From: Euryarchaeota archaeon SCGC AAA252-I15 | Lineage (GTDB): Archaea > Altiarchaeota > Altiarchaeia > IMC4 > SCGC-AAA252-I15 | Reading direction: 5' to 3' | Assembly: GCA_000402775.1 (NCBI GenBank) | Contig: AQSC01000058.1 | Span: 1-49,872 of the forward strand | Length of the DNA: 49,872 nucleotides | Shown here: piece by piece, positions 1 to 49,872 of the stretch | How the letters are laid out: the number at the start of each line of letters is the position of its first letter | How positions within the stretch are numbered: the first letter of the stretch is position 1 | Position numbers and translations under genes: made by a program | Notes under the pieces: model-generated | The model's database searches: none | What the model saw: the letters and a program-made list of their open reading frames with translations, nothing else | Told to the model about the DNA's origin: nothing

Positions 1-491
1 GATACTGTCGCCCCCGTTACGCCATCCACTAATCCACCATACTTTCTAAGCTTAAGTTGCTCACCCTTTTTCCCCTTAAACTGTCGCATAAACCAGGCTG
101 ACTCCTCACCCACCCGGACCTCCTCAATGCGGGCTCCAAGGCCGGGAGTCTCCTGCTGGTAGAGCACTCTAACACCCTGAACTACACCATCAGGGGAAAC
201 CCCTACAAGCAGTTCAATATTGCTTGAGTAACCGTCAGACTCCACCTTAAAAACGTAACCCCTTGTTTTTCCACCACTCAACCCAACCCAATAAGTTTGG
301 CCTTTCACCGACTTCTCAGAAAAACCGTCAACTCCGGGCAAAACCAGTTCCAAAGAGCTCTTTAACTGTTCATCCTTAATCATTTCTATCCGGGGTTTAG
401 TGGCGAGATAAACGTATCCCAAGACACTTCCACACAGTCCCGCAACAAATGCCAAAACCAGCCCATAGTAAATTAATTTTATTGAATTCAC
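1..491 (-). CDS. rnfG: RnfG electron transport subunit (3' end runs off the window)
   Basis: Hand-translated from GTG at 491, overlapping the rnfD stop: MNSIKLIYYGLVLAFVAGLCGSVLG...QQETPGLGARIEE...DAVTGAT. Has an N-terminal TM helix, the ETPGLG motif and the FMN-attachment TGAT. Not in the ORF track. Confidence 0.92.
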   Translation of the reverse strand, partial: MNSIKLIYYGLVLAFVAGLCGSVLGYVYLATKPRIEMIKDEQLKSSLELVLPGVDGFSEKSVKGQTYWVGLSGGKTRGYVFKVESDGYSSNIELLVGVSPDGVVQGVRVLYQQETPGLGARIEEVRVGEESAWFMRQFKGKKGEQLKLRKYGGLVDGVTGATV

Positions 492-1498
492 GTCCCAAAC
501 CTCCTAGGCCTAGTGTGCCTGTCGATTAATGGAGTGACAGCATTCATAATAAGGATTGCAAACGATACTCCTTCAGGGGCTCCGCCCCAAAAGCGGATTA
601 CCATCGTAATCAGCCCGCAACCCATCGCAAAGACCATTCTACCCTTCTTAGTAGTTGGTGAGGTTACATAATCCGTCGCCATGAAAAAAGCCCCGATAAT
701 GACACCTCCGGCCAGAATGTGAAAAAACGGATTCTCCCCGAAAACCAAACTAAAAACGAAAACAGTACCAATAAAGCCTGCGGGAATGCGCCAGTCAATA
801 ATCCCCTTGAGAATGAGAAATAAACCCCCAACTAGAAGGAGAAACGCTGAAGTCTCGCCGAGGGACCCACCAACAGACCCGTAAAAAAGCCCCTTATAAA
901 TCGAAATCGAGGATGCGGAAAGCTCCCCGAAAATGCTTGAAGTTTTCAGGACACTCAAAGAAGTTGCAGCCGAAACCGCATCAACACCCTTAACAATACT
1001 TAAAGGAGTCGCACCGGTTACAGCATCAGTAACACCCATCCACGCAGGAGACCCGACCTTTAAAACACTCGGCCATGAAGTCATAACCTGCGGCCAACTC
1101 GCCAACAAAAAAGCCCTCCCCACCAAAGCGGGATTGAAAATGTTGGCGCCAAGACCCCCGAAAGCCTGCTTTGCAATGGCAATAGCAATAAACGCCCCAA
1201 CAATTGGAACCCAGTAAGGGGCGTGAGGCGGAAGAACAAGAGCGAGTAATAGTCCCGTGAGAAGCGCGCTCCCATCTTTTAATGAGACTTTCCGCCCCAT
1301 AATCTTATTGCAAGCGTATTCGAAAAAAACCGCCGATCCACAAGAAAGTAAAATAACGTCCAAGGCCTTAAGCCCGAAAAAATATGCTCCGGCAACTGCC
1401 GCCGGGAGAAGAGCGAGAATCACAGTGAACATAATCTTGCTTGTCGTGTTCCCGTCGAAGACGTGAGGTGAAACCCGGACGCTGAATTGTCCGCTCAT
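488..1498 (-). CDS. rnfD: RnfD membrane subunit
   Basis: SPH N-terminus, KQAFGGLGANIFNPALVGRAFL, DAVTGATPL, GSLGETS, FFMATDYVTSP. Confidence 0.96.
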   Translation of the reverse strand: MSGQFSVRVSPHVFDGNTTSKIMFTVILALLPAAVAGAYFFGLKALDVILLSCGSAVFFEYACNKIMGRKVSLKDGSALLTGLLLALVLPPHAPYWVPIVGAFIAIAIAKQAFGGLGANIFNPALVGRAFLLASWPQVMTSWPSVLKVGSPAWMGVTDAVTGATPLSIVKGVDAVSAATSLSVLKTSSIFGELSASSISIYKGLFYGSVGGSLGETSAFLLLVGGLFLILKGIIDWRIPAGFIGTVFVFSLVFGENPFFHILAGGVIIGAFFMATDYVTSPTTKKGRMVFAMGCGLITMVIRFWGGAPEGVSFAILIMNAVTPLIDRHTRPRRFGT

Positions 1499-2802
1499 TT
1501 CCTCCCCGCCTCCATGACCTTGGCTTTACCGTATTTCAATCGTTGCACTAGAAACCGTTTTGCCGGGCAGATGAATCCGCAGGCGCCGCACTCCATACAA
1601 TCCAGAATTCCCCACTCCTTCGCTCGCGAAAATTTTCCGGCTTCGACGAGACTTGCCAGGTAGAATGGGACGAGCGTGTACGGGCAGACTTCCAGGCATT
1701 TTCCGCACCGAATGCACGGGCTTTCCTCCGGGTCTTGGAAAGTCCCTCTTGAAAATACTGTGACTCCGTTGTTGCCTTTTATTATCGACGCCTCATCAGT
1801 CGGCTGGGCTATCCCCATCATGGGGCCGCCTACGAAAAGACGTTCGGGAGTGCCTTTATATCCCCCACAATATGCTATGATATCTTTCATTCGCGTCCCA
1901 ATCTTTACGCGAAGGTTTTTCGGTTCTGTTACTCCAGAGCCTGTGCAAGTAAGAGATCGTTCGATCAAGGGTTTGCCGGAGGCGACTGCTTCGTGGACTG
2001 CTGCGAGTGTGCCAACATTTTCCACTACTACCCCTGAATCGAGGGGTAGCTTTCCTGTGGGAATCTCCCGCCCCGTCAAGACTTTCACCAGGATTTTCTC
2101 AGCCCCCTGCGGATACTTGACGGGCAATGAAACTACTTTTATGAACGGGTCTTCGACTGCTTCAGATAAGGCTTTTATTCCGTCGGGCTTGTTTTCCTCA
2201 ATCCCTACAACTGCTTTTTCAACTCCTAAAGCCTTCATGAGAATTTTCATCCCTGAAAAAATTTTCTCTGATTCTTCGACGAGTAGTCGGTGGTCGCAGG
2301 TTAGATACGGCTCGCATTCAGCACCATTTACTACGAGAGTGTCGATTGATGCATTTTCTGGCGGGCAAAGCTTCACGTGGGTTGGAAACATGGCCCCCCC
2401 CATGCCAACAATCCCGGCCTCACGGACGAGTTCAATTATTTTTTCCTGCGAAAGTTTATCAAAATTCTTTCTCGGTTTAACAGACTTGTGGAGCTTGTCT
2501 TGGCCGTCTGATTGAATGACGATTGCGGGAGACAATAACCCTGACGGGTGTGGTTTTGGTAAAACATCCACCACCACCCCAGAGACTGAAGAGTGTACTG
2601 GCGCAGAAACGAAGGCTTCGCTTTCACCAACTTTCTGGCCGGCGAAGACTTTATCGCCTTTTTCGACTGTTTGCGTGCAGGGTGCGCCAATGTGCTGGCT
2701 TAAGAAGATGTGGACTATTTCGGGAGACGGCATCGATTCAAAGGGTTTGGAACAAGATATCTCCTTTTGATATTTTGGGTGGACTCCACCATAGAATGCC
2801 AT
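1495..2802 (-). CDS. rnfC: RnfC NADH/FMN- and 2x[4Fe-4S]-binding subunit
   Basis: GGVHP start, QHIGAP, AGIVGMGGAMFPTHVKL, NGAECEPYLTCD, YPQGAEK, CIRCGKCLEVCP and CMECGACGFICP. Confidence 0.96.
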   Translation of the reverse strand: MAFYGGVHPKYQKEISCSKPFESMPSPEIVHIFLSQHIGAPCTQTVEKGDKVFAGQKVGESEAFVSAPVHSSVSGVVVDVLPKPHPSGLLSPAIVIQSDGQDKLHKSVKPRKNFDKLSQEKIIELVREAGIVGMGGAMFPTHVKLCPPENASIDTLVVNGAECEPYLTCDHRLLVEESEKIFSGMKILMKALGVEKAVVGIEENKPDGIKALSEAVEDPFIKVVSLPVKYPQGAEKILVKVLTGREIPTGKLPLDSGVVVENVGTLAAVHEAVASGKPLIERSLTCTGSGVTEPKNLRVKIGTRMKDIIAYCGGYKGTPERLFVGGPMMGIAQPTDEASIIKGNNGVTVFSRGTFQDPEESPCIRCGKCLEVCPYTLVPFYLASLVEAGKFSRAKEWGILDCMECGACGFICPAKRFLVQRLKYGKAKVMEAGRK

Positions 2803-2909
2803 AACAACTAAGAATAGTGCTCTAGATTATTTAAGTGTTTTAAATCAATTCCAATTCGAAATATTTAAAGTATATTGACTATTACTTACTTTTAACCGAG
2901 AGGTAGGGT
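2803..2909. promoter_or_regulatory. Divergent promoter region for rnfC and nfnA
   Basis: 107-bp AT-rich gap with TATA-like TTTAA/TTTAAA boxes; GAGGT RBS-like sequence before the ATG at 2910. Confidence 0.6.
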
Positions 2910-3731
2910 ATGTTCAAGGTTTTGGAGGCACGGGATCTGGCTGACGGGATAAAGTTCATCGAAATTCACGCCCCCGAAGTTGCCGGTGCTGCAAACGCAG
3001 GCCAATTTGTTATACTTAGGATTGATGAATTTGGAGAGCGGTTTCCGCTTACGATATACGACTTTGACCGGAAGGCGGGGAGCGTTTCCATGGTTTTTCT
3101 TGAGGTGGGGACTTCGACAAGGAAGTTGGGCAGCCTTAAGGCTGGCGACTCCATCCTGGATTTTCTAGGGCCCTTGGGTCATCCTTTCAATGTGAAAGAG
3201 TATGGGAAAGTCGCCTGCGTTGGCGGGGGGGTCGGAACTCCCGCAATACACTCAATCGCCAAGGAGCTTAAGGCTTCTGGCAATCATGTGACGTCAATCA
3301 TTGGAGCCCGCACCAAAGACCTTCTCATACTCGAAGAGGAGATGAAGGCTGTGTCCGACGAGCTTATTGCCGCCACAGACGACGGAAGCTACGGGGTGAA
3401 AGGCTTTGTTACGACCGTCCTTGGAGGCATGCTTGATGAACTCGACCTTGTTGTTGCTGTGGGTCCGCTTCCCATGATGAAGGCGGTCGCAAATTTAACT
3501 AGGGGGAGAGTAAAGACTATCGTCTCGTTAAATCCCATCATGGTTGACGGGACTGGAATGTGCGGGGGCTGCCGGGTAACCGTCGCAGGCAAGACAAAGT
3601 TCACGTGCGTTGACGGCCCAGACTTCGATGCCCATGAAGTCGATTTCGACGAGCTTATGGAAAGAAATAGAACTTATCTCAGCGAAGAGGAGGAATCCCA
3701 TACCTGCAGGATTGGGTTAGACGATGCCTAA
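2910..3731 (+). CDS. nfnA: NfnA (small subunit of electron-bifurcating transhydrogenase / SudB-like)
   Basis: AGQFVILR, ERFPLTI, GPLGHP, GGGVG, NPIMVDGTGMCGGCRV, CVDGPDFD [2Fe-2S] motifs; coupled to nfnB. Confidence 0.9.
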   Translation: MFKVLEARDLADGIKFIEIHAPEVAGAANAGQFVILRIDEFGERFPLTIYDFDRKAGSVSMVFLEVGTSTRKLGSLKAGDSILDFLGPLGHPFNVKEYGKVACVGGGVGTPAIHSIAKELKASGNHVTSIIGARTKDLLILEEEMKAVSDELIAATDDGSYGVKGFVTTVLGGMLDELDLVVAVGPLPMMKAVANLTRGRVKTIVSLNPIMVDGTGMCGGCRVTVAGKTKFTCVDGPDFDAHEVDFDELMERNRTYLSEEEESHTCRIGLDDA

Positions 3732-5073
3732 AATCCCGATGTCAGAGCAGGATCCTCGCAAGCGCGCGAAAAACTTCAGTGAAGTCGCATTAGGTTACAT
3801 TGAGGGTGAAGCGAGACTTGAAGCCGCCCGCTGCATTAAATGCGGGAAATGCGTGCCGGGATGCCCTGTTGGAATTGACATCCCGAAATTCATTTCAGAG
3901 ATTGTTGAAGGCAATTTTGATGAAGCTTGCGCGACGCTTAAGGCTGACAACTGTCTTCCCGCAGTATGCGGGCGAGTCTGCCCGCAGGAGACTCAATGCG
4001 AGCAGTTGTGCGTGCTAGGGATAAAAGACGAACCTGTAGCAATCGGACGGCTAGAGCGTTTCGCGGCGGGATTTGCCACGGGGGAAGTCAGCAAGACTGA
4101 GCCTAACGGTAAGAAAGTCGCAATAGTAGGCTCCGGCCCGGCGGGACTTACGTGCGCTGGAGAGCTTGCAAGCCGAGGATACTCTGTCACAGTCTTCGAA
4201 GCCTTGCACAAGCCTGGCGGAGTGCTAGTATACGGCATCCCAGAGTTCAGGCTCCCAAAAAAAATCGTCGATGAGGAAGTCGGCTATCTTAAAAAACTCG
4301 GAGTCGAAATCAAAACCAACATGCTCGCAGGAAGGACGATCGCATTGTCGGAGTTGACTGCCCACTTTGACGCCGTCTTTATCGGAGTTGGCGCGGGCCT
4401 TCCGAGTTTCTTGAACATCCCCGGTGAAAACCTTTTGGGCGTATACAGTGCCAATGAATTTCTGATCCGCGTGAACCTTATGAAGGCGTACGATTTCCCA
4501 AAGTATGACACACCCGTAAAAGTCGGGAAGAAAGTAGCGGTCGTGGGTGCCGGAAACGTCGCCATGGACTCGGCGAGATGTGCATTACGCCTCGGCGCCG
4601 AAAAAGTCTGCATCGCATACCGTAGGAGCGAGCAGGAGATGCCGGCGCGGACTGAGGAAGTCGAACACGCGAAAGATGAGGGAATAGAATTTAAGTTGCT
4701 CACCAACCCGATTGAAATACTCGGAAATGAAGAAGGGAATGTCTCGGGGATGAAGTGCATTAAGATGGAGTTGGGCGAGCCTGACGATTCAGGAAGGCGA
4801 AGACCAATACCAATCCCTGGCTCCGAGTTCACAATCGACGTTGACGAAGTCATAGTAGCAATCGGACAGAGCCCCAACCCCCTGCTCCATGCGACAACAC
4901 CGGAGCTTGAAGTCGACTCACGAGGACGGGTCAAAGTAGATGAAAACCTCATGACGAGTATTCCCCGCGTCTTCGCCGGCGGCGACATCGTCTCGGGAGC
5001 GGCGACCGTGATATCAGCCATGGGACAGGGGAAAAATGCGGCGGCAAACATTGACAAACACCTGTGTGGCTGA
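3724..5073 (+). CDS. nfnB: NfnB (large subunit; GltD/SudA family)
   Basis: CVPGCPVGIDIP, CGRVCPQETQCE, two Rossmann motifs (GSGPAG, GAGNVAMD), YGIPEFRLPK, FAGGDIVSGAATVISAMGQGK. Confidence 0.9.
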   Translation: MPKIPMSEQDPRKRAKNFSEVALGYIEGEARLEAARCIKCGKCVPGCPVGIDIPKFISEIVEGNFDEACATLKADNCLPAVCGRVCPQETQCEQLCVLGIKDEPVAIGRLERFAAGFATGEVSKTEPNGKKVAIVGSGPAGLTCAGELASRGYSVTVFEALHKPGGVLVYGIPEFRLPKKIVDEEVGYLKKLGVEIKTNMLAGRTIALSELTAHFDAVFIGVGAGLPSFLNIPGENLLGVYSANEFLIRVNLMKAYDFPKYDTPVKVGKKVAVVGAGNVAMDSARCALRLGAEKVCIAYRRSEQEMPARTEEVEHAKDEGIEFKLLTNPIEILGNEEGNVSGMKCIKMELGEPDDSGRRRPIPIPGSEFTIDVDEVIVAIGQSPNPLLHATTPELEVDSRGRVKVDENLMTSIPRVFAGGDIVSGAATVISAMGQGKNAAANIDKHLCG

Positions 5074-5140
5074 AGTTACTTGCAAAGTCATCGCGGTGTG
5101 AAACACAGATTATTATAAGCTTCAACGTAATTTCTAACTG

Positions 5141-8104
5141 ATGCCCGTACCTACCCGCTTAGCTGAACTAATTGAACGATTCGAACGGAACAAAAAATTT
5201 TATACGAGCCCTGCCTACAATGAAACCCAGCTCCGCGAGGAATTCGTAAACCCATTCTTCGAGGCCCTCGGGTGGGATGTGAGAAACATTGAGGGGCGGG
5301 CTGAAGCCTACAAGGACGTCATCCACGAGGACGCCATCAGGATCGGGCAGACCATCAAGGCCCCGGACTATTCCTTCCGAGTTGGCGGGCAACGCAAGTT
5401 TTTCGTGGAAACAAAAAAGCCGTCAGTCAACATTAAGGCGGATGTGAACCCCGCATACCAGATTCGAAGATATTCGTGGAGTGCGAAACTGCCCTTGGCC
5501 ATATTAACGGATTTCGAGGAATTCGCAGTTTATGACTGCCGGAAAAAACCACTGCCTACCGATAATGCAAGCGTGGGCAGGGTGCTTTACTTAAGCTATG
5601 ATGAATACGAGAAGAGATGGGGTGAGATAGAAAACATATTCTCCAAACAAGCCATCCTCCAAGGATTGTTCGACCAGTACTCCGAATCAACTAAGGCTAA
5701 GAAAGGCACTTCCGAAGTGGACGATGAGTTCCTTAAGGAAATCGAATTGTGGAGGGACGAGCTAGCGAGGAACATCGCATTGAGGAACCCGAAGTACTCG
5801 GTCCGCGAAATCAACTACGCAATCCAAAAGACCGTAGACAGGATAATATTCCTCCGAATATGCGAGGACCGGGGGATAGAGCCTTACGGACAACTCCGAG
5901 AGATATCCAAAAATGAGGGCGTATACAAGCACCTGTTGAAGCTTTTCGAGAAAGCCGACGAGAAATACGATTCCGGCTTATTCTACTTCAAGGAGGAGAA
6001 AGGCAGGACCGCCTTCCCCGACTACGTGTGCCCAAATCTTAAGATTGACGACAAGGTTTTCAAGGACATCATCAAGAACCTGTATTTCCCGGACTGCCCG
6101 TACGAGTTCTCGGTCATCGGGGCGGACATCCTCGGAAACGTCTACGAGCAGTTCCTCGGGAAAGTCATTCGGCTGACTGAAGGCCACAGGGCGAAGGTCG
6201 AGGAGAAGCCGGAAGTCAAAAAGGCGGGCGGAGTCTACTACACGCCAAAATACATAGTAGACTACATCGTCGAAAACACGGTGGGCAAACTCATCGATGG
6301 CAAAACCCCGAAACAGGTTGAGGGCCTGAAAGTCCTCGACCCCGCCTGCGGCTCAGGCTCATTTCTTATTGGAGCCTACCAGAGACTCCTAGACTACCAC
6401 CGCGACTGGTACGTCAGCCGCGGCCCCGCCAAACACAAGGACGTAATCTACCAGGGTGCGGGCGGCTTATGGTTTCTGACCTTGAAGGAGAAGAAGCGGA
6501 TACTGCTCAACAACATCTACGGCGTCGACATCGACGAGCAGGCCGTTGAAGTTGCGAAACTAAACCTGCTCCTAAAAGTTTTGGAGGACGAGCACCGGGA
6601 GCCGCAGAAGAGGCTGGGAGGCAGAGTGCTCCCCGATTTGGACCAGAACATAAAATGCGGGAACAGCCTCATCGGGCCGGACTACTACACCGGACAAACC
6701 AAAATCTACACCGAAGAAGAAACACTCCACATAAACGTTTTCGACTGGAACAAAGAATTCCCCCACAAATTCGACGCAATAATCGGGAACCCACCGTATG
6801 TACGCCAGGAGATGCTGGGTGAATTCAAGCCCTATTTTGAGAGTCATTATGAAGCCTATCATGGGGTGGCGGACTTGTACGTGTATTTCATCGAGAAAGG
6901 TGTCTCGCTTCTCGCCGATGGGGGGATTTACGGTATCATCGTCGCCAACAAGTGGATGCGGGCGAATTATGGGAGGCCTCTTCGGGCGTGGATGAAAAAC
7001 AGGTGTATTGAGGAGATAACCGATTTTGGAGACCTCCCAGTTTTTAAGAAGGCGACGACGTATCCCTGCATCCTCTGCGTCCGGGAAGGGAAGCCGAAGC
7101 GGAATTTCCACACCACAAGGGTAGAGTCTCTCGACTTTCAGAGTCTCTCAGTTTACGTGAAGAAACACCACTACAAAGTCAATCAAGTTTCGCTTGATGA
7201 CGGCGGCTGGAGCCTCGCCGACGAGGCTTCCGAGAAGCTGCTGAAAAAACTCAAAGACAAAGGTGTACCACTCAAAGAATACGTTAACGCAAAAATCTAT
7301 AGAGGAGTACTAACCGGCTTAAACGAGGCTTTCGTCATCAACGAAGAAACCAAGAATAGAATCATCCAAGAAGACCCTAAAAGCGAGGAACTCATCAAAC
7401 CCTTCCTAGTCGGAAAAGACATCAAAAGGTACTTCATTGACGACAAGGGGCGCTACTTGATCCTAATTCCTAAGGGGTGGACTCGGGAGCACGCAGGCGG
7501 AAAGAACCCGTGGAACTGGTTCTCCTCCAACTACTCCGCAGTCGCCAAGCATCTCATACAATTCAAGGAGAAGGCGGAAAAGCGCTACGACAAGGGCGAA
7601 TACTGGTGGGAGCTCAGAACCTGCGACTACTACCAAGAATTCGAGAAACCGAAAATTCTTTGGCCTGGAATCAGTGCAGAAGTAACCTCCTTTGCATTCG
7701 ACAAGGATAGTTTTTACGGTAATGATAACAACCAGTTAATCATCAGTGATGACTTATACCTGCTGGGAATCCTAAATTCCAAATTAACACGACTAATTCT
7801 AACAAGCATATGCGACAGAGTGCAAGGTGGTTTTTACCGACTAAAGATTATTTACGTCCAGCAAATACCAATCCCTGCTATCGATTATTCCAATTCTAAA
7901 GAGAAGGGGACTCATGATTCCTTGGTTTCTTTGGTTTCTCGTATGCTTGATTTTCACAAGCGTTTAAGCAAGGTGAAGACTCCGCAAGAGAAGTCGGTTT
8001 TAGAAAGGCAGATTGAGGCCGCGGACGATGAGATAAATCAGCTGGTGTACAAACTGTATGGGCTTACCGGGGACGAGATTAGGATTGTGGAGGAAGGTAA
8101 TTGA
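5141..8104 (+). CDS. Type IIG-like fused restriction endonuclease / N6-adenine methyltransferase with TaqI-like target-recognition domain (TRD)
   Basis: N-terminal PD-(D/E)xK-type region (PDYSF...VETKK), GVYYTP, LDPACGSGSF, GNPPYVRQE, C-terminal TRD and helical tail. Confidence 0.92.
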   Translation: MPVPTRLAELIERFERNKKFYTSPAYNETQLREEFVNPFFEALGWDVRNIEGRAEAYKDVIHEDAIRIGQTIKAPDYSFRVGGQRKFFVETKKPSVNIKADVNPAYQIRRYSWSAKLPLAILTDFEEFAVYDCRKKPLPTDNASVGRVLYLSYDEYEKRWGEIENIFSKQAILQGLFDQYSESTKAKKGTSEVDDEFLKEIELWRDELARNIALRNPKYSVREINYAIQKTVDRIIFLRICEDRGIEPYGQLREISKNEGVYKHLLKLFEKADEKYDSGLFYFKEEKGRTAFPDYVCPNLKIDDKVFKDIIKNLYFPDCPYEFSVIGADILGNVYEQFLGKVIRLTEGHRAKVEEKPEVKKAGGVYYTPKYIVDYIVENTVGKLIDGKTPKQVEGLKVLDPACGSGSFLIGAYQRLLDYHRDWYVSRGPAKHKDVIYQGAGGLWFLTLKEKKRILLNNIYGVDIDEQAVEVAKLNLLLKVLEDEHREPQKRLGGRVLPDLDQNIKCGNSLIGPDYYTGQTKIYTEEETLHINVFDWNKEFPHKFDAIIGNPPYVRQEMLGEFKPYFESHYEAYHGVADLYVYFIEKGVSLLADGGIYGIIVANKWMRANYGRPLRAWMKNRCIEEITDFGDLPVFKKATTYPCILCVREGKPKRNFHTTRVESLDFQSLSVYVKKHHYKVNQVSLDDGGWSLADEASEKLLKKLKDKGVPLKEYVNAKIYRGVLTGLNEAFVINEETKNRIIQEDPKSEELIKPFLVGKDIKRYFIDDKGRYLILIPKGWTREHAGGKNPWNWFSSNYSAVAKHLIQFKEKAEKRYDKGEYWWELRTCDYYQEFEKPKILWPGISAEVTSFAFDKDSFYGNDNNQLIISDDLYLLGILNSKLTRLILTSICDRVQGGFYRLKIIYVQQIPIPAIDYSNSKEKGTHDSLVSLVSRMLDFHKRLSKVKTPQEKSVLERQIEAADDEINQLVYKLYGLTGDEIRIVEEGN

Positions 8105-8787
8105 ACTTCTCAGACTTCATCAACGGGGATTATACTCAAAGGATTATTGACGCCCATTATTCAGCAGCTTATGAGGTGTTAGGCGGGCACTTAAGCATAG
8201 ATTCTGACGATGAATTCAGAAAACGCTTGGATTCCCACATACCCGCTTCAAGAGCTGGTTTTCTTAATCCAATAACTTTCTACAATAATTTCAAACAGAT
8301 CGTAAAAAAGGACATTAAAATTCAAGCAGTAATTCTTGTCGTTATTTGTTCCACGATAGAGAAACTCATGGAAAATCTTTCTCTAAAGACAAACTCAAGA
8401 GCTACAATAAAAAAATTCTTCGAGGAATATGCAGGCGAGGGTGATAAGGAAAAACTACTTGCCGGATTTGAATTCGTGAAACAGGATACAACAATCCTAA
8501 ATCCAGAAAACATAAACGAAGTCGTTGACATTTTATATGGAATACGAAACGCATTCGTCCATCACGCACAACTACCACAATCGGATTTCAGAGCAAACCA
8601 AAACGACACCCCAATGTTGGGGGCACTATGGATTGAGAAGAATTCGAAGACATTAAAAAAATATGATGGATGCTTTTTACGCATTAAAGTTACAATCTCT
8701 GACTTTGAGAATATTTTCGAAAGAACAGTACTGAGACTATATCGTTTAGTTGGGGATGAGATTAGGAATATGGAGGGTGTGGTTTGA
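8101..8787 (+). CDS. Putative HEPN-domain protein
   Basis: Helical 228-aa ORF overlapping the RM stop; R-x4-H motif (RNAFVH) at 8545-8562. Family assignment rests on the motif only. Confidence 0.6.
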   Translation: MNFSDFINGDYTQRIIDAHYSAAYEVLGGHLSIDSDDEFRKRLDSHIPASRAGFLNPITFYNNFKQIVKKDIKIQAVILVVICSTIEKLMENLSLKTNSRATIKKFFEEYAGEGDKEKLLAGFEFVKQDTTILNPENINEVVDILYGIRNAFVHHAQLPQSDFRANQNDTPMLGALWIEKNSKTLKKYDGCFLRIKVTISDFENIFERTVLRLYRLVGDEIRNMEGVV

Positions 8788-8948
8788 TGGATTGTCCTAG
8801 ATGCGGTGTCGGGCTTGTTGAGAAGAAGAGGGGTAGGCGGAAGGATGGGACTGAGTTTATTGAGTTCAAGTGTCCCAAGTGCAAGGGCAAATTTGCGGAT
8901 TTGAAGATACCGTATTCTACATTTGGTTTTAGGCGGGAGGACGGTTGA
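8787..8948 (+). CDS. Small Zn-ribbon protein (53 aa)
   Basis: Hand-translated: MDCPRCGVGLVEKKRGRRKDGTEFIEFKCPKCKGKFADLKIPYSTFGFRREDG. The ATG overlaps the previous TGA and there are two CPxC pairs. Below the ORF-track cutoff. Confidence 0.7.
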   Translation: MDCPRCGVGLVEKKRGRRKDGTEFIEFKCPKCKGKFADLKIPYSTFGFRREDG

Positions 8949-9077
8949 AGTGACTGCAAAATCTTATTTTACAGGTCATACTGCGGCTCAAGGACACAGT
9001 ATGCTGATTCATTTTTCTGTTGCTCTTGCGCGGTTTTTTAGTGGTTGTGGGGCATTGTTTCTTATGGTGGTGTCGTG

Positions 9078-9608
9078 ATGGATGCTGAGAACTCTTTAGT
9101 GGTGTTTCAGGGTAAAAGCGTGAGGAGATTATGGCATGACAGCCATTGGTATTTCTCTGTCGTAGATGTTGTTGGAGTGTTGACTGACAGTTCTGTGCCG
9201 CGGCGTTACTGGTCTGACCTGAAAACCAAGTTCAAAGAAGAAGGTTTTGAGTTGTACGATAAAATCGTACAACTGAAGTTGCCGTCTGCTGACGGGAAAA
9301 ACTATGAGACAGACTGCGCTAACACTGAAGTGATGTTCAGGATAATCCAGTCCATACCCTCGCCGAAGGCCGAACCCTTTAAGAGATGGCTTGCGAAAGT
9401 CGGCTACGAGAGAGTGCAAGAGATTGAGAACCCTGAATTGACTATGGAGAGGATGAGGGAGATTTATCACGCTAAAGGCTACTCCGAGGACTGGATTGAA
9501 AAACGCGTGAGAGGTATCGCCGTAAGGGATGAACTCACAGGAGAATGGGGTAAAAGAGGGGTTAAACAGGATAAGGAATTCTTAGTTCACTACCACCAGT
9601 CAAATTAA
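9078..9608 (+). pseudogene. Bro-N (phage antirepressor-like) protein, C-terminally truncated
   Basis: VRRLWHDSHWYFSVVDVVGVL, PSPKAEPFKRWLAKVGYERVQEIENPE, KRVRGIAVRDELT; ends abruptly in EFLVHYHQSN. Confidence 0.75.
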
Positions 9609-9664
9609 AATAAAAAAAAGTGGTGTTCGACGGGTTTTTTCCAGCCCGCCGAATCTTGTTTTTT

Positions 9665-11254
9665 TTACTCGTCGAGTATGTTTTCAGCCTGCTCGATATA
9701 GCTTTCGGTGACATAGGGGATGCCGGAGACTTCCGCCGCTTCGCGGGTCAGGCACATGAGGTCGTCCCGCTTGATTACTCCCACATTAAACCTTCGTGCG
9801 CCCGCCATAATCTGTTGGAGCCCTATTGAAAGCTTTTGGACTACGCTGTACACTCCGATTGCACCGAGCGGTATCTTGTCGAAGTCTTTGCCGTTGCGGT
9901 CTTTAAGTTCTGCGTAGTGGATGAATATCTCTTCCTCAGTCGTACCGTAGTCTGAGACCGACTTCGGGAGTTTTCCCTCCTTGATCCACTTGCCGATGTT
10001 TTTACCGACCATTCCGGGGATCATGAGGCCCCTGCCCATGCAGACTGCCTTGACGTATGGCGCGCCCAAGGCGATGGCCTTGAAGATGTGGTCTTCGGTC
10101 GAGAAGCCGCCCGCGAAGGCGAGGTCTGGAACCCGCAAACCCTTCTTCCGAAGCTTTTCCGCGAAGTGGTAGCTCATGGAATGAAGGTAGAATGAGGGCA
10201 CTCCCCACTCGTTCATCATCGGCCACGGGCTCATTCCGGTTCCGCCGGGCGCTCCGTCAATGGTTAGGAGGTCGACTTTTGCCTCACTACTGTAGCGGAG
10301 TGCCATCGCAAGCTCTGGCAGGCCATAAGCTCCTGTTTTGAGTGTAATCCTCTTAAATCCCAGTCCTCTAAGTCTGTCACATTCTTCCATGAAAGCCTCT
10401 TTCGATACGAAGCCGAGGCGCGAGTGGCGTTCGAATTCCTTTATACCGCCAGCCTTGAATGCCGCTTGTATCGCATGGTCTTCTGGGTCGGGGGTTACAA
10501 GGTATCCTCTCTTTTTAAGTTCTAACGCCCTTTCAAGGCTTTTCACTTTGATCTCTCCGCCGATGCATTTTGCACCCTGACCCCACTTAAGCTCGATGGT
10601 GTCCAGGTTGTGCTTGCTCGAAACGTATTCGGCGATGCCTAAGCGCGTGTCTTCGACGTTCATCTGGACGAGGATTTCACCGTAGCCTTCGTGGAAGAGA
10701 TTGTATTGGTTTATCCTCCGGTCCATGTCGGGGGACTCCTTCACTTTTCCGTTTCCGTCGAGTTTTAGTCCGGGGTCGATTCCGCAAACATTTTCGCCGC
10801 ATACGAGTGTGATACCTGATATGGCAGCTCCAATTGCGAACTCATCCCAGTTTTTCCTCGCTATTTCGGTCGAGCCCAATGCGCCTGTGAATATCGGCAC
10901 CTTCATCTTAACTTTCTTGTCCCAACCGTATTCGGTTTCAGTATCTACGGCAGGAAAGATTGCGGTGTTGGGTCCGGGTCTGACTCCTCCAGGAAGACCC
11001 TCAGCACCCGCCGCGTATCCGTGGATGTTCAGATGAGAGTAGTCTATCGGATAATTCTTGTCCGCTCCCGCAGTTATTTCTCCGTATGGTCCGGGATATA
11101 GGAGTTCCCTTCCCCTGAAGGTTGAAAGCCAGAGGTCGCATTTTCCAGTACACCCGTCCACACATTTCGTACATATTCCCGACATGGGGACTACGCTTCG
11201 TGAACGGTTTACCGTCCCCAATGCTTCGTTAGCGTTTGGTCTTCTCAAGTTCAT
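9665..11254 (-). CDS. Archaeal-type glutamate synthase, stand-alone FMN-binding subunit
   Basis: IELKWGQGAK, ITLKTGAY, TIDGAPGGTGMSP, GGFSTEDHIFKAIALGAPYVKAVCMGR. Confidence 0.9.
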   Translation of the reverse strand: MNLRRPNANEALGTVNRSRSVVPMSGICTKCVDGCTGKCDLWLSTFRGRELLYPGPYGEITAGADKNYPIDYSHLNIHGYAAGAEGLPGGVRPGPNTAIFPAVDTETEYGWDKKVKMKVPIFTGALGSTEIARKNWDEFAIGAAISGITLVCGENVCGIDPGLKLDGNGKVKESPDMDRRINQYNLFHEGYGEILVQMNVEDTRLGIAEYVSSKHNLDTIELKWGQGAKCIGGEIKVKSLERALELKKRGYLVTPDPEDHAIQAAFKAGGIKEFERHSRLGFVSKEAFMEECDRLRGLGFKRITLKTGAYGLPELAMALRYSSEAKVDLLTIDGAPGGTGMSPWPMMNEWGVPSFYLHSMSYHFAEKLRKKGLRVPDLAFAGGFSTEDHIFKAIALGAPYVKAVCMGRGLMIPGMVGKNIGKWIKEGKLPKSVSDYGTTEEEIFIHYAELKDRNGKDFDKIPLGAIGVYSVVQKLSIGLQQIMAGARRFNVGVIKRDDLMCLTREAAEVSGIPYVTESYIEQAENILDE

Positions 11255-11597
11255 TTTATCACCTGTTTTTTTATTTAAACTAAAATTGTGATTTCTAATA
11301 TAAAAACTTATGGTTTATAAAACAAATGAAAATTTGATTTTTAGTTTATAATAAAATAAGTATCTGTATTAAAACAGAGAATATAGTTTATAAAAAAAAC
11401 TAAAAGCAATAAATATTTTGGATAAAATACCTATGAAAAAGTCTCATAAAGGTTGAAAAACCATACTTTAAATGAGGGGATCAGTTAAAACAACCCCAAA
11501 AAGATAGTCTCCCAACACTGTTAAAAAAAGTAACCTGAGAGCATGCCAGAACCATCAAAAGCTCAAGCCTAATCTCGCCAGCTCCCTGTACTCTCCC

Positions 11598-12875
11598 TTA
11601 CTTCTTAAGCTTTCCGGCAATTCGATTTATCGCAAGAACATAAGCCCCAAACCTATTGTCGACATCATACTTTTTTGCCGTTTCAAGGACTTTAGAAGTA
11701 TTCGTTCTCATTGTTTCCTCCAGCATCCCGTCGACCTTCTCAGCACTCCACTGCTCTTTAGCCAGATTCTGCTGCCACTCGTAACATGAAACAGTCACAC
11801 CACCCGCATTAGCCAAAACATCAGGCAGCATCACAATCCCTTTCTCATATAACACCGAGTCGGCTTCGGGCGTTGTTGGGCCATTAGCCAACTCAACAAC
11901 AACTTTTGCCGTTATCTTGTCTGCATTCTTGTCGGTGATGACATTCTCTAATGCAGCCGGAGCCAGTACATCACATTCCAATTCCAGCAATTCCTGATTT
12001 GTCACTTTTTCCGCGTCAGGATAATACGCTACAGTCTTGTCAGGACTCGATTGTTTGTACTCTAAAATTTTACGGGGGTCAAGACCATTGGGATTGTAAA
12101 TCCCCCCCTTTGAATCGGAAATCCCAATCACCTTGCACCCATCCTGTTCGTGCACCAGTCGTGCGAAAATAGAGCCGGCATTTCCAAACCCCTGTACGAC
12201 AACCCGATCTCCTTTCAAAGTTTTTAAGGCCGTATATCCTTTTTCAACAGCCTCTCTCAATACAAATTGACCCCCCCGGGCCGTTGCTTCATCTCTTCCA
12301 ACAGACCCACCGTTGTTAAGAGATTTTCCTGTGACGACGCCCAAAACTTCTTCACTCGGTTTTCCCACAAATTTTGCATACTCATCAACAATCCAACCCA
12401 TAATCTGTGAATTAGTATAAACATCAGGTGCGGGAATATCCTTGTCAGGGCCAATATTTGGGGCAATTGCTCTTGTAAACGCTCGCGTCATTCTTTCAAG
12501 CTCGCCTTCTGACATGGCGGCAATACCATCATGCCCTCTTGGATTGCAGATAATACCACCCTTCCCTCCACCCAAAGGCAAGTCCACTGTGGCGCACTTT
12601 ATGCTCATCCATGTTGCAAGGGCCCTTACTTCATCCAGATCAACATTCCAGTGGTATCTGATACCTCCTTTGTAGGGGCCACGTGCATCATTGTGTTGAA
12701 CCCGGAAGCCTTGGAAAACTCTTACACTACCATCATCCATCTTGACGGGAAATGAAACACTTATCTCTCGTTGCGGATGTAACAGAATTTCTGTTATCCA
12801 CGACTCCAAACCGATTTTTCCTGCAACATTTCCTATAACTTTTTTAGCATTGTCGTAAGGAGTTATTTTTTTCAT
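11598..12875 (-). CDS. gdhA: Glutamate dehydrogenase (Glu/Leu/Phe/Val family)
   Basis: RGPYKGGIRYH, GGGKGG, DIPAPDVYT, VTGK, GFGNAG, ELANGPTT, PDVLANAGGVTVS. Confidence 0.96.
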   Translation of the reverse strand: MKKITPYDNAKKVIGNVAGKIGLESWITEILLHPQREISVSFPVKMDDGSVRVFQGFRVQHNDARGPYKGGIRYHWNVDLDEVRALATWMSIKCATVDLPLGGGKGGIICNPRGHDGIAAMSEGELERMTRAFTRAIAPNIGPDKDIPAPDVYTNSQIMGWIVDEYAKFVGKPSEEVLGVVTGKSLNNGGSVGRDEATARGGQFVLREAVEKGYTALKTLKGDRVVVQGFGNAGSIFARLVHEQDGCKVIGISDSKGGIYNPNGLDPRKILEYKQSSPDKTVAYYPDAEKVTNQELLELECDVLAPAALENVITDKNADKITAKVVVELANGPTTPEADSVLYEKGIVMLPDVLANAGGVTVSCYEWQQNLAKEQWSAEKVDGMLEETMRTNTSKVLETAKKYDVDNRFGAYVLAINRIAGKLKK

Positions 12876-13163
12876 TTTATTCCTCCCAGTAGTTTACCAC
12901 TCACCAGCATATTCTGCCAATAGTGAATTAGCTTTAATTCAAAAAACATTGATTTCCAGCAATAAAAATATGGAGTTTAAAATAGAAATGTTGTGGAGAT
13001 TAATAGTTTACAAAATAAATTATGATTTTTGAAAAAGTTTTTTTTATCAACTATACACAATGGAACTTCCAAATCCATAAAGAAGCTCGCCCCCGGAAGC
13101 CACAGACCCTACGGAAGAGTATACTCACACTAATTTTTCTTCCAACAATCCCAATTTTAGTAT

Positions 13164-15188
13164 ATGCCAGTCTCAAAGACCAGACGCCCGGACGAAAAAG
13201 AAGGTCTGAAGGACGATTTACAGGCTGAGAGGGAGAAACCCAGAGTCTTGTTCTTAAGCCGTGGGGAATGGCCTACGGGAATGCTGGAGGTAGCCTCATG
13301 GCTCGACCACAAGAAGGTTGCAGATCCTCTAGTCTACAATATGCAACCCCCATACTTATTCTCCATAAAACAGGGAATGCGAAAACACATACGTGAGGGG
13401 CCAATAGACCCTGAAGTTGCAAAAACATTCCTGTATGGATCCATAAGATTACCACCCTCAACGATGGTTCGAAAGGAAGGAGATAATACATGGAAAGTCC
13501 AAGATCCAAATTCTGATAAAAAATACTTAATTGAAGATGAGGGTGATAGACTCGCGTATTACGACACTAAGGGCCTAGATACCGGGGAGGCGAAACACGC
13601 ATTCGAAAGTCTTTCGGGAAGAATGGGCATTCAAATGGGGAAGTTAGTTGAAGCAGACGGTGCTTTAACAGAGACTGCTAAATGGGTTGTCGAACAGGTT
13701 GGAAGTGGCACCCTCAAAACTTTGGCTGAATTCGACCCGGACGTTATAGGCTTTAGAGCTGAAGGAATCATGGAAGCAAGCCGGCTAATAAATTACGTTG
13801 ATATCATGAGGCACTTTTCTAGAGCGGAAATCGTATTGGGCGGGCCTGATGCCACCGTCCACAGGGATGAACTTTTGACTGAAGTCGAACCAGACTTTAT
13901 TTTGTCTGGGGAGGCTGAGGAGTCAGCCGAGCAGCTTATGGAGTTTATTCGGTCAAGGGGTAGTCCCCGGGAATTATCTCGGGAAGAGCAGGAGAGGTTG
14001 CTTCGTATTCCAGGTATTTCCACGCCCGCGGGTATGGAACTTCACAGGCCCATGCTTTCCAGGACGGGTTTAGAAAGCTATGGAATTAATTGGCGGCTTA
14101 TGCGCGGGTGGGGTAAAGATGATGGTACTGATGTTGGAAATCTTCACTATTCGGGGAGTAGGGGATGTCCATATGACTGTACGATGTGTAATCGACTCCA
14201 CGGAAAGGAATTCCGGGGGAAGAGTCCCGAACGGATGATGAAAGACCTTCACGCTCTTGATGTTGCGATTGATGAAGGTGTTATAAATCCATTAGTGGAC
14301 AACGTTTATCATGATGTAGAAGAACCAGGATTCAGAGGGCGAAAGGCAACTATACTTGGAATTGGAGATGAAAACTTCCTCCTGAATCGGCAGAGGGCGT
14401 TAGACTTCTTCAAGCTTTGGGGGTATTCCGACTTGAGCTCACGCTACCGGCTCAACATTCAGACTAATCCGAAATCATTTTTCCGTGAGGCTGAACTCGA
14501 CGAGGAACTGTTAGGTTTAATCGACGAGCTTAAGGTTTTCGTTCAGTTGGGTGTGGAATCCTTCAATCCCCTGTTTAACGAGAGGATTAGAAAGCCTTGT
14601 ACGCCTGAAGAGTCTTTGAAGGTTCTTGACCGCTTTGATGAGATGGGCCAGGATTACGCAGCATTTATCATGCTTTCAGACTACGAGACGACTCCTGAAG
14701 AGTTTGTTGAAAGTCTTCGCTTGCTTGCAGTAGAACACATCAATCACCCTCACATGGACACTTGGATTTCGACGATGACTCAACCTGTATACGAGTCTCA
14801 AGTTAGAAGGAATTTGGTTGAGCGAGGCCTTATTAAATCAGATGAGATAACTGATTATATAGATTCCCGCAAATCACATCCCGAACTAATGGATCCAGTA
14901 ACAGGATGTTTGGCGCAGGCTGTTGAAATCCCCCTTGAACATCTGAGGGCTCAGGGTATTCCCCCTCACGATAGGAGAATAGTGTACCTTAATGCATTCG
15001 AACAAGTGGGAAATGTCCTTGAAGAGCGTGTGAGAGATATCACAGGACGTGAGAGCTCAGTGATGCCGAGAATATTTAGCGGGCGAAAACCTCTTGATCC
15101 CGCCCAACAGAGTGAACTCGAACAATTAATGAGGTTGAAAGAACAAGCAGTTAACGCTGCAAGGGAGATTGAGGCTATAGCAGTATAG
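13164..15188 (+). CDS. Cobalamin-binding radical SAM protein
   Basis: DVIGF...IVLGGPDAT B12-binding region; SRGCPYDCTMC (CxxxCxxC); DENF; GVESFN. Confidence 0.85.
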   Translation: MPVSKTRRPDEKEGLKDDLQAEREKPRVLFLSRGEWPTGMLEVASWLDHKKVADPLVYNMQPPYLFSIKQGMRKHIREGPIDPEVAKTFLYGSIRLPPSTMVRKEGDNTWKVQDPNSDKKYLIEDEGDRLAYYDTKGLDTGEAKHAFESLSGRMGIQMGKLVEADGALTETAKWVVEQVGSGTLKTLAEFDPDVIGFRAEGIMEASRLINYVDIMRHFSRAEIVLGGPDATVHRDELLTEVEPDFILSGEAEESAEQLMEFIRSRGSPRELSREEQERLLRIPGISTPAGMELHRPMLSRTGLESYGINWRLMRGWGKDDGTDVGNLHYSGSRGCPYDCTMCNRLHGKEFRGKSPERMMKDLHALDVAIDEGVINPLVDNVYHDVEEPGFRGRKATILGIGDENFLLNRQRALDFFKLWGYSDLSSRYRLNIQTNPKSFFREAELDEELLGLIDELKVFVQLGVESFNPLFNERIRKPCTPEESLKVLDRFDEMGQDYAAFIMLSDYETTPEEFVESLRLLAVEHINHPHMDTWISTMTQPVYESQVRRNLVERGLIKSDEITDYIDSRKSHPELMDPVTGCLAQAVEIPLEHLRAQGIPPHDRRIVYLNAFEQVGNVLEERVRDITGRESSVMPRIFSGRKPLDPAQQSELEQLMRLKEQAVNAAREIEAIAV

Positions 15189-15198
15189 GATATTTTTT

Positions 15199-15648
15199 TT
15201 ATTCCAGTCCCCTTTGTCGTAGGGTTTTTGTGATGTTTCCTCGGACGGTTTGGGGTAGGCGGTCGTCTTTCGCCAAGTCCCGGAAGAGTGATTGGTTTCT
15301 TCCCACCACAGTCCGCTGCATTGCCGCTCTTTTTTCAGGGTCTGCCATCTCGTAGGGTCGCGCGTAAGTTTCGGCTGGGCCCTCCCCCCAAGTGCACATT
15401 AATCGTTCAAGACCATTGTTTAAGTCGCCTACGTCCATAAGAGTGAGACACAATGACTTTGTGACTTGCTCGCTATCGAAGAGTGTTACCGCAGTTGCGA
15501 ATTTTAATGCTTCATAAGGTGATGGAGCTTGGATACTATCAAGGTCCCAGTAGGTGAAGCCGCCGTATTTTTCGGTGAATTCCTCGCGCATGACGGCGTC
15601 CTGATAGTCGACTCCGGATCCTTTTACGCGTGACATCTCTCTAAGCAT
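15199..15648 (-). CDS. Hypothetical protein (149 aa)
   Basis: ORF with a GGTGA RBS-like sequence upstream; converges on the radical SAM gene; no family recognised. Confidence 0.6.
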   Translation of the reverse strand: MLREMSRVKGSGVDYQDAVMREEFTEKYGGFTYWDLDSIQAPSPYEALKFATAVTLFDSEQVTKSLCLTLMDVGDLNNGLERLMCTWGEGPAETYARPYEMADPEKRAAMQRTVVGRNQSLFRDLAKDDRLPQTVRGNITKTLRQRGLE

Positions 15649-15792
15649 GTGATCACCTGCAAGATTTACTAGGGAGGTTTAGATTAAAAATAACTGACAA
15701 ATTGTTGAACAATGTTTATCTTTCATGACAAAATGTCTGCTTGTGGAAAATGCTATTTTAAAGAATTAAAGTAGCATTTTAAACAATCAAAA

Positions 15793-16078
15793 ATGATTTC
15801 AGGAACCATCGACTTGCACGTGCACGCTGGAAAAGACCGAGCCCACCCGCAAGATTGAAGGGAAGTATTATCTTTCAAAGAGGGGTGTTGAATGCGTAGA
15901 GTGTGTGGAAAACTGCCCGTCAGGCGCCTTAACTCTAGAGGGCTTCGACCGGGAGAAATGCATGAGATATCTTGTAGAGCAGAGGGAATACCAGGAGAAG
16001 AAATACAGTTTCATGGAAGGCTGTAAAGTATGCGGCAAATGCGCGACAAAAATCCCTTGCGATTTAAGGATTCCTTAA
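15793..16078 (+). pseudogene. Remnant of a QueG-like 4Fe-4S dicluster protein
   Basis: Start-less frame ...TEPTRKIEGKYYLSKRGVECVECVENCPSGAL...FDREKC...GCKVCGKCATKIPC* ending at 16078. The upstream ATG (15793) is in another frame and stops after 21 codons. Confidence 0.6.
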
Positions 16079-17028
16079 GACAACTTAAGAATATCCTCTA
16101 AAAGTGAAACGAACAATGCCGCAGCCACCAAATCGGCAGTGGTGCCAGGATTCAAGTTATTAGAGTTCGCACGCAAAACCTTGTCAAAAACTTTAAGCTC
16201 TGCCTTACCCTCGTCAGTCAAAACCCCGCCCAAATCCAAAACCTCCCTAGCCTGAGTTGAAACACGCTCCGACTCGCTTACGCCCACTTTTTTGGAAATG
16301 AGGGTGTCAGGATACTTTGACAACACAACTAAAAAGGCCTGAACTATTGCATCATGCACGGAATTAATTTTGGAGGTAATTTTTGAGAGTAGGGGGTAAG
16401 CTTCACCCAAGACAATCCTCAAATCATGAGTTAACTCCTCCGCTAAACGGTCATTAACAGCAGAGATGTGCAATATATCAAGGAGTGTGAACCTGCTTTC
16501 CACGATCTTCTTCTTAGACTCGACTCTTTTCACATCCAACTCTGACTTTGGAAGCCCCCCCGCAGTTGAGATGTTCACAGCATCATAAAAGTAGACTGCA
16601 TCCTCAATGGTTGAGGCGGCGAGAATCCTGTGCACGGAATCACTCAGATGAGTTACGTCCTTTTTCTCCGCCAGACACAAACCAGCAGCAACTGAAATCG
16701 GAATGAAAAGAAGTGCAATTCCAAGATGAGTGTTCCCACCATCATGGGATTTGCGAACATCCGAAACAGCTTGCAAAATCATCTTCCCCAGATGGATTTG
16801 ATTTGAAGAAATTTTTTCCGAACCGGCCTTAAAGCCGGTGTAAGCCGCCTTTGCAACTGTTGGCTTCAAAGCACGAGCCCCAGCCTCAAAATCCGAGAAA
16901 GTGGTATCCCGAAAAGAATGTGTTGGAGTGACATTCCCGGGTTTTTCCGCAGAAGCCTCAAGAATGCAAGCTTGCTCTGCTGCTTCAGCGATTGACTTGA
17001 TTTTCTCTTTTAGTATTGAGTCATTCAT
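16075..17028 (-). CDS. citG: CitG-like triphosphoribosyl-dephospho-CoA synthase family protein
   Basis: ACILEASAEKPGNVT, NTHLGIALLFIP, PDTLISKK, NPGTTADLVAAALF. Confidence 0.85.
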   Translation of the reverse strand: MNDSILKEKIKSIAEAAEQACILEASAEKPGNVTPTHSFRDTTFSDFEAGARALKPTVAKAAYTGFKAGSEKISSNQIHLGKMILQAVSDVRKSHDGGNTHLGIALLFIPISVAAGLCLAEKKDVTHLSDSVHRILAASTIEDAVYFYDAVNISTAGGLPKSELDVKRVESKKKIVESRFTLLDILHISAVNDRLAEELTHDLRIVLGEAYPLLSKITSKINSVHDAIVQAFLVVLSKYPDTLISKKVGVSESERVSTQAREVLDLGGVLTDEGKAELKVFDKVLRANSNNLNPGTTADLVAAALFVSLLEDILKLS

Positions 17029-17906
17029 AATCTCAGGGGAATTTTGTATTTACCTAGCTTGCCTCCATAGTTTCCAGCAGACACTTTCACAAGACCGGGA
17101 GTCTTTGAAACTGCTTTTAAGCTGGCTGCGGTAGCTTCACTGACTTTTTCAAGTGAAACTCCATCGATTATTATTTCATAGACGGATTCAATTTCTTCAG
17201 AAAGTTTGGATTCAACTACGTCTTTTAAGGTGGGGCAGAATTCATGATTAGTAGACGCTATGAGAAAGTCATATTTCATACTCCTAACTTTAGAGCCGGA
17301 AGAACAAACACCCCCTGGAAAGGGCGTTATAACTCCCCCGATTTTTTTTACGGCCGCAACCGCCCTCTCCGCTGCAAAAAGAGCGGATTCGTCAGAGTCT
17401 CCCATAAGCCACAGGTTCCCTCCCATCACGCCTTCACCGTAACTTAGGTTTTTTTCTATTTGGAATGTTCCGGACATGATGGGGATTTCAGTCATGGTGC
17501 GGTCGAAATCGTCTTTCTCTGATTGGAATCCGTCCCCGAAAAAGCCGAGCTTGTAGCCCACTGGCAGGCTTTCCCCCGTGTCAAGCGCATTGAAGACTCG
17601 TGTTGTGGGGCAGGTGAGAATCGACTGGCTTATCCTGTGTATTAACGCCCATTCAAGCAGTTTCACGGCATCCTTTCTAAACTTTGGAACGTGAAACTGG
17701 AGGATTGCTCCCACACGCCCGTCAGGCGTCTTCGATGCTTCAACGTAGGAATCAAGTCCCGCCTCACAATCACATGAAATCGTGCTCGTCGCATAACCTG
17801 TTGCTGAATTTACGGCTTGATTCAGCCAAGCATCATTTTTAGCAGTAACCAATATCCGCGAGTAAACACTTCCAAAAGCTTCCGCATACGTGTCGTCAAC
17901 AATCAT
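17025..17906 (-). CDS. ftr: Formylmethanofuran:H4MPT formyltransferase
   Basis: IVDDTYAEAF, ATSTISCDCEAG, TPDGRVG, RISQSILTCPTT, GVMGGN, TPFPGGVCSSGSK, SAGNYGGKLG. Confidence 0.95.
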   Translation of the reverse strand: MIVDDTYAEAFGSVYSRILVTAKNDAWLNQAVNSATGYATSTISCDCEAGLDSYVEASKTPDGRVGAILQFHVPKFRKDAVKLLEWALIHRISQSILTCPTTRVFNALDTGESLPVGYKLGFFGDGFQSEKDDFDRTMTEIPIMSGTFQIEKNLSYGEGVMGGNLWLMGDSDESALFAAERAVAAVKKIGGVITPFPGGVCSSGSKVRSMKYDFLIASTNHEFCPTLKDVVESKLSEEIESVYEIIIDGVSLEKVSEATAASLKAVSKTPGLVKVSAGNYGGKLGKYKIPLRL

Positions 17907-18331
17907 CGTTGATTAACTTTATCAATCTCAAGATTAATTAAGACTGGACTCCCTTTAGCAATCTCTTTTATAAGGTTCACATCCAAGTCAACCGCCGCCT
18001 TATCAGAATTGATCGCAAGCGTTCTAGGACAGATGAAACCGCTTTTCCTAATGACCATGTCGGCTGGGTGAGTAAGGATTAATTCCTTACGGCCACTTGC
18101 AGAAATACTTTCAGATATTCCCCCGCATTCAATAATAACCTTGAGTCTGGCATCCCCGTCCCTTAAATTATCCTTGAAACATTCGCTTAAATCCGCGCAA
18201 CCCTTGGAAGCTTTTATTGCGATAATGCAGTCTCCGCTAGGTGTGAGATAATCTTCTTTTGTGAACATTAAAGTGGTCTTATGATTTGCAGTAACGTTTG
18301 AGTGTCCTATAGCAGTAATACTTTCAATCAT
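17903..18331 (-). CDS. DUF371 family protein
   Basis: GHSNVTANHKTTLMFTKEDYLTPSGDCII, IRKSGFICPRTL. Confidence 0.9.
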   Translation of the reverse strand: MIESITAIGHSNVTANHKTTLMFTKEDYLTPSGDCIIAIKASKGCADLSECFKDNLRDGDARLKVIIECGGISESISASGRKELILTHPADMVIRKSGFICPRTLAINSDKAAVDLDVNLIKEIAKGSPVLINLEIDKVNQR

Positions 18332-18345
18332 GAGTGTTTTAAAGA

Positions 18346-19839
18346 TTATTCTTCAGGAGCGTCAAGACTTTTATTGTCTTTTATGGCCTGGATGACGGAC
18401 TTGGGGTTATAGTGGTATCTCTGGAAAATCGAAATGACTTCGTTGTTTTCAGTTATGTTGTTGTCGACCATGTACTTTAAAACCCTCTCCCTGATATAAA
18501 GTTCAGTATTCAACCTCTTTTTAGTGATACCAACACCCCGAGCAATCTTTTCTTTGAGAATGATCGGATACATAGTACGGCTGATCTGGTCGGTCTCGAC
18601 ATCCCAGCTGAAGATATCCCCCAACTGCACTACATCCTCTTCCACACCTGATACTTCCGAAACTTGGGTGACACGCCTCACAAGCCCCTTACTCCTGTCA
18701 AAAATCCTGTTTAAAACAACAATCAGATCAACCAGAGGTATCATCCGGACCGGGACGTTCATGGGCTGCTCCATCAAACGGATTGTAGTCTCCCTTGCAT
18801 TGTTTGCGTGAATCGTACCCATGGACCCGTCTAACCCAATGTCCATGGCCACAAGAAGGGTTTCAGCCTCACTACCTCTTACTTCACCGACAATAACCCT
18901 GTCAGGGCGCATTCTAAGGGAGTTTTTCACGAGCATGTGCATGTCAAGCTGTGAATCCTGGCCAATAGAGTAGGGAGTGGCTTCAAGTGAAACCCAGTTT
19001 TCAATGTAGCCGAAGTTCAATTCCAACGTGTCTTCGATGGTAACCACCCTCTCGGTTTTCGGGATGAACATTGCCAAAGCATTTAATAGAGTCGTCTTTC
19101 CCGAACCGGCCCCTCCCGAGATTAATATATCACACGGCTTTAAGCCAAACCCTTCAACGCAAACCCAGAAGAAGGCTCCAAGACCCTCGGTTAAGGTGCC
19201 TATTTTAATCAACTCGATTATGTTGAAAGGCGTCTTCTTGAATTTCCTGATTGTTATCGCAGGCCCGTGAGGCGACGCCGGCGGTATCACGACATTCACC
19301 CTGCTTCCGTCGGGAAGATGCGCGTCAAACAAGGGACGCTCCGAAGAAATCTCCCTCCCAGCGTAATTACTCATCCAGTGAATAAACTTGTCGAGCTGCT
19401 TGTAGTCTGTGAACTTGAGGTTCGTAGTGCACATCCCATATTTTCGATGGATTATGAAAATCGGTACGTTCACATTGTTTATCATAATCTCTTCGAGCTG
19501 GTCGTCTCGGATCAAGTCCCCGATTAAGCCGTAGCCTAAAAAAACGTCATCCAAAATCTTTAATACCAGATACTCCGTGTTTTCCTCGGAAACGTTTTTC
19601 TTCGCCAAGTTCTTGCGAAGGTAATCTGTGATAAACTCTTCCTTCTCACTTGAAGACTTGAATTCACTCACCTTCTCCATAACCTTCTTAAAGTCATCCA
19701 CGACACTTAAGGGATCATCAACTATTTTCTGGTCGGCAGGGGAAAGATCGGGCGGGAGAATAATATACTTTGGGATTTCACTTTCATTTTCACGGACAAT
19801 TTTCACTTGACCGTAGGAATCAATTATTTCAGGATCCAT
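18346..19839 (-). CDS. TadA/CpaF/VirB11-family secretion or pilus ATPase
   Basis: GSRVN, TIRKF, Walker A GGAGSGKTT, IEDTLEL, LRMRPDRVIVGEVRG, TIHANN. Confidence 0.93.
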   Translation of the reverse strand: MDPEIIDSYGQVKIVRENESEIPKYIILPPDLSPADQKIVDDPLSVVDDFKKVMEKVSEFKSSSEKEEFITDYLRKNLAKKNVSEENTEYLVLKILDDVFLGYGLIGDLIRDDQLEEIMINNVNVPIFIIHRKYGMCTTNLKFTDYKQLDKFIHWMSNYAGREISSERPLFDAHLPDGSRVNVVIPPASPHGPAITIRKFKKTPFNIIELIKIGTLTEGLGAFFWVCVEGFGLKPCDILISGGAGSGKTTLLNALAMFIPKTERVVTIEDTLELNFGYIENWVSLEATPYSIGQDSQLDMHMLVKNSLRMRPDRVIVGEVRGSEAETLLVAMDIGLDGSMGTIHANNARETTIRLMEQPMNVPVRMIPLVDLIVVLNRIFDRSKGLVRRVTQVSEVSGVEEDVVQLGDIFSWDVETDQISRTMYPIILKEKIARGVGITKKRLNTELYIRERVLKYMVDNNITENNEVISIFQRYHYNPKSVIQAIKDNKSLDAPEE

Positions 19840-19849
19840 GTGTAAAGTC

Positions 19850-20716
19850 TTATTTCACGCAAGACCTTAAAAAGTTGATTTTCCCAGACACAATTTCATC
19901 GCTTAAACAAGCAAGAGGAGTATAATGCGGGAGTTCAAGTTTTCGGACATTCTCAGGATCCAAGCCTGAAACGATTCCAAGACACCTTTTAGATTGTGCG
20001 ACTTCAACCAGTTTTTCAGGACTCAATACACCCGACTCCAAGTAATCTAATGTTTGGGGTGTGAAGTATGAGAGTGTTTCATGCAAGCCCAATGATTTAG
20101 AATCGTAAACAAGGAGGATTTCACAACCCCTTCGCATAAGCATCCAAGCAGCCAGCAAATCCCGCTCGGAATAAACTTGCGCTAAAAGTCTCCCCTGGGT
20201 TCCATAAGGTAGGCCTCCAACACCCGCAAATTTATCAGTGAACACGAAAGCTTTGTCGCCGTAGACTTCAATGTAGACTGTAGTGTCTGGATGGGTTAAG
20301 TCAACTCGGGCTCCACAGGCTTCCCGGATTGCGTCACCTACCACAACCTCCACATCCTTGGATGAAAAAGATTGTTTTCCCGTTTTTTTCGCCCGAACCG
20401 CAAAAGAAGAATCTTTACTGATTTTTTCTTTGGAATAACTTAGCGCAGTCTCTGCAATAACATTCAAATCAACTATCGTCTCCAATGCTGGACTTGTTGA
20501 AGTCACACCGAAAACCCGGCAAACCCGCAAAGCCACTTCCGAAGGGGAGCAAGTCTTCAAATAACACCTGTGCCGTCTTAAAACAACCTTGTAATCAAAC
20601 TCTTCCCCATCCAAAATCCCCTTAATGTTTCCCACAAGCCGCTCAGTGAATTTTTTCCGCACGTACTCGCTTTTCAAAAAAATCTCTCCGTAACGGACGA
20701 TAACTGAATCATTCAT
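19850..20716 (-). CDS. ThiI-like THUMP-domain protein with a degenerate PP-loop
   Basis: VRYGEIFLKS start, FAVRAKK THUMP core, GVGGLPYGTQGR; the expected SGGxDS is replaced by VYSERDL. Confidence 0.8.
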   Translation of the reverse strand: MNDSVIVRYGEIFLKSEYVRKKFTERLVGNIKGILDGEEFDYKVVLRRHRCYLKTCSPSEVALRVCRVFGVTSTSPALETIVDLNVIAETALSYSKEKISKDSSFAVRAKKTGKQSFSSKDVEVVVGDAIREACGARVDLTHPDTTVYIEVYGDKAFVFTDKFAGVGGLPYGTQGRLLAQVYSERDLLAAWMLMRRGCEILLVYDSKSLGLHETLSYFTPQTLDYLESGVLSPEKLVEVAQSKRCLGIVSGLDPENVRKLELPHYTPLACLSDEIVSGKINFLRSCVK

Positions 20717-20776
20717 CTCAATGACAATAAAATAGCTTTAAATAAATTAAAACCGTAATAATACTTTCGCTGAAAA

Positions 20777-20907
20777 CCCGTCTTAGCGTAGCTTGGTTAA
20801 CGCGGCTGGCTGTAGTTTGGATTCAAGGGGAAATAAATCCCTTTACCAGCCCTAAAAAGCATAAAGCAGCTACCGGCAGACCCCCGGTTCAAATCCGGGA
20901 GACGGGA
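20777..20907 (+). tRNA. tRNA-Tyr(GTA) with a 56-nt intron at 37/38 (20816-20871)
   Basis: Acceptor stem CCCGTCT/AGACGGG; anticodon stem GCTGG/CCGGC; T-arm CCCGG-TTCAAAT-CCGGG; BHB central helix CTGT/GCAG. Confidence 0.93.
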
Positions 20908-20919
20908 AACCATTTTCTT

Positions 20920-21273
20920 TCAAATTTCAACGGAGATTGAAATCAAATTCCAACCCTGTGTCAAGGATGTGTGAGCGTCCACAGTCGAGTATACATCACC
21001 AGTAACTGTACTGTTGAAGAACCCTATGTTTGCAGTATAGTTGCCGCCCAGTGTATTTAGACCGCCCCCGGGTTTATCGGATGCTGTCAAAAAAAATCGG
21101 GCACTATAAGTTTCACCTTCAGCAGTGCCCCCCTGAAGCCCGCTTGTGTGATGTTGCACTGTTGGTTCTCCATTCATAATCAAGATTGCTCCTGCTATTG
21201 AAGCAAGTAAAAAAATCGATGACAATACAATCCTATTCTCTTTGAAAAGCGACTTCATTTTTAAGACTAGCAT
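20920..21273 (-). CDS. Small secreted protein ending in a GWNLIS motif
   Basis: N-terminal hydrophobic segment, Gly-rich beta region, C-terminus LTQGWNLISISVEI. True start may be 21258. Confidence 0.75.
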   Translation of the reverse strand: MLVLKMKSLFKENRIVLSSIFLLASIAGAILIMNGEPTVQHHTSGLQGGTAEGETYSARFFLTASDKPGGGLNTLGGNYTANIGFFNSTVTGDVYSTVDAHTSLTQGWNLISISVEI

Positions 21274-22625
21274 AATCCATCACCATCTACTTGCCACCAG
21301 TTGCTACCATTACAAAAACAGAGTTCGTTGAAGCTATCATCATAGTATATGCTACCTTCTGTATTTGCATTGCAGGTTCCGGGACTGTTGGTTGGCTCAA
21401 GCATCAAGACATTTGATATGTGCACCCTCTGCTGTGGCGTTGTCGTTCCGAATCCTACATTACCTTCTGAATCAACAGTCATATACTTGTCAATCAATAA
21501 ATTAGATCCAATGTGCAGTTTATCTGTATTGTCGTTGTCCAAACCTATTGCATAGATTTCCGTCCCTATTTCACCGCTATTTGTCATAAATGAGATAATT
21601 GCTTCATCATCCGATTTTGAAACCCGGTCTAGGTGGACTCTGGAACTGCCGGTTGATTTCGCTTTAACCCTCAATGTCGGTCCGCCTGTTTTTTGGACAT
21701 CCAAGATATAAGTTGGGTTAAGTACCCCAATGCCGACTTTACCGCCCATAATGGCCATAGTATTGTCTTGCGTTACATTAACCCCGTTTTGGTCGTTCAG
21801 GGCGATCGCCATAGAATAATCTCCACCAGCCTCTATCTCCCGTCCGATTGCGGTGGAATAGTATCCTGAAGCAACCGTGTTTCGTCCGAGTGCAGTGGAA
21901 TAGTACCCTGAGGCGGTAGAATACCACCCTGAAGCGAGCCCATACATCCCTGATGCAGTTGTCCTATACCCTAATGCTGTGGAATACATGTCTGATGCTG
22001 TTGTCTGATACCCTAATGCAGTGGAAGAATAACTTGATGCTGTGGTGTCAAACCCCATCGCGGTTGAATAAGTCCCCGAGGCGGTTGAATTATAACCCAT
22101 GGCTGTGGAATAATCACCTGAAGCGGTTGTTTCATACCCTATAGCAGCAGCATATGTCCCAGGGGAGACCGCATCCACCCCACACACACCTTCGGAACCC
22201 AAAATCTGAGTGCAATTTAATTCTGATTCATTTACATCACTACCTGTAAGACTGTCATCCCTCACATCCTCACCAGAAATGTCACCCAGCGGGCTGTACC
22301 ACATAAGCCTTTCCGAGCCATCAAAGTCCAAGTCAACACTGTTAATCTTGTAGTCCTTGTAGTAGTCCTTGCCGTACTCCAGCGAAACATCCAAGTTCAA
22401 ATTCCAGCTGCCGTTCACAATGGCGTCAGTGAAAGTCGTATTGTATATCACATTGCCACCGGATGCCGCATCCCAGAATTCAATTGTTAGGTTGGCGGAT
22501 TCGACTAACACACCACTATCCCTCACATCCGTGCCCTGGTCTGAAATCGAAACAGACAGGCTGCCACTTGAATAAATACAAAGAAAAAACAAAATCAAAA
22601 CCGAAAACAATATATTTCTTTTCAT
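21267..22625 (-). CDS. Secreted adhesin-like protein with YadA-head-like repeats
   Basis: Signal peptide, Ig-like N-domain, eight 14-aa repeats, GKVGIG and GNVGFGTTTP beta-fibre motifs, Cys-containing C-terminal tip. Confidence 0.8.
   Translation of the reverse strand: MKRNILFSVLILFFLCIYSSGSLSVSISDQGTDVRDSGVLVESANLTIEFWDAASGGNVIYNTTFTDAIVNGSWNLNLDVSLEYGKDYYKDYKINSVDLDFDGSERLMWYSPLGDISGEDVRDDSLTGSDVNESELNCTQILGSEGVCGVDAVSPGTYAAAIGYETTASGDYSTAMGYNSTASGTYSTAMGFDTTASSYSSTALGYQTTASDMYSTALGYRTTASGMYGLASGWYSTASGYYSTALGRNTVASGYYSTAIGREIEAGGDYSMAIALNDQNGVNVTQDNTMAIMGGKVGIGVLNPTYILDVQKTGGPTLRVKAKSTGSSRVHLDRVSKSDDEAIISFMTNSGEIGTEIYAIGLDNDNTDKLHIGSNLLIDKYMTVDSEGNVGFGTTTPQQRVHISNVLMLEPTNSPGTCNANTEGSIYYDDSFNELCFCNGSNWWQVDGDGLC
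21816..22151 (-). repeat. Eight 42-bp coding repeats (STAxGxxTTASGxY)
   Basis: Read directly from the translation, AAAIGYETTASGDY through STAIGREIEAGGDY. Confidence 0.9.
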
Positions 22626-22720
22626 TTAACTCACCTCAAGTATGTAAGTTATCTTATTACAAAAGAAATAAGTGTAAAGGACTTGAACTTTCTCTAGCAT
22701 CCAAGGAGACTAGATTTTTT

Positions 22721-23344
22721 TTAGTCGCGTATTATGTAGTCTATTTGGTGTTCCATGTTTTTCCGGGCGAATATGTGTTGAGTGAAATTGTTGTTTTGAT
22801 AGTGTACTATAACTGAGTATTTGTCCCCGCCATGCACTTCCACTGAATATCCTCCGTCGCCGGCTGTCACCGTTGAAAACCTGCGGTCCAAAGTCTGGGA
22901 TTCAATCTCAACTAAAAGATTGCTTAACGGTTCGGCAGGAGTCTTCCGGTTCACAAACCCGAAAATCCGCGATGTTGGATCCTCTTCGACTTCGAATCTT
23001 TCAGCACACATCTCCCTTGACATTTCATGAGATATCAGCTCGCACAAGCTCGCATCATCAAGGCGGATAGCCTCGTTAAAGTAGCATAAACTCTGGTTCA
23101 GTGAATTCGAGATACTCGCACACTCGTCCTTAAGAGTCGTCGAAGTCGCCTCCAGAATCGTGGAAGTTGAAGATTCCATACTAGTTGAGGAAATCCCGAT
23201 CGAAGTAGTAGCCTGTGAAACAGTGGTAGAAGATGAAACAGACTTTACGGTGGAAGTAGACTCAACTAAAGCGGAATCATCAATCTGGCTTACACATCCA
23301 GAAAACAAAACCAGTAAAACCAAAATTAATCCAAGTATCCTCAT
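22721..23344 (-). CDS. Surface lipoprotein-like protein (Ser/Thr linker, Cys repeat, Cna-B-like C-domain)
   Basis: Likely start MRILGLILVLLVLFSGC at 23344, directly after the upstream stop; S/T-rich stalk; C-x11-CY...C...C motif. Confidence 0.75.
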   Translation of the reverse strand: MRILGLILVLLVLFSGCVSQIDDSALVESTSTVKSVSSSTTVSQATTSIGISSTSMESSTSTILEATSTTLKDECASISNSLNQSLCYFNEAIRLDDASLCELISHEMSREMCAERFEVEEDPTSRIFGFVNRKTPAEPLSNLLVEIESQTLDRRFSTVTAGDGGYSVEVHGGDKYSVIVHYQNNNFTQHIFARKNMEHQIDYIIRD

Positions 23345-23345
23345 C

Positions 23346-23870
23346 CTACTTTCCCACCCCAATATCCCTGAAATCGTCCAAAGACTGGGCGAGCTCAAGC
23401 GTCTTCCACAAAAACTCGTATTTATCGGGCTTCCCGTCCCCCTCCTTCCTACAGGAGTATTCAACAGACCTTAACCGGTCAACATCTAATAAAACACTAT
23501 TATACAAGACACCATCCAAAAAAGCCAAAGCCTGAAGCCTTACCACATCCACCTCCAACGGAGTCAAACCAGGCATCGCATCCTCCCGAAACAAATCCCT
23601 GGAAAGCTCGGAAGGAGCTTCAGACGAAGGCCAGATAATGCCCGCATCAACAAGCTTTTCCAAACCAGCGTCCACTAAAAGACGCTCCCCACCACCATCC
23701 GAAGCCTTAATAGCATCCTGCTCCTGCGACAACAAAACAGGCATATTATTCCTATCACCAGAAGACTCCTTTAAAACACCAGCCTCGGAGCCGACACCAA
23801 CACGCTCAGACTCCACATCACTTAAAAGAGCCCCCAAATCAACCCAGGAAACAGTCGCAACATCAACCAT
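23346..23870 (-). CDS. Hypothetical acidic protein
   Basis: 174-aa ORF abutting the lipoprotein start; strongly G/T-biased coding strand; no family recognised. Confidence 0.5.
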   Translation of the reverse strand: MVDVATVSWVDLGALLSDVESERVGVGSEAGVLKESSGDRNNMPVLLSQEQDAIKASDGGGERLLVDAGLEKLVDAGIIWPSSEAPSELSRDLFREDAMPGLTPLEVDVVRLQALAFLDGVLYNSVLLDVDRLRSVEYSCRKEGDGKPDKYEFLWKTLELAQSLDDFRDIGVGK

Positions 23871-23894
23871 GAAAATACATTATTTTTTAATCAT

Positions 23895-23908
23895 AAAAAG
23901 CTTATTAA
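23895..23908 (+). promoter_or_regulatory. BRE + TATA box (AAAAAG CTTATTAA)
   Basis: TATA lies about 21-28 nt upstream of G23929, the first copy of the tRNA-Asn 5' end. It may also serve the divergent gene. Confidence 0.65.
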
Positions 23909-23928
23909 TGAGAAGGCTTATCAAATCT

Positions 23929-24274
23929 GCCTCGGTAGCTTAGTATACAACCCCCTTCTTTTTCCCGAAAAAGAAAAGCGTTGACGGAAAAGAAAAATCC
24001 AAAAAAAATATGTGACCCAGAACATAAAATTCTGGCGAATAAACAATACACGCTCAGTGTGGCTAAGCGAGTGAAACAAGCGCACGCCGCACCCGCATGT
24101 GGCCGAACCAAAGGTTCGGACACGTGTCGGACTCAAAGTCCGCCACATGTCAACTGGGCGTTACAGTTGCCTCGGTAGCTCAGGTTGGTCGGACTTAGCC
24201 GACGACTAAGGGGCCATCTTCGCTACCGCTCGATGACCCGGAACAAAACGGTGAGAAAAAGGAAGTAAACTTTT
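23929..24274 (+). ncRNA. Unassigned highly structured leader containing two tRNA-Asn 5' copies
   Basis: GCCTCGGTAGCT at 23929 and 24169; near-continuous helices, including a perfect four-way junction at 24095-24150. Confidence 0.5.
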
Positions 24275-24467
24275 GCCTCGGTAGCTCAGTTGGTGGAGCG
24301 CCTGGCTGTTATGCAGAATTCGTAAAACGACCTAGCACGGTCCGACGCCGGCATCACACCCCCACGAGGGGAGTCGAAGCCAAATGGCTGAAGACAAGCA
24401 CGGAGGTCCCCAATGAATCTCTCGCACAGGAACCAGGCGGTCACAGGTTCAAGTCCTGTCCGGGGCG
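24275..24467 (+). tRNA. tRNA-Asn(GTT) with a 120-nt intron at 37/38 (24312-24431)
   Basis: Acceptor stem GCCTCGG/CCGGGGC; D-stem GCTC/GAGC; anticodon stem CCTGG/CCAGG; T-arm ACAGG-TTCAAGT-CCTGT; BHB helix CTGT/ACAG. Confidence 0.93.
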
Positions 24468-24501
24468 TCCGTGTAAAAAGGGTCGCAGTATAGTGTTTTT
24501 T

Positions 24502-26847
24502 CTAGATAATCAGTGGCAGGCTTATTAGGTTCCAGCCTGCCTGCAAGTTAGTTGAATAGGGTAGTATGGCACAGGAGTAAAAACAGCCTGACGTGGCACT
24601 CTCGTCCCCGTAGTTCTGGGTTGTGTTGCAGTAGTTATGGTCCCCTGTATTTGAGTCATCGTCTGCGATGTCGTAGTAGTCTCCGCCACTCTGGTTGTTC
24701 CCGCAGAAACGGTTATTGTTTAACGTGTTGCCTGTGCTGTTTGCGTCGGCACTGAAACCGTGCTCTTGGTTGCTGCTCCCGGTGTTGCCTATGATGGTGT
24801 TGTTACTCGACGATTCCAAATAGATACCACTATAGGTGTTCTCGTTTGCAGTGTTGTCTGTGATAGTATTATTATGCGACTCGTACAAGTTGGTGCCACC
24901 ATCAGAGTTGTTCGATATATTGTTGCTGATAATGTTATTATACGACACTCCATTTAGGGAGATGCCGCAATCCGTGTTAGATAACACATTATTGCTTGTA
25001 ATGTTGTTTTCCTCTGACCCTTCTATGTAGATGCCATCACCACCGTTAAACGTGACAATATTATCTGAAAGGGTATTGTGGCTGCTAGAATAGATACCAA
25101 CACCAGTGGCATTATTTGAATTCACTGTATTATTTGTTATATTGTTGCCACTCGAATTATCCAAGCTGATGCCACTATCCTTGTTCCCGGTGGCAGTATT
25201 GCCAGTGATCGTGTTATAGTCGCTGGAGGATTCGAGGCAGATACCGGGTTCGTTGTTATTGATTCCATTGTTATTTGTGAGTGTGTTGTTGCTGGATGAA
25301 TCTAGGAAGATGCCTTTGTGGACATTGTTGCTTGCATTATTGTGCGTAAGCGTGTTGTTGTTTGAGGAGAAGAGGGAGATGCCGTCGTCGGAGTTATTGT
25401 TGACTGTATTGTCTGTGACAGTATTATAATTACTGGAATCTTGCAAGGAAATACCGCTCTCATTGTTCGAGTTCGCAGTATTATTTGTGACTGTGTTGTT
25501 GCATGACTCCTGAAACAATTGGATACCACCGTGGTTGTTATTATTCGCGGTGTTGTTGGTGAGGGTATTGTTGTCCGAGTAATCCAGGCAGATTCCCCCC
25601 TCAGCGTTCTCGTTTATTGTGTTGTTTGTGACCGTGTTGTCGTTTGACTCCCACAACCAGATGCCGTGGTTTTCGGTGTTTGAATTAGCAGTATTTCCTC
25701 TAACTATGTTATAGTTGCTCGAATCGCTCAAGCGAATGCCAACGTTGTTCTCGCTGGCGGTGTTGTTTGTGAGAGTGTTATTGCTTGATGATTTCAAGTA
25801 GATACCGTCTCCGTTGTTCTCGTTCACGGTGTTGTTCGTGAGGGTGTTGTTGCTTGATGAGTCAAGGTATATTCCACTAGCATTGTTATTTGATATTGTA
25901 TTCAGCATTATCTCATTGGAGTTGCTTGAGTTGTATACAATGATACCAAACCAACCATTGTTGTTTATAGTATTATCTATTAACTTGTTGTTGTTACTGA
26001 ATGAATGGAGGGTAATGGCATAGACTCCTGTGTTGTTGGATATATCATTACCGGTGAAATTGTTGTTACTGCTAGACAGCAGGGCGACACCCCTAGCATT
26101 CAGGTTTACGGTGTTGTTAACTAAAGTGTTGTTAGTGGATGACTCCATGTAGATTCCAAAACCAAAGGGACCATACTCTGTTTCAGGTGTTGTTGTGTTG
26201 TAGATCTCGTTGTTGGTTAACGTGTTGTTGTGTGCGTCGGCCATGTAAATACCGACAGAAAAGTCTGTTGCAGTTGTGTTAGAAACATAATTGCTGTCCA
26301 CTATGTTGTTGTTAGAACCTATTAAGATAGCAAAAGACATGTCGCCGTAACCGGTATCGATACCTATTGTATCGAATATTGTGTTACCGATGATTCTGTT
26401 GAAGTGAGCGGAGTTCCATAACAAAATAGCCCAGTTTGTGTTGTTAACCCTGTTGTTTGACACATTGTTGTAGCTGGAATTCTCCAAGCATATACCACCC
26501 CCACTATCTAAAAGTGTGTTGTTATCCAACCTGCTGTTGTGCGTCAAGTTAAGATAAATTGCGGAGCCATTGACTGTGTAGCCTGTTATTACGCAATTCG
26601 TTACAGTTACATTATTCCTTCCTTGAGCGAAGATTCCATAGAATTCCTGGTCCCTGGTGTTACCCTCTAGGATGTGGGCATTGCAGTCGAGTGTGATGTC
26701 GTTGGCACCGATTATGAGTGCAGTGCCGTTGCAATTAAGGTCAGCCGTTAATGTCGTGTCTTCCGTGATGATGTCACCGCATGACACTGCACTAGCGTAA
26801 ATAGGTGAGAAAAATAAAACCAAACAAACCAATATTTTTAGCTTCAT
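24502..26847 (-). CDS. Secreted right-handed beta-helix (NosD/PbH1 repeat) protein
   Basis: Signal peptide; VSCGDIITEDTTLTADLNC cap; more than 20 ~22-24-aa NNTLTNNT...GIxL repeats; C-terminus LQAGWNLISLPLII. Confidence 0.92.
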   Translation of the reverse strand: MKLKILVCLVLFFSPIYASAVSCGDIITEDTTLTADLNCNGTALIIGANDITLDCNAHILEGNTRDQEFYGIFAQGRNNVTVTNCVITGYTVNGSAIYLNLTHNSRLDNNTLLDSGGGICLENSSYNNVSNNRVNNTNWAILLWNSAHFNRIIGNTIFDTIGIDTGYGDMSFAILIGSNNNIVDSNYVSNTTATDFSVGIYMADAHNNTLTNNEIYNTTTPETEYGPFGFGIYMESSTNNTLVNNTVNLNARGVALLSSSNNNFTGNDISNNTGVYAITLHSFSNNNKLIDNTINNNGWFGIIVYNSSNSNEIMLNTISNNNASGIYLDSSSNNTLTNNTVNENNGDGIYLKSSSNNTLTNNTASENNVGIRLSDSSNYNIVRGNTANSNTENHGIWLWESNDNTVTNNTINENAEGGICLDYSDNNTLTNNTANNNNHGGIQLFQESCNNTVTNNTANSNNESGISLQDSSNYNTVTDNTVNNNSDDGISLFSSNNNTLTHNNASNNVHKGIFLDSSSNNTLTNNNGINNNEPGICLESSSDYNTITGNTATGNKDSGISLDNSSGNNITNNTVNSNNATGVGIYSSSHNTLSDNIVTFNGGDGIYIEGSEENNITSNNVLSNTDCGISLNGVSYNNIISNNISNNSDGGTNLYESHNNTITDNTANENTYSGIYLESSSNNTIIGNTGSSNQEHGFSADANSTGNTLNNNRFCGNNQSGGDYYDIADDDSNTGDHNYCNTTQNYGDESATSGCFYSCAILPYSTNLQAGWNLISLPLII

Positions 26848-26933
26848 CTTATCAACCCATCGAATGTATTATTTAATCTCTGTTTTAATATCTTTCAAGA
26901 GGAGTCTGTGTACTATGTGCAGCCAGACCGATT

Positions 26934-27028
26934 TTTTATTCTCTAATTCTAATGTATAAGTAGAACAGCGAGATGCTGTTTTGTATGTAAATACCATTGC
27001 GGATGAGTAGACGCCTGTCCGGGGCGAA
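26934..27028 (+). repeat. 95-bp junction element, copy 1, ending in the tRNA-Asn 3' sequence
   Basis: 84/95 identical to 30687-30781 by manual alignment; ends CCTGTCCGGGGCG (27014-27026), equal to tRNA 24455-24467. Confidence 0.9.
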
Positions 27029-27104
27029 ACTTCACTTTTTTTATGCCTGCAGTGATGCGGTTTTAGCTTGAAAATAGGGTTTATCCTTGCAGGGACTTGA
27101 ACCA

Positions 27105-27815
27105 TTAAATTAGACTATTTTGTATTTCTCGTATGACCTTTCTGGTGTTTCTCGTTACTCTTTCGAATACTTTATCCGTTATGCTGAACTCACCTTTTAT
27201 CGAGTTCACGTATTTAGGATCATTTATCACCGAAAGCAATTCTCCAAGATGTTTTTTTATCACATCAACAGGACATCGTTTCAGGTGCTCGATTATCTTT
27301 TTTACTTTTGGTTTCTCGTAGCATAAGATTATTATGTCCCGTTTGTCCGTGAGCCTCATGGAATTGATTTTTAGTGCAATAATCATTTCCCTGTTAGCTA
27401 GCCGGACTTTCGCTTTCGAGTCGGGATGCCAGCCACTTACGGTTCTTGTCTCGGAATTTTTGAAAAGATAATTAAAGGAGTAACTGCTTCCAGTCTGCCT
27501 GGATTTTACTGAATTGGTGAGGATGTCCACACTAACAGGTAACTCCTCCTTCTTCTTGTATTTTCTGAACTCCCCCGCATAGATTTCATCCAAATCCTTT
27601 TTCTCTGTGGTGATTTTGAAGCCCTGAATATTAAGTAGTTCCTCAAAGAACTGTAGTTCATTTTTTGGAATTGTGATGTCTAGGTCAACGGAGAATCTTG
27701 GAAAACCGAAAGCACTTACTGCATATCCCCCTATGAGCACGTACTTTGTTTTTTCGGGAATGGTTCTAAGGAAATAAAAGCACTCATCTTCCCTTTTAAG
27801 TATTTTATCTCTCAT
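27105..27815 (-). CDS. AbiEii-like nucleotidyltransferase (type IV TA toxin candidate)
   Basis: YVLIGGYAV...RFSVDLDI motif; EMIIALKINSMRLTDKRDI. Confidence 0.75.
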   Translation of the reverse strand: MRDKILKREDECFYFLRTIPEKTKYVLIGGYAVSAFGFPRFSVDLDITIPKNELQFFEELLNIQGFKITTEKKDLDEIYAGEFRKYKKKEELPVSVDILTNSVKSRQTGSSYSFNYLFKNSETRTVSGWHPDSKAKVRLANREMIIALKINSMRLTDKRDIIILCYEKPKVKKIIEHLKRCPVDVIKKHLGELLSVINDPKYVNSIKGEFSITDKVFERVTRNTRKVIREIQNSLI

Positions 27816-27824
27816 AGTATATCC

Positions 27825-28475
27825 TCAGTGAGTTATGTGGTGATAATCCTCGAATAAACCTAATTTGTATTGGTTGTCTAAGTACTCTAATGCCGGCTGG
27901 TAAGTTAACTCGTTTTCCTTGCAGAATTTGATGGTCTCTTTCAAGGGAACAACTGGAGTGCCGTCTTTCTTTTCAACCTTGATTTTATTTCTGGGGTGTA
28001 ATACGTAGGTCAACCCGAATAAAGTCCTGCTTTCACCCTCCACGACATACTCTACGTCGTTTTTTTTGAAGAATTCCCGCCAGTATTTCAAATCTTTCTC
28101 CAAGACTTCGATGTGAATGGGCTTGAATCCTCTGGTAAATCCGGTGAAATAATAACCGTCAGTCCATATGCTCACTGCGTCACTTCCGCAGAACGCATAT
28201 TTTCTCTCAGCTTTCTCTATAATACGTTCCTTATCCAAATTTCCCTTGACGATTTCGGATACGAAAACGTGGGGTTCCTTAACAGTATACTGACCCCTCT
28301 CAATTCTATCCAAATAGCCATCACTAACTAGATCATGGACTACCTTCTTGGCTTGGGGACTTGGAAAAATGGAACTAAATTCCCTTAAACTGAATTCCTC
28401 CATTCCAAAAGCCTCCCACAACCAACCGTACAACTTCAAATACATATTCATAATGGTTACTATTATGGTAACCAA
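27825..28475 (-). CDS. Winged-helix AbiEi-like antitoxin candidate
   Basis: N-terminal wHTH ending LVSDGYLDRIERGQY; lies directly upstream of the nucleotidyltransferase. True start may be 28451 or 28445. Confidence 0.65.
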   Translation of the reverse strand: MVTIIVTIMNMYLKLYGWLWEAFGMEEFSLREFSSIFPSPQAKKVVHDLVSDGYLDRIERGQYTVKEPHVFVSEIVKGNLDKERIIEKAERKYAFCGSDAVSIWTDGYYFTGFTRGFKPIHIEVLEKDLKYWREFFKKNDVEYVVEGESRTLFGLTYVLHPRNKIKVEKKDGTPVVPLKETIKFCKENELTYQPALEYLDNQYKLGLFEDYHHITH

Positions 28476-28622
28476 TATTTAAATAGTTATCGCATTTACT
28501 AAAGTGCACATACAATATTTAGACTCTTGCAAGAGCCCTTATATCGAACGGGTAAGACGACGACCCAAAGCGAGGGCCAAACAAAGGTCCCCGCTCACAC
28601 CATTATTAGGGTTGGTTAATTC

Positions 28623-30584
28623 CTAGGTTCTAACTTCAATATATTCCGGATTATTCTTTGCTATCTTACTCAATATTTTTCCCATTTCAGAATTTGCATC
28701 TTTTATTTGAATAACTAAAGTATCCATCGCTCGAGTCAAGGGGATTAACAACCAATTCTTCGCATAATCTTTTCTTCTTTCCTCATAATCCCTCAAGTCT
28801 TTTTGAACAGATACATCCTCGAAAGTTTCTAGTTTATAATTGTAAAATGTATCAAATTCAAAAATTACTGTAATCCAACCCTCTAATCCTCTACAAGAAT
28901 CATATTGTACAATTCTCAATTGGTCAACTTCAGTTGGGAAACTTTGCTTTTTCACTTTCTGAATCGTACCATCCCAAATTGGATATCCCCATTCTTTTAA
29001 AGTATTTGATAATGTGGACCTCTTGGAGTTTCTATCTACCAATTCAGGAGGCACACAGAATAGCATGTCAACGTTCTCATTTTTATCTTGTTTATTAGAT
29101 TTAACTAACTCCTCATGAAACTGTTCAGTATAGTCTCCAAATAGGATAATTATTCTTCCTCCATATAATTCTTCTTGTTTCTCAAGATCCAAATCATCAA
29201 TATTTATTTTTTTTGTGAATTCCATTAAGAACTGTACGATATTTGATTTCTGTCGCATACTTCGTCTTAAGGGAATCACTTGTTTATCCTTTACTATGCG
29301 GGGTTTAGTCCAATTGCAGGGGTCTCCCCCTCGAATCAACTGATCATATCCATCAGCTACTATCACGTTTTTAGGTTGAAACAGTGAGTATATCAGATCT
29401 CTTTCACCTGCTGGCCAATCTTGTGCTTCATCAATCATTATGTAATCCCAATCGAGTAAATCTGGACGATCAAGCATGAGATTTCTTTTTAATTCTGGTT
29501 TCGATTCAATTAGGTGTTTTAATTTGCTAGTATATTCTTTTGGGATGTCTATTGATCCTCCGTAAATTCCATGTTCAAAATCTTCTTTTGTGCGAATACC
29601 TGTAGCATAAAAAAGTTTATACCAGTAACTAGTAAGAGACATTATTTGTATAGATTCATCCACGTCGTCCTTAATTCGCATTTGTGCAAAGAGTCTCCTG
29701 ATATCAGAGATTAAAGCAAGATTGTAAGTTAATATCAATACTCTCTCCAATCTTTCTTTATAAAGTTGATGAGCGATTCTCAATAGTCGGAAGGTTTTTC
29801 CTGTACCACCTCTACCCCTAAATACGAGTAATTGTTTGTGTAATTTTTCACCATACTTCTGGTCTTTTATGATTTCCTGGCATATCTTCTTGACTTTTTC
29901 TTTGTCAAGTCGGGTTAACGCCAATCTTTTCGTCAATAAATCTTTGCAGATTTGAAATGAGTCCCCATCTAAACCAGCACTATAAACTAATTCACTAGAA
30001 TCATATCTTCTTAACGGATACCTCTGACTAAGAATAATTTTCCAAAAATCTGGTACGGTAAAATCTTTGAAAAGTAGATTTATGTCTGTAGGTAACTCCC
30101 CGAAGTCATTACTATTTGAAAATGGGAAGTATATAAGATTCGATAGCCACGGATTCGTTTTAATATGATTTATTAAATAATCTCGAAGAGAATACCTCTG
30201 ATTTCTGTTTTGATGAGTTACCGCTCTTTTTTTACCTTGAGTTGTGACATAAACTTTTGTCCCAATTATTTCAATTTTGTCACTACTATGCTTTTTTACC
30301 TCAATAGCGCAACAAAAATCCCTTATTTTAACATCACTTAACTCTAAACCATGTTCTTCCTTGTAAACTTTGGCCTCAACTCTAGTTTGATAATCCTCTA
30401 AAAAACCTATAATTACAACATCAATATCTTGGGGTAATTGTCCGTAACACTGCACAGAAGGAATAATATATACATTATTTAATGGATTATTCTTCAATGA
30501 TTCGTCCTTCGCAAGGCAATCATAAATTTTTTTTGCAGATTCATATTCAGGGTCATCAATATCTTGAAGTAACGTGATTGTCAT
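28623..30584 (-). CDS. Nuclease (NERD/PD-DExK-like) fused to an SF1 helicase
   Basis: DIDVVIIG...AIEVKKH nuclease motif; GRGGTGKT; DEAQD; CRGLEG; LTRAMD; AT-rich DNA. Confidence 0.8.
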   Translation of the reverse strand: MTITLLQDIDDPEYESAKKIYDCLAKDESLKNNPLNNVYIIPSVQCYGQLPQDIDVVIIGFLEDYQTRVEAKVYKEEHGLELSDVKIRDFCCAIEVKKHSSDKIEIIGTKVYVTTQGKKRAVTHQNRNQRYSLRDYLINHIKTNPWLSNLIYFPFSNSNDFGELPTDINLLFKDFTVPDFWKIILSQRYPLRRYDSSELVYSAGLDGDSFQICKDLLTKRLALTRLDKEKVKKICQEIIKDQKYGEKLHKQLLVFRGRGGTGKTFRLLRIAHQLYKERLERVLILTYNLALISDIRRLFAQMRIKDDVDESIQIMSLTSYWYKLFYATGIRTKEDFEHGIYGGSIDIPKEYTSKLKHLIESKPELKRNLMLDRPDLLDWDYIMIDEAQDWPAGERDLIYSLFQPKNVIVADGYDQLIRGGDPCNWTKPRIVKDKQVIPLRRSMRQKSNIVQFLMEFTKKINIDDLDLEKQEELYGGRIIILFGDYTEQFHEELVKSNKQDKNENVDMLFCVPPELVDRNSKRSTLSNTLKEWGYPIWDGTIQKVKKQSFPTEVDQLRIVQYDSCRGLEGWITVIFEFDTFYNYKLETFEDVSVQKDLRDYEERRKDYAKNWLLIPLTRAMDTLVIQIKDANSEMGKILSKIAKNNPEYIEVRT

Positions 30585-30686
30585 TGTTTCAGCAACGAAA
30601 GTATATTGTATATCTTTTAAAATAACTGAAGAATATCATAAATTAATCTTTTGCTCCGACCAACATCAAACTTGATAGATACACCC

Positions 30687-30781
30687 TTTTATTCTCTGGT
30701 TCTAATGTGTAATCAGAACAGCGAGATGCTGTTTTCGATGTAAATCGTATTGCGGATGAGTAGACGCCTGTCCGAGGCGAA
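30687..30781 (+). repeat. 95-bp junction element, copy 2
   Basis: See copy 1; ends CCTGTCCGAGGCG (30767-30779). Confidence 0.9.
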
Positions 30782-30788
30782 CCTTTGA

Positions 30789-31067
30789 TTAGTCGTGTGG
30801 TAGTTTGTATATTTTGTCGTGGTGTGCGATGCGGACGAATCTCACTAAATCGCCGTCTATTCGGAATGTTATCACAAATGAACCTGCTTGAACACGCCTG
30901 TATCCTGCAAGCGGCCTCCGGAGTGGCTTGTACGCGTTGGGATTTTCAAGTATCTGTAGAATCTTTTTATCCACATGTTCTTGCAGAGACTTGTCTTTTT
31001 TAATAATTTTTCCGTAGTCTTTCCTGAAGTACTCGCTGCGGGCTGGACGATACTTTCTCTCCATCAT
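30789..31067 (-). CDS. RelE/ParE-superfamily toxin
   Basis: 92 aa, basic; FRKDYGK...ILENP...PLAGYRRVQAGSFVITFRI...RIAHHDKIY. Confidence 0.85.
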   Translation of the reverse strand: MMERKYRPARSEYFRKDYGKIIKKDKSLQEHVDKKILQILENPNAYKPLRRPLAGYRRVQAGSFVITFRIDGDLVRFVRIAHHDKIYKLPHD

Positions 31068-31072
31068 ACGCT

Positions 31073-31330
31073 TTACTCAACTGCAGTATGGAGGTCTTTT
31101 AGGAGGTCTCGGCCGCTAGAAAACTCCTTGTACCCGCTTTTCTCAGCCTTTCGCATGGACTCTACGAACTCGGGGTTGATTTCACGTTGCTCGTCCAACT
31201 CATTGCGTAGGCCGCTTCGGACCATCTCTGAAAAGGAATGGTAGACGCCATGCTCTACAAGCGCCTTCGCCTGGTGATACATGCCAACAGGCAAGGAAAT
31301 ATTAACTTTCAGTGTATCCATGATATACAC
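31073..31330 (-). CDS. Ribbon-helix-helix antitoxin
   Basis: KVNISLP...ALVEHGVYHSFSEMVRSGLR; acidic tail; directly upstream of the toxin. Confidence 0.85.
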   Translation of the reverse strand: MYIMDTLKVNISLPVGMYHQAKALVEHGVYHSFSEMVRSGLRNELDEQREINPEFVESMRKAEKSGYKEFSSGRDLLKDLHTAVE

Positions 31331-31395
31331 TACACAAAACTAGAATAAAAACAAAATTAACCCTTTTTGCCTGCAACTCCGGACCCACGCGCAAA

Positions 31396-31412
31396 GTCCA
31401 AGTCCGGGGCGT
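31396..31412 (+). repeat. Degenerate tRNA-Asn 3' copy (att-like)
   Basis: GTCCAAGTCCGGGGCGT matches GTTCAAGTCC[TGTCC]GGGGCGT with one substitution and a 5-nt microhomology deletion. Confidence 0.65.
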
Positions 31413-31475
31413 AACCTTTATTAAATTGGTCGTAATCTGTTGATTTTTTTAAGGGGTTGTATTTCCCCCTCATTT

Positions 31476-31643
31476 TTAACCTGTCAATACTGCTTGCTTC
31501 CATTTGCGCCTGGTTGTGCGGGTTAAAATAAAGAATTTATCAACATCCTCTTGCTTTTCAGGGTCACCGCCCCGCAATCTAATAGCGCTTTTTTCTAAAT
31601 CAGTTAGTTGAGCACATGTTGGTGGCAATCTACCAGAAGTCAT
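31476..31643 (-). CDS. Possible 55-aa ORF
   Basis: MTSGRLPPTCAQLTDLEKSAIRLRGGDPEKQEDVDKFFILTRTTRRKWKQAVLTG; the only sizeable ORF found in this cassette; no family. Confidence 0.3.
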   Translation of the reverse strand: MTSGRLPPTCAQLTDLEKSAIRLRGGDPEKQEDVDKFFILTRTTRRKWKQAVLTG

Positions 31644-31810
31644 TCTTGGCTAAGTATTAAGAACAATAGGATTAAAAGTGAACTCTCAGGTTTCTCGTAG
31701 GAAAAAGTCAAGGACTTGAACTTAATCTAGACTAGAATCTTGTGTTCCCAACCTCTTGAATCCCGTAAAATCAATCTTTCCCCCCCCCTCGTCTCCCGGA
31801 TGTTACTTGT

Positions 31811-31831
31811 GTTCAAGTCCTGTCCGGGGCG
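31811..31831 (+). repeat. Perfect 21-bp tRNA-Asn 3' copy (attR-like)
   Basis: GTTCAAGTCCTGTCCGGGGCG identical to 24447-24467. Confidence 0.95.
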
Positions 31832-31865
31832 AAATTTTTCGTTCGACACCCCAGAGATTATCATA

Positions 31866-33002
31866 TCACATTAATGTCCCGTAGATTAGTCCTGCGATTG
31901 TGCAGAAGACCGTTACGAGAAGAACGTATACAAACGTTTTCTTTGTACCTATGAGACCTCGCACAACGATAACACTGGGAAAAGATAGCACGGGGTCTGC
32001 AAGCAGGTATGCAAGAAGCGGGCCCCGACCCATCCCTTGTTCTAGGAAAAGCTGAGCCATAGGGACCTCAACGAGGGTTGGGAAATACATTACTACGCCA
32101 AACAAAACGGCGAGGAAATTCGCCACGACGCTATTGCCCCCAACATATTGTCCTAGAAAGTTGTCAGGTATCAGGGGATTAATAAAGCCTGCGAAAAAAA
32201 CACCTGCTAGTAGGAGGGGGAAAATCTTCTCGACGAAAGAATATGTTTCTGAAAGCCACGATTCCCTCTCAATTTTGTTAAGCTTCTTTTTTGCCTGCCA
32301 AGCGAGGAAAACAATTAATGCGGCGAGCAGTATGGTCTTTTCTGTTAATCCAAGGCCGTAGGTTCCAACCACAAGTATGGCAAAAAGTGTCAGCAAAAAC
32401 AGTGTTGTTCTATCCTTGAATATCCGCACATACCACTTACTGTCATCTATTTCTATTGGAAGTTCTTGAATCTCCCCATCATCCTCCTTAAATAATCCTG
32501 AAAGAATGAGGCCTATTAAGGTTGCAAACACAATTGATAAAATAATCCTTGCGATTGCAAAGTCCCATCCGATGACGCCGCCTGTGAAGACAATCGCCAT
32601 GATGTTGATTGCGGGGGCTGTGTAGAGGAAGGCGATTGCAGGACCCAACCCAGCACCCCTCTTTTTTATGCCTGCAAACAACGGCAGTACTGTGCATGAA
32701 CAAACTGCAAGGACAAAACCCGCTACCACTGACAGAGGGTATGCCTTCCACTTCGACACCTTATGCCCTAAGTATCTAGTTATATCTTCTTTCGGGACTA
32801 GGGCGGATATCGCCCCCGCGATAAAAAACGCAGGTACCAGGCACGTTAATATGTGGAGTTTTGCGTAGTCGTGGAGCATGAACAGTGCGTTGGTCCAAGG
32901 ATCATCAGATTGCTGCCCGGCCTCGGGGAGGTAATATGGGAGGAAGTATAATGCGAGGAATGCCAGTACCATGAGGGCAAGCTTATTTTTTGTCTGCATC
33001 AT
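31866..33002 (-). CDS. DUF318/ArsP-like permease
   Basis: TCLVPAFFIAGAI, AVCSCTVLPLF, GPAIAFLYTAPAIN, MYFPTLVEVP. Confidence 0.9.
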   Translation of the reverse strand: MMQTKNKLALMVLAFLALYFLPYYLPEAGQQSDDPWTNALFMLHDYAKLHILTCLVPAFFIAGAISALVPKEDITRYLGHKVSKWKAYPLSVVAGFVLAVCSCTVLPLFAGIKKRGAGLGPAIAFLYTAPAINIMAIVFTGGVIGWDFAIARIILSIVFATLIGLILSGLFKEDDGEIQELPIEIDDSKWYVRIFKDRTTLFLLTLFAILVVGTYGLGLTEKTILLAALIVFLAWQAKKKLNKIERESWLSETYSFVEKIFPLLLAGVFFAGFINPLIPDNFLGQYVGGNSVVANFLAVLFGVVMYFPTLVEVPMAQLFLEQGMGRGPLLAYLLADPVLSFPSVIVVRGLIGTKKTFVYVLLVTVFCTIAGLIYGTLM

Positions 33003-33228
33003 TAATCCATTTAACTATCTCTTCCATGGTCGCGATTTTTCCAGAGCATTTAACGTTCCCGTCCAAGACCAATGCGGGAGTCATCATGACGCCGTAGGAG
33101 AGTATCTTGTCCATGTCTTCGACTTTCACAACCTCTGCGTCTGCTCCCATTTCTTCAACTGCTTTTTTTGCGTTCTCCTCAAGTTTTTTGCATTTCGGAC
33201 ATCCAGTACCCAGAATTTCAATCTTCAT
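32983..33228 (-). CDS. Small redox-active disulfide protein (Thioredoxin_3 / MTH895-like)
   Basis: MKIEILGTGCPKC...YGVMMTPALVLDG. Confidence 0.92.
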   Translation of the reverse strand: MKIEILGTGCPKCKKLEENAKKAVEEMGADAEVVKVEDMDKILSYGVMMTPALVLDGNVKCSGKIATMEEIVKWINDADKK

Positions 33229-33240
33229 TTTTTCCTTCCT

Positions 33241-33951
33241 TTATGTTAGTGCGAGTGCGATGAAGTAGAGGCCGACAAGGATGAATATGGCGGCTACTAC
33301 TTTGCGGGATGCTTTTTCCATGACCTGTGTTTTATGCATTATCTTGCCTAGAGACGAGACGCTTTTCACCAAAAGTATGGAGGATATGATTACGGGGAGC
33401 CCTGTTGCGAATGCGAAAACCGATGGAACAAGGATTGCGTCATGGGTTTTGAGAGCCAGTGGGATAAGCATTCCAAAGTATAGTACTGCGCTGAAAGGAC
33501 AAAATGAAATGGCAAAAACCACTCCCAGGAGGAAGCTACCAATATATCCTTTTTCACCCAGTCTTTGTTTCAGATTTTCAAGTCTCGTACCGCCTGATGG
33601 CAAGTTGATTTTTACGGCCTCAATCATCACCAACCCGGCCAAAAGGAGTATCGGTCCGAGAATGATTTCCCCGTATTCTTGGAATACCATTGAGGCTTCC
33701 CTAGAGTTCAAGCCCACATACACTATCAATACCGCTAACAGGGTGTAGGACATCATCCTCCCCAGCGTGTAAAGAATCCCGACAAGTATCGTGTTTTTGC
33801 TGTCGCCTATTCTTCTTGAGATGTATGCGACAGCTGTGATATTTGTTGTCAATGGACATGGGCTCAATGCGGTCATAAGGCCGATGAAGAACGCGGCGAC
33901 AAGTGGTATGTTGCTTGTACCCATTGACTCCATGAAAGACATTATATCCAT
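33241..33951 (-). CDS. ArsG-like / DsbD-like membrane protein
   Basis: ALSPCPLTTNITAV, SFCPFSAVLYFGMLIP. Confidence 0.85.
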   Translation of the reverse strand: MDIMSFMESMGTSNIPLVAAFFIGLMTALSPCPLTTNITAVAYISRRIGDSKNTILVGILYTLGRMMSYTLLAVLIVYVGLNSREASMVFQEYGEIILGPILLLAGLVMIEAVKINLPSGGTRLENLKQRLGEKGYIGSFLLGVVFAISFCPFSAVLYFGMLIPLALKTHDAILVPSVFAFATGLPVIISSILLVKSVSSLGKIMHKTQVMEKASRKVVAAIFILVGLYFIALALT

Positions 33952-33955
33952 TTTA

Positions 33956-34471
33956 CTATTGGTTCAGTTTGGCTTCGATAACGGACTTAAGATAGGACTT
34001 GTATTCCTGTTCATCATTTAATTTGTACCATACTTTTGTGTCTTCCTCCTTGCTGAATCCATTGCTGTTGTAGACTCCAATCATTAACGATGAGCCGCTT
34101 GCCCCGTATTTTTCCGCTAACTCTTTGTTTTCCGATAATTGAATGTTTATGTGGCCGAATTTCAGCCTGCCAGATTCCAACTCATTGTTGAAGTAGGTGT
34201 TCACAGTCTTTTCAGCAAATTCTCCCAGGGTTTTACATGACCAGCACTGGCTTGTTCTGTGAAAATGATAAACCTCAACCCGGACCTGCTGTGAATCCAA
34301 ACCACAGGATTGTGCATTTGGATCACATACTGATTCTGTTTTGACTGGAAGTGTCGTTGTGGTTTGTTTCTCGTTTGTTGTTGTGTTAGAAACGGTGTTT
34401 TGGTTTGTAATGCAACCTGATGCCAAAACCAGCAGTGTGAGAGCCAACAAATAGTAATGCCAATAAGCCAT
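33956..34471 (-). CDS. ArsF-like secreted thioredoxin-fold lipoprotein
   Basis: LASGC signal; VEVYHFHRTSQCWSC...AEKTV...F...GRL. Confidence 0.8.
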   Translation of the reverse strand: MAYWHYYLLALTLLVLASGCITNQNTVSNTTTNEKQTTTTLPVKTESVCDPNAQSCGLDSQQVRVEVYHFHRTSQCWSCKTLGEFAEKTVNTYFNNELESGRLKFGHINIQLSENKELAEKYGASGSSLMIGVYNSNGFSKEEDTKVWYKLNDEQEYKSYLKSVIEAKLNQ

Positions 34472-34475
34472 GCAC

Positions 34476-34497
34476 TATATTAGTAAATTTGAATATA
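34476..34497. promoter_or_regulatory. Palindromic operator TATATT-N10-AATATA (copy 1)
   Basis: Sits in the gap between arsR and the ArsF-like gene; same arms and spacing as 34781-34802. Confidence 0.65.
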
Positions 34498-34506
34498 TAA
34501 ATACAG

Positions 34507-34773
34507 TTATTCTATTTTGCCCGATGTTTCAAGCAGTTTCTTTAAAGCATTATCTGCGAGCCGGTAGTAGACGCTTAAACCGTCTTTGCGATATTTCACA
34601 AGGCCTGCTTCATGCAGTATCTTTAGGTGTGCGCTTGTCGTGGGCTGGCTTTTCCCGGTTGCAGGTATTATCTCGCAAACGCATAGCTCTTTTACAGCCA
34701 ACAATCTGATAATTGTGAGTCTTGTGGGATCTCCCAATGCCTTGAATATCTTGACCTGACGTTCTAAATCCAT
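34507..34773 (-). CDS. arsR: ArsR/SmtB transcriptional repressor
   Basis: FKALGDPTRL, ELCVCEI, SQPTTSAHLKILHEAGLV, YYRL. Confidence 0.93.
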   Translation of the reverse strand: MDLERQVKIFKALGDPTRLTIIRLLAVKELCVCEIIPATGKSQPTTSAHLKILHEAGLVKYRKDGLSVYYRLADNALKKLLETSGKIE

Positions 34774-34780
34774 CAGAAAA

Positions 34781-34802
34781 TATATTTGGATATATGAATA
34801 TA
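34781..34802. promoter_or_regulatory. Palindromic operator TATATT-N10-AATATA (copy 2)
   Basis: Immediately upstream of the arsR start. Confidence 0.65.
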
Positions 34803-34878
34803 AGACCTTATTGTCCCAACATCATTTTAATGCACAGAAACACCATAATTAATGTAAAGGACTTGGACATCTATGTTA

Positions 34879-34894
34879 ACGCCTGTCTGGGGCG
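34879..34894 (+). repeat. Outermost degenerate tRNA-Asn 3' copy
   Basis: ACGCCTGTCTGGGGCG matches ACGCCTGTCCGGGGCG of junction 1 at 15/16; preceded by GGACTTGGAC at 34859. Confidence 0.75.
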
Positions 34895-34988
34895 CAAGCC
34901 CTTTTTCTTTCTTTGAAAAAAGGGAGTGTAGCAATGGAAACAAAGCGTTCATGCGTGTCGGACTGGGGGTTTGAGATATTTCATTTCA

Positions 34989-35381
34989 TCACTTGCAGTA
35001 ACAGATTGTTGGCAGGGCACAGCAGCCCGCACCCGCTGGACGGTACGTACAAGTCCTGCCAGACGAGCAGACTGCTTCCCTGCATGCGCTGGGACTTGGG
35101 TTTCGGACATCATAACATGAAATTTTTTTGATAGTGGTTGACTGGATTGGTTGGATGGTGGTGGTTGTGGTAGTCTGCAGGGTAGTTGTTGTTGAGGTTG
35201 TTGATGAAGTAGTGGTCGTGCTTGTAGTTGTTGTTGAGGAGGTGGTGGATGTTGTAGTTGTGGTGGTTGACGTTGTTGACGTGGAAGTGGTTGATGTCGT
35301 GGTAAAACTAGGATTACTGATACATCCACAAACCGATGCCAGCACCACAAATACAATTAATAATGTTTTTGTTTGTATCAT
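34989..35381 (-). CDS. Thr-rich secreted lipoprotein-like protein with a Cys-rich tip
   Basis: LASVCGC signal, ~45-residue S/T run, six Cys in the last 36 aa. Confidence 0.75.
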   Translation of the reverse strand: MIQTKTLLIVFVVLASVCGCISNPSFTTTSTTSTSTTSTTTTTTSTTSSTTTTSTTTTSSTTSTTTTLQTTTTTTIQPIQSTTIKKISCYDVRNPSPSACREAVCSSGRTCTYRPAGAGCCALPTICYCK

Positions 35382-35905
35382 TCCACTTCCCCTCGACTCA
35401 TTACACTCCCGACAACCACACCATTAATCACGGAGAATGCCATCATGTATCCAGTAAGAACTAGAGTATATGTTAAACCAAAGTAGTGCACCAAAACCGG
35501 GATGAGAGGTATCTTGACAGCACGGTTGTAGAGAAAGACAACAAGCAGCGGGTTTTTCAATCCCTTGTCCCTCAGTTCAGCGAGCAATGGATACCAGAGG
35601 AATATTGGGCCGGTGGAAAGTAATCCCGCCAATATCGCGGTAATCCAAACTCCCACACCATCAGCCTCAACCAATCGCTTAGCCACCATCTTGGAGTCCA
35701 TGAATAGGTTGGCTGTGAAAAGGAATAACAGTACCAGGAGGAGTGAAGGCAAAAGCTGGGATGCGATCTTAAAAAAGATTTCCAGGGACGCCGTGAAAAT
35801 CAGAGGCTTCGCGGACCCAATCACTGCGTAAAGCAGGATTACCATCAAGAGGAAAATCCACTGCACCTTCAACTTGCCTTGCTCTTTCTTTTTTATCTTT
35901 TTCAT
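35378..35905 (-). CDS. Permease half (split DUF318-like)
   Basis: Start reset to MKKIKK at 35905 (ATGA overlap); LSTGPIFLWYPLL, FLYNRAVKIP. Confidence 0.8.
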   Translation of the reverse strand: MKKIKKKEQGKLKVQWIFLLMVILLYAVIGSAKPLIFTASLEIFFKIASQLLPSLLLVLLFLFTANLFMDSKMVAKRLVEADGVGVWITAILAGLLSTGPIFLWYPLLAELRDKGLKNPLLVVFLYNRAVKIPLIPVLVHYFGLTYTLVLTGYMMAFSVINGVVVGSVMSRGEVE

Positions 35906-36321
35906 AGCAGTCTTATTGTAGTTACAGTCATCACGGCGATTATTATCGCGGATAGGAAGCTTGTGAGATTTCTTGCGATGGTGAATCGTCTGCCAAGGGT
36001 TGCAGCCTCCATTGGGGACTGGGCTACGCCCACGGTAACCCATGAGAGAATGAATGCTGTAACAGCTATTAGGCTTACGCCAACACTCTTAAGTTCCCCG
36101 CCGATGATGTAGCTAGTAATAGGGTTCCCCGCTGCAATACTCCCCAAGATAGCTCCAACAAGGGGGTCGGTGAACGTATTCCCCGTGAAAAAATGTCTGA
36201 AGTCTTCAGGCCCAAGTAAGGAGTTTGCAAGTGAAATCAGAAGGAGGACTGCAACAAGTACTGGTAGAAACTGCATGAACCCATTTATGGCCTTTATTAA
36301 AGCCTTTTCTGTTCTATTCAT
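35902..36321 (-). CDS. Permease half (split DUF318-like)
   Basis: GSIAAGNPITSYIIGGEL, FILSWVTVG...PME. Confidence 0.8.
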   Translation of the reverse strand: MNRTEKALIKAINGFMQFLPVLVAVLLLISLANSLLGPEDFRHFFTGNTFTDPLVGAILGSIAAGNPITSYIIGGELKSVGVSLIAVTAFILSWVTVGVAQSPMEAATLGRRFTIARNLTSFLSAIIIAVMTVTTIRLL

Positions 36322-36324
36322 TTT

Positions 36325-37002
36325 TCACTCAACCGTCTTGCCCCACCCCACTCCACCATCTCCCACTTTATCGCCGTACAGGTCTCTTATCTCTTTTTTG
36401 TGTTGAGTGCAGTGTGTTGGCACAATAAATTCCAAGTCCTCCAGTACATCGTACTTGTCGAACCCGTGGAAACCTCCGACCACACCATAAAGGCGGCCGA
36501 ACTCCGAGGCTTTCACAAGTATTTTTTCCAAACCAGGGTGTGAGCAACCCACAACCACTACCAATCCTTTCTTTGTCTCCACGGCGAGGGATTGCTCGTT
36601 TACGCCTTTGTATTCTCCCATGACCTCAAGTTCGCCGGTAGTATGTACACCGGCTATTATCTCTTTCGGGTCTTTTATTTCAACTAACTCTGACTTGTTT
36701 TTTATCTGTTTTTTTAGTTTCTCAGAGAACGAAGTAGGTACTACAACAGTCGTCTCCTCACATTCATTCAAGACATGATTCAATCCCCCAACATGATCCC
36801 AGTGCTGGTGGGAGAGGACTATGGTATCGATCTTCTTTGGATTGATTTTAAGGGCCCGCATATTATACAGTAGATCATTTCCATCCCAGCCGGTATCAAA
36901 CAAGATGTTTCTTCCACCCACTTCTATGTAGGCTGAGAAACCCCAACCTTCCTTTAAACCCCCCTTGAAGACTTCATTGTCGTAGACTATCGTCAACTTC
37001 AT
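36325..37002 (-). CDS. MBL-fold metallo-hydrolase
   Basis: ILFDTG, SHQHWDHVGG, GCSHPG, GGFH, HCT. Confidence 0.9.
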   Translation of the reverse strand: MKLTIVYDNEVFKGGLKEGWGFSAYIEVGGRNILFDTGWDGNDLLYNMRALKINPKKIDTIVLSHQHWDHVGGLNHVLNECEETTVVVPTSFSEKLKKQIKNKSELVEIKDPKEIIAGVHTTGELEVMGEYKGVNEQSLAVETKKGLVVVVGCSHPGLEKILVKASEFGRLYGVVGGFHGFDKYDVLEDLEFIVPTHCTQHKKEIRDLYGDKVGDGGVGWGKTVE

Positions 37003-37049
37003 TCAAACCACCTGCTCCTTCTTTTCATAATTATCGCCGATATAGCTTC

Positions 37050-38069
37050 TTATTCTTTTTCAATCCATTTTCTTCCACTAATATTGATGTCAATCCCGCA
37101 CTCCGGACATTTCCCCCTCCCAATTATGTTTTCTACCGTTCTCATCCCCCTTCTCTCAATTAGAAGCTTTCCACACCCCGGACAGTAGGTATTGTTCCTA
37201 CCGTCACCCACGTTACCTAAGTATACGTATTCCATCCCCAATTCAGTTGCTATACTGTAAGCCGTATCCAAAGTTCCAATTGGGGTTGGGGGAATATCCT
37301 TGACTTTATACGCCGGAAAGAACCTTAGGAGATGGAGGGGTGTTTCTTTTCCCAGGTTATTGATTATCCATTCCACCAACTCCGCAACTTTTTCCATCGA
37401 ATCCCCTATCTTTGGGACAATAAGGTCGGTTATTTCAATGAAAACACCCTGTCTTTTGTATTCTTTTAGGGCACGAAAAATTGGGTCAGGGCTAGGAACT
37501 GAGGAAAACTTTTGCAGAAATTCTTTGTCTCCAGAACCCTTGAAGTCTACTGTTGCTTCATCCAGATACGGAGCTATCTCTTTGATGGGTTCTGGATTCA
37601 TGTAGCCGTTTGTCACATAAGTGTTGTAGAGTCCTTTCTTGTGAGCTAACTTTGCGGTATCATAAGTTAATTCATAGAATATTGTCGGCTCCGTGTACGT
37701 GTAACTTATGCCTTGGCAGCCATGTGCTTTTGCATTCTGGACAATCTCTTCCGGGCTTAACCTTTTTCCCTCTATTTGTCCCTGACTAATAGTCCAGTTC
37801 TGACAGTATTTACACTTCCAATTACAACCTGGCGTGGATATGGAGTAAGTGCGGGTGCCTGGAGCGAAATTATAGGCTGGTTTTTTCTCGATGGGGTCTG
37901 GGGTGGTGGAATTCACTTTATCGTAGACAAGAGAGTAAAGCCTTCCGCCTGTATTCTCCCTAACCCCGCATACCCCTGTTCCTCCTTCAGGGATTAGACA
38001 GTTGAAGGCGCATAAACGACACCTTACTTCATTCCCCTCTAGCTTCTCATAGAACATGGCTTCTCTCAT
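37050..38069 (-). CDS. amrS: AmmeMemoRadiSam system radical SAM enzyme
   Basis: CRLCAFNC, CGVR, DPIEKKP, CNWKCKYCQN, YTYTEP, YVYLGN, TYCPGC. Confidence 0.88.
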   Translation of the reverse strand: MREAMFYEKLEGNEVRCRLCAFNCLIPEGGTGVCGVRENTGGRLYSLVYDKVNSTTPDPIEKKPAYNFAPGTRTYSISTPGCNWKCKYCQNWTISQGQIEGKRLSPEEIVQNAKAHGCQGISYTYTEPTIFYELTYDTAKLAHKKGLYNTYVTNGYMNPEPIKEIAPYLDEATVDFKGSGDKEFLQKFSSVPSPDPIFRALKEYKRQGVFIEITDLIVPKIGDSMEKVAELVEWIINNLGKETPLHLLRFFPAYKVKDIPPTPIGTLDTAYSIATELGMEYVYLGNVGDGRNNTYCPGCGKLLIERRGMRTVENIIGRGKCPECGIDINISGRKWIEKE

Positions 38070-38700
38070 TTTCACCGCCACAATACTGTTTTATCGCGAA
38101 ATATATTGCATTGAGTATGAGCGTTTTGTGACCGATTGTTATGTCGGTGTTTATCAATCTCGTGTCTTGGGATAGTTTTTCTGAATCGAATGCGTAGGCG
38201 ATGTAGTGTGCTAGGGTGGTGGGCACCCGCCCGTAATGTATCACGTTCTTGGGGGGATCGTATCCCACATACAGGTTTACGCCTTCCCTTGCTTCCTCTT
38301 CCATCAACAAGATATTTATTTTACTTCCCTCAGCTGCCTTACCCTCGATTTCCTCCAGGGTTTTTTCATCTACGAGCACACACAGTTTTTTAGGTTCAAA
38401 CTGGTGTTTAACACCTTCTATTATATCCATCAACTCTAGGACTGTCGATGAGACCGAACCTGGACTTTCATAGTCTATTTGGGATTTTAGTTCATGTAAT
38501 CTGGCTTCGGCATCATCCACGCTGTTAATGCGCACTCCGGAAAGAACTTCAACTAAGGGAAGCGGTTTTGGCTTAACCTGGATTGTTCCTGCTTCACGCG
38601 CCAACCTAATCTTGGTTTTTGTTAAACCAAAAAGTTTTTTCAAACCCTTGACAGCGTATTTATCCGTCATAAAGCTCTCCCCCCAAATTGTTTTTCTCAA
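38047..38700 (-). CDS. Hypothetical protein
   Basis: In-operon ORF overlapping both neighbours; no family recognised. Start may be 38670. Confidence 0.7.
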   Translation of the reverse strand: MRKTIWGESFMTDKYAVKGLKKLFGLTKTKIRLAREAGTIQVKPKPLPLVEVLSGVRINSVDDAEARLHELKSQIDYESPGSVSSTVLELMDIIEGVKHQFEPKKLCVLVDEKTLEEIEGKAAEGSKINILLMEEEAREGVNLYVGYDPPKNVIHYGRVPTTLAHYIAYAFDSEKLSQDTRLINTDITIGHKTLILNAIYFAIKQYCGGENERSHVL

Positions 38701-39088
38701 CCATTACACAGACTCCATTCAATACTTTGATTCCTGACTTGCTGCAGAAGTCTAAGGCTTTCTGGGATTCTGAACCGGGCTGCATCCACACATTCTTCAC
38801 TCCCACATTCAAGCATTCTTCAACTATCTTCTCCGTGATTTCGGGGGGGACTACGAGATTTACAACATCGGGCTTGACAGGCAAGTCACGCAAGGAGGGA
38901 AAGCATTTATCCCCGTCGATTTCTTGATTGTTAGGGTTGACGGGATATACTGTATATCCCGCCTCCTTCAGACTCTGATATATCTTGAACCCATACTTTT
39001 CTGTGTTTCTTGAAGCCCCCACCACAGCAAAAACGTTTTTCTTATCCAGAAATCTCTTGATTAGATCATTCATTTTATGGCTCGTCAA
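38660..39088 (-). CDS. CoA-binding (YccU-like) protein
   Basis: AVVGAS...KYG...YPVNP, WMQPG, VCVMVE. Confidence 0.92.
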   Translation of the reverse strand: MTSHKMNDLIKRFLDKKNVFAVVGASRNTEKYGFKIYQSLKEAGYTVYPVNPNNQEIDGDKCFPSLRDLPVKPDVVNLVVPPEITEKIVEECLNVGVKNVWMQPGSESQKALDFCSKSGIKVLNGVCVMVEKNNLGGELYDG

Positions 39089-39137
39089 GTCAGGCCTCTC
39101 ACCCCCTCACAAAGAAGCAACCTCAAATCCCCCCTTC

Positions 39138-39302
39138 TCAGTAACATCTGTTTTCGCATTTCCTGCATTGCCTCTGAATGTTGATGACCGTAAGTACTAA
39201 AAGGAGGACTGGAAAAATCTCTTGGACGCCGATAATATACAAGACTGCTGCTGTTAGAGTCAAAGTAATAGTGTGCCAGCTCGCTAATTCTTTTTTCACC
39301 AG
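39138..39302 (-). CDS. Small membrane protein (possible)
   Basis: GTG start; two hydrophobic segments followed by CRKCENRC. Confidence 0.4.
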   Translation of the reverse strand: MVKKELASWHTITLTLTAAVLYIIGVQEIFPVLLLVLTVINIQRQCRKCENRCY

Positions 39303-39312
39303 GCAAAGCGGT

Positions 39313-39672
39313 TTATTTTCGTTTGAATAATCTGTCGAAAAATCCTGCATTATCATCCTCCACTATTACTTCCTCGGGCATTTCTTCCCCTAGCATTTCA
39401 TACACTATTTTAAGATACTTTTTCTGTGAAGGCGTACCGGTTACGGCACCCCTCTCACCCTTCTTGTTCGTAAATACTATTGTTGGAACACCACGAATCC
39501 CATATGACTGTGCCTTCTTGCGCCCCTTTGGCGTTGCAGTATTCAACTCCGCCCACTTTACCCTGCCGCCAAACTTTTTATTCTCCTTTAGTAACTGTTT
39601 CGTCGCCTTCACTGCTGAAGGACAGTGCGGACACCTCGGGCTCGTGAACACCTCAATCTTCAAGTCGGCCAT
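39313..39672 (-). CDS. Thioredoxin/glutaredoxin-like protein
   Basis: EVFTSPRCPHCP, YGIRGVPT. Confidence 0.9.
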   Translation of the reverse strand: MADLKIEVFTSPRCPHCPSAVKATKQLLKENKKFGGRVKWAELNTATPKGRKKAQSYGIRGVPTIVFTNKKGERGAVTGTPSQKKYLKIVYEMLGEEMPEEVIVEDDNAGFFDRLFKRK

Positions 39673-39674
39673 TT

Positions 39675-40079
39675 TTAAGCAATATGTTGGGTTATTTTTG
39701 GTTCAAGCACTTGCCGGGGGAGGGCCCCCACAATAGTGTCAACATGCTTCCCGTTTTTGAAAACTAAGAGTGCGGGTATACTTTGTATTCCATACGCTGA
39801 AGATGTCTGGCGGTTTTCGTCCACGTTCAGTTTCCCGAACACGATTTTTCCTGCGTAGTCTCGCGCAAGCTCTTCTATTATCGGGCCGATCATCTGGCAG
39901 GGCCCGCACCACGGCGCCCAACAGTCAACGACAAAAAGCGGGTGTTTACCTACAGCCTCATTAAATGTCGCATCCGTTAACACAATTGGTTTGTCAATAA
40001 TTTCACCTGAATTCTTATTTTTCTGCCTCCCAATTAACTCCCTCATCCGTTTTTGGCGGATTTCGTCTAGCTCACCCAT
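39675..40079 (-). CDS. trxA: Thioredoxin
   Basis: WAPWCGPC, GIQSIP; archaeal-style N-terminal ELDEIRQKRM extension. Confidence 0.93.
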   Translation of the reverse strand: MGELDEIRQKRMRELIGRQKNKNSGEIIDKPIVLTDATFNEAVGKHPLFVVDCWAPWCGPCQMIGPIIEELARDYAGKIVFGKLNVDENRQTSSAYGIQSIPALLVFKNGKHVDTIVGALPRQVLEPKITQHIA

Positions 40080-40935
40080 CTTTTAAAACCTCCAAAACAT
40101 TCGACCATACATCCTTTATTATGCCTGAAACACCCTCACTTGCGTGTTCGATTATGGTTTTGCCCTCAATCATTGCTTTCGTGAAGGAAACATCATAAGG
40201 TATTTTACCGACAACCCTGACGCCTTGTTCCTTACAGTATTCTTCTATCTCGTCTGCTTTCTCAGGATTAATGTCATATTTGTTGATGCAAACTACTGCC
40301 GAAACCTTGAAGTGCGCTACCACACCCAGTATCCGCTCCAAATCGTGCAGTCCGGACATGGTCGGTTCGGTAACCACTAAAACTTGGTCCACGCCGCCGA
40401 TGGACGCTATCACCGGGCATCCTATCCCGGGGGAACCGTCTATTATGATTAAATCCGAGTTTTTCTCTTTAGCGATTTCCTTGGCTTTGTTTCTGACAAC
40501 CGTAACCAGTTTACCCGAAGCCTCCTCACCGGGTTGGAGTCTGGCGTGACAAAGCGGCCCAAACCGCGTCTCGGAGATGAATGATTCACCAGCAACTTTG
40601 TCGTGCATTGAGACGGCTGAGACTGGACATACGATGGTGCAGACTCCGCACCCTTCACAGGAAAGCAGGTTGACTTTAAAGTCTTTTATTGCGTTGAACC
40701 TGCATTTTTCCATACATACCCCGCATTTAATACATTTTCCTTCATTGATTACGGCAGTCTCTAACGCCTTGAAGTCTTCTTTAACATTCACCTCTGGTTG
40801 CAGGAGCAGGTGAAGGTCGGATGCATCGACGTCACAGTCTGCAAGCACCTTGTTTTCCGCTAACGCTGCAAACGCCCCGACAAGACTTGTCTTTCCGGTC
40901 CCGCCTTTCCCGCTTATTACCGTCAACTGCTTCAT
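40072..40935 (-). CDS. MinD-family P-loop ATPase with 4Fe-4S insert
   Basis: SGKGGTGKT, DCDVDA, CIKCGVC, CEGCGVC, DGSPGIGCPV, VTEPT. Confidence 0.92.
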   Translation of the reverse strand: MKQLTVISGKGGTGKTSLVGAFAALAENKVLADCDVDASDLHLLLQPEVNVKEDFKALETAVINEGKCIKCGVCMEKCRFNAIKDFKVNLLSCEGCGVCTIVCPVSAVSMHDKVAGESFISETRFGPLCHARLQPGEEASGKLVTVVRNKAKEIAKEKNSDLIIIDGSPGIGCPVIASIGGVDQVLVVTEPTMSGLHDLERILGVVAHFKVSAVVCINKYDINPEKADEIEEYCKEQGVRVVGKIPYDVSFTKAMIEGKTIIEHASEGVSGIIKDVWSNVLEVLKDG

Positions 40936-40963
40936 TGCTCGCTAGCCCTCACATTTTCCATAA

Positions 40964-41665
40964 TCAAACCCATCCCCCGATCATTGCTACACCAAGGCAG
41001 AACATTATGGTACCCGCCGTCAAGTGCAGGTACTTGATGTTCTTATCCTTCCAACCATTAACATCCTCGACTCGGGCGATACCGGCGTAAACGAGCAGGG
41101 TTATGACGATCATGGGAGAGACAAAAATGAGGTTGTATATTAGAAGCCAGGGTATGGTCTTCAGCAGGTCCATTGCAGAGAGTATGCCTCCGGCTATAAC
41201 ATAGGGGCCTATGGTGCAGGGCAATAGGAATATTGTTACGAAAGCTCCTACCGTGAATGCGCCCTTGGGACTTGTTATACCGCCTATTAACTTCTTCAAC
41301 TTCGGCCTCCATGAGAGGGGCATCTCAGTCATAAGTCCTCCTGGCTTGTATTTGAAGAAGTCTTTTACGTTTAATATTCCGAGTATTATTGCAATCAACC
41401 CAAGGATTTTATACAGCCATATCCTCACTGAGGTCAGCATCTGAACCAGCTGGAAGAAACGGATTATTACAAGCCCGTAGAACATGTATAACACGTACAC
41501 GGATGTTGTGAATGCGAGTCCCGCAAGCAGGACATTACGCTTGTCTTTTGGATTGTAGGTTAGTATTGCAATCAACATCAATGTTAAAACAGCCAGTGCG
41601 CACGGATTTACCGCATCAACGGCGGCAAGCGAAATAATCTTCGCCATACTCAAGTCTTCAATCAT
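40964..41665 (-). CDS. CcdA/DsbD-like membrane protein
   Basis: DAVNPCAL, LLPCTIGPY. Confidence 0.85.
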   Translation of the reverse strand: MIEDLSMAKIISLAAVDAVNPCALAVLTLMLIAILTYNPKDKRNVLLAGLAFTTSVYVLYMFYGLVIIRFFQLVQMLTSVRIWLYKILGLIAIILGILNVKDFFKYKPGGLMTEMPLSWRPKLKKLIGGITSPKGAFTVGAFVTIFLLPCTIGPYVIAGGILSAMDLLKTIPWLLIYNLIFVSPMIVITLLVYAGIARVEDVNGWKDKNIKYLHLTAGTIMFCLGVAMIGGWV

Positions 41666-42459
41666 TTCCTTTCACCTCTTGTTTTTTTCTTTGAAATGAG
41701 TAGGAGTATTAGCAAGACGACACCCAAACCCATTATAACGTAGGATGATTTCTCAACGTAGTACCATATCCAACGGTCTCCCACCCTGTCTCCGGATTCC
41801 TCATCCCCGCTAATTTCTTCATCATTCCACTCGATAATCCACCCATCCAGTTTCGCGGCCTTGTTGAATTTCACGCTGCTTCCGGAAAGCGGGACAGTTT
41901 TGGCTTCAATCAATTCCGCATTAGAAATATTTTCAATCATTAATCTTATGTTTTTCGTTGTTAAGAGTTCCTTCAAAACGTCATCTGAAGTCGATTCACC
42001 ACTGGTCCTCATTAATACTCGACTACCCACCCAAATGTTCGGCTTTCCGGGCAAATCATTCAAATCAAGTTCATTGAAAGGTGTATAACCCTCAAGTAGG
42101 GCGCAGGGACTTCCATTAACTAACCTGTCTTTTACGCATCCTTTAACCTTATCTAAAATTGTTTTGTCTCCGACGGTACACCCGTCCTCCATTATTAGCT
42201 GGGGTACTCCCAGCGAGGTATCGTATTCTGAGTTGTGTTGGTACATTACTTGGGCGTTTAAGGATTGCCTGTAGATTTCATACTCTATCACCACGAAGCT
42301 TCCATTGAATTCAACAGGCAACTCACCCAAGACAACAGGGTCTGACTTAGCGCAGTGGGGGCACCCTATTCCAGTGAAGTATACCGCGCAGACTGTGCTT
42401 TGATTTTGCGCGCTCGCAAGCCCCGTTAACAGCAGCAAGAAGATTAAAACCTTCTTCAC
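41662..42459 (-). CDS. Exported thioredoxin-like protein with C-terminal TM anchor
   Basis: Signal peptide, YFTGIGCPHC, GVPQL, C-terminal TM helix plus basic tail. Confidence 0.8.
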   Translation of the reverse strand: MKKVLIFLLLLTGLASAQNQSTVCAVYFTGIGCPHCAKSDPVVLGELPVEFNGSFVVIEYEIYRQSLNAQVMYQHNSEYDTSLGVPQLIMEDGCTVGDKTILDKVKGCVKDRLVNGSPCALLEGYTPFNELDLNDLPGKPNIWVGSRVLMRTSGESTSDDVLKELLTTKNIRLMIENISNAELIEAKTVPLSGSSVKFNKAAKLDGWIIEWNDEEISGDEESGDRVGDRWIWYYVEKSSYVIMGLGVVLLILLLISKKKTRGERK

Positions 42460-43289
42460 TCTAACACCTCCCTTATCTTATCGGACATGTCTCTAAGCAT
42501 TATTTTGTATTCATGAAGTTCCTGCACGAAAGGCACCCCATTTGAGTAGAGTTCGGCTATCCGCCGGTCATGGGGTATCCTCAGAAGTACTCGGATGTCT
42601 TTCTTGTCACAGTATTCAGCCACCTTGTCATCTCCAATACCGTCTTGGTTTATGACAACACCGTGGGGGATGTCCATACTCTCAAGCATGCCCACCGCAA
42701 GCTTCAAATCATTCAAGCCGAATGGTGTCGGCTCGGTCACGAGAATACAGTAATCTGAGTCTTCAACAGCCGATATCGTGGCACAGGAAGTGCCTGGAGG
42801 GGCGTCAATCAAAACGTCCTTGCCTTTTTTTATGTGTTTCTTGAGTTCCCGGATTACTGGCGAAGCTTGAGCTTCCCCAATAGTTAATAGTCCATACGAA
42901 AAGTCAATATTCCCAACGTTGCAATGATTTATCACTCCAATAGCCCGTTCTATCTCGTTTATCGCTTTTTGCGGGCAGACGAGCATGCAGCCTCCGCAGC
43001 TGTGGCAGAGTTCAGGGAAAAACAGGATTACCCCCTTGGTAATGGCTAGTGCGTTGTAGCGGCAGAACCTGGCGCATTCACCGCAGTAGTTACATAAAGC
43101 CTCGTTTATTTCAGGGACTTTAACCTTAACGTCTTCTGACTTTGTTTCCTCCGCCTTAAGAAATATGTGGCAATTCGGCTCCTCCACGTCACAGTCTAAA
43201 AGCTGGACATTACCTAACGCCAACGCCGTGTTGACCGCTAACGTGGTCTTGCCTGTCCCCCCTTTTCCGCTTGCAATTGAAACAATCAT
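42456..43289 (-). CDS. MinD-family P-loop ATPase with 4Fe-4S insert (partner copy)
   Basis: SGKGGTGKTT, DCDVEEPN, CNYCGEC, CHSCGGC, DAPPGTSC. Confidence 0.92.
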   Translation of the reverse strand: MIVSIASGKGGTGKTTLAVNTALALGNVQLLDCDVEEPNCHIFLKAEETKSEDVKVKVPEINEALCNYCGECARFCRYNALAITKGVILFFPELCHSCGGCMLVCPQKAINEIERAIGVINHCNVGNIDFSYGLLTIGEAQASPVIRELKKHIKKGKDVLIDAPPGTSCATISAVEDSDYCILVTEPTPFGLNDLKLAVGMLESMDIPHGVVINQDGIGDDKVAEYCDKKDIRVLLRIPHDRRIAELYSNGVPFVQELHEYKIMLRDMSDKIREVLE

Positions 43290-43299
43290 TATAGTCCTC

Positions 43300-44019
43300 C
43301 TAGTATAACAGTCCCATTAATAGGACGCATATTAATCCGAGTATGATGCTGGCTGCAGAAGCTGCAGGATATTTTCTAATCTGTGCTTCAGGTATGAGCT
43401 CATGAAATGAGATTTGTGTCATAAAGCCTGCGGCCAATGCTAGTGAGACTCCCAGCAATTCAGGGGAGCCGTCTTTGAGTACGGAATATGCGAGGATGAA
43501 TCCCGCCAGTTCAAAGAATATCGTCGCTGCGGTTATGGCAAACGACTTGACTCTGCTTTTTGTAACAGCATAAAGCGGAATTATTGTTGCAATGTTTTCG
43601 GGAACATCCTGAGCCGCTATACCCAACGCAATCGCGAGCCCCACTGACCCTGCGACGGCGAAACCGGAGCCGATAGCCAATCCCTCTGGTAGGTTATGCA
43701 GTGCTATTCCCACAGTAAGCATTAACGCTGTTTTTTTAAGTGACTCCATTTCACTGAACTCTGGATGTATGTGGGGGATTATCCAGTTGAAGACAAACAT
43801 GATGAACACGCCACCGAAAAAAGACACAACTGTGACGCCGACCGAGACAAGCTTCATCGCCTCCGGCACAAGCTGTAACAGTGAGATGCCCACCATCATG
43901 CTCGCGGCAAAAGAAAGGGAAAGACGTAAAAACTTCTCTCCCGGCCTCCAGATCAAACCACTAAGAGCCCCAATTGTCTGGCCGGCGAAAATCAGGAAAA
44001 TAATGATGAACATCTGCAT
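43300..44019 (-). CDS. ZIP (ZupT-like) metal transporter
   Basis: HIHP, GIALHNLPEG, QDVPE, HELIPEA. Confidence 0.9.
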   Translation of the reverse strand: MQMFIIIFLIFAGQTIGALSGLIWRPGEKFLRLSLSFAASMMVGISLLQLVPEAMKLVSVGVTVVSFFGGVFIMFVFNWIIPHIHPEFSEMESLKKTALMLTVGIALHNLPEGLAIGSGFAVAGSVGLAIALGIAAQDVPENIATIIPLYAVTKSRVKSFAITAATIFFELAGFILAYSVLKDGSPELLGVSLALAAGFMTQISFHELIPEAQIRKYPAASAASIILGLICVLLMGLLY

Positions 44020-44020
44020 C

Positions 44021-44944
44021 CTACAGACCCCCCACATACCTGAAGTATTTTTTATTCCCTGTGATACTGCCCGCTATCACACCTTCCCGGCCCAACACCT
44101 CGACGTATTTGACGACCTCGTTTTCATGGAAACCAAGCGCTGAGGAAATATCTGATATGGTGCACGGACGCCTTTTGAGCAGGTTCACTATCAACTCTTC
44201 CCTGCCTCCCTTGTAGGCTTTCACATCCCTCCTGCTGAAGTCTGCGATCACCTCGGCATCAAGGATACCCGCTATATCATCAAGTCTTTTTTGTGTAAGA
44301 GGCCTTGCGTATTCCTCGGCCGGGGGCCTCACGACCGTATTCAACTGTACTTTATCTGGTCGGATGGCCTCTATGGCATGCCGTAACTCACTCAGCTCTG
44401 ACGCGGCATCGTTTATACCCTCAACAAGCATTACCTCCAGCCAGACCTTGGTTTCGAATGATCTCGTAAAGTTGGTCAATCCAACGATTATGTCCTCAAC
44501 CTTTATTCGAGGGTGTGGTCTGTTTAATTTTTCAAATACCAGTTGTGTTGCGGCATCGAGCGATGGGACGATAAGGTCTGCTAAACCCAGTTCTTCCCTG
44601 ACTTTTGAGTCTGTTATGAGAGACGCATTGGTTAATACTGCAACAGGATTGACTGTCAATGATTTAATCCCTTTTATTATTTCCCCCATGCCAGAGTTTA
44701 GTGTGGGCTCTCCGGAGCCGGATAATGTTATGTAATCGCACTCCTGTCCTGATTCTACAAAGTCTTTGATTTCAGAGAGCACTCCGCTCACCGGAACATA
44801 CTCCTTCCGATCTACTATTTTTTCCGTAGTCCTGCCGAGTTGACAGTAAATACAGTCAAATGAACATACTTTAGGGGGCACCATATCCACTCCAAGCGAT
44901 GAACCAAGCCTTCTTGATGGTACGGGCCCGAACAAGTATTTCAC
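44021..44944 (-). CDS. Radical SAM protein
   Basis: FGPVPSRRLGSSLG, CSFDCIYC, SGSGEPTL. Confidence 0.92.
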   Translation of the reverse strand: MKYLFGPVPSRRLGSSLGVDMVPPKVCSFDCIYCQLGRTTEKIVDRKEYVPVSGVLSEIKDFVESGQECDYITLSGSGEPTLNSGMGEIIKGIKSLTVNPVAVLTNASLITDSKVREELGLADLIVPSLDAATQLVFEKLNRPHPRIKVEDIIVGLTNFTRSFETKVWLEVMLVEGINDAASELSELRHAIEAIRPDKVQLNTVVRPPAEEYARPLTQKRLDDIAGILDAEVIADFSRRDVKAYKGGREELIVNLLKRRPCTISDISSALGFHENEVVKYVEVLGREGVIAGSITGNKKYFRYVGGL

Positions 44945-45789
44945 CTCCTACCACCCCTATAAAATACTATGTCCCCCTTCTGTACGCCGACGTCCCGCGC
45001 TATCAAAGGACACTTAGCCATTAACAGGAAGAAGATGTATTCCTCGCTACTCAATCCCTCGTAATTGCCCTGCCCCTTACTCAACACCAAGTCTGCGTTT
45101 CGTAGTTTCTGTAAAAAATTTGGGTCCGTTCTTTCGGGACCCGTTTCTGGAGTACCATTACCGAGGAAATCCACTTCAACCTCGCCTTCCAATCCGCAGG
45201 CTTCAACATCATCTAATGTGGCGTCGTTTATTATGGGCCCCCCCTTAACGACCAGGGTCACCTTCCTGTCACCCAACTCCTCTATCAAAACCCTGTCGAA
45301 TACTAGTTCACCTGCATTGTCGGCCAGATAGTAAATGTTCTTGGCGTCATCGAGACAATCCTTGAACCTGTCGTAGTGGTTGATTGAAAACTCTTTCCCT
45401 AAAACATCCTTGATTGTTGCTTCCACATCAAACACTTGATTTACCCCATAGTCGATAATATTCCCGGCCGCGGCCAACTTGAGCGCAGTATAAAGTCTGT
45501 CATCAGACTCCTCAACGATTTCTTTTAACCATGGATACATTTTCAAGGCCATCTTGTTATCACGTTCCTTAACCGCCTTATAAGGGTCGCTGTTTCCGGT
45601 TATGTCCCTGACTAAACTGTGGACTTTATGAGCTAGCTCTGGTGGCTTGGAGGTGTAGCATATTTTCACCATCAATGTTGCAGTACTCCGTAATACGTCC
45701 TTCTGCAGTTTCTCATTGTCGGTGGCCATTCTCGCCGCTTCAAGCGCCTGCCTCATGAAACATGGGATACAGTCAAGATTGACTTTCAT
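44941..45789 (-). CDS. DUF89/ARMT1-like metal-dependent phosphatase
   Basis: CIPC, DPYK, AGNIIDYG, DNAGE, NDAT, SKGQGNYE. Confidence 0.92.
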   Translation of the reverse strand: MKVNLDCIPCFMRQALEAARMATDNEKLQKDVLRSTATLMVKICYTSKPPELAHKVHSLVRDITGNSDPYKAVKERDNKMALKMYPWLKEIVEESDDRLYTALKLAAAGNIIDYGVNQVFDVEATIKDVLGKEFSINHYDRFKDCLDDAKNIYYLADNAGELVFDRVLIEELGDRKVTLVVKGGPIINDATLDDVEACGLEGEVEVDFLGNGTPETGPERTDPNFLQKLRNADLVLSKGQGNYEGLSSEEYIFFLLMAKCPLIARDVGVQKGDIVFYRGGRR

Positions 45790-45793
45790 TCAC

Positions 45794-46537
45794 TCAAGCT
45801 CCGCCATGTGCGATTATTTTTATCGCCAGCATCAAACCCACCCCGATAAGGAAAAACATAAATGATATCATGGCCTTTTTCATGTCAGCCTCCTTGTGTA
45901 GTTCAGGGATTAAATCAGATGCTGCGATATAGAGGAAACCACCTGCAGCAAACGGCAGCATAAGTGTTTTGAATCCCTCCAGGGGTATAAGATACCCGAC
46001 AACTCCACCGAGAACACAGGTTAGTTGTGAGAGGAAATTGTAGAACAATGCCTTACCTTTACTCATTCCCCCATGCAGTAACACTCCGAAATCCCCCAGC
46101 TCTTGGGGTATCTCGTGGGCTATTATCAAAAAAGAGGTTACTACTCCAAGGCGTACGTCAGCCATGAATGCTGCCGCAATCACCAGCCCATCAATAAAAT
46201 TATGTATGCCATCCCCAAAGAGTATCATGTAACTGTACTCATGTACTTCACATTCCCTCTCATGGCAGTGGTGCCAGTGCAGGAACCTCTCCACCAGAAA
46301 GAAGACGGAGAATCCGGCAATAAGTATTAGAAAAGCCGTATCGACAGTCAATACGGTTAGTGATTCCGCCAGAAGATGGAGCAGACCGCCACCCAGCAAC
46401 GCCCCGGCGGAAAACGAGACCATCACGTAAAGCATCTTCCTGAGGGTTTTCTCGTTCAACAAGAGCGTTACCGCCCCAACAAAAGCGACCAACCCGTCAA
46501 TGAATGTGAAGGCGAGGATCCAGACCAGGATATTCAT
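45794..46537 (-). CDS. ZIP metal transporter
   Basis: HWHHCH, DGIHNFIDG, HEIPQELGDF, SDLIPELH. Confidence 0.92.
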   Translation of the reverse strand: MNILVWILAFTFIDGLVAFVGAVTLLLNEKTLRKMLYVMVSFSAGALLGGGLLHLLAESLTVLTVDTAFLILIAGFSVFFLVERFLHWHHCHERECEVHEYSYMILFGDGIHNFIDGLVIAAAFMADVRLGVVTSFLIIAHEIPQELGDFGVLLHGGMSKGKALFYNFLSQLTCVLGGVVGYLIPLEGFKTLMLPFAAGGFLYIAASDLIPELHKEADMKKAMISFMFFLIGVGLMLAIKIIAHGGA

Positions 46538-46911
46538 TCTTCAACCTCCAGCCTCGAAAGTCTCCCTTCAACAAAATTTGTAATATTTTCCCCCGAAGTT
46601 AATCCTCTCGGCCGATACAACTCTACAGCATGTTCAAATGAAACGAGCAGTGACACCAAAAGTGACGCTAAAGTCTCAGCCGTATAGTACCCGTAACTGA
46701 ATGTCTTGTCCGGCTTTCTCTCTGAAATCTTAAGCCCGGACCAGACGGCTAGACTACTGGCAACGTCAGTCAGTGAATGCAGTGCGCCGGCAGTCAAAGC
46801 AATGCTGCCAGACGCTAACCCAACACTTCCTTTCACCAGCGTTAAAAGAAAGAGTGTGACTGCGGAGTTTCCCGCCGCGAGTTTTCCATACATTATTCTC
46901 TCAGTACTCAT
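46534..46911 (-). pseudogene. Internally deleted cation diffusion facilitator (CDF)
   Basis: TM1-TM3 motifs (GSIALTAGALHSLTD, SYGYY) followed by a NifX-like C-terminal tail; only 125 aa. Confidence 0.7.
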
Positions 46912-46914
46912 GCT

Positions 46915-47316
46915 TTATTTCCCACACTCTTTTTTTCCATGCAATTGACTTCTGAAGGCATGCTGACTGCACGCCGTATCCTCCGTCGCAGGCGTCAGTG
47001 AACCATTCTTCCACTGCTCTAACGCATCCTTCACAGTCCCTAATGCTTCACAGTAGACTTGAATTCCCTTCTCAGAAAACATCTGTATCGCTCTTCTCCC
47101 AAGCCCCCGACACAACAGGATTTCAACTCCGACGCCGGCAAGCATTTCAGGGGGATAACCTTGGCCGCCCATGTGATGACTTGCATTAGAGATGACTTCA
47201 ACTACCCCCGTTTCATCATCAATTAAGGTGTACGTAAGCACCCGCCCGAAATGCTCACCAACCTGCTCACCCAACCCTTTATCCCCGTCTGTCGGAACTG
47301 CGATTTTCATCCTCAC
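46915..47316 (-). CDS. NifB/NifX (Nitro_FeMo-Co) family protein
   Basis: KIAVPT, HFGR, GLGRRA. Confidence 0.9.
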   Translation of the reverse strand: MRMKIAVPTDGDKGLGEQVGEHFGRVLTYTLIDDETGVVEVISNASHHMGGQGYPPEMLAGVGVEILLCRGLGRRAIQMFSEKGIQVYCEALGTVKDALEQWKNGSLTPATEDTACSQHAFRSQLHGKKECGK

Positions 47317-47774
47317 CCACCCCCTCTTCTTCCACGACCCTGGCCGCCTCCACGACCTTGCCCTCTACCGAATCCTCCTATTCCGCCTGATCCCCCGCGC
47401 CCCATGCCAAAGTGGTCTCCAACTGTCGGGTCTGCTATAGGCTGTAGCTTACCCTTAAGGTATTTTGATACCACCTCCCCGACATTCCCCTGCTCCAAGA
47501 TCATCTTAACTCCCATCGGGCTTAACACCGCCACGGCATTGGGGCCGAAGTTGCCTGCAATAACCGCTTCCGCGCTTAAGCTTCCCACGAATTGTGCCGC
47601 CTGTATGCCCGCTCCACCAGTTGCTGAGAATCCCGGGTTTTCTTCCACTGTAGAATTCTTTATTTCATTATCCTCGCATTCCACCACAGTATATGTCGGG
47701 CACCTCCCGAACACTGGCGAAACCGCGTCATCTAATCCCCCATTATTCGTTGCTACAACAATCTTCATTTTCAA
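47313..47774 (-). CDS. NifB/NifX family protein with a Gly/Arg-rich tail
   Basis: VFGRCP, GGAGIQAAQ, GNFGPNA, GMGRGG...GRGRRGGG. Confidence 0.9.
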   Translation of the reverse strand: MKMKIVVATNNGGLDDAVSPVFGRCPTYTVVECEDNEIKNSTVEENPGFSATGGAGIQAAQFVGSLSAEAVIAGNFGPNAVAVLSPMGVKMILEQGNVGEVVSKYLKGKLQPIADPTVGDHFGMGRGGSGGIGGFGRGQGRGGGQGRGRRGGG

Positions 47775-48025
47775 TCATGCTCCTCAAACATTTTATCCTG
47801 TGTTGGATCGTTTTTCCTAATCCACTCGATCAACATCGCAGCGTGCTCTTTCTCCTCATCCCTATTGTGCTCCAGAATCTTTTTCAACTCAGTGTTTTTG
47901 GTTGATTCAAACCTCTCTTGATACCAGTTTATGGCTTCCAATTCTTCTATAAGGCTTTGACGAGCCCTCTCCAAATCAAGTGTTTCATCCGAAAGATTCT
48001 CCCTTCCTTCATGTTCTCCAGTCAT
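47771..48025 (-). CDS. Encapsulated-ferritin-like (EncFtn/Flp) protein
   Basis: SLIEELEAINWYQER...EHNRDEEKEHAAMLIEWIR. Confidence 0.88.
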   Translation of the reverse strand: MTGEHEGRENLSDETLDLERARQSLIEELEAINWYQERFESTKNTELKKILEHNRDEEKEHAAMLIEWIRKNDPTQDKMFEEHD

Positions 48026-48050
48026 TTTTTATGCACCTCACTTAATGTGT

Positions 48051-48365
48051 TCATCTTAAATCGTCTTTTTTTCTTCCCTTACCCCAAAGCCAGTCTTCCT
48101 CATAGTTTCTTTTGAAGACCTCGTCAGGGTATTGCATCAACACGTCTTTCTCCCTGAATGAGTAGCTGTAGTCTTGAACGTATTGCATTATCGTTTCGTA
48201 CGCCTGATTTATTTCCGGCATCCTCTCTCCCTTCCCTCCCCCGTCAGGGTGGTGTTTTTTTACAAGATTCTTGTAGGTGTCCTTAACCTCCTTAATTGTT
48301 GCCTCCTCACTCAAACCGAGCACCCTGCGGGCGCCTTCTATTTTCTCCACCTTTGTTTTCCTCAT
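48051..48365 (-). CDS. Small J-domain protein
   Basis: VLGL...YKNLVKKHHPD...INQAYE. Confidence 0.85.
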   Translation of the reverse strand: MRKTKVEKIEGARRVLGLSEEATIKEVKDTYKNLVKKHHPDGGGKGERMPEINQAYETIMQYVQDYSYSFREKDVLMQYPDEVFKRNYEEDWLWGKGRKKDDLR

Positions 48366-48985
48366 TTTAATGTGCCCTTTACCGCGTAGATGCTTGCGGT
48401 TTTAGGGTTGTCTGAGTCGAACACACTTTCGTCTTTTACGCCAAGAAAATACTCTCCCTGCGTGTTAAATTTCCCTTCCAAGTAGTCTACTATGGGCGTG
48501 AAATCCGTGTGTTTCAAATTTCTTGCAGTATAGCCTCCTCTCGTAAGCATGCCCTGAAAGTGGTGGGAATGTGGATTGCATAATAGGGCGACAAATTTCC
48601 CTTTAGGACGCAAGACTCGCGCCCATTCGTCCACAGCCCTGAAAGGATCGTCCATGAAACAAAGTGTTGCAACTGAAAACAAGCCGTCGAAACTTCCCTC
48701 TTGGAAGGGGAGTTTTTCAGCGTTGGATACTCTGAACTCATTTCCCGCGATCGACTGTGCAGCCGCGATCATAACCGAGTCAGCATCCAATCCGACGATA
48801 TCCAAGTCAGAAAGCTCTTTCTCGAAGACCCCGGGACCACAGCCCACATCCAATATCTTATCGCAGTCTGAAAGGAAGCTTCTGATGTATTCCGCCTCTC
48901 TTCGAAGTATCTTTCTACCAAAGTCTGTCTCATAGAACCTAAGATAATCATGTACCTCCGGCGGTATTTCTCCTTCAGTCATCAT
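48362..48985 (-). CDS. Class I SAM-dependent methyltransferase
   Basis: ILDVGCGPG, AEKLPF...FD, RVLRPKG. Confidence 0.92.
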   Translation of the reverse strand: MMTEGEIPPEVHDYLRFYETDFGRKILRREAEYIRSFLSDCDKILDVGCGPGVFEKELSDLDIVGLDADSVMIAAAQSIAGNEFRVSNAEKLPFQEGSFDGLFSVATLCFMDDPFRAVDEWARVLRPKGKFVALLCNPHSHHFQGMLTRGGYTARNLKHTDFTPIVDYLEGKFNTQGEYFLGVKDESVFDSDNPKTASIYAVKGTLK

Positions 48986-48994
48986 ATCGCTGAA

Positions 48995-49192
48995 TTAACC
49001 TCCCCTCACCATTTTCGTCTTGCATTTCGGACACGTCATACTCGCACAGGGTGTGCCTCTTGTGTGTGGCTTACTGAACCCACATTGCGGGCATACGCAC
49101 GTCTTTGGGCCTCCAGGACCTCCTCCCCCCATCAAACCTCTACCGCCTCTACCAGGTCCCACACGGGGGCCGGTTCCGTCTCCAATTGGCAT
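48995..49192 (-). CDS. Gly-rich (DUF5320-like) plus Zn-ribbon small protein
   Basis: MPIGDGTGP...CVCPQCG...PCASMTCPKC. Confidence 0.85.
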   Translation of the reverse strand: MPIGDGTGPRVGPGRGGRGLMGGGGPGGPKTCVCPQCGFSKPHTRGTPCASMTCPKCKTKMVRGG

Positions 49193-49221
49193 CTTTCATT
49201 CACCTCAATATTTCAGTTCAG

Positions 49222-49392
49222 TCATAAGGAATTTAGGGCCGCCCTCAACTTCTCAAACTGGTTTTTATCCAAACGGCATACTCCGATTCCTTCCTTGTTT
49301 TCGCCTATTATGGCGCTGCCGTCGTCGTTCACAACCAACTGGAGACAGTTTGGGTTAGGCCCATATTCACTACATAATGTAATAGCCTTCAT
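49222..49392 (-). CDS. Small hypothetical protein (56 aa)
   Basis: Hand-translated: MKAITLCSEYGPNPNCLQLVVNDDGSAIIGENKEGIGVCRLDKNQFEKLRAALNSL. Starts 3 bp after the mrp stop and fills the operon gap. Confidence 0.65.
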   Translation of the reverse strand: MKAITLCSEYGPNPNCLQLVVNDDGSAIIGENKEGIGVCRLDKNQFEKLRAALNSL

Positions 49393-49395
49393 TTT

Positions 49396-49872
49396 TCATT
49401 CACCCCTTTTTTTTATTAGGGTTGAAGTCATATCTTCTACAATTTTTTGGAGTGCCTTCGCCGCTTTCGTATCTTCATAATCGAAGATAAACGGTTTTCC
49501 CGCGTCACTTGCAGACACGATCTCCGGTTCTATTGGTATTCTCCCAAGGAAAGTTACTCCAAGTTCCATAGCGGCTTTCTCTCCCCCACCCTTGCCAAAC
49601 AGGTTGATTTGCCCTCCGCAATGAGGGCAATCCAGACCAGACATGTTCTCGATTATACCCAACACTGGGAGATTTACCTTTCTCGTGAAACTAACCGCCT
49701 TCCTTGAATCTAATACGGCAACATCCTGTGGAGTCGTTACAATGATCGCACCATCCATGTCTGGTATAAGCTGTGCCATGCTCAAGGCTTCATCTCCCGT
49801 GCCGGGTGGCAAGTCAATGATCAGGTAATCTAGCTTGCCCCACTTGGTGTCCGCGAGGAACTGGAGTATGAC
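49396..49872 (-). CDS. mrp: Mrp/NBP35 Fe-S carrier ATPase (5' end outside the window)
   Basis: DLPPGTGDE, VTTPQDVA, GIIENMSG, CPHC, FGKGGG. Confidence 0.93.
   Translation of the reverse strand, partial: VILQFLADTKWGKLDYLIIDLPPGTGDEALSMAQLIPDMDGAIIVTTPQDVAVLDSRKAVSFTRKVNLPVLGIIENMSGLDCPHCGGQINLFGKGGGEKAAMELGVTFLGRIPIEPEIVSASDAGKPFIFDYEDTKAAKALQKIVEDMTSTLIKKRGE

What the first reader, a model, noticed from the sequence alone, without database searches (positions are those of the whole stretch)
23895..24274. tRNA-Asn is preceded by a ~345-nt structured leader carrying two extra copies of its own 5' end
GCCTCGGTAGCT occurs at 23929, 24169 and 24275. The BRE/TATA is spaced for a start at the first copy (a 16-nt fragment with one mismatch), and the intact tRNA has no TATA at -26. 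The second copy continues as a degenerate D-arm but is locked in a stem (CGGTAGC 24173 with GCTACCG 24222). A further D-arm mimic lies at 24051-24069. Nearly all intervening sequence folds into helices. I cannot match it to a known RNA class. Options: a novel ncRNA co-transcribed with the tRNA, or relics of elements that integrate at the tRNA 5' end.
Basis: partly seen in the sequence, partly recalled or inferred. Interest (0 to 1): 0.8.

Follow-up and report, generated by a model that had tools for sequence, protein, structure and literature searches.

The report
Insertion scars upstream of tRNA-Asn
The long "leader" in front of this archaeal tRNA-Asn gene consists of two small gene-less pieces of mobile DNA inserted one after the other into the gene's first 15 bases; this is a known kind of scar, unusual in hitting the 5' end and in carrying a conserved hairpin-rich module of unknown function.

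Summary
In detail: GCCTCGGTAGCT occurs three times, at 23929, 24169 and 24275. The last copy starts an intron-containing tRNA-Asn(GUU), 24275-24467.

The leader is not ancestral. A related Altiarchaeota contig (L027) has the same promoter block followed directly by the intact tRNA. A ~98% identical MAG (L006) has insert A but lacks the 106-nt unit made of copy 2 plus insert B, and the gap is bounded exactly by the 17-nt repeat. Copy 1 is therefore the original 5' end, left behind with the native promoter. A (223 nt) and B (89 nt) are successive insertions that each rebuilt the tRNA start.

The tRNA's 3' end is also repeated four or five times downstream, bounding a low-GC toxin-antitoxin and defence island. 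The gene is an integration hotspot.

Only 24050-24161 folds better than chance. A model built solely from other Altiarchaeales contigs finds this module in the window (E ~4e-6). In those contigs it also lies between tRNA-Asn 5' repeats, but in the opposite orientation.

No integrase, terminal inverted repeats, ORF or Rfam family were found.

Best reading: scars of a tRNA-end-targeting integrative-element family. No TATA-like sequence lies within 240 nt of the tRNA, so it is probably transcribed through the module. That is inferred, not shown.

The parts
23885..23909 (+). Native bidirectional promoter block (TTTTTAATCATAAAAAGCTTATTAAT). The TATA-like TTATTAAT at 23902-23909 lies 20-27 nt upstream of copy 1.
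   Evidence: TTTTTAAYCATAAAAA is conserved with L027, where it directly precedes the intact tRNA-Asn. A/T-only 8-mers are listed. Promoter function is inferred, not shown.
23929..23944 (+). Copy 1: the displaced original 5' end of tRNA-Asn (positions 1-16, one mismatch).
   Evidence: It aligns with the start of the intact tRNA in the empty-site relative L027. It lies 58 nt from the ATG of the divergent gene, against ~68 nt in L027.
23944..24166 (+). Insert A (223 nt, gene-less). The left part (23944-24049) is AT-rich and contains a palindrome at 23948-23983, a T5 run at 23959-23963, and TATA-like stretches at 24001-24011 and 24024-24031. The right part is the hairpin module.
   Evidence: Absent from L027; present in L006. 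No terminal inverted repeats and no credible ORF. By eye, the left part resembles the start of a unit in the L021 tRNA-Met array (GCTTTTCTTAGAAAGAAAACCTTGACCAAAAGAAA), from the sequences.
24050..24161 (+). Conserved multi-hairpin module of about 110 nt, function unknown.
   Evidence: Covariance model R1, built only from L007 and L021, hits this stretch at 34.7 bits, E 3.7e-6; the next best hit in the window has E 0.39. Fold z -4.69. Compensatory pairs are seen in helices 1 and 3. Identity to L006 is 99.2%, against 94.2% for the intron. No Rfam match.
24167..24183 (+). Copy 2: a 17-nt direct repeat (TT plus tRNA positions 1-15), the junction left by the A insertion.
   Evidence: D5.
24184..24272 (+). 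Insert B (89 nt, gene-less, not significantly structured). Its start, GGTCGGACTTAGCCGAC..GACTAAGG, matches the start of the L007/L021 element at the same offset from the repeat.
   Evidence: The 106-nt unit 24167-24272 is missing from L006 and bounded exactly by the repeat. Fold z -0.49. Similarity to L007/L021. The R1 hit on the minus strand is weak (E 0.6).
24273..24289 (+). Copy 3: the 17-nt direct repeat that overlaps the start of the functional tRNA.
24275..24467 (+). tRNA-Asn(GUU) with an intron of about 121 nt (about 24312-24432) after position 37.
   Evidence: Rfam RF00005, 49.3 bits. A homologous intron occurs in L006 and L027. The intron region folds with z -3.33.
24447..24467 (+). 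The tRNA 3' end that is repeated downstream: the left boundary of the downstream island.
27014..27026 (+). Copy of the tRNA 3' end (CCTGTCCGGGGCG), preceded by a ~30-nt element right-end sequence.
30767..30779 (+). Copy of the tRNA 3' end (CCTGTCCGAGGCG), preceded by the same right-end sequence (ATTGCGGATGAGTAGACG).
31394..31411 (+). Degenerate copy of the tRNA 3' end (AAGTCCAAGTCCGGGGCG).
31811..31831 (+). Exact 21-nt copy of the tRNA 3' end: the right boundary of the low-GC island.
   Evidence: GC falls to 0.35-0.42 across 25-31 kb.

Best explanation
The 346 nt between the promoter and tRNA-Asn are scars of two successive insertions of small, gene-less mobile-element DNA into the first 15 bases of the gene, spanning positions -2 to +15.

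Each insertion carried its own copy of that 15-17-nt stretch. An intact tRNA was therefore rebuilt on the downstream side, and the previous 5' end was pushed upstream. Copy 1 (23929) is the original start, still sitting behind the native promoter. Insert A came first and B second; alternatively, B was lost from L006 by recombination between the repeats.

The most likely enzyme is a site-specific (tyrosine-type) integrase acting in trans, as with the rare archaeal elements that target tRNA 5' ends. The inserts are either deletion derivatives or miniature relatives of full elements.

One consequence follows. The tRNA has no TATA-like sequence within 240 nt. It must therefore be transcribed either from the native promoter or from a TATA-like site inside A (24024-24031). 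Either way the transcript runs through the hairpin module and would be freed by RNase P.

Shown: the repeats, the empty site, the polymorphism, and homology of the module to elements at other tRNA ends. Inferred: the recombinase type, transcription, and processing.
For: - Repeats: three exact copies against 0.11 expected by chance. The 17-nt repeat bounds B exactly.
- Empty site: in L027 (its adjacent FTR and ATPase proteins are 70% and 73% identical to the window's) the same divergent-gene start and the TTTTTAAYCATAAAAA block are followed directly by the intact, homologous intron-containing tRNA-Asn.
- Polymorphism: L006 (~98% identical) has copy 1 + A + tRNA but lacks precisely 24167-24272.
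- Same architecture elsewhere: the Altiarchaeales contigs L007/L022 and L021 have a partial tRNA-Asn 5' copy inside a 24-nt repeat, a 143-nt element, and then the intact tRNA.
- Homologous inserts: model R1, built only from those elements, finds window 24050-24161 at E 3.7e-6. It also finds units next to repeated tRNA-Met 3' ends in L021.
- Shared element start: B and the L007/L021 element begin with the same ~17 nt directly after the repeat.
- Hotspot: the tRNA 3' end recurs at 27026, 30779, 31411 and 31831, with shared element-end sequences. These repeats bound units carrying AbiEii, ParE, a helicase and a beta-helix protein, in low-GC DNA.
- Decay by deletion: in L021, unit U2 is U2' with an internal deletion.
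- Precedent: 5'-distal tRNA integration is rare but documented. For pTN3 the tRNA is rebuilt but 'separated from its original promoter' (PMC5495485). Other sources: the review PMC8371274, CalSub-E1 in PMC6563490, and a displaced 5' tRNA-Thr fragment in PMC3293823.
- Promoter: no A/T-only 8-mer on the + strand between 24032 and 24275.
Against: - No integrase or any recombinase gene lies in the inserts or anywhere in the 50-kb window.
- No full-length parent element was found.
- The inserts are far smaller (89-223 nt) than any described integrative element.
- The repeat is 15-17 nt here, against 41 bp for pTN3.
- The module lies in opposite orientation relative to the repeat in the window and in L007/L021. 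Simple one-family site-specific integration does not predict this.
- The module's compensatory changes and high conservation (1 difference in 122 nt against 7 in 121 for the intron; one-sided p = 0.03) hint at selection on a folded strand rather than inert scar DNA.
- Transcription was not observed.
Confidence: 0.8

Rival explanations
1. The module at 24050-24161 is a functional non-coding RNA, and this does not exclude an insertion origin. It would be transcribed with the tRNA from a promoter in A or from the native promoter, and released when RNase P cuts at the tRNA 5' end.
For: - Strong fold (z -4.69).
- Conserved between distant Altiarchaeota lineages, with compensatory pairs in helices 1 and 3.
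- Both substitutions seen in helix 1 keep G-U pairing on the + strand.
- More conserved than the intron between the window and L006 (p = 0.03).
- TATA-like ATAAAATT at 24024-24031 is placed for a start at about 24050-24055.
- No other TATA-like sequence lies before the tRNA, so the module is probably in the precursor.
Against: - Absent from L027, so it is not needed for tRNA-Asn expression.
- In L007/L021 it is antisense to the tRNA and has no evident promoter.
- Both strands fold equally well in all four sequences.
- The pair counts come from an alignment fitted to the model, with only 6 sequences.
- No Rfam family.
Confidence: 0.2
2. A and B are complete, still-mobile miniature integrative elements rather than decayed remnants. 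A recombinase encoded elsewhere would mobilise them, and the hairpin module would act as the folded or bound recombination arm.
For: - Gene-less units of 90-225 nt flanked by tRNA-end repeats recur at three loci in different lineages: the window Asn 5' end, the L007/L021 Asn 5' end, and the L021 Met 3' array.
- Unit order differs between the strains L007 and L021.
- B shows a presence/absence polymorphism between genomes that are ~98% identical.
- One unit occurs twice in the L021 array.
Against: - No free or circular form and no recombinase were found.
- U2 against U2' in L021 shows that small units can arise by internal deletion.
- The B polymorphism could be a simple deletion between 17-nt repeats.
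- There is only one copy of each insert in the 50-kb window.
Confidence: 0.25
3. The repeats are target-site duplications made by a transposase or a casposon-type Cas1 integrase, and A and B are MITE-like derivatives.
For: - Casposons target tRNA ends, duplicate about 14-15 bp and integrate in tandem (PMC4779613, PMC6563490).
- The repeat length here is 15-17 nt.
Against: - No terminal inverted repeats join the ends of A or of B.
- Repeat length is not fixed: 15-17 nt here, 24 nt in L007/L021, and 13-21 nt on the 3' side.
- No Cas1 or transposase gene lies in the window.
Confidence: 0.03
4. The copies are alternative or split 5' exons, or pieces of a giant D-loop intron, joined to the tRNA body at the RNA level by the splicing endonuclease.
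For: - Archaea have split tRNAs and non-canonical introns.
- This tRNA already carries a large intron.
Against: - An intact gene follows immediately.
- The copies stop at position 15-16.
- Direct repeats are not what a bulge-helix-bulge site needs, and the only stem noted is not better than chance.
- Relatives lack the copies.
Confidence: 0.02
5. The copies arose by local tandem duplication or slippage without any foreign DNA.
For: Short direct repeats can promote duplication.
Against: A and B are unrelated to the local sequence. They are homologous to elements at tRNA ends in other genomes.
Confidence: 0.02

Closest known systems
pTN3-like (SSV-type) integrative plasmids and viruses of Thermococcales, which integrate into the 5' half of a tRNA gene (Cossu et al. 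2017, PMC5495485; review PMC8371274)
   Same: - The target is the 5' part of a tRNA gene.
- An intact tRNA is rebuilt downstream.
- The old 5' fragment stays with the original promoter.
- The rebuilt tRNA depends on transcription coming from the element.
- The same integrase also performs inversion, which could account for the flipped module.
   Different: - pTN3 has a 41-bp att site inside its integrase gene, and leaves int(N) and int(C) halves plus about 18 kb of genes.
- Here the repeat is 15-17 nt and the inserts are 89-223 nt with no ORF.
- No integrase lies in the window.
- The host is Altiarchaeota, not Thermococcales.
Displaced 5' tRNA-Thr fragment 1.8 kb upstream of the gene in Caldiarchaeum subterraneum (Sugahara et al. 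2012, PMC3293823), and CalSub-E1 at the tRNA-Ser 5' end (PMC6563490)
   Same: - A 5' tRNA fragment lies upstream of the intact, intron-containing tRNA.
- The insertion is polymorphic within a natural population.
   Different: - There the insert encodes a recombinase and recurs at six genomic sites.
- Here the inserts are gene-less, tiny and stacked.
Tandem arrays of integrated elements and att remnants at tRNA genes (Sulfolobus, Thaumarchaeota, Thermococcaceae; PMC6563490, PMC9897764, Islander PMC4383910)
   Same: - The same tRNA site is re-used, giving repeated partial tRNA copies.
- The 3' side of this tRNA-Asn is a textbook case, with toxin-antitoxin and defence cargo.
   Different: - Described arrays are almost all on the 3' side, and their units are several kilobases long.
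- The 5' array here has units of about 100-220 nt with a conserved hairpin module.
Casposons and their tandem insertions at tRNA 3' ends
   Same: Short duplication of a tRNA end (about 15 nt) and tandem accretion.
   Different: - No terminal inverted repeats and no Cas1.
- Repeat length is variable.

Membership tests
Site-specific integrative element scar (attL/attR) at a tRNA gene | A direct repeat identical to part of the tRNA flanks the insert, with an intact tRNA at one end. | tested here: met
   The 17-nt repeat is exact at 24167 and 24273 and matches 15/17 at 23927. The intact tRNA is at 24275-24467.
Site-specific integrative element scar (attL/attR) at a tRNA gene | Related genomes have the uninterrupted (empty) site. 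| tested here: met
   In L027 the promoter block is followed directly by the tRNA. L006 lacks exactly 24167-24272.
Site-specific integrative element scar (attL/attR) at a tRNA gene | An integrase gene lies inside or next to the insert. | tested here: not met
   No credible ORF in the leader. No integrase or recombinase domain appears in 40 window proteins scanned against Pfam.
Site-specific integrative element scar (attL/attR) at a tRNA gene | The insert sequence is related to elements found at att sites in other genomes. | tested here: met
   The R1 model built from L007/L021 hits 24050-24161 at E 3.7e-6, and also hits units next to the tRNA-Met 3' repeats in L021. The start of B matches the start of the L007/L021 element.
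pTN3-like / SSV-type 5'-half integration | The att site lies within the integrase ORF, leaving int(N) and int(C) fragments on the flanks. | tested here: not met
   The inserts are 89 and 223 nt, with only short overlapping ORFs. No protein-level similarity search of these fragments was possible.
pTN3-like / SSV-type 5'-half integration | The rebuilt tRNA is expressed from an element promoter. | not testable with these tools
   Only sequence hints are available: TATA-like sites at 24001-24011 and 24024-24031 inside A, and none between 24032 and 24275.
MITE / transposon / casposon | Terminal inverted repeats at the ends of the insert. | tested here: not met
   No inverted repeat pairs the ends of A or of B.
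MITE / transposon / casposon | A target-site duplication of fixed length. | tested here: not met
   The repeat is 15-17 nt here, 24 nt in L007/L021, and 13-21 nt on the 3' side.
Any curated RNA family (Rfam 15) | A covariance-model match at or near the gathering score. | tested here: not met
   Only the tRNA passes. The best leader hits are anti-hemB (23.5 against 49.5 bits) and the S15 leader (19.8 against 42.2 bits), both on the minus strand. Nothing was found in L006/L007/L021 either.
Split tRNA / non-canonical tRNA intron | A bulge-helix-bulge motif at the junctions. | not tested
   No dedicated search was run. The only noted stem (24173/24222) lies in a segment that folds no better than shuffles.

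The most novel reading that the evidence does not exclude
Altiarchaeota may carry a family of miniature (about 90-225 nt), gene-less elements that insert specifically into tRNA gene ends. They would rebuild the tRNA each time and pile up into arrays in which tRNA-end repeats alternate with inserts. Their conserved multi-hairpin module would be a working nucleic-acid structure. It could be an RNA that rides on the tRNA's promoter and is released by RNase P or RNase Z. Alternatively it could be a folded single-stranded recombination arm, as in integron attC or CTX-phage attP.
Probability: 0.15. Interest if true: 0.7.

Novelty: new member of a known kind. Interest (0 to 1): 0.35.

Why it matters
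The finding explains an odd-looking locus without needing a new RNA class, and it cautions against reading tRNA-end repeats as regulatory leaders.

It adds a clear example, with an empty site and an intermediate state, of the rare 5'-end mode of tRNA-gene integration, in a phylum whose mobile elements are barely described.

It also gives a natural case in which a possibly sole tRNA-Asn gene seems to depend on transcription through at least ~220 nt of foreign, strongly folded leader. That is a testable substrate for archaeal RNase P and for studying promoter capture.

If the small units prove to be active, they would be a new style of miniature mobile DNA.

Tried and rejected
- **Rfam:** run at gathering and at permissive thresholds on the window and on related loci. 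Only tRNAs were found.
- **ARAGORN:** finds no tRNA because of the long introns.
- **IMG/VR exact-pattern scans.** Six scans were run: the att core, hairpin 1, the start of B, copy 1 plus the start of A, and the 3'-side right end. They gave only chance hits in phage tRNAs or coding DNA, or nothing.
- **BLAST of the leader** against the phage and plasmid collections: no match.
- **Genome scan** with the 37-nt tRNA 5' half: only two species.
- **Metagenome scan** with the pattern for the start of B: only the Altiarchaeales lineage.
- **Cross-phylum transfer:** I first read L007 as a different phylum from the window. FTR and ATPase homologues show the window is itself Altiarchaeota, so that idea was dropped.
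- **Neighbouring 174-aa protein:** it has no homologues, so it could not be used to collect loci.
- **More distant relatives** (L023-L026, L030-L033): they have lost synteny or end before the tRNA, and they contain no module.
- **Choice of strand for the module:** folding energies are equal on both strands.
- **Rejected readings:** terminal inverted repeats and casposon, small ORFs, and local duplication.

Full report
**Observation.** GCCTCGGTAGCT occurs exactly three times in the 49,872-base window, at 23929, 24169 and 24275 on the + strand. Chance would give 0.11 matches, and no shuffle reaches three. The repeat extends to 17 nt: TTGCCTCGGTAGCTCAG is exact at 24167 and 24273 and matches 15/17 at 23927. 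The third copy begins a genuine tRNA (Rfam 49.3 bits, 24275-24467) with anticodon GTT and an intron of about 121 nt after position 37. ARAGORN misses it. Five independent metagenome contigs carry the same leader, identical or with two substitutions, so it is not an assembly artefact.

**Structure.** The whole leader folds better than shuffles (z -3.83), but the signal comes from one stretch.

| Segment | z-score |
|---|---|
| 24040-24168 | -4.69 |
| 23929-24060 (copy 1 + AT-rich part) | -0.93 |
| 24169-24274 (copy 2 + B, includes the CGGTAGC/GCTACCG stem) | -0.49 |

No Rfam family matches the leader, even at E <= 10.

**Organism.** Window proteins include FTR, CitG, RnfC/D and a T2SS-type ATPase. 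Apart from one ~98% identical MAG labelled 'Methanobacteriota archaeon', every named homologue of FTR and of the ATPase is from Candidatus Altiarchaeota or Altiarchaeales, at 58-73% identity. The window is therefore most likely Altiarchaeota.

**The leader is inserted DNA.** Three comparisons show this.

- L027, a relative whose FTR and ATPase are 70% and 73% identical, has the same layout. A divergent gene start and a conserved TTTTTAAYCATAAAAA block are followed directly by an intact tRNA-Asn with a homologous intron, about 68 nt from the ATG. In the window, copy 1 sits 58 nt from the ATG and aligns with the start of L027's tRNA.
- L006 (~98% identical) has copy 1, insert A and then the tRNA. 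It lacks exactly 24167-24272, which is one 17-nt repeat plus B.
- Contigs L007/L022 and L021 are labelled Altiarchaeales and carry the identical 37-nt tRNA-Asn 5' half. They have a partial 5' copy inside a 24-nt repeat (CAAAGGCTTGCCYCGGTAGCTCAG), a 143-nt element, and then the tRNA.

Four occupancy states therefore exist: empty, A only, A plus B, and a related element.

**The inserts belong to a family.**

- A covariance model built only from the L007 and L021 elements finds window 24050-24161 (+) at 34.7 bits, E 3.7e-6, over its full length. The next hit in the window has E 0.39.
- The same model finds units beside repeated tRNA-Met 3' ends in L021. There, five copies of TCCCATCGGGCCCA are spaced 117-177 nt apart, and one unit is an internal-deletion derivative of another.
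- B starts with GGTCGGACTTAGCCGAC..GACTAAGG. This is the same sequence that follows the repeat in L007/L021, at the same offset.
- Pair counts on the model-fitted alignment show compensatory changes in helices 1 and 3. The alignment has six sequences and leans towards the model.
- The module is oriented with the tRNA in the window and against it in L007/L021.
- Both strands fold equally well, so the active strand cannot be chosen. Whether the module works as RNA or as DNA also stays open.

**The tRNA is a hotspot on both sides.** Its last 21 nt recur exactly at 31811-31831. Shorter copies end at 27026, 30779 and 31411, and perhaps at 34894. The copies at 27026 and 30779 are preceded by the same ~30-nt sequence (ATTGCGGATGAGTAGACG). 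Those at 30779 and 31411 are followed by (T)AACCTTT, and so is the second tRNA-Asn of L027. The units between the copies are low in GC (0.35-0.42). They carry a NosD-like beta-helix protein, an AbiEii toxin, a Schlafen-like helicase and a ParE toxin.

**What is missing.**

- No integrase or transposase domain was found in 40 window proteins.
- The leader has no credible ORF.
- No terminal inverted repeats link the ends of A or of B.
- No relative turned up in the IMG/VR, phage or plasmid collections.

**Expression (inferred).**

- On the + strand, the only A/T-only 8-mers near the locus are 23879-23891, 23902-23909 (TTATTAAT), 24001-24011 and 24024-24031 (ATAAAATT). None lies between 24032 and 24275.
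- If initiation needs a TATA box, as established for archaeal promoters, the tRNA is made with a leader of at least ~220 nt that includes the module.
- A T5 run at 23959-23963 could stop part of the transcription that starts at the native promoter.
- The site at 24024 is spaced for a start at about 24050, which is the module's first base.
- None of this was measured.

**Comparison with known systems.** Integration into the 5' part of a tRNA gene is rare but documented in archaea. For pTN3-like integrases the tRNA is rebuilt but 'separated from its original promoter' (PMC5495485) and is expressed from the integrase promoter (PMC8371274). Other cases are CalSub-E1 (PMC6563490) and a displaced 5' tRNA-Thr fragment 1.8 kb upstream of the gene in a Caldiarchaeum population (PMC3293823). 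Partial tRNA copies left by integration are pervasive (PMC9897764).

The present case shares the logic but differs in several respects. The repeat is 15-17 nt, the inserts are 89-223 nt without genes, they are stacked, and they carry a conserved hairpin module. Membership in the pTN3/SSV type is not claimed, because the defining integrase fragments are absent. Casposon or MITE readings fail on terminal repeats and on fixed duplication length.

**Verdict.** The first (a novel co-transcribed ncRNA) fails for the leader as a whole, but remains possible for the 112-nt module. This is a new example of a known phenomenon with some unusual traits, of moderate interest.

Noticed in passing
window 24468-31831 (possibly to 34894): The 3' end of tRNA-Asn is repeated at 27026, 30779, 31411 and 31831, and weakly at 34894. 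The repeats bound low-GC units that carry a NosD-like beta-helix protein, an AbiEii toxin-antitoxin pair, a Schlafen-like helicase and a ParE toxin-antitoxin pair. The units share end sequences: ATTGCGGATGAGTAGACG before the repeat and (T)AACCTTT after it.
   Followed up: partly
window 20777-20907: A second intron-containing tRNA, probably Tyr (GTA anticodon by eye, intron of about 56 nt). Rfam finds it and ARAGORN misses it. No repeated fragments of it occur in the window.
   Followed up: partly
L027 84-440 (minus strand): The empty-site relative has two tRNA-Asn genes 94 nt apart. The first contains an intron and has a C5-U68 mismatch in the acceptor stem. The second has no intron, has a better stem, and is followed by TAACCTTT. 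This may reflect replacement of the first gene by an element-borne copy.
   Followed up: no
L021 409-1130; L007 1-210: tRNA-Met is followed by four more copies of its 3' end, with gene-less units of 100-165 nt between them in the order U1, U2, U3, U1, U2'. U2 is U2' with an internal deletion between CTTGAC repeats. The related strain L007 has a different unit order.
   Followed up: partly
L021 1129-1350: Repeated palindrome-plus-TTGACCAAAA motifs that look like iterons, lying just after the last tRNA-Met repeat. A similar motif (CGTTGACGGAAAAGAAAAA) lies in window insert A at 23978-23996.
   Followed up: no
window 24096-24151: Overlapping inverted repeats centred on the palindrome ACACGTGT (24120-24127) allow alternative pairings inside the module.
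   Followed up: no
window 5141-9608: An Eco57I/MmeI-type restriction-modification fusion protein (987 aa) and a Bro-N domain protein lie in a dip of GC content. This is probably another acquired island.
   Followed up: no
window 21267-22625: A 452-aa protein with five YadA-head repeats, a bacterial adhesin domain, in an archaeal genome. It lies between the two tRNAs and next to ORFs that have no homologues.
   Followed up: no
whole window; L006: The nearest public MAG (JBDRAY010000013.1) is labelled 'Methanobacteriota archaeon'. Apart from that MAG's own proteins, all named protein homologues are Altiarchaeota, so the label looks too coarse or wrong.
   Followed up: partly

What the first reader, a model, noticed from the sequence alone, without database searches (positions are those of the whole stretch)
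24312..24431. Unusually long (120-nt), multi-branched intron in tRNA-Asn
Seen: a BHB motif, a long bulged basal stem, a GACCT/AGGTC-closed multiloop, hairpins CCCC/GGGG and AGCCA/TGGCT, and AGCACGG twice. Known: most archaeal tRNA introns are short, and long ones (tRNA-Trp) encode box C/D guides. No convincing C/D pair is present here (one CTGA at 24388). The excised circle may be a new functional RNA.
Basis: partly seen in the sequence, partly recalled or inferred. Interest (0 to 1): 0.55.

Follow-up and report, generated by a model that had tools for sequence, protein, structure and literature searches.

The report
Long fast-evolving intron in tRNA-Asn
The 120-base intron in this archaeon's asparagine tRNA gene is real, but it is one of many long tRNA introns in this genome, exists only in this genus, and looks like tolerated filler held by a splicing stem, not a new functional RNA.

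Summary
Observation confirmed. Window 24275-24467 (+) is tRNA-Asn(GUU) with a 120-nt intron (24312-24431) at the canonical 37/38 site. It has a perfect helix-bulge-helix-bulge-helix splice motif and a roughly 11-bp bulged basal stem.

The "new functional RNA" reading is not supported:
- The intron is not exceptional here.
- The sequence occurs only in this genome and one congener (94% identity). BLAST and a covariance model found nothing else in 61 genomes of the phylum, and the metagenome and viral scans found nothing.
- In 24 other genomes of the phylum, tRNA-Asn has either no intron (10 genomes) or an unrelated one of 20-122 nt, differing even within genera.
- All 7 differences between the two congeners lie in the GC-rich interior (nt 23-92). 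None lies in the splice motif or basal stem.
- No box C/D, significant K-turn, Rfam family, conserved ORF or antisense target was found. The AGCACGG repeat and the only CTGA are not conserved.

Best reading: an ordinary spliced intron whose interior is unconstrained hairpin filler, possibly a nested insertion. Many other introns here carry dispersed repeat modules, including a triplex-type mirror repeat that this scan already found in DPANN archaea.

The parts
24275..24311 (+). tRNA-Asn(GUU) exon 1 (tRNA positions 1-37; anticodon GTT at 24308-24310)
   Evidence: Rfam RF00005 at 49.3 bits; ARAGORN -i; 100% identical in congener G001.
24312..24431 (+). 120-nt intron at the canonical 37/38 position
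   Evidence: 94.2% identical in G001 and found in no other genome searched.
24432..24467 (+). tRNA-Asn exon 2 (positions 38-73, discriminator G)
   Evidence: There are two differences from G001, both in the variable loop.
24306..24312 (+). 5' half of the BHB: C32-U35 (central 4-bp helix strand) and the 3-nt bulge U36 A37|U with the 5' splice site after 24311
   Evidence: Read by hand. The enforced structure lies 1.3 kcal/mol above the MFE.
24426..24432 (+). 3' half of the BHB: ACAG (pairs with CUGU) and the 3-nt bulge G A|A38 with the 3' splice site after 24431
   Evidence: Read by hand.
24313..24323 (+). 5' strand of the bulged basal stem h' (intron nt 2-12). It pairs with 24413-24425 (nt 102-114), and with the 3' strand carries no substitution between G000 and G001.
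   Evidence: Folds; alignment.
24413..24425 (+). 3' strand of the basal stem h' (intron nt 102-114, two 1-nt bulges)
24329..24408 (+). Multiloop domain (intron nt 18-97), closed by GACCU (24329-24333) and AGGUC (24404-24408). It holds hairpins at nt 24-41, 49-60 (CCCC/GGGG) and 62-84 (GUC..GCC/GGC..GAC).
   Evidence: In G001 the inner hairpins refold differently, while the closing helix and the CCCC/GGGG hairpin persist.
24334..24403 (+). GC-rich interior (nt 23-92; 64% GC against 45% for the genome), bounded by the direct repeat AGCACGG (24334-24340 and 24397-24403). All 7 G000/G001 differences lie here, at 24339, 24365, 24383, 24385, 24389, 24397 and 24402. It is a possible nested insertion with a 7-nt target duplication.
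   Evidence: The repeat is degenerate in G001 (AGCACCG / CGCACAG). The nested-insertion reading is inference only.
24169..24274 (+). Context: a 106-nt block directly upstream. It starts with a copy of tRNA nt 1-15, is absent from G001, and carries the 'class B' hairpin module also found in three tRNA introns of this genome.
   Evidence: (104 gap columns against G001).

Best explanation
This is an ordinary archaeal splicing-endonuclease intron at the canonical 37/38 site of the only tRNA-Asn(GUU) gene in the assembly.

In the pre-tRNA, intron nt 2-12 pair with nt 102-114 to form a bulged stem. That stem stacks on a 4-bp helix (CUGU of the anticodon loop with ACAG of the intron), flanked by two 3-nt bulges. 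This is a perfect helix-bulge-helix-bulge-helix motif.

The inferred pathway is as follows. The genome's single small (about 170 aa, alpha4-like) EndA cuts in both bulges. RtcB joins the exons and, as in other archaea, probably circularises the intron.

Only the splice motif and basal stem appear to be under selection. The 70-nt GC-rich branched interior is unconstrained hairpin filler, most likely acquired by insertion, and is specific to one genus. It belongs to a phylum-wide habit of long, rapidly replaced tRNA introns and is not a dedicated functional RNA.

Shown: the gene, the intron borders, the motif, the restricted distribution, the substitution pattern and the presence of EndA. Inferred: actual splicing, circularisation, lack of function, and an origin by insertion.
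For: - Gene and borders.
- BHB conformer within 1.3 kcal/mol of the MFE in both species.
- EndA: one PF01974 match in an open frame of about 170-190 aa in 13 of 13 genomes, including G000 (C31:1122-1382). RtcB is present in congeners G001 and G003 and in 3 other family members.
- Not exceptional in its genome: 15 intron-bearing tRNAs with lengths 19-162 nt and a median of 86. Long-span tRNAs also occur in other families of the phylum.
- Restricted distribution: BLAST and covariance model R1 find the intron only in G000 and G001 among 61 genomes. One metagenome scan found nothing and the other only chance hits in coding DNA. Two viral scans were empty.
- Turnover at the same site: of 24 other genomes, 10 have no intron and 14 have unrelated introns of 20-122 nt, differing within genera (0 against 71; 122 against 45; 84 against 0).
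- Substitutions: 7 of 7 G000/G001 differences lie in the interior 70 nt and 0 in the 50 nt of BHB plus stems ((70/120)^7 = 0.023). None is compensatory, and one breaks a predicted pair.
- Local rates: the intron is 94.2% identical between the two species, while the adjacent non-coding leader is 97.6%.
- No other signal: no Rfam family other than tRNA, no conserved ORF, and no similarity to other introns or inserts.
Against: - Only two sequences exist, so constraint on the interior cannot be excluded. The CCCC/GGGG and GCC/GGC hairpins and the GACCU/AGGUC helix are intact in both.
- The fold is somewhat more stable than shuffles (z = -2.2).
- An internal loop at nt 62-86 resembles a Kt-7-type K-turn by eye.
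- No expression data exist, so a stable circle with a role (for example protein binding) is not ruled out.
- RtcB was not found in G000 itself, although that assembly is only 57% complete.
- The alpha4 type of EndA is inferred from size and copy number only.
Confidence: 0.7

Rival explanations
1. The intron grew by nested insertion. An older intron of about 56 nt (basal stem, GACCU/AGGUC helix and a 7-nt apical loop AGCACGG) received a hairpin mini-element of about 56-64 nt in its loop, duplicating AGCACGG. This is a sub-case of the best explanation that specifies the origin.
For: - The two AGCACGG copies sit exactly inside the closing helix: GACCU|AGCACGG...AGCACGG|AGGUC.
- Removing one copy and the segment between them leaves a clean stem-loop.
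- The interior is 64% GC, the genome 45% and the rest of the intron 48%.
- There is a clear precedent in the same genome. The 146-nt tRNA-Ile intron equals the 89-nt C45 intron plus a two-hairpin insertion of about 54 nt (nt 1-33 and 84-105 match nt 5-37 and 34-55).
- Dispersed hairpin modules insert at tRNA genes throughout this genome.
Against: - A 7-nt repeat in 120 nt is expected by chance about 0.3-0.4 times.
- In G001 the copies read AGCACCG and CGCACAG.
- The interior has no detectable paralogue in the genome or the phylum.
- The other nested insertions seen here lack clear target duplications.
- No 'empty' allele was found.
Confidence: 0.2
2. The excised, probably circular, intron is a new functional non-coding RNA, for example a protein-binding or regulatory RNA.
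For: - The fold is structured, branched and GC-rich, and is more stable than shuffles (z = -2.2).
- Three helices are intact in both species.
- There is a Kt-7-like arrangement, GGCU-GAA-GA opposite GA-AGCC, at nt 62-86.
Against: - The intron is confined to one genus, and other genera have unrelated introns or none.
- The interior diverges faster than the neighbouring non-coding leader and shows no compensatory changes.
- The inner hairpins refold differently in G001.
- K-turn-like patterns are no more frequent in these introns than in shuffles (26 observed, 33 expected), and this one fails in G001 because of U78C.
- No Rfam match was found.
Confidence: 0.08
3. The intron encodes a box C/D (or H/ACA) guide RNA, like the tRNA-Trp intron of Euryarchaeota.
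For: - It has the length class of guide-bearing introns.
- There is one CUGA (24388-24391).
- An ACA lies 3 nt from the intron's 3' end.
Against: - There is no RUGAUGA-like C box, and the only CUGA becomes CCGA in G001.
- The ACA is forced by pairing with the CUGU of the anticodon loop in the BHB.
- No Rfam sRNA or snoRNA family matches, even at E up to 10.
- The only antisense hit in the genome is a 17-nt chance-level match (E = 0.9).
- The recurrent 15-18-nt hits in relatives are sense matches to the start of a protein gene (MAEDK...).
Confidence: 0.02
4. The gene is a decaying or island-borne pseudo-tRNA and the 'intron' is simply a disruptive insertion that is not spliced.
For: - The gene sits in an insertion hot spot, with duplicated 5' ends upstream.
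- Earlier notes report copies of the tRNA's 3' end downstream, and one search shows one 3'-end copy at 31811-31831.
Against: - It is the only tRNA-Asn in the assembly.
- The exons form a standard cloverleaf scoring 49 bits, and they stay conserved across the phylum while the intron is replaced.
- The insertion lies exactly at 37/38 with a perfect BHB, preserved without substitution in both species.
Confidence: 0.03

Closest known systems
Canonical-position BHB introns of archaeal pre-tRNAs, cut by the splicing endonuclease EndA and joined by RtcB (reviewed in PMC4090602)
   Same: It sits at position 37/38 and has a helix-bulge-helix-bulge-helix motif with a 4-bp central helix and two 3-nt bulges. 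An EndA gene is present. No catalytic RNA features or ORF are present.
   Different: At 120 nt it lies near the top of the catalogued range (11-129 nt, medians 12-25 nt). It lies in a genome where most tRNAs carry introns with a median of 86 nt, two of them (146 and 162 nt) beyond that range. Its nearest named relative is labelled only 'Methanobacteriota archaeon'.
tRNA-Trp intron of Euryarchaeota, which nests a box C/D guide RNA (Haloferax, Pyrococcus; cited in PMC4090602)
   Same: It is a long canonical intron that is expected to be released as a circle.
   Different: It has no C/C'/D/D' boxes, no guide complementarity and no conservation outside one genus. The tRNA species is also different.
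Transposed or rapidly gained tRNA introns of Thermoproteales (Fujishima et al. 2010, recalled from memory) and the mobile-element model of tRNA gene disruption in Caldiarchaeum (PMC3293823)
   Same: There is fast gain, loss and replacement of intron sequence among close relatives. Intron sequence families are shared between different tRNAs of one genome. tRNA 5' fragments lie beside the genes.
   Different: The tRNA-Asn intron studied here has no paralogue. Introns here are at the canonical site and much longer. The inserted pieces are about 65-240-nt gene-less modules, and no recombinase gene was seen among the ten flanking ORFs scanned.
Intrastrand triplex (mirror-repeat) DNA motifs of bacteria (Holder et al. 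2015, PMC4666352), and the triplex-type hairpin repeat that this scan reported earlier in tRNA introns of DPANN archaea
   Same: Seven other tRNA introns of this genome, two 5' inserts, and several tRNA-Asn introns of relatives carry a pyrimidine-run hairpin followed by a purine run that mirrors the hairpin's purine arm.
   Different: The G000/G001 tRNA-Asn intron itself does not contain this module. The motif here is A/T-rich and lies inside transcribed introns.

Membership tests
Archaeal BHB (splicing-endonuclease) tRNA intron | The interruption lies within an otherwise complete tRNA gene whose exons join to form a standard cloverleaf. | tested here: met
   Rfam tRNA matches at 49.3 bits over model positions 1-71, with the insertion after position 37. 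The exons align with intron-less tRNA-Asn genes of 10 relatives.
Archaeal BHB (splicing-endonuclease) tRNA intron | Both splice sites lie in 3-nt bulges separated by a 4-bp helix and flanked by helices (hBHBh'). | tested here: met
   CUGU pairs with ACAG. The bulges are UA|U and GA|A. The anticodon stem lies below and an 11-bp bulged stem above. Enforcing this structure costs only 1.3 kcal/mol in both species.
Archaeal BHB (splicing-endonuclease) tRNA intron | The splicing endonuclease and RNA ligase are encoded by the organism. | tested here: met
   EndA (PF01974) is at G000:C31:1122-1382 and in 13 of 13 genomes. RtcB (PF01139) was not found in the 57%-complete G000 but is present in congeners G001 and G003.
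Archaeal BHB (splicing-endonuclease) tRNA intron | The intron is actually excised and the exons ligated in vivo. | not testable with these tools
   No transcriptome data were available.
Intron-encoded box C/D guide RNA (tRNA-Trp type) | A C box (RUGAUGA) and D box (CUGA) form a K-turn, usually with C'/D' boxes. | tested here: not met
   There is no C box. The single CUGA is lost in G001. K-turn-like patterns are at shuffle level. No Rfam C/D family matches at E up to 10.
Intron-encoded box C/D guide RNA (tRNA-Trp type) | A guide of 10-12 nt upstream of D or D' is complementary to a tRNA or rRNA target. | tested here: inconclusive
   A whole-genome BLAST of the intron gives only a 17-nt hit at E = 0.9. 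However, only part of the 23S rRNA and no 16S rRNA are assembled.
Triplex-type mirror-repeat hairpin module ('class A' here) | A pyrimidine-run / purine-run hairpin is followed by a second purine run that mirrors the first. | tested here: not met
   The module is absent from the G000/G001 tRNA-Asn intron. It is present in 7 other introns of this genome and in several tRNA-Asn introns of relatives; the four parsed (L014, L015, L021, L025) all score mirror above direct.

The most novel reading that the evidence does not exclude
In this phylum, long tRNA introns may be built and enlarged at the DNA level by small gene-less hairpin modules. The same modules also insert at tRNA 5' ends, where they duplicate 15-23 nt of the gene. 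On this reading the tRNA-Asn intron is a caught example: an old ~56-nt stem-loop intron that received a ~60-nt hairpin element in its apical loop, flanked by a 7-nt AGCACGG duplication. That would give a concrete route for the growth and gain of archaeal tRNA introns, which a recent preprint on Asgard tRNA introns still calls open (bioRxiv 10.64898/2026.10.13.758758, abstract).
Probability: 0.2. Interest if true: 0.6.

Novelty: new member of a known kind. Interest (0 to 1): 0.3.

Why it matters
On its own, this intron is one more canonical archaeal tRNA intron, so it matters little.

Its context is more informative. About 60% of the tRNA genes in this uncultured archaeon carry introns with a median length of 86 nt. 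Published medians are 12-25 nt, and only about 8% of euryarchaeal tRNA genes are reported to be interrupted. At the tRNA-Asn site, intron content is replaced even between species of one genus, and only the splice motif and its supporting stem stay fixed.

This makes the lineage a good natural system for two questions: how archaeal tRNA introns are gained, enlarged and lost, and how much 'cargo' the strict BHB splicing system tolerates. If the nested-insertion reading is right, the intron shows intron growth by mobile hairpin modules directly.

Tried and rejected
- **Box C/D or H/ACA guide.** There is no C box, the CUGA is not conserved, the ACA is forced by the BHB, and Rfam finds nothing.
- **K-turn or L7Ae site at nt 62-86.** It looks like Kt-7 by eye. 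However, a pattern count over all introns and inserts equals the shuffle expectation (26 observed, 33 expected), and the motif fails in G001.
- **Small ORF.** No frame is open and conserved. The ATG of the 10-codon frame is lost in G001.
- **Antisense target.** The recurrent 15-18-nt hits to intron nt 71-88 in about 11 relatives looked promising. The one inspected (G004) is a sense match to the first codons of a protein gene (MAEDKLQ...), which would explain the recurrence, and the segment is altered in G001.
- **Homologues elsewhere.** BLAST over 41 and then 61 genomes found none. A covariance model built from the two sequences gave best foreign hits of E = 0.057 and 0.23, both in coding-like DNA. 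Of two metagenome scans, one was empty and one gave 3 chance hits in coding DNA. Two viral scans were empty.
- **Similarity to other introns, 5' inserts or relatives' tRNA-Asn introns.** A small dedicated database gave nothing with blastn (word size 7) or nhmmer.
- **Conservation above background.** The intron (94.2% identity) is less conserved than the adjacent leader (97.6%).
- **Taxon naming.** I can say only that the congener's record is titled 'Methanobacteriota archaeon'. The 'Altiarchaeota' label comes from earlier notes of this scan and I did not check it.

Full report
**1. What is there**

Rfam's tRNA model matches window 24275-24467 (+) at 49.3 bits, well above the gathering score of 29. 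The match has one 121-nt insertion after model position 37. ARAGORN in default mode finds no tRNA in the window. With introns allowed, it calls tRNA-Asn(gtt) with a 120-nt intron.

Reading the sequence gives these parts:
- Exon 1: 24275-24311. It holds the acceptor GCCUCGG, the D arm, the anticodon stem CCUGG and the loop CUGUUA.
- Intron: 24312-24431.
- Exon 2: 24432-24467. It holds A38, CCAGG, the variable loop, the T arm, CCGGGGC and the discriminator G.

**2. Splice motif**

The anticodon-loop bases C32 U33 G34 U35 pair with intron bases A115 C116 A117 G118. The 5' splice site lies in the bulge U36 A37|U1. The 3' splice site lies in the bulge G119 A120|A38. The anticodon stem closes one side of the motif. 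On the other side is an intron stem in which nt 2-12 pair with nt 102-114, with two 1-nt bulges. This is a perfect hBHBh' motif.

When the cloverleaf and this motif are enforced, the energy is -74.2 kcal/mol, while the unconstrained MFE is -75.5. In the congener the values are -67.6 and -68.9.

Above the basal stem, GACCU/AGGUC closes a multiloop that contains three hairpins. The intron alone folds at -37.8 kcal/mol, with z = -2.2 against dinucleotide shuffles.

The 'AGCCA/TGGCT' hairpin is really AGCC/GGCU with a 4-nt loop.

**3. The intron is not exceptional in its own genome**

The window is contig C58 of a 1.33-Mb, 57%-complete assembly. ARAGORN with introns allowed gives 25 calls in this genome, one of them a false hit in a tandem repeat. 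Fifteen carry introns, of 19, 52, 56, 75, 81, 82, 83, 86, 87, 88, 89, 119, 120, 146 and 162 nt, with a median of 86.

For comparison, a 2014 review gives an archaeal range of 11-129 nt with medians of 12-25 nt. It also reports that about 8% of euryarchaeal tRNA genes are interrupted (PMC4090602).

Infernal also finds tRNA spans of 104-193 nt in genomes of four other families of the phylum.

So 'unusually long' is true against the textbook picture, but it is a property of the lineage and not of tRNA-Asn in particular.

**4. Distribution**

*This intron sequence*
- The whole pre-tRNA is 95% identical in congener G001. That record is JBDRAY010000013.1, titled 'MAG: Methanobacteriota archaeon'.
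- The intron alone, searched by BLAST over all 61 genomes held for the phylum, hits only G000 and G001.
- A covariance model built from the two sequences with the shared structure gives the same result. Its best foreign hits (E = 0.057 and 0.23 per genome) lie in coding-like DNA.
- An end-anchored pattern found nothing in the metagenome collection.
- A 21-mer from the intron found only three chance hits, all in coding DNA.
- Two viral-collection scans were empty.
- The other two genomes of the genus have no assembled tRNA-Asn.

*The same site in other genomes*
- I located tRNA-Asn in 24 further genomes. Ten have no intron.
- The other fourteen carry introns of 20, 23, 24, 45, 57, 60, 61, 71, 72, 73, 84, 100, 111 and 122 nt. 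All are at 37/38, and none resembles this one.
- Content differs even within genera: G005 has none and G015 has 71 nt; G004 has 122 and G014 has 45; G034 has 84 and G035 has none.

**5. Constraint**

G000 and G001 differ at 7 intron positions: 28, 54, 72, 74, 78, 86 and 91. All seven lie in the interior (nt 23-92). None lies in the 50 nt that form the BHB, the basal stem and the closing helix. If substitutions fell uniformly, the chance of this is (70/120)^7 = 0.023.

The seven substitutions map onto the predicted structure as follows:
- None is compensatory.
- G28C breaks a predicted G-C pair.
- U78C breaks the outer pair of the AGCC/GGCU hairpin.
- The inner hairpins refold differently in G001.

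Compared with its surroundings, the intron is 94.2% identical between the two species. The adjacent non-coding leader is 97.6% identical, one neighbouring ORF 98.0% and another 90.4%.

Both copies of AGCACGG are altered in G001 (AGCACCG and CGCACAG), and the only CUGA becomes CCGA.

The picture is selection on the splice platform and none detectable on the cargo. Two sequences give little statistical power, and I say so.

**6. Functional signals looked for and not found**
- No Rfam family other than tRNA matches, even at E up to 10 on the intron alone.
- There is no C box.
- The ACA that sits 3 nt from the intron's end is dictated by pairing with CUGU in the BHB.
- A Kt-7-like arrangement (GGCU-GAA-GA opposite GA-AGCC) caught my eye at nt 62-86. 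However, the same pattern definition gives 26 hits over all introns and inserts, while shuffles give 33, and this one fails in G001.
- No reading frame is conserved.
- The cluster of 15-18-nt hits to nt 71-88 in relatives is explained, in the one case inspected (G004), by identity to the first codons of a protein gene.

**7. Machinery**
- One PF01974 (EndA) match lies in an open frame of about 170-190 aa in 13 of 13 genomes, including G000 at C31:1122-1382. From established knowledge of EndA types, this size and single copy fit the homotetrameric alpha4 type, which needs a strict BHB. That agrees with the canonical, perfect motif here. The type is inferred.
- RtcB is missing from the incomplete G000 assembly. 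It is present in G001, G003 and three other family members.

**8. Context that bears on origin**

Many other introns of this genome are built from dispersed modules.

*Class A.* This module is a pyrimidine-run hairpin followed by a purine run that is the mirror image of the hairpin's purine arm.
- In the 13 parsed copies where R1 is not itself mirror-symmetric, the mirror alignment scores at least as well as the direct one. It is strictly better in 12 and tied in one.
- It occurs in 7 introns of this genome, in two 5' inserts, and in several tRNA-Asn introns of relatives.
- Earlier agents of this scan reported the same triplex-type repeat in tRNA introns of DPANN archaea. They compared it with the bacterial intrastrand triplex motifs of Holder et al. 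2015; I confirmed that paper exists and says this.

*Class B.* This is a hairpin of the form GGCCAUC-UUC-G...C-CUC-GAUGACC, with a conserved C/A mismatch and co-varying flanking pairs.
- The genome holds about 25 convincing copies. They lie in three introns, in five 5' inserts, just downstream of several tRNAs, and elsewhere.

*Duplicated 5' ends.* Nine tRNA genes are preceded by a copy of their own first 14 nt or more (about 15-23 nt where the copy was read through), followed by such modules. One example is the 106-nt block directly upstream of this tRNA-Asn, which is absent from G001. Another agent has already reported on that upstream leader.

*Nested growth.* Nested insertion is directly visible in this genome. 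The 146-nt tRNA-Ile intron equals the 89-nt C45 intron plus an insertion of about 54 nt with two hairpins.

**9. Where the tRNA-Asn intron fits**

The tRNA-Asn intron contains neither module and has no paralogue. One feature of its geometry is nevertheless suggestive. The two AGCACGG copies sit immediately inside the closing helix. Deleting one copy and the segment between them leaves a clean 56-nt stem-loop intron with a 7-nt loop. The deleted segment is 64% GC, in a genome of 45% GC.

I therefore rate a nested insertion with a 7-nt target duplication at about 0.2. A 7-nt repeat is not improbable by chance, the copies are degenerate in G001, and no empty allele is known.

**10. Verdict**

This is a real, correctly delimited canonical BHB intron. 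It is long by textbook standards, but it is ordinary for its genome and restricted to one genus. Only its splice platform looks constrained. The box C/D idea is refuted, and the 'new functional RNA' idea is unsupported though not formally excluded. The interesting biology is at lineage level: many long, modular, fast-turning tRNA introns and tRNA-targeted mini-insertions. Other findings of this scan already cover parts of that.

Noticed in passing
own genome G000: C28:6907-7061, C31:8718-8952, C32:6158-6378, C37:7617-7814, C45:12361-12522, C47:6250-6411, C52:33123-33286; window ~23929-24000: Seven tRNA introns and two 5' inserts share a 'class A' module. It consists of CCC, a pyrimidine-run hairpin, a UGYUUCAY-CCCC linker, and a second purine run that mirrors the hairpin's purine arm with co-varying G positions. 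This is the sequence signature of an intramolecular triplex. Some introns (Met on C37; the G004 tRNA-Asn intron) carry it twice, in both orientations.
   Followed up: partly
own genome, about 25 copies, e.g. window 24203-24240; C45:22862; C40:3317 and 3196; C43:26452 and 26283; C59:53630: A 'class B' dispersed hairpin, GGCCAUC-UUC-G..C-CUC-GAUGACC, has a conserved C/A mismatch and co-varying neighbouring pairs (AUC/GAU alternating with GUC/GAC). It is found in tRNA introns, in 5' duplicative inserts, directly downstream of tRNA genes, and at sites with no called tRNA nearby. Its function is unknown.
   Followed up: partly
own genome: upstream of tRNAs on C37 (Met, Ser-GCT), C40 (Arg-TCG), C43 (Lys), C45, C51 (Arg-GCG), C58 (Asn), C59 (Pro-TGG): Nine tRNA genes are preceded, 84-346 nt upstream, by a copy of their own first 14 nt or more (about 15-23 nt where read through). 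The copy is followed by class A or B or other hairpin modules and an A-rich tail. A duplication of variable length plus an A-rich 3' end would fit retroposition-like insertion as well as att-site integration.
   Followed up: partly
window 24169-24274 against L004 (G001): The 106-nt block directly upstream of tRNA-Asn consists of a copy of tRNA nt 1-15 followed by a class B module. It is absent from the congener, so it is a recent insertion or deletion polymorphism. Its inner part is homologous to the tRNA-Thr(GGU) intron family of the same genome.
   Followed up: partly
own genome C37:~9650-10056: There are two tandem tRNA-Ser(GCU) genes. The upstream copy has a class A intron at 37/38 and a second two-hairpin intron in the T-loop region. 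About 90 nt downstream lies an intron-less copy.
   Followed up: no
own genome C31:8718-8952: ARAGORN calls this tRNA-Arg(CCT) with a 162-nt intron. By BHB geometry (CUCC pairing with GGAG; bulges AG|C and UG|A) it is more likely tRNA-Trp(CCA) with a canonical intron. That intron carries a class A module and shows no obvious C/D boxes, unlike the tRNA-Trp introns of other Euryarchaeota.
   Followed up: partly
own genome C32:6158-6378 against C45:12361-12522: The 146-nt tRNA-Ile intron equals the 89-nt C45 intron (class A) plus a two-hairpin insertion of about 54 nt between the hairpin and the mirror strand. This is a clear case of intron growth by nested insertion.
   Followed up: partly
own genome C46:9778-9877: The ARAGORN call 'tRNA-Ser(aga)' is a false positive inside a tandem repeat with a unit of about 21 nt (GGCTCAGAAGGCTTAAGCTTA).
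   Followed up: no

What the first reader, a model, noticed from the sequence alone, without database searches (positions are those of the whole stretch)
24447..34894. Candidate archaeal integron/pdif-like cassette array anchored on tRNA-Asn
The tRNA 3' end recurs at 27014, 30767, 31396, 31811 (21/21) and 34879. These copies delimit self-contained cassettes of about 2.6, 3.8, 0.6, 0.4 and 3.1 kb: surface beta-helix protein; AbiE-like TA plus nuclease-helicase; RelE TA; near-empty; complete ArsR regulon. Each junction can fold by pairing an upstream (C/T)GGA(T/C) arm with (T)GTC(C/T)G across a variable 10-18-nt spacer (CGGATG at 27000, 30753 and 31797; CGGAC at 31379; TGGACA at 34864), reminiscent of variable-length attC hairpins. 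No cassette carries an integrase, so mobility would be in trans. The cargo is what integrons and pdif modules typically carry. The simpler alternative is tandem accretion of decayed islands.
Basis: partly seen in the sequence, partly recalled or inferred. Interest (0 to 1): 0.85.

Follow-up and report, generated by a model that had tools for sequence, protein, structure and literature searches.

The report
tRNA-Asn island of swappable gene modules
An uncultured methanogen-like archaeon carries, downstream of its tRNA-Asn gene, five small gene modules separated by copies of the tRNA's 3' end, and co-existing strains swap or lack whole modules exactly at those copies although no recombinase gene is in sight; it is a lively example of a known island type, not an integron.

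Summary
An intron-containing tRNA-Asn(GUU) lies at 24275-24467. Five direct copies of its 3' end follow at 27014, 30767, 31402, 31811 and 34882 (5 hits at 1 mismatch or fewer against 0.02 expected).

No integrase gene or remnant was found in the modules, the spacers or the 50-kb window.

Contigs from independent metagenome assemblies show the array varies within one population:
- The ArsR operon module is replaced exactly between its two cores by a 2.1-kb NosD-type gene.
- The ParE/RHH module is absent exactly at its cores.
- The helicase gene is swapped for two other genes between conserved arms.
- A ParE/RHH module 87% identical sits in another organism, bounded by the same core, in a contig with no tRNA.

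The integron/pdif label fails its defining tests: no IntI, no attC-type sites, no dif-like sites, all cores direct, and hairpins mostly no better than shuffles.

My best reading is a tRNA-anchored additive island of att-flanked, integrase-less modules, like bacterial CIMEs. It was built and reshuffled by a site-specific recombinase encoded elsewhere, with homologous recombination also contributing.

The parts
24275..24467 (+). tRNA-Asn(GUU). Exon 1 is 24275-24311, the 121-nt intron 24312-24432, exon 2 24433-24467. Its 3' end is the primary attachment site (attB/attL).
   Evidence: Rfam RF00005, 49.3 bits. Conserved in relative L027.
24468..27013 (-). Module E1: 781-aa NosD/right-handed beta-helix surface protein (24502-26847) plus a type-I P arm (26934-27013).
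   Evidence: Pfam NosD 3.6e-92. The arm is an 88% repeat of 30687-30785. Present in every contig of this population.
27014..27026 (+). Core copy J1, CCTGTCCGGGGCG, 13/13.
27027..30766 (-). Module E2 (G+C 35-39%). It holds AbiEii-like (27105-27815), AbiEi-like (27825-28475) and a 653-aa nuclease-helicase-like ATPase (28623-30584), then a type-I P arm (30687-30766). There is an internal variation breakpoint at 28499/28500.
   Evidence: Pfam and PADLOC; composition. Variant B replaces 28608-30685 with 159-aa and 300-aa genes.
30767..30779 (+). Core copy J2, CCTGTCCGAGGCG, 12/13 (the 'A' variant).
   Evidence: The same 13-mer bounds the ParE/RHH module in L058.
30780..31401 (-). Module E3: ParE toxin (30789-31067) plus RHH antitoxin (31073-31330).
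   Evidence: Pfam. Absent exactly at the cores in variant B. An 87%-identical copy ends at the core in another organism.
31402..31411 (+). Core copy J3, GTCCGGGGCG. The degenerate longer copy AAGTCCAAGTCCGGGGCG starts at about 31393.
31412..31810 (-). Module E4, a near-empty remnant with a 55-aa orphan ORF (31476-31643). It has a variable poly-C tract at 31780-31788 and an imperfect palindrome at 31797-31830.
   Evidence: Its SNP alleles are mosaic among variants A, B and C.
31811..31831 (+). Core copy J4, GTTCAAGTCCTGTCCGGGGCG, 21/21.
   Evidence: In variant C it reads GTTCGTGTCCTGTCCGAGGCG.
31832..34881 (-). Module E5: ArsP permease (31866-33002), Trx_3 (32983-33228), DsbD_2 (33241-33951), ArsF-family protein (33956-34471) and ArsR (34507-34773).
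   Evidence: Pfam and NCBIfam. Replaced exactly core-to-core by a 601-aa NosD gene module in variant C.
34882..34894 (+). Core copy J5, CCTGTCTGGGGCG, 12/13. This is the distal end of the island.
   Evidence: All variants rejoin the window from 34882/34891 onward.
34889..34912 (+). Hairpin plus T-run (GGGGCGCAAGCCC TTTTTC). Probably the original tRNA trailer/terminator, displaced 10.4 kb from the tRNA.

Best explanation
The locus is a tRNA-Asn-anchored additive genomic island. It is a tandem array of small, self-contained, integrase-less modules, each bounded by a direct copy of the tRNA's 3' end, which acts as an att core.

Proposed mechanism:
- The modules entered by site-specific recombination between a module-borne attP-like site (P arm, core, P' arm) and a core already in the array. 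Each event restored the tRNA and pushed the original tRNA trailer outward.
- Because every internal junction again contains a core, later events can insert, delete or replace modules at internal and distal positions, not only next to the tRNA.
- The recombinase, most likely a tyrosine integrase, is not encoded in the array. It must act in trans from elsewhere in the genome or from a helper element, or have been lost.
- Homologous recombination between strains additionally reshuffles haplotypes.

Functionally the array works like bacterial cis-mobilizable elements (CIMEs) accreted at an att site, and it supplies accessory traits: surface proteins, abortive-infection/defence genes, toxin-antitoxin pairs and organoarsenical/redox resistance.

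Shown: the anatomy, the absence of a recombinase in 50 kb, and strain polymorphism with breakpoints inside the cores.

Inferred: the enzyme class, action in trans, circular intermediates and present-day activity.
For: 1. An intact tRNA is followed by five co-oriented copies of its 3' end, far above chance. A tRNA-trailer-like hairpin with a T-run follows the last copy.

2. Variant C: contig L043 spans both junctions, and L046, L048 and L049 span the right one, from four assemblies. In it 31832-34881 is replaced by an unrelated 2.09-kb module. Divergence starts inside core J4 (31815, 31816, 31827) and ends inside core J5 (34888 and 34890).

3. Variant B, seen in six samples, lacks the ParE/RHH module. 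Its junction equals the left half of J2 joined to the right half of J3.

4. Arms are shared between modules:
- A 99-nt P arm is 88-90% identical in E1, E2 and the variant-B module.
- The left ends of E3 and of the variant-C module share 22 identical nt, CCTGTCCGAGGCGAACCTTTGA.
- E3, E4 and the variant-C module share an AACCTTT... P' arm.

5. In another organism (L058), homology to the ParE/RHH module stops exactly at the same 13-nt core. A second core, 21/23 identical to variant C's J4, separates a MazE module.

6. The neighbouring tRNA-Tyr shows the same pattern. A module starts at its 3' end, ends at a repeat of that end, and is replaced in relative L027.

7. No integrase or transposase was found in any module, spacer or window gene.

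8. E2 has foreign composition, G+C 35-39% against about 45%.

9. There is precedent: CIME accretion (PMC5704250), partial-tRNA arrays in tycheposon islands (bioRxiv 10.1101/2020.12.28.424599), additive islands at tRNAs (PMC3698932), and tandem integration and integrase loss in archaea (PMC8371274, PMC6563490).
Against: - No recombinase has been identified, so the central actor is hypothetical.
- No empty site, circular junction or tandem duplicate was seen.
- The tRNA-proximal 4 kb (E1 plus the AbiE pair) is invariant in all contigs. The classic model predicts the most turnover there.
- One variation breakpoint (28499/28500) has no core.
- E4 alleles are mosaic among variants, so homologous recombination clearly operates and could explain part of the shuffling.
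- Core lengths (10, 13, 21 nt) and arms are heterogeneous, so more than one enzyme or much decay must be assumed.
- All variants come from short-read metagenome assemblies.
- L058 shows cores with no tRNA in 3.8 kb, which a strictly tRNA-anchored model does not predict.
Confidence: 0.6

Rival explanations
1. The island is made of inert relics. Full-size integrative elements, each with its own integrase, entered the tRNA one after another long ago, and deletions removed everything but some cargo. The present strain differences arise only by homologous recombination between diverged haplotypes, not by any current site-specific activity.
For: - Mosaic SNP pattern in E4: variants B and C share 31512, 31584 and 31623. 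B equals A to the right of those sites, and C equals A to the left.
- Clustered SNP tracts elsewhere in the window show frequent homologous recombination.
- The breakpoint at 28499/28500 has no core, and 85%-identical sequence continues to 28607.
- E4 looks like a remnant.
- Integrase loss after integration is documented in archaea (PMC8371274).
Against: - Module E5 and its variant-C replacement both sit next to the same decayed E4 remnant. The breakpoints lie within 13-21-nt cores, which are too short for efficient homologous recombination.
- The right core of variant C exists in two forms, GGGGCG and GAGGCG.
- No integrase fragment survives in any of at least seven modules.
- Modules as small as 0.6-2 kb with intact promoter-gene units and conserved arms recur in another organism.
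Confidence: 0.25
2. It is a genuine integron-like platform: a dedicated recombinase captures and excises single cassettes through folded single-stranded sites, with the tRNA-Asn end playing the role of attI.
For: - Co-oriented, integrase-less cassettes with cargo typical of integrons.
- Exact cassette replacement at a distal position.
- A site consensus that differs from the tRNA (TTCGTGTCCYGWCCGAGGCGAAC) is shared by variant C and by L058, where no tRNA is nearby.
- One junction is a significant imperfect palindrome.
- CALIN arrays without IntI exist in archaeal MAGs (PMC9668308).
Against: - No IntI was found, and there are no attC-type R''/R' boxes.
- Four of five junction hairpins are not better than shuffles, and the predicted folds are not the proposed ones.
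- A 55-nt insertion sits inside one proposed hairpin spacer in variant B.
- The arms are of several unrelated types.
- Cassettes are operons with their own regulators and TATA-like boxes.
Confidence: 0.12
3. The repeats are chance matches or assembly artefacts.
For: The cores are short (10-21 nt), and the data are metagenomic.
Against: - 5 hits against 0.02 expected, all on one strand and all intergenic.
- The window arrangement is reproduced at 100% identity by independent assemblies.
- Variants recur in assemblies labelled JGI, ENA and Logan.
Confidence: 0.01

Closest known systems
CIMEs (cis-mobilizable elements) and tandem accretion at att sites of ICEs/IMEs in Streptococcus and other bacteria (PMC5704250 and the papers of Pavlovic 2004 and Bellanger 2011 cited there)
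   Same: Elements flanked by attL/attR-type repeats of the 3' end of a target gene. They lack integrase and transfer genes, are arranged in tandem, and depend on an integrase supplied by another element. An incoming element can use an internal att copy.
   Different: - CIMEs are known as one or two units next to a functional ICE or IME. Here there are five or more units with no integrase-bearing partner in 50 kb.
- The host here is archaeal and no conjugation module is known for it.
- The modules are much smaller (0.4-3.8 kb).
Tycheposon-built genomic islands of Prochlorococcus (bioRxiv 10.1101/2020.12.28.424599)
   Same: An island anchored at a tRNA gene, partial tRNA copies scattered through the island as traces of successive integrations, cargo for niche adaptation and defence, and heterogeneity among co-existing cells.
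   Different: - Those islands contain recognisable integrase-carrying elements and fragmented integrases. None is found here.
- There the variability is highest next to the tRNA. Here the tRNA-proximal 4 kb is fixed and the middle and distal modules vary.
Additive flexible genomic islands at tRNA genes, as in Alteromonas (PMC3698932)
   Same: Variable numbers of gene cassettes between near-identical strains, produced by sequential insertion at a tRNA gene.
   Different: This is a descriptive category in bacteria. The integrase-less state, the shared arms and the exact core-to-core replacement seen here are not part of its definition.
Integrons and CALINs, including those reported in archaeal MAGs (PMC9668308)
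   Same: Arrays of co-oriented, recombinase-less cassettes carrying toxin-antitoxin and accessory genes, with cassette turnover between strains and action of the recombinase in trans.
   Different: - No IntI was found.
- The sites are tRNA-3'-end copies of 10-21 nt with heterogeneous arms. They are not 57-141-nt attC sites with R''/L''/L'/R' boxes.
- Cassettes are operons with their own promoters and regulators.
- The anchor is a tRNA gene, not attI.
Tandemly integrated archaeal elements and integrase loss after integration (PMC8371274, PMC6563490); SSV-type 'suicidal' integrases (PMC7253208)
   Same: Archaeal elements target tRNA 3' ends, leave direct repeats, can stack in tandem, and can lose their integrase.
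   Different: - Described cases are multi-kilobase proviruses or plasmids with replication or morphogenesis genes.
- Suicidal integrases leave int(N)/int(C) pseudogenes at the repeats. These were looked for here and not found.

Membership tests
Integron / CALIN | IntI tyrosine recombinase (PF00589 plus the IntI-specific domain) next to the array | tested here: not met
   No recombinase family hit for any gene of the 50-kb window or in six-frame translations of the spacers. The rest of the genome could not be examined. CALINs lack IntI by definition.
Integron / CALIN | attC sites: R'' RYYYAAC ... R' GTTRRRY with internal L''/L' pairing, 55-145 nt, folding as single strands | tested here: not met
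   0 complementary R''/R' pairs in 24400-35000 on either strand (a simple pattern test, not IntegronFinder's covariance model). Junction folds are mostly not better than shuffles.
Integron / CALIN | Mostly promoterless single-ORF cassettes expressed from a common Pc promoter | tested here: not met
   Modules hold 1-5 genes with their own regulators (ArsR, RHH antitoxin, AbiEi-like). TATA-like boxes in the arms are read from the sequence, and their function is inferred.
pdif / dif modules (Xer-dependent) | 28-bp dif-like sites: two ~11-bp recombinase-binding arms in inverted orientation around a 6-bp spacer | tested here: not met
   The cores show at most a 4-5-bp dyad, CGCC(T)-N5-(G)GGCG (and sequence). 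No comparison with an archaeal dif consensus was possible.
pdif / dif modules (Xer-dependent) | Modules flanked by sites in opposite orientation (XerC/D then XerD/C) | tested here: not met
   All six copies are direct, on the + strand.
tRNA-anchored island built by tandem site-specific integration (additive island, CIME-type accretion) | Intact tRNA gene at one end and direct partial copies of its 3' end delimiting the segments | tested here: met
tRNA-anchored island built by tandem site-specific integration (additive island, CIME-type accretion) | Segment content differs between close relatives, with breakpoints at the repeats | tested here: met
   Variants B and C. One further breakpoint, at 28499/28500, is not at a repeat.
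tRNA-anchored island built by tandem site-specific integration (additive island, CIME-type accretion) | Integrase gene or its remnants in or beside the island (required for islands in general; absent by definition in CIMEs) | tested here: not met
tRNA-anchored island built by tandem site-specific integration (additive island, CIME-type accretion) | Excision or integration of the att-flanked units by an integrase supplied by another element | not testable with these tools
   This needs the complete genome and mobilome, junction-spanning reads or experiments.
SSV-type (suicidal integrase) integrated elements | int(N) and int(C) pseudogenes abutting attL and attR, with the att core lying inside the int reading frame | tested here: not met
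   - The 78-aa ORF across core J1 has no family hit, and there is no equivalent ORF at the other cores.
- Six-frame Pfam scan of the junction regions was negative.
- Short or strongly decayed fragments could escape this test.

The most novel reading that the evidence does not exclude
The array may be an archaeal cassette platform that works like an integron but evolved separately. Integrase-less single-operon cassettes would carry their own recombination-site family. Its consensus, TTCGTGTCCYGWCCGAGGCGAAC, differs from the tRNA and also occurs away from any tRNA in another organism. A recombinase encoded elsewhere would insert, excise and exchange these cassettes at any core of the array, with the tRNA-Asn 3' end acting as the primary docking site.
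Probability: 0.25. Interest if true: 0.75.

Novelty: new variant of a known kind. Interest (0 to 1): 0.55.

Why it matters
How archaea, and methanogen-like lineages in particular, acquire and exchange small accessory gene sets is poorly documented. Most described archaeal integrated elements are whole proviruses or plasmids.

This locus shows single-operon units for defence, toxin-antitoxin, surface-protein and arsenical/redox functions being exchanged between co-existing strains at nucleotide-precise sites, with no resident recombinase. If a trans-acting enzyme is found, it would define a cassette-exchange system for archaea and give a testable set of sites.

If not, it is still a clean natural example of a tRNA-anchored additive island whose internal att copies remain the breakpoints of variation.

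Tried and rejected
- ARAGORN found no tRNA, because of the 121-nt intron. Rfam was used instead.
- Scans of viral contigs for the 21-nt core returned only T7-like phage tRNA genes. Scans for the P arm, the arm plus core, and the core plus P' arm returned nothing.
- The single metagenome scan for arm plus core returned only a known variant-B contig and one random high-G+C hit. That collection evidently lacks most contigs of this organism.
- The genome-collection scan with the THUMP protein gave one relative (L027), whose contig ends 66 nt after the tRNA.
- Homologue searches with the flanking 174-aa protein and with the 55-aa ORF of E4 returned only themselves.
- Megablast of the island against phage records found no match. 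tblastn of the helicase against plasmids found only about 30%-identity bacterial hits.
- I first took the coinciding contig ends at 28499 and 34891 for strain SNP effects. SNP maps ruled that out, and variants B and C explained them later.
- I considered an IS200/IS605-like single-strand transposon because of subterminal hairpins. I rejected it: there is no TnpA/TnpB, and the ends are tRNA-derived direct repeats.
- I considered that the 78-aa ORF across core J1 might be an int(N) fragment. I rejected it: no family hit and no counterpart at the other cores.
- The 300-aa variant-B protein, which is the size of a recombinase, has no hit in Pfam, NCBIfam, PHROGs, PADLOC or PDB sequences. The tools do not accept it for structure prediction, so it remains uncharacterised.

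Full report
**The observation**

ARAGORN reports no tRNA in the window. Rfam finds two intron-containing tRNA genes.
- tRNA-Asn(GUU) lies at 24275-24467 (+) with a 121-nt intron.
- A second tRNA lies at 20777-20907 (+) with a 59-nt intron. I read its anticodon as GUA (Tyr).

The 3' end of tRNA-Asn recurs five times downstream, always on the + strand and always between genes:
- 27014-27026, 13/13.
- 30767-30779, 12/13.
- 31402-31411, 10/10, with a degenerate extension upstream.
- 31811-31831, 21/21.
- 34882-34894, 12/13.

The 13-mer at 1 mismatch or fewer gives 5 hits against 0.02 expected. The exact 10-mer gives 4 hits against 0.06 expected.

The sequence after the last copy, GGGGCGCAAGCCC followed by TTTTTC, forms a terminator-like hairpin with the tRNA-derived bases. 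I read it as the original tRNA trailer, displaced 10.4 kb.

**Gene content**

All genes in the interval are on the minus strand, as are the flanking chromosomal genes.
- E1 (24468-27013): a 781-aa NosD/beta-helix protein.
- E2 (27027-30766): an AbiEii-like and AbiEi-like pair, plus a 653-aa ATPase with weak Nhi/GajB/Schlafen-helicase similarity. G+C is 35-39% against about 45% around it.
- E3 (30780-31401): ParE plus an RHH antitoxin.
- E4 (31412-31810): a 55-aa orphan ORF only.
- E5 (31832-34881): ArsR, an ArsF-family protein, DsbD_2, Trx_3 and ArsP.

**No recombinase**

No gene of the window has a recombinase or transposase family hit (own scans; precomputed Pfam). Six-frame translations of every spacer gave no Pfam hit at E of 1 or less. 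The 78-aa ORF that crosses the first core has no hit and no counterpart at the other cores, so I see no sign of SSV-type int(N)/int(C) halves.

**The sites**

The sequence left of a core (the P arm) is homologous in E1 and E2: 99 nt at 88%, covering 26934-27032 and 30687-30785. E5's arm resembles these only weakly. The arms of E3 and E4 are unrelated.

The sequence right of a core (the P' arm) begins AACCTTT in E3, E4 and the variant-C module described below.

Two core classes exist. The first is ACG plus CCTGTCYGGGGCG, with 13 nt of identity to the tRNA. The second starts in the T loop, with 18-21 nt of identity.

The 31790-31835 junction is an imperfect palindrome with z = -4.5. The other junctions have z of 0 to -2.2, and their best folds are a local CGCC(T)..(G)GGCG mini-dyad. 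No attC-type R''/R' pair exists in the region.

**The organism and its relatives**

The window matches contigs from many metagenome assemblies at 99.4-100% identity. The gene set (FTR, Rnf) points to a methanogen-like archaeon.

The only relative in the genome collection is a 'Methanobacteriota archaeon' MAG (L027), about 93-96% identical at the nucleotide level. Its contig stops 66 nt after tRNA-Asn. Homology to the window runs 38 nt past the tRNA and then ends.

**Strain variants, the key result**

Coinciding contig ends at 28499 and at 34891 suggested assembly-graph branches. SNP maps did not explain them. Further look-ups found the alternative paths.

*Variant B* (L028, L034-L038; six samples, including one that also holds the window type):
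- The helicase gene (28608-30685) is replaced by 1.6 kb carrying a 159-aa and a 300-aa gene.
- The replacement sits between a 108-nt tail that is only about 85% identical and a P arm that is 90% identical.
- That P arm carries a 55-nt double-hairpin insertion.
- Its core is followed directly by TAACCTTTATTAAATTGG, the sequence that follows core J3 in the window.
- So the ParE/RHH module is missing exactly at the cores.

*Variant C* (L043 spans both junctions; L046, L048 and L049 span the right one):
- Window 31832-34881, the whole ArsR operon module, is replaced by an unrelated 2.09-kb module. It encodes a 601-aa NosD/DUF11 protein and a small zinc-ribbon ORF.
- Divergence begins inside core J4 (31815, 31816, 31827) and ends inside core J5 (34888).
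- The new module is flanked by TTCGTGTCCTGTCCG(A/G)GGCG on both sides.
- Its right core occurs in two forms in different samples.
- Its left end shares 22 identical nt, CCTGTCCGAGGCGAACCTTTGA, with the left end of E3.
- Its protein and 3' flank are paralogous to those of E1.

None of the variant modules has an integrase.

**A second organism**

The closest ParE homologue (88% amino-acid identity) lies on a 3.8-kb contig from an unrelated sample (L058).
- Nucleotide homology to the window (87%) covers 30764-31358 and stops at the core, which is 13/13 identical to J2.
- Beyond that core lies a different module (a 205-aa protein plus MazE). Its P arm, GTAGAGGACTTGGTC-N13-core, resembles E5's arm, GTAAAGGACTTGGAC-N13-core.
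- A second core follows, 21/23 identical to variant C's J4.
- Next come a 92-aa ORF and a PEP synthase gene.
- Rfam finds no tRNA in this contig at E of 1 or less.

**Role of homologous recombination**

In E4, variants B and C share alleles at 31512, 31584 and 31623. B equals the window to the right of these sites, and C equals it to the left. Elsewhere SNPs come in tight clusters. Homologous recombination therefore also shuffles these haplotypes.

It cannot easily explain why two unrelated modules both abut the same decayed E4 remnant, with breakpoints inside 13-21-nt cores. That requires at least one exchange at an internal core.

**Interpretation**

The anatomy is the classic footprint of repeated site-specific integration at a tRNA attB. 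Each internal junction (P arm, core, P' arm) is again a usable site, as in the accretion of ICEs, IMEs and CIMEs (PMC5704250). The partial-tRNA arrays of tycheposon islands (bioRxiv 10.1101/2020.12.28.424599) and the additive islands of Alteromonas (PMC3698932) show the same pattern. Tandem integration and loss of integrase are known in archaea (PMC8371274, PMC6563490).

What is unusual here:
- Every unit is small and lacks an integrase.
- Subsets of units share arms.
- Turnover in a natural population is seen at the middle and distal positions, while the tRNA-proximal 4 kb is fixed.
- The site consensus differs from the tRNA and recurs off-tRNA in another organism.

I give about 0.6 to CIME-like modules moved by a recombinase acting in trans, with homologous recombination on top. 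I give about 0.25 to inert relics shuffled only by homologous recombination, and about 0.12 to a true integron-like single-strand system.

Integron membership fails on IntI and on attC sites. pdif membership fails on site structure and site orientation. Archaeal integrons as described (PMC9668308) have bacterial-type attC sites, which are absent here.

**Limits**

- The recombinase is unidentified.
- No circle, empty site or tandem duplicate was seen.
- All variants rest on short-read assemblies, although several independent ones agree.

Noticed in passing
window 20777-22714; L027 1713-3217: The neighbouring tRNA (anticodon read as GUA, Tyr; 59-nt intron) shows the same pattern. A 1.8-kb module (117-aa plus 452-aa YadA-head-like genes) starts exactly at its 3' end and ends at a degenerate repeat of that end, ATCCAAGGAGACTAGA at 22699-22714. 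In relative L027 a different 271-aa gene fills the slot, flanked by an exact 11-nt repeat, GGGAGACGGGA.
   Followed up: partly
window 22677-22688, 27091-27102, 31710-31721, 34857-34868 (+); L058 about 642-656: The motif AAGGACTTGRAC is the reverse complement of the tRNA-Asn T-loop segment GTTCAAGTCCT. It recurs 50-95 nt upstream of module start codons (7 hits against 0.72 expected). In E5, in the tRNA-Tyr module and in L058 it sits about 10-14 nt from a core. It could be a binding site for the recombinase or for a regulator.
   Followed up: partly
window 28499/28500 to 28607; L028 2117-2225: Variants A and B switch from about 100% to about 85% identity exactly at 28499/28500, with no tRNA-like core there. 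The shared 108-nt tail holds a perfect palindrome, CTCTTGCAAGAG, and a GGGGCC..GGTCCCC stem just upstream of the AbiEi-like gene's TATA-like box. This boundary is unexplained.
   Followed up: partly
L028 about 386-441 (variant B P arm): There is a 55-nt insertion between CGGATG and AGTAGAC. It has two strong hairpins, CACAATCGC/GCGATTGTG and AGGGTTC/GAATCCT. It could be a miniature insertion or a small structured element.
   Followed up: no
L058 1-3771: A contig from an unrelated sample holds an array of toxin-antitoxin modules (ParE/RHH, then MazE plus a 205-aa protein) separated by the same core sequences. It lies next to a PEP synthase gene and no tRNA is detectable.
   Followed up: partly
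window 5141-9608: A type IIG restriction-methyltransferase (987 aa, PADLOC 6e-219) is followed by a 228-aa protein, a 53-aa ORF and a Bro-N domain protein. This may be another small defence or mobile insert between housekeeping genes.
   Followed up: no
window 20375-20917, 40276-41468, 46070-47042: Differences between strains are packed into tight clusters within otherwise identical sequence, the signature of frequent homologous recombination tracts. One cluster covers the tRNA-Tyr intron.
   Followed up: partly
window 31780-31788: A poly-C run varies in length between variants, and several contigs end there.
   Followed up: no
window 34989-35381 (-) versus 35128-35427 (+): Public gene calls take the + strand low-complexity ORF (86-90 aa). 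The minus-strand ORF, with a signal peptide, a Thr/Ser-rich linker and a Cys-rich C-terminus, looks like the more plausible gene.
   Followed up: no
window 24275-24467 and 20777-20907: Both tRNA genes carry unusually long introns (121 and 59 nt), which makes them invisible to ARAGORN at the settings used here.
   Followed up: partly

What the first reader, a model, noticed from the sequence alone, without database searches (positions are those of the whole stretch)
26934..30781. 95-bp junction element repeated with compensatory mutations around a GNRA loop
The copies at 26934-27028 and 30687-30781 differ at 11 positions. Four of these are paired swaps in one hairpin: GTAT-GTAA-ATAC (26983) vs CGAT-GTAA-ATCG (30736). 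AACAGC/GCTGTT is invariant, and the change near the 3' end falls in the loop of CGCC-N7-GGCG. Changes in the open minus-strand frame are mostly non-synonymous. Selection therefore acts on single-stranded structure: a small RNA antisense to the cassette promoters, or a folded recombination substrate.
Basis: seen in the sequence. Interest (0 to 1): 0.7.

Follow-up and report, generated by a model that had tools for sequence, protein, structure and literature searches.

The report
tRNA-anchored gene-cassette junction repeat
The repeated ~99-bp element marks the far ends of two neighbouring gene cassettes in an array of inserted DNA downstream of a tRNA-Asn gene in a methanogen-type archaeon. Its last 13 bases copy the tRNA's 3' end (the recombination site), and the other 80 bases are a hairpin-forming arm whose pairing has been kept by compensating mutations.

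Summary
The repeat is real: 99 nt at 26934-27032 and 30687-30785, 87/99 identical, sharply bounded, two copies only. The paired swaps are real and unlikely by chance (P about 1e-4 to 3e-3). The substitution pattern preserves a common fold, better on the + strand.

Its 13 nt (CCTGTCCGGGGCG) equal the 3' end of an intron-containing tRNA-Asn(GTT) gene 2.5 kb upstream. Six same-strand copies of this core lie in the 10.4 kb downstream of the tRNA, cutting the region into five integrase-less cassettes:
- NosD-like protein
- helicase + AbiE
- ParDE
- a small ORF
- an ars-like operon

Sister-strain contigs swap one cassette exactly core-to-core. The ParDE cassette occurs elsewhere with other neighbours, and homology stops at the core.

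So the element is an att-type cassette junction: an 80-nt cassette-borne arm plus the tRNA-derived core. The arm is non-coding, is not an integrase fragment, and has no Rfam match. Whether it acts as folded DNA in recombination or as a + strand RNA is undecided. No recombinase was found in the window, and no third sequence variant of the arm was found anywhere.

This is a new member of a known kind. Interest is moderate.

The parts
24275..24467 (+). tRNA-Asn(GTT) gene with a 120-nt intron. It anchors the cassette array. Its last 13 nt (24455-24467) are the core sequence.
   Evidence: Rfam tRNA, 49.3 bits. ARAGORN with introns allowed gives tRNA-Asn(gtt), intron 120. Sequence.
24468..27013 (-). 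Cassette A: a NosD/right-handed beta-helix protein of 781 aa (24502-26847), with its likely promoter at 26848-26933 and arm copy 1 at its upstream end.
   Evidence: Pfam NosD 3.6e-92. Bounded by core copies. In sister strain L025, the left end of a NosD-601 cassette resembles 24447-24537.
26934..27013 (+). Arm, copy 1 (80 nt). Hairpin-forming inverted repeats: 26962-26969/26975-26982 (invariant), 26983-26986/26991-26994 (GTAA loop, two compensated pairs), and a long-range helix 26940-26954/26995-27011. A local helix 26943-26946/26960-26963 is an alternative to the long-range one.
27014..27026 (+). Core copy 1, CCTGTCCGGGGCG, identical to the tRNA-Asn 3' end. With the preceding CG it forms CGCC-TGTCCGG-GGCG: 4-bp inverted repeats around a 7-nt segment.
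   Evidence: (family D4).
27027..30766 (-). Cassette B: AbiEii-like nucleotidyltransferase (27105-27815), AbiEi-like 216 aa (27825-28475), SF1/Schlafen-type helicase of 653 aa (28623-30584), and arm copy 2 at its upstream end. GC is 35-39% against 44-46% in the flanks.
   Evidence: Pfam, PADLOC, composition. The closest helicase homologues are <=57% identical and lie in unrelated contexts.
30687..30766 (+). Arm, copy 2 (80 nt).
   Evidence: An identical copy is in sister-strain contig L025 8944-9042.
30767..30779 (+). Core copy 2, CCTGTCCGAGGCG. Homology of ParDE modules from other genomes to the window ends exactly here.
30780..31398 (-). Cassette C: ParE toxin (30789-31067) and ParD/RHH antitoxin (31073-31330).
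   Evidence: Pfam. The same module at 87-91% DNA identity has different neighbours in L014-L020 and L032.
31399..31411 (+). Core copy 3, CAAGTCCGGGGCG (2 mismatches).
31811..31831 (+). Core copy 4: 21 nt identical to the tRNA-Asn 3' end (GTTCAAGTCCTGTCCGGGGCG). It closes the small cassette D (31412-31818, one 55-aa ORF).
31832..34881 (-). Cassette E: ArsR (34507-34773), a 171-aa protein, DsbD_2, a thioredoxin-like protein and an ArsP-type permease (31866-33002). In sister strain L025 it is replaced exactly, core to core, by a 2.09-kb NosD-601 cassette.
   Evidence: Pfam. Strain comparison.
34882..34894 (+). Core copy 5, CCTGTCTGGGGCG, the last junction before conserved chromosomal DNA. Contigs L021, L022 and L024 end inside it. 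L023, L025 and L026 diverge from the window at its left edge and carry the variants CCTGTCCGGGGCG or CCTGTCCGAGGCG.
27049..27064 (+). Motif GCAGTRATGYGKTTTT about 20 nt to the right of a core. It is also at 24485-24500, and after the cores of the NosD-601 cassette (L025) and of L007. It may be the other-side (P') arm motif or part of a terminator.
   Evidence: 2 matches against 0.23 expected. Sequences.

Best explanation
The two copies are att-type junctions of a tandem array of integrated gene cassettes built up downstream of the tRNA-Asn(GTT) gene.

Each copy has three parts:
- an 80-nt arm belonging to the cassette on its left, that is, the 5' end of that cassette's minus-strand genes;
- a 13-nt core identical to the tRNA's 3' end (T-stem 3' strand, acceptor 3' strand, discriminator);
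- about 6 further shared bases.

How the array forms: a circular cassette carrying arm-core-(P' flank) recombines with the core in the tRNA, or with a core already in the array. The tRNA is regenerated and older cassettes are pushed outward, leaving one core copy at every junction.

In arm-type junctions the core reads CGCC-TGTCCGR-GGCG, that is, short inverted repeats around 7 nt. This is the usual layout of a tyrosine-recombinase core, and the positions that vary between junctions lie inside those 7 nt.

No cassette encodes a recombinase, so they must be moved in trans.

The arm is shared by two cassettes with unrelated cargo. It is non-coding and keeps its inverted repeats complementary through double substitutions. 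I therefore take it to be the cassette-side part of the recombination site, which needs to fold or be bound as a structure, rather than a gene product.

Shown: the identity with the tRNA end; the array of cores; core-to-core cassette replacement between strains; structure-preserving substitutions.
Inferred: the type of recombinase; trans-mobilisation; the crossover position; any role of the arm in recombination.
For: 1. Core equals the tRNA end. CCTGTCCGGGGCG at 27014-27026 is identical to 24455-24467 of tRNA-Asn. Six + strand copies (<=2 mismatches) lie between 24455 and 34894. Only 0.54 matches are expected in the whole window on both strands.

2. Strain variation at cores. L025 is 99.7-99.8% identical to the window on both sides, but has a 2.09-kb NosD-601 cassette where the window has the ars-like cassette. 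The breakpoints are at 34882 and 31833, the edges of two cores. L021, L022 and L024 contigs end inside the 34882 core. L023, L025 and L026 differ at the variable core positions.

3. ParDE modules with >=90%-identical ParE in other assemblies are homologous to the window from 31356 to 30767 and stop at the left edge of the core in copy 2. They are bounded by cores on both sides, and their order relative to a DUF3368/UPF0175 module differs between L016 and L017.

4. The related MAG contig L007 (about 93-98% nt identity across segments) keeps the tRNA plus 38 nt and then diverges. A second tRNA (Tyr) shows the same behaviour.

5. Cassette B has foreign composition.

6. The arm is not coding. There are 6 replacements against 2 silent changes, no start codon in copy 2, and no homologues in 5.8e9 clustered or 1.84e9 representative proteins apart from repeat-protein noise.

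7. Structure-preserving substitutions.

8. Established knowledge. tRNA-targeting islands regenerate the tRNA and leave a displaced fragment at the far end (PMC4383910). Archaeal att identities range from 8-11 bp to 60 bp (PMC8371274). Repeated integration at one tRNA gives arrays with partial tRNAs (bioRxiv 10.1101/2020.12.28.424599).
Against: - No integrase or other recombinase is present in the 50-kb window (Pfam scans).
- Direct strain evidence exists for cassettes C and E and for the tRNA-Tyr site, but not for cassettes A and B, the two that carry the arm.
- Other cassettes use the same core with quite different arms: an AGGACTTGR-N15 class and a T-loop-like class. The 80-nt arm is therefore not required for a junction to exist.
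- Wobble-compatible one-sided changes and the lower energy favour one strand (+). That fits RNA at least as well as folded DNA.
- Only two sequence variants exist, so covariation rests on a handful of events. Template-switch mutation in inverted repeats could mimic compensation.
Confidence: 0.6

Rival explanations
1. The arm plus core is a small non-coding RNA gene transcribed from the + strand. It would diverge from or run antisense to the cassette's upstream region and read towards the junction. It would regulate the cassette, the neighbouring toxin gene, or excision. The tRNA-like 3' end would be part of the RNA.
For: The + strand consensus fold is much better than the minus one (-25.8 against -15.45 kcal/mol) with no pair broken. 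Three one-sided changes (26946 A>G, 26995 C>T, 27022 G>A) are tolerated only as G-U pairs on the + strand. The 4-bp hairpin has a GNRA (GUAA) loop on the + strand only. A T7 run follows copy 1 at 27040-27046. The + strand RNA of copy 2 would run into the 3' end of ParE, 3 nt away.
Against: No promoter-like box lies inside the conserved block. The only shared A/T-rich box to its left (26885-26898 and 30641-30653) has its purine-rich BRE-like side oriented for minus-strand transcription (read by eye). Copy 2 lacks a T-run. Single-sequence z-scores are weak (-1.45 and -1.74). There is no Rfam match even at E<=10. No homologue was found in any collection searched. All genes nearby are on the other strand. 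Expression could not be tested.
Confidence: 0.25
2. The arm is the cassette's own promoter or 5' leader on the minus strand. The palindrome GTATTTACATAC / CGATTTACATCG would be a TATA-like box (ATTTACAT), so that the cargo is expressed wherever the cassette lands.
For: Both copies lie at the upstream end of their cassette's genes. Their left ends are 86 and 102 nt from the start codons. The invariant centre ATTTACAT resembles the archaeal TATA consensus (my reading).
Against: A better BRE/TATA-like motif (GAAAGATATTAAAA and CAAAAGATTAATTTA) lies closer to both genes, outside the repeat. A TATA box does not predict complementary changes on its two flanks (P about 0.003 for the adjacent double). 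Two wobble pairs become C-A mismatches on the minus strand.
Confidence: 0.1
3. The repeat is a decaying remnant with no present function: a leftover of a duplicated or once-larger element, for example the split halves of an SSV-type integrase gene that spans its att site. The apparent compensation would come from chance or from template-switch mutation in inverted repeats.
For: A minus-strand frame is open through the core in both copies, and gene callers annotate a 78-aa ORF over copy 1. Only two variants exist. The differences are clustered (four multi-base clusters), as template switching would give.
Against: The ORF has no homologue and no integrase similarity in word-indexed or exhaustive phmmer searches. 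The only hits are tandem-repeat proteins. Both copies end at the same sharp left boundary next to unrelated cargo, which two independent deletions would not produce. The chance probability of the compensation pattern is 1e-4 to 3e-3.
Confidence: 0.07

Closest known systems
attL/attR junctions of genomic islands and integrative elements that target the 3' end of tRNA genes (tyrosine integrases; Islander-type islands; archaeal pNOB8-type/classical integrases)
   Same: A direct repeat identical to the tRNA 3' end and running to the end of the gene. The tRNA stays intact. Displaced fragments mark the ends of foreign, strain-variable DNA. Element-borne sequence (the arm) lies next to the core. The core has short inverted repeats around about 7 nt.
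   Different: No integrase in or near any of the five modules. The modules are very small (0.4-3.7 kb). The arm shows structure-preserving substitutions, which is not a known property of att arms. Different cassettes share the core but have unrelated arms.
Tandem accretion arrays at one tRNA site: tycheposons of Prochlorococcus (bioRxiv 10.1101/2020.12.28.424599), and ICE/IME/CIME accretion in streptococci (from my own knowledge)
   Same: Successive integrations at the same tRNA push older elements outward. Partial tRNAs are scattered through the island. Integrase-less, att-flanked units (CIME-like) are presumably mobilised in trans. Cargo consists of defence and adaptive genes. Strains differ in content.
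   Different: The host is an archaeon with an intron-containing tRNA. No hallmark replication or integration genes are seen. Units are single operons. The arm family is unrelated in sequence.
Integron attC sites and chromosomal cassette arrays, including the integrons reported in Archaea (PMC9668308)
   Same: An array of small, mostly promoter-proximal, co-oriented cassettes rich in toxin-antitoxin modules. A site of about 100 nt is attached to unrelated cargo. Conservation appears to be of pairing rather than sequence. One strand folds better. The fold has a long imperfect helix with bulges enclosing a branched tip.
   Different: No intI or attI. No R''/R' (RYYYAAC/GTTRRRY) boxes. The site lies upstream of the cargo genes, not downstream. 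The crossover maps to a tRNA-derived core beside the folded part rather than inside it. Most junctions in the array lack this arm.
SSV-type ('suicidal') archaeal integrases, whose gene spans attP and is split into int(N)/int(C) on integration (PMC8371274)
   Same: Archaeal host, tRNA target, and an open reading frame running through the core.
   Different: The frame has no similarity to any integrase. It is only about 30 codons long on the arm side and evolves without protein-level constraint.

Membership tests
att junction of a tRNA-targeting integrative element | A direct repeat identical to part of a tRNA gene, extending to the gene's 3' end, in the same orientation as the intact gene | tested here: met
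   13/13 nt (copy 1) and 12/13 nt (copy 2) match tRNA-Asn 24455-24467. Another junction matches over 21 nt. Six same-strand copies against 0.54 expected.
att junction of a tRNA-targeting integrative element | DNA between the repeats is present, absent or replaced among close relatives, with breakpoints at the repeats | tested here: met
   Met for cassette E (L025 against the window, breakpoints at 34882 and 31833), for cassette C (L014-L020, L032; breakpoint at 30767), and for the tRNA-Tyr site (L007). Not available for cassettes A and B themselves.
att junction of a tRNA-targeting integrative element | An integrase or recombinase gene in the element or next to it | tested here: not met
   Pfam scans of all array genes and of the larger ORFs of the 50-kb window found none. 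Small resolvase-domain ORFs occur only in the sister loci L016 and L017.
att junction of a tRNA-targeting integrative element | Excised circular form and restored empty site | not testable with these tools
Integron attC site | Association with an intI integrase gene and an attI site | tested here: not met
   No tyrosine recombinase in the window (same calls as above).
Integron attC site | Inverse core sites R'' (RYYYAAC) and R' (GTTRRRY) at the two ends, pairing in one long imperfect hairpin with extrahelical bases | tested here: not met
   Neither end of the 99 nt carries these boxes (read). The fold is a bulged long-range helix plus two or three small hairpins and a separate core hairpin.
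Integron attC site | Structure rather than sequence is conserved among sites of one array | tested here: inconclusive
   The two arm copies keep their pairing. The other four junctions of the array have unrelated arms, and no common fold was established.
Split SSV-type integrase gene (int(N)/int(C)) | The ORF through the att core is homologous to the integrase | tested here: not met
   The 78-aa ORF over copy 1 finds only itself among 5.8e9 clusters. The exhaustive phmmer search finds only tandem-repeat proteins.
Known non-coding RNA family (Rfam 15) | A match to a curated covariance model | tested here: not met
   No hit at gathering score. At E<=10 only CRISPR-DR42 (E 2.2) and TLS-PK6 (E 5.3) appear, both noise.
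Small RNA gene (generic) | A discrete transcript with its own promoter and terminator | not testable with these tools
   No RNA-seq access. By eye there is no conserved promoter inside the repeat, and a T-run follows copy 1 only.

The most novel reading that the evidence does not exclude
These archaea may have an integron-like gene-cassette system anchored at tRNA genes. Small integrase-less cassettes (toxin-antitoxin, defence, surface-protein, metal-resistance) would each carry a structured recombination site of about 100 nt, made of a folded arm abutting a tRNA-derived core. A recombinase encoded elsewhere would insert, excise and shuffle them, with the arm recognised as a folded single strand. 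That would make the arm a functional analogue of attC with a different architecture.
Probability: 0.15. Interest if true: 0.8.

Novelty: new member of a known kind. Interest (0 to 1): 0.5.

Why it matters
The finding turns an unexplained 'repeat with compensatory mutations' into a defined object: the junction of a strain-variable cassette array at a tRNA gene in an uncultured methanogen- or methanotroph-type archaeon. Such arrays show how these organisms acquire and exchange defence, toxin-antitoxin and surface genes. There are concrete breakpoints and a 13-nt core that can be searched for.

The unusual part is an att-side arm whose pairing, not its sequence, has been kept. If that reflects folding during recombination, it would extend structure-dependent recombination, known so far from integron attC sites and a few phages, to archaeal tRNA-anchored cassettes. 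If it reflects an RNA, it is a cassette-borne regulator. Either reading can be tested with simple constructs.

Tried and rejected
**More copies**
- Exact 19-21-mers from both invariant blocks are absent from genome contigs, metagenome contigs and viral contigs.
- The second metagenome scan gave three hits, all in unrelated coding DNA.
- blastn against the plasmid and phage collections found nothing.
- nhmmer and a covariance model built from the two copies found no third copy in the window or in the loci searched with each.
- A weak nhmmer hit at 22004-22083 inside the YadA-like gene was judged chance.

**Coding potential**
- The 78-aa ORF has no real homologues.
- The phmmer hits P0131-P0133 are tandem-repeat proteins, apparently unrelated, with significance inflated by repetition.

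**Cargo-linked search**
- The closest helicase homologues are <=57% identical. The three looked up (49-57%, loci L008-L013) sit in other contexts without the element.

**Integrating virus or plasmid with this att**
- The 21-nt tRNA end occurs in two IMG/VR contigs. Both are T7-like bacterial phages carrying an ordinary tRNA gene.
- Core-plus-flank patterns gave nothing, or one chance hit inside a long ORF on a viral contig.

**Other readings**
- tRNA-like or pseudo-tRNA reading of the whole element: no tRNA model hit even at E<=10.
- Other junctions of the array do not share the 80-nt arm.
- The sigma-70 promoter/terminator scanner was not used, because the host is an archaeon.

Full report
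**1. The observation**

The window holds one two-copy direct repeat of 99 nt, at 26934-27032 and 30687-30785, with 87/99 positions identical. Aligning 420 nt around each copy shows sharp edges: the similarity starts and stops abruptly. A 25-mer from the element occurs exactly twice, against 0 expected.

The 12 differences are at 26945, 26946, 26956, 26960, 26961, 26983, 26984, 26993, 26994, 26995, 27022 and 27029. The swaps GTAT-GTAA-ATAC and CGAT-GTAA-ATCG, the invariant AACAGC-GAGAT-GCTGTT, and the change between CGCC and GGCG are all as described.

A minus-strand frame is open through both copies. It shows 6 amino-acid replacements against 2 silent changes, and copy 2 has no start codon.

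**2. Is the compensation more than chance?**

Three Watson-Crick pairs changed on both sides and stayed paired: 26983/26994 (GC to CG), 26984/26993 (TA to GC), and 26945/26961 (AT to GC, in a local helix 26943-46/26960-63).

- I scattered the same number of substitutions at random, singly or in the observed clusters. The probability of three or more such pairs in helices of at least 4 bp is about 1e-4. The probability of an adjacent double is about 0.003. A looser criterion that allows G-U pairs gives 0.008-0.04.
- RNAalifold on the two copies gives a + strand consensus of -25.8 kcal/mol with 31 pairs and none broken. It consists of a long-range helix 26940-54/26995-27011, two enclosed hairpins, and a 3' hairpin. 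Three one-sided changes are all wobble-compatible. The minus strand gives -15.45 kcal/mol.
- Against a null that keeps the substitution spectrum but randomises positions, the + strand value is reached in 0.1-0.3% of trials. The minus-strand value is reached in 0.1% and 9% of trials.
- Single-sequence z-scores are unremarkable.

So the substitutions are structure-preserving, and the + strand is favoured but not proven. The local helix holding the third compensated pair competes with the long-range helix, so the 5' part of the fold is ambiguous.

**3. What the third 'hairpin' is**

The host is an archaeon of methanogen type.
- It has formylmethanofuran:H4MPT formyltransferase, Rnf subunits and intron-containing tRNAs.
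- The nearest genome record is a 'Methanobacteriota archaeon' MAG.
- ARAGORN with introns allowed finds tRNA-Tyr(GTA) at 20777-20907 and tRNA-Asn(GTT) at about 24275-24467.

The last 13 nt of tRNA-Asn, CCTGTCCGGGGCG (T-stem 3' strand, acceptor 3' strand, discriminator), are identical to 27014-27026 in copy 1 and differ by one base from 30767-30779 in copy 2.

The same core recurs on the + strand at 31399 (2 mismatches), 31819 (inside a 21-nt exact copy of the tRNA end, 31811-31831) and 34882 (1 mismatch). That makes six same-strand copies within 10.4 kb downstream of the tRNA. Only 0.54 matches are expected in the whole window on both strands.

The G/A position is one of two positions that vary among junctions generally.

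**4. The array**

The cores cut the region into five modules, all with minus-strand genes:
- A (24468-27013): a 781-aa NosD/beta-helix protein.
- B (27027-30766): an AbiEii-like nucleotidyltransferase, an AbiEi-like protein and an SF1/Schlafen-type helicase.
- C (30780-31398): ParD and ParE.
- D (31412-31818): one 55-aa ORF.
- E (31832-34881): ArsR, a 171-aa protein, DsbD_2, a thioredoxin-like protein and an ArsP-type permease.

Module B has 35-39% GC against 44-46% in the flanks. No module, and no ORF scanned in the window, encodes a recombinase.

The two 99-nt copies are the right-hand junctions of A and B. Their 80-nt arms lie at the upstream ends of those cassettes' genes, 86 and 102 nt from the start codons. 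The cores abut the 3' ends of the next cassettes: 72 nt from the AbiEii stop codon and 3 nt from the ParE stop codon.

**5. Evidence that cores are real breakpoints**

(a) Sister-strain contigs found through 90%-cluster members of a flanking 175-aa protein.
- L021, L022 and L024 (99.4-99.9% identical to the window) end at 34891, inside a core.
- L023, L025 and L026 are collinear down to 34882 and then differ.
- L025 then carries a 2.09-kb cassette with a 601-aa NosD-like protein and rejoins the window at 31833, continuing at 99.7% identity through ParDE, copy 2 and into the helicase gene.
- So cassette E is replaced exactly core-to-core.
- At this junction the core reads CCTGTCTGGGGCG (window), CCTGTCCGGGGCG (L025, L026) or CCTGTCCGAGGCG (L023), while the adjoining chromosome is 99.8-99.9% identical.

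(b) ParE variants >=90% identical occur on contigs L014-L020 and L032.
- DNA homology to the window runs from 31356 to 30767 and stops at the left edge of the core in copy 2.
- On the far side these modules end in another core, after which L014/L016 and L017/L019 diverge at once.
- The order of the ParDE and DUF3368/UPF0175 modules differs between L016 and L017.

(c) The related MAG contig L007 keeps tRNA-Asn plus 38 nt and then diverges. At tRNA-Tyr it carries a different 1.5-kb insert bounded by a repeat of that tRNA's last 11 nt.

In every comparison the sequence left of a core travels with the left-hand cassette. The arm therefore belongs to cassettes A and B.

**6. What the arm is not**

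- It is not a protein or an integrase fragment. The 78-aa ORF over copy 1 finds only itself among 5.8e9 clusters. In an exhaustive phmmer search of 1.84e9 representatives it finds only tandem-repeat proteins, whose score is inflated by repetition.
- It is not a known RNA family.
- It is not in the plasmid or phage collections.
- It is not shared by the other junctions. Those have either a T-loop-like arm or an AGGACTTGR-N15-CCTGTC arm, the latter seen at 34858, in L014-L016 and in L032.
- No third sequence variant was found anywhere.

**7. Mechanism, with basis**

Established knowledge:
- Elements that integrate into tRNA genes carry the 3' part of the gene, regenerate it, and leave a displaced fragment at the island's far end (PMC4383910).
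- Archaeal att identities range from 8-11 bp to 60 bp (PMC8371274).
- Repeated integrations at one tRNA give arrays with partial tRNAs (bioRxiv 10.1101/2020.12.28.424599).

Shown here: the identity with the tRNA end, the array of cores, and cassette replacement and reshuffling at the cores.

Inferred:
- A tyrosine-type recombinase encoded elsewhere acts in trans.
- The crossover lies in TGTCCGR, flanked by the CGCC/GGCG inverted repeats. The two polymorphic positions fall there.
- The arm is the cassette-side part of attP.

The arm's pairing has been kept while its sequence changed, and a single trans-acting protein would not favour symmetric sequence change in a double-stranded binding site. 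I therefore favour a role that needs folding (single-stranded DNA or RNA) over plain duplex binding. I place the recombination-site reading ahead of the small-RNA reading for two reasons. The conserved block ends together with the core in both copies. It also contains no promoter-like box, and only one copy has a terminator-like T-run. This preference is weak.

A shared motif GCAGTRATGYGKTTTT lies about 20 nt to the right of several cores (sequences). It may be the opposite arm or a terminator.

**8. Comparison and novelty**

The element works like, and passes the sequence-level tests for, an att junction of a tRNA-targeting integrative element in a tandem array. It fails the integrase-presence test, which places the cassettes with integrase-less, att-flanked, trans-mobilised units.

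It resembles integron attC sites in context and in conservation of pairing. However, it lacks intI, the R/L boxes and the attC position relative to cargo.

I rate it a new member of a known kind, with an unexplained structural signal in the arm.

**9. Limits**

- There are only two arm variants.
- There is no expression or read-level data.
- There is no recombinase.
- There is no strain evidence for cassettes A and B individually.
- JGI contig L002 ends in the middle of copy 2, although the two copies share only 26 nt exactly. This hints at a further variant but was not resolved.

Noticed in passing
window 20777-22715; L007 1713-3217: tRNA-Tyr(GTA), with a 56-nt intron, is a second integration site. 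The window has a 1.8-kb cassette with a YadA-head-repeat protein (21267-22625). The related MAG has a different 1.5-kb insert bounded by a repeat of the tRNA's last 11 nt (GGGAGACGGGA). The window's distal copy is degenerate (GGAGACTAGA, about 22705).
   Followed up: partly
window 23927-23943, 24167-24183, 24273-24289: The 5' end of tRNA-Asn (TTGCCTCGGTAGCTCAG) is repeated twice upstream of the gene, in the same orientation. This suggests past rearrangements or integrations on the 5' side as well.
   Followed up: no
window 34858-34887; L014 9659-9688; L016 5521-5550; L032 619-648: A second class of junction arm, AGGACTTGR-N15-CCTGTC. The motif is the reverse complement of the tRNA T-loop region (GTTCAAGTCCT). 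It lies at a fixed distance from the core in three independent cassettes. Isolated copies of the motif are at 22674-22688, 27095-27107 and 31707-31721.
   Followed up: partly
L017 463-577 and 2501-2617; L016 6273-6389 and 7209-7281: The sister loci carry a different junction repeat of about 85-117 nt (AACACCATTTTTGGC.TGTTTACCCCACC...CCCACGTGTTT, 81-86% identical). It lies at the ends of the DUF3368/UPF0175 and Resolvase/DUF6036 modules. This is another cassette-boundary element family.
   Followed up: no
window 20875 and 30737 (ends of contig L002); 31788 (ends of L001, L005); 34891 (ends of L021, L022, L024); 24505 (end of L007): Independent metagenome contigs tend to end at or near tRNA genes, cores or the arm. 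This fits population heterogeneity at these junctions. The L002 end in the middle of copy 2 is not explained by the 26-nt identity between the copies.
   Followed up: partly
window 31781-31789; L025 about 7930: A homopolymer C9 run just left of the 21-nt core is C11 in the sister strain. Two contigs end there.
   Followed up: no
window 5141-9608: A separate defence or mobile-looking islet: a type IIG Eco57I/MmeI-like restriction-modification enzyme (987 aa), a 228-aa protein of unknown function and a BRO-N domain protein.
   Followed up: no
window 24766-26497 and 35182-35310: There are internal coding repeats. Units of about 69 nt are in the NosD-like gene (11 copies of a 60-nt family). A short-period GTTGTT-rich tandem tract lies in the ORFs at 34949-35381.
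   Followed up: no
window 31357-31503 and 26869-27105: Gene callers annotate small ORFs (48 aa and 78 aa) that run straight through cores. The 78-aa ORF has no homologues beyond itself and is probably spurious. The 48-aa ORF was not searched.
   Followed up: partly
window 22004-22083: A weak nhmmer similarity to the 99-nt element (E 8e-4) lies inside the YadA-like coding region. I judged it chance.
   Followed up: partly
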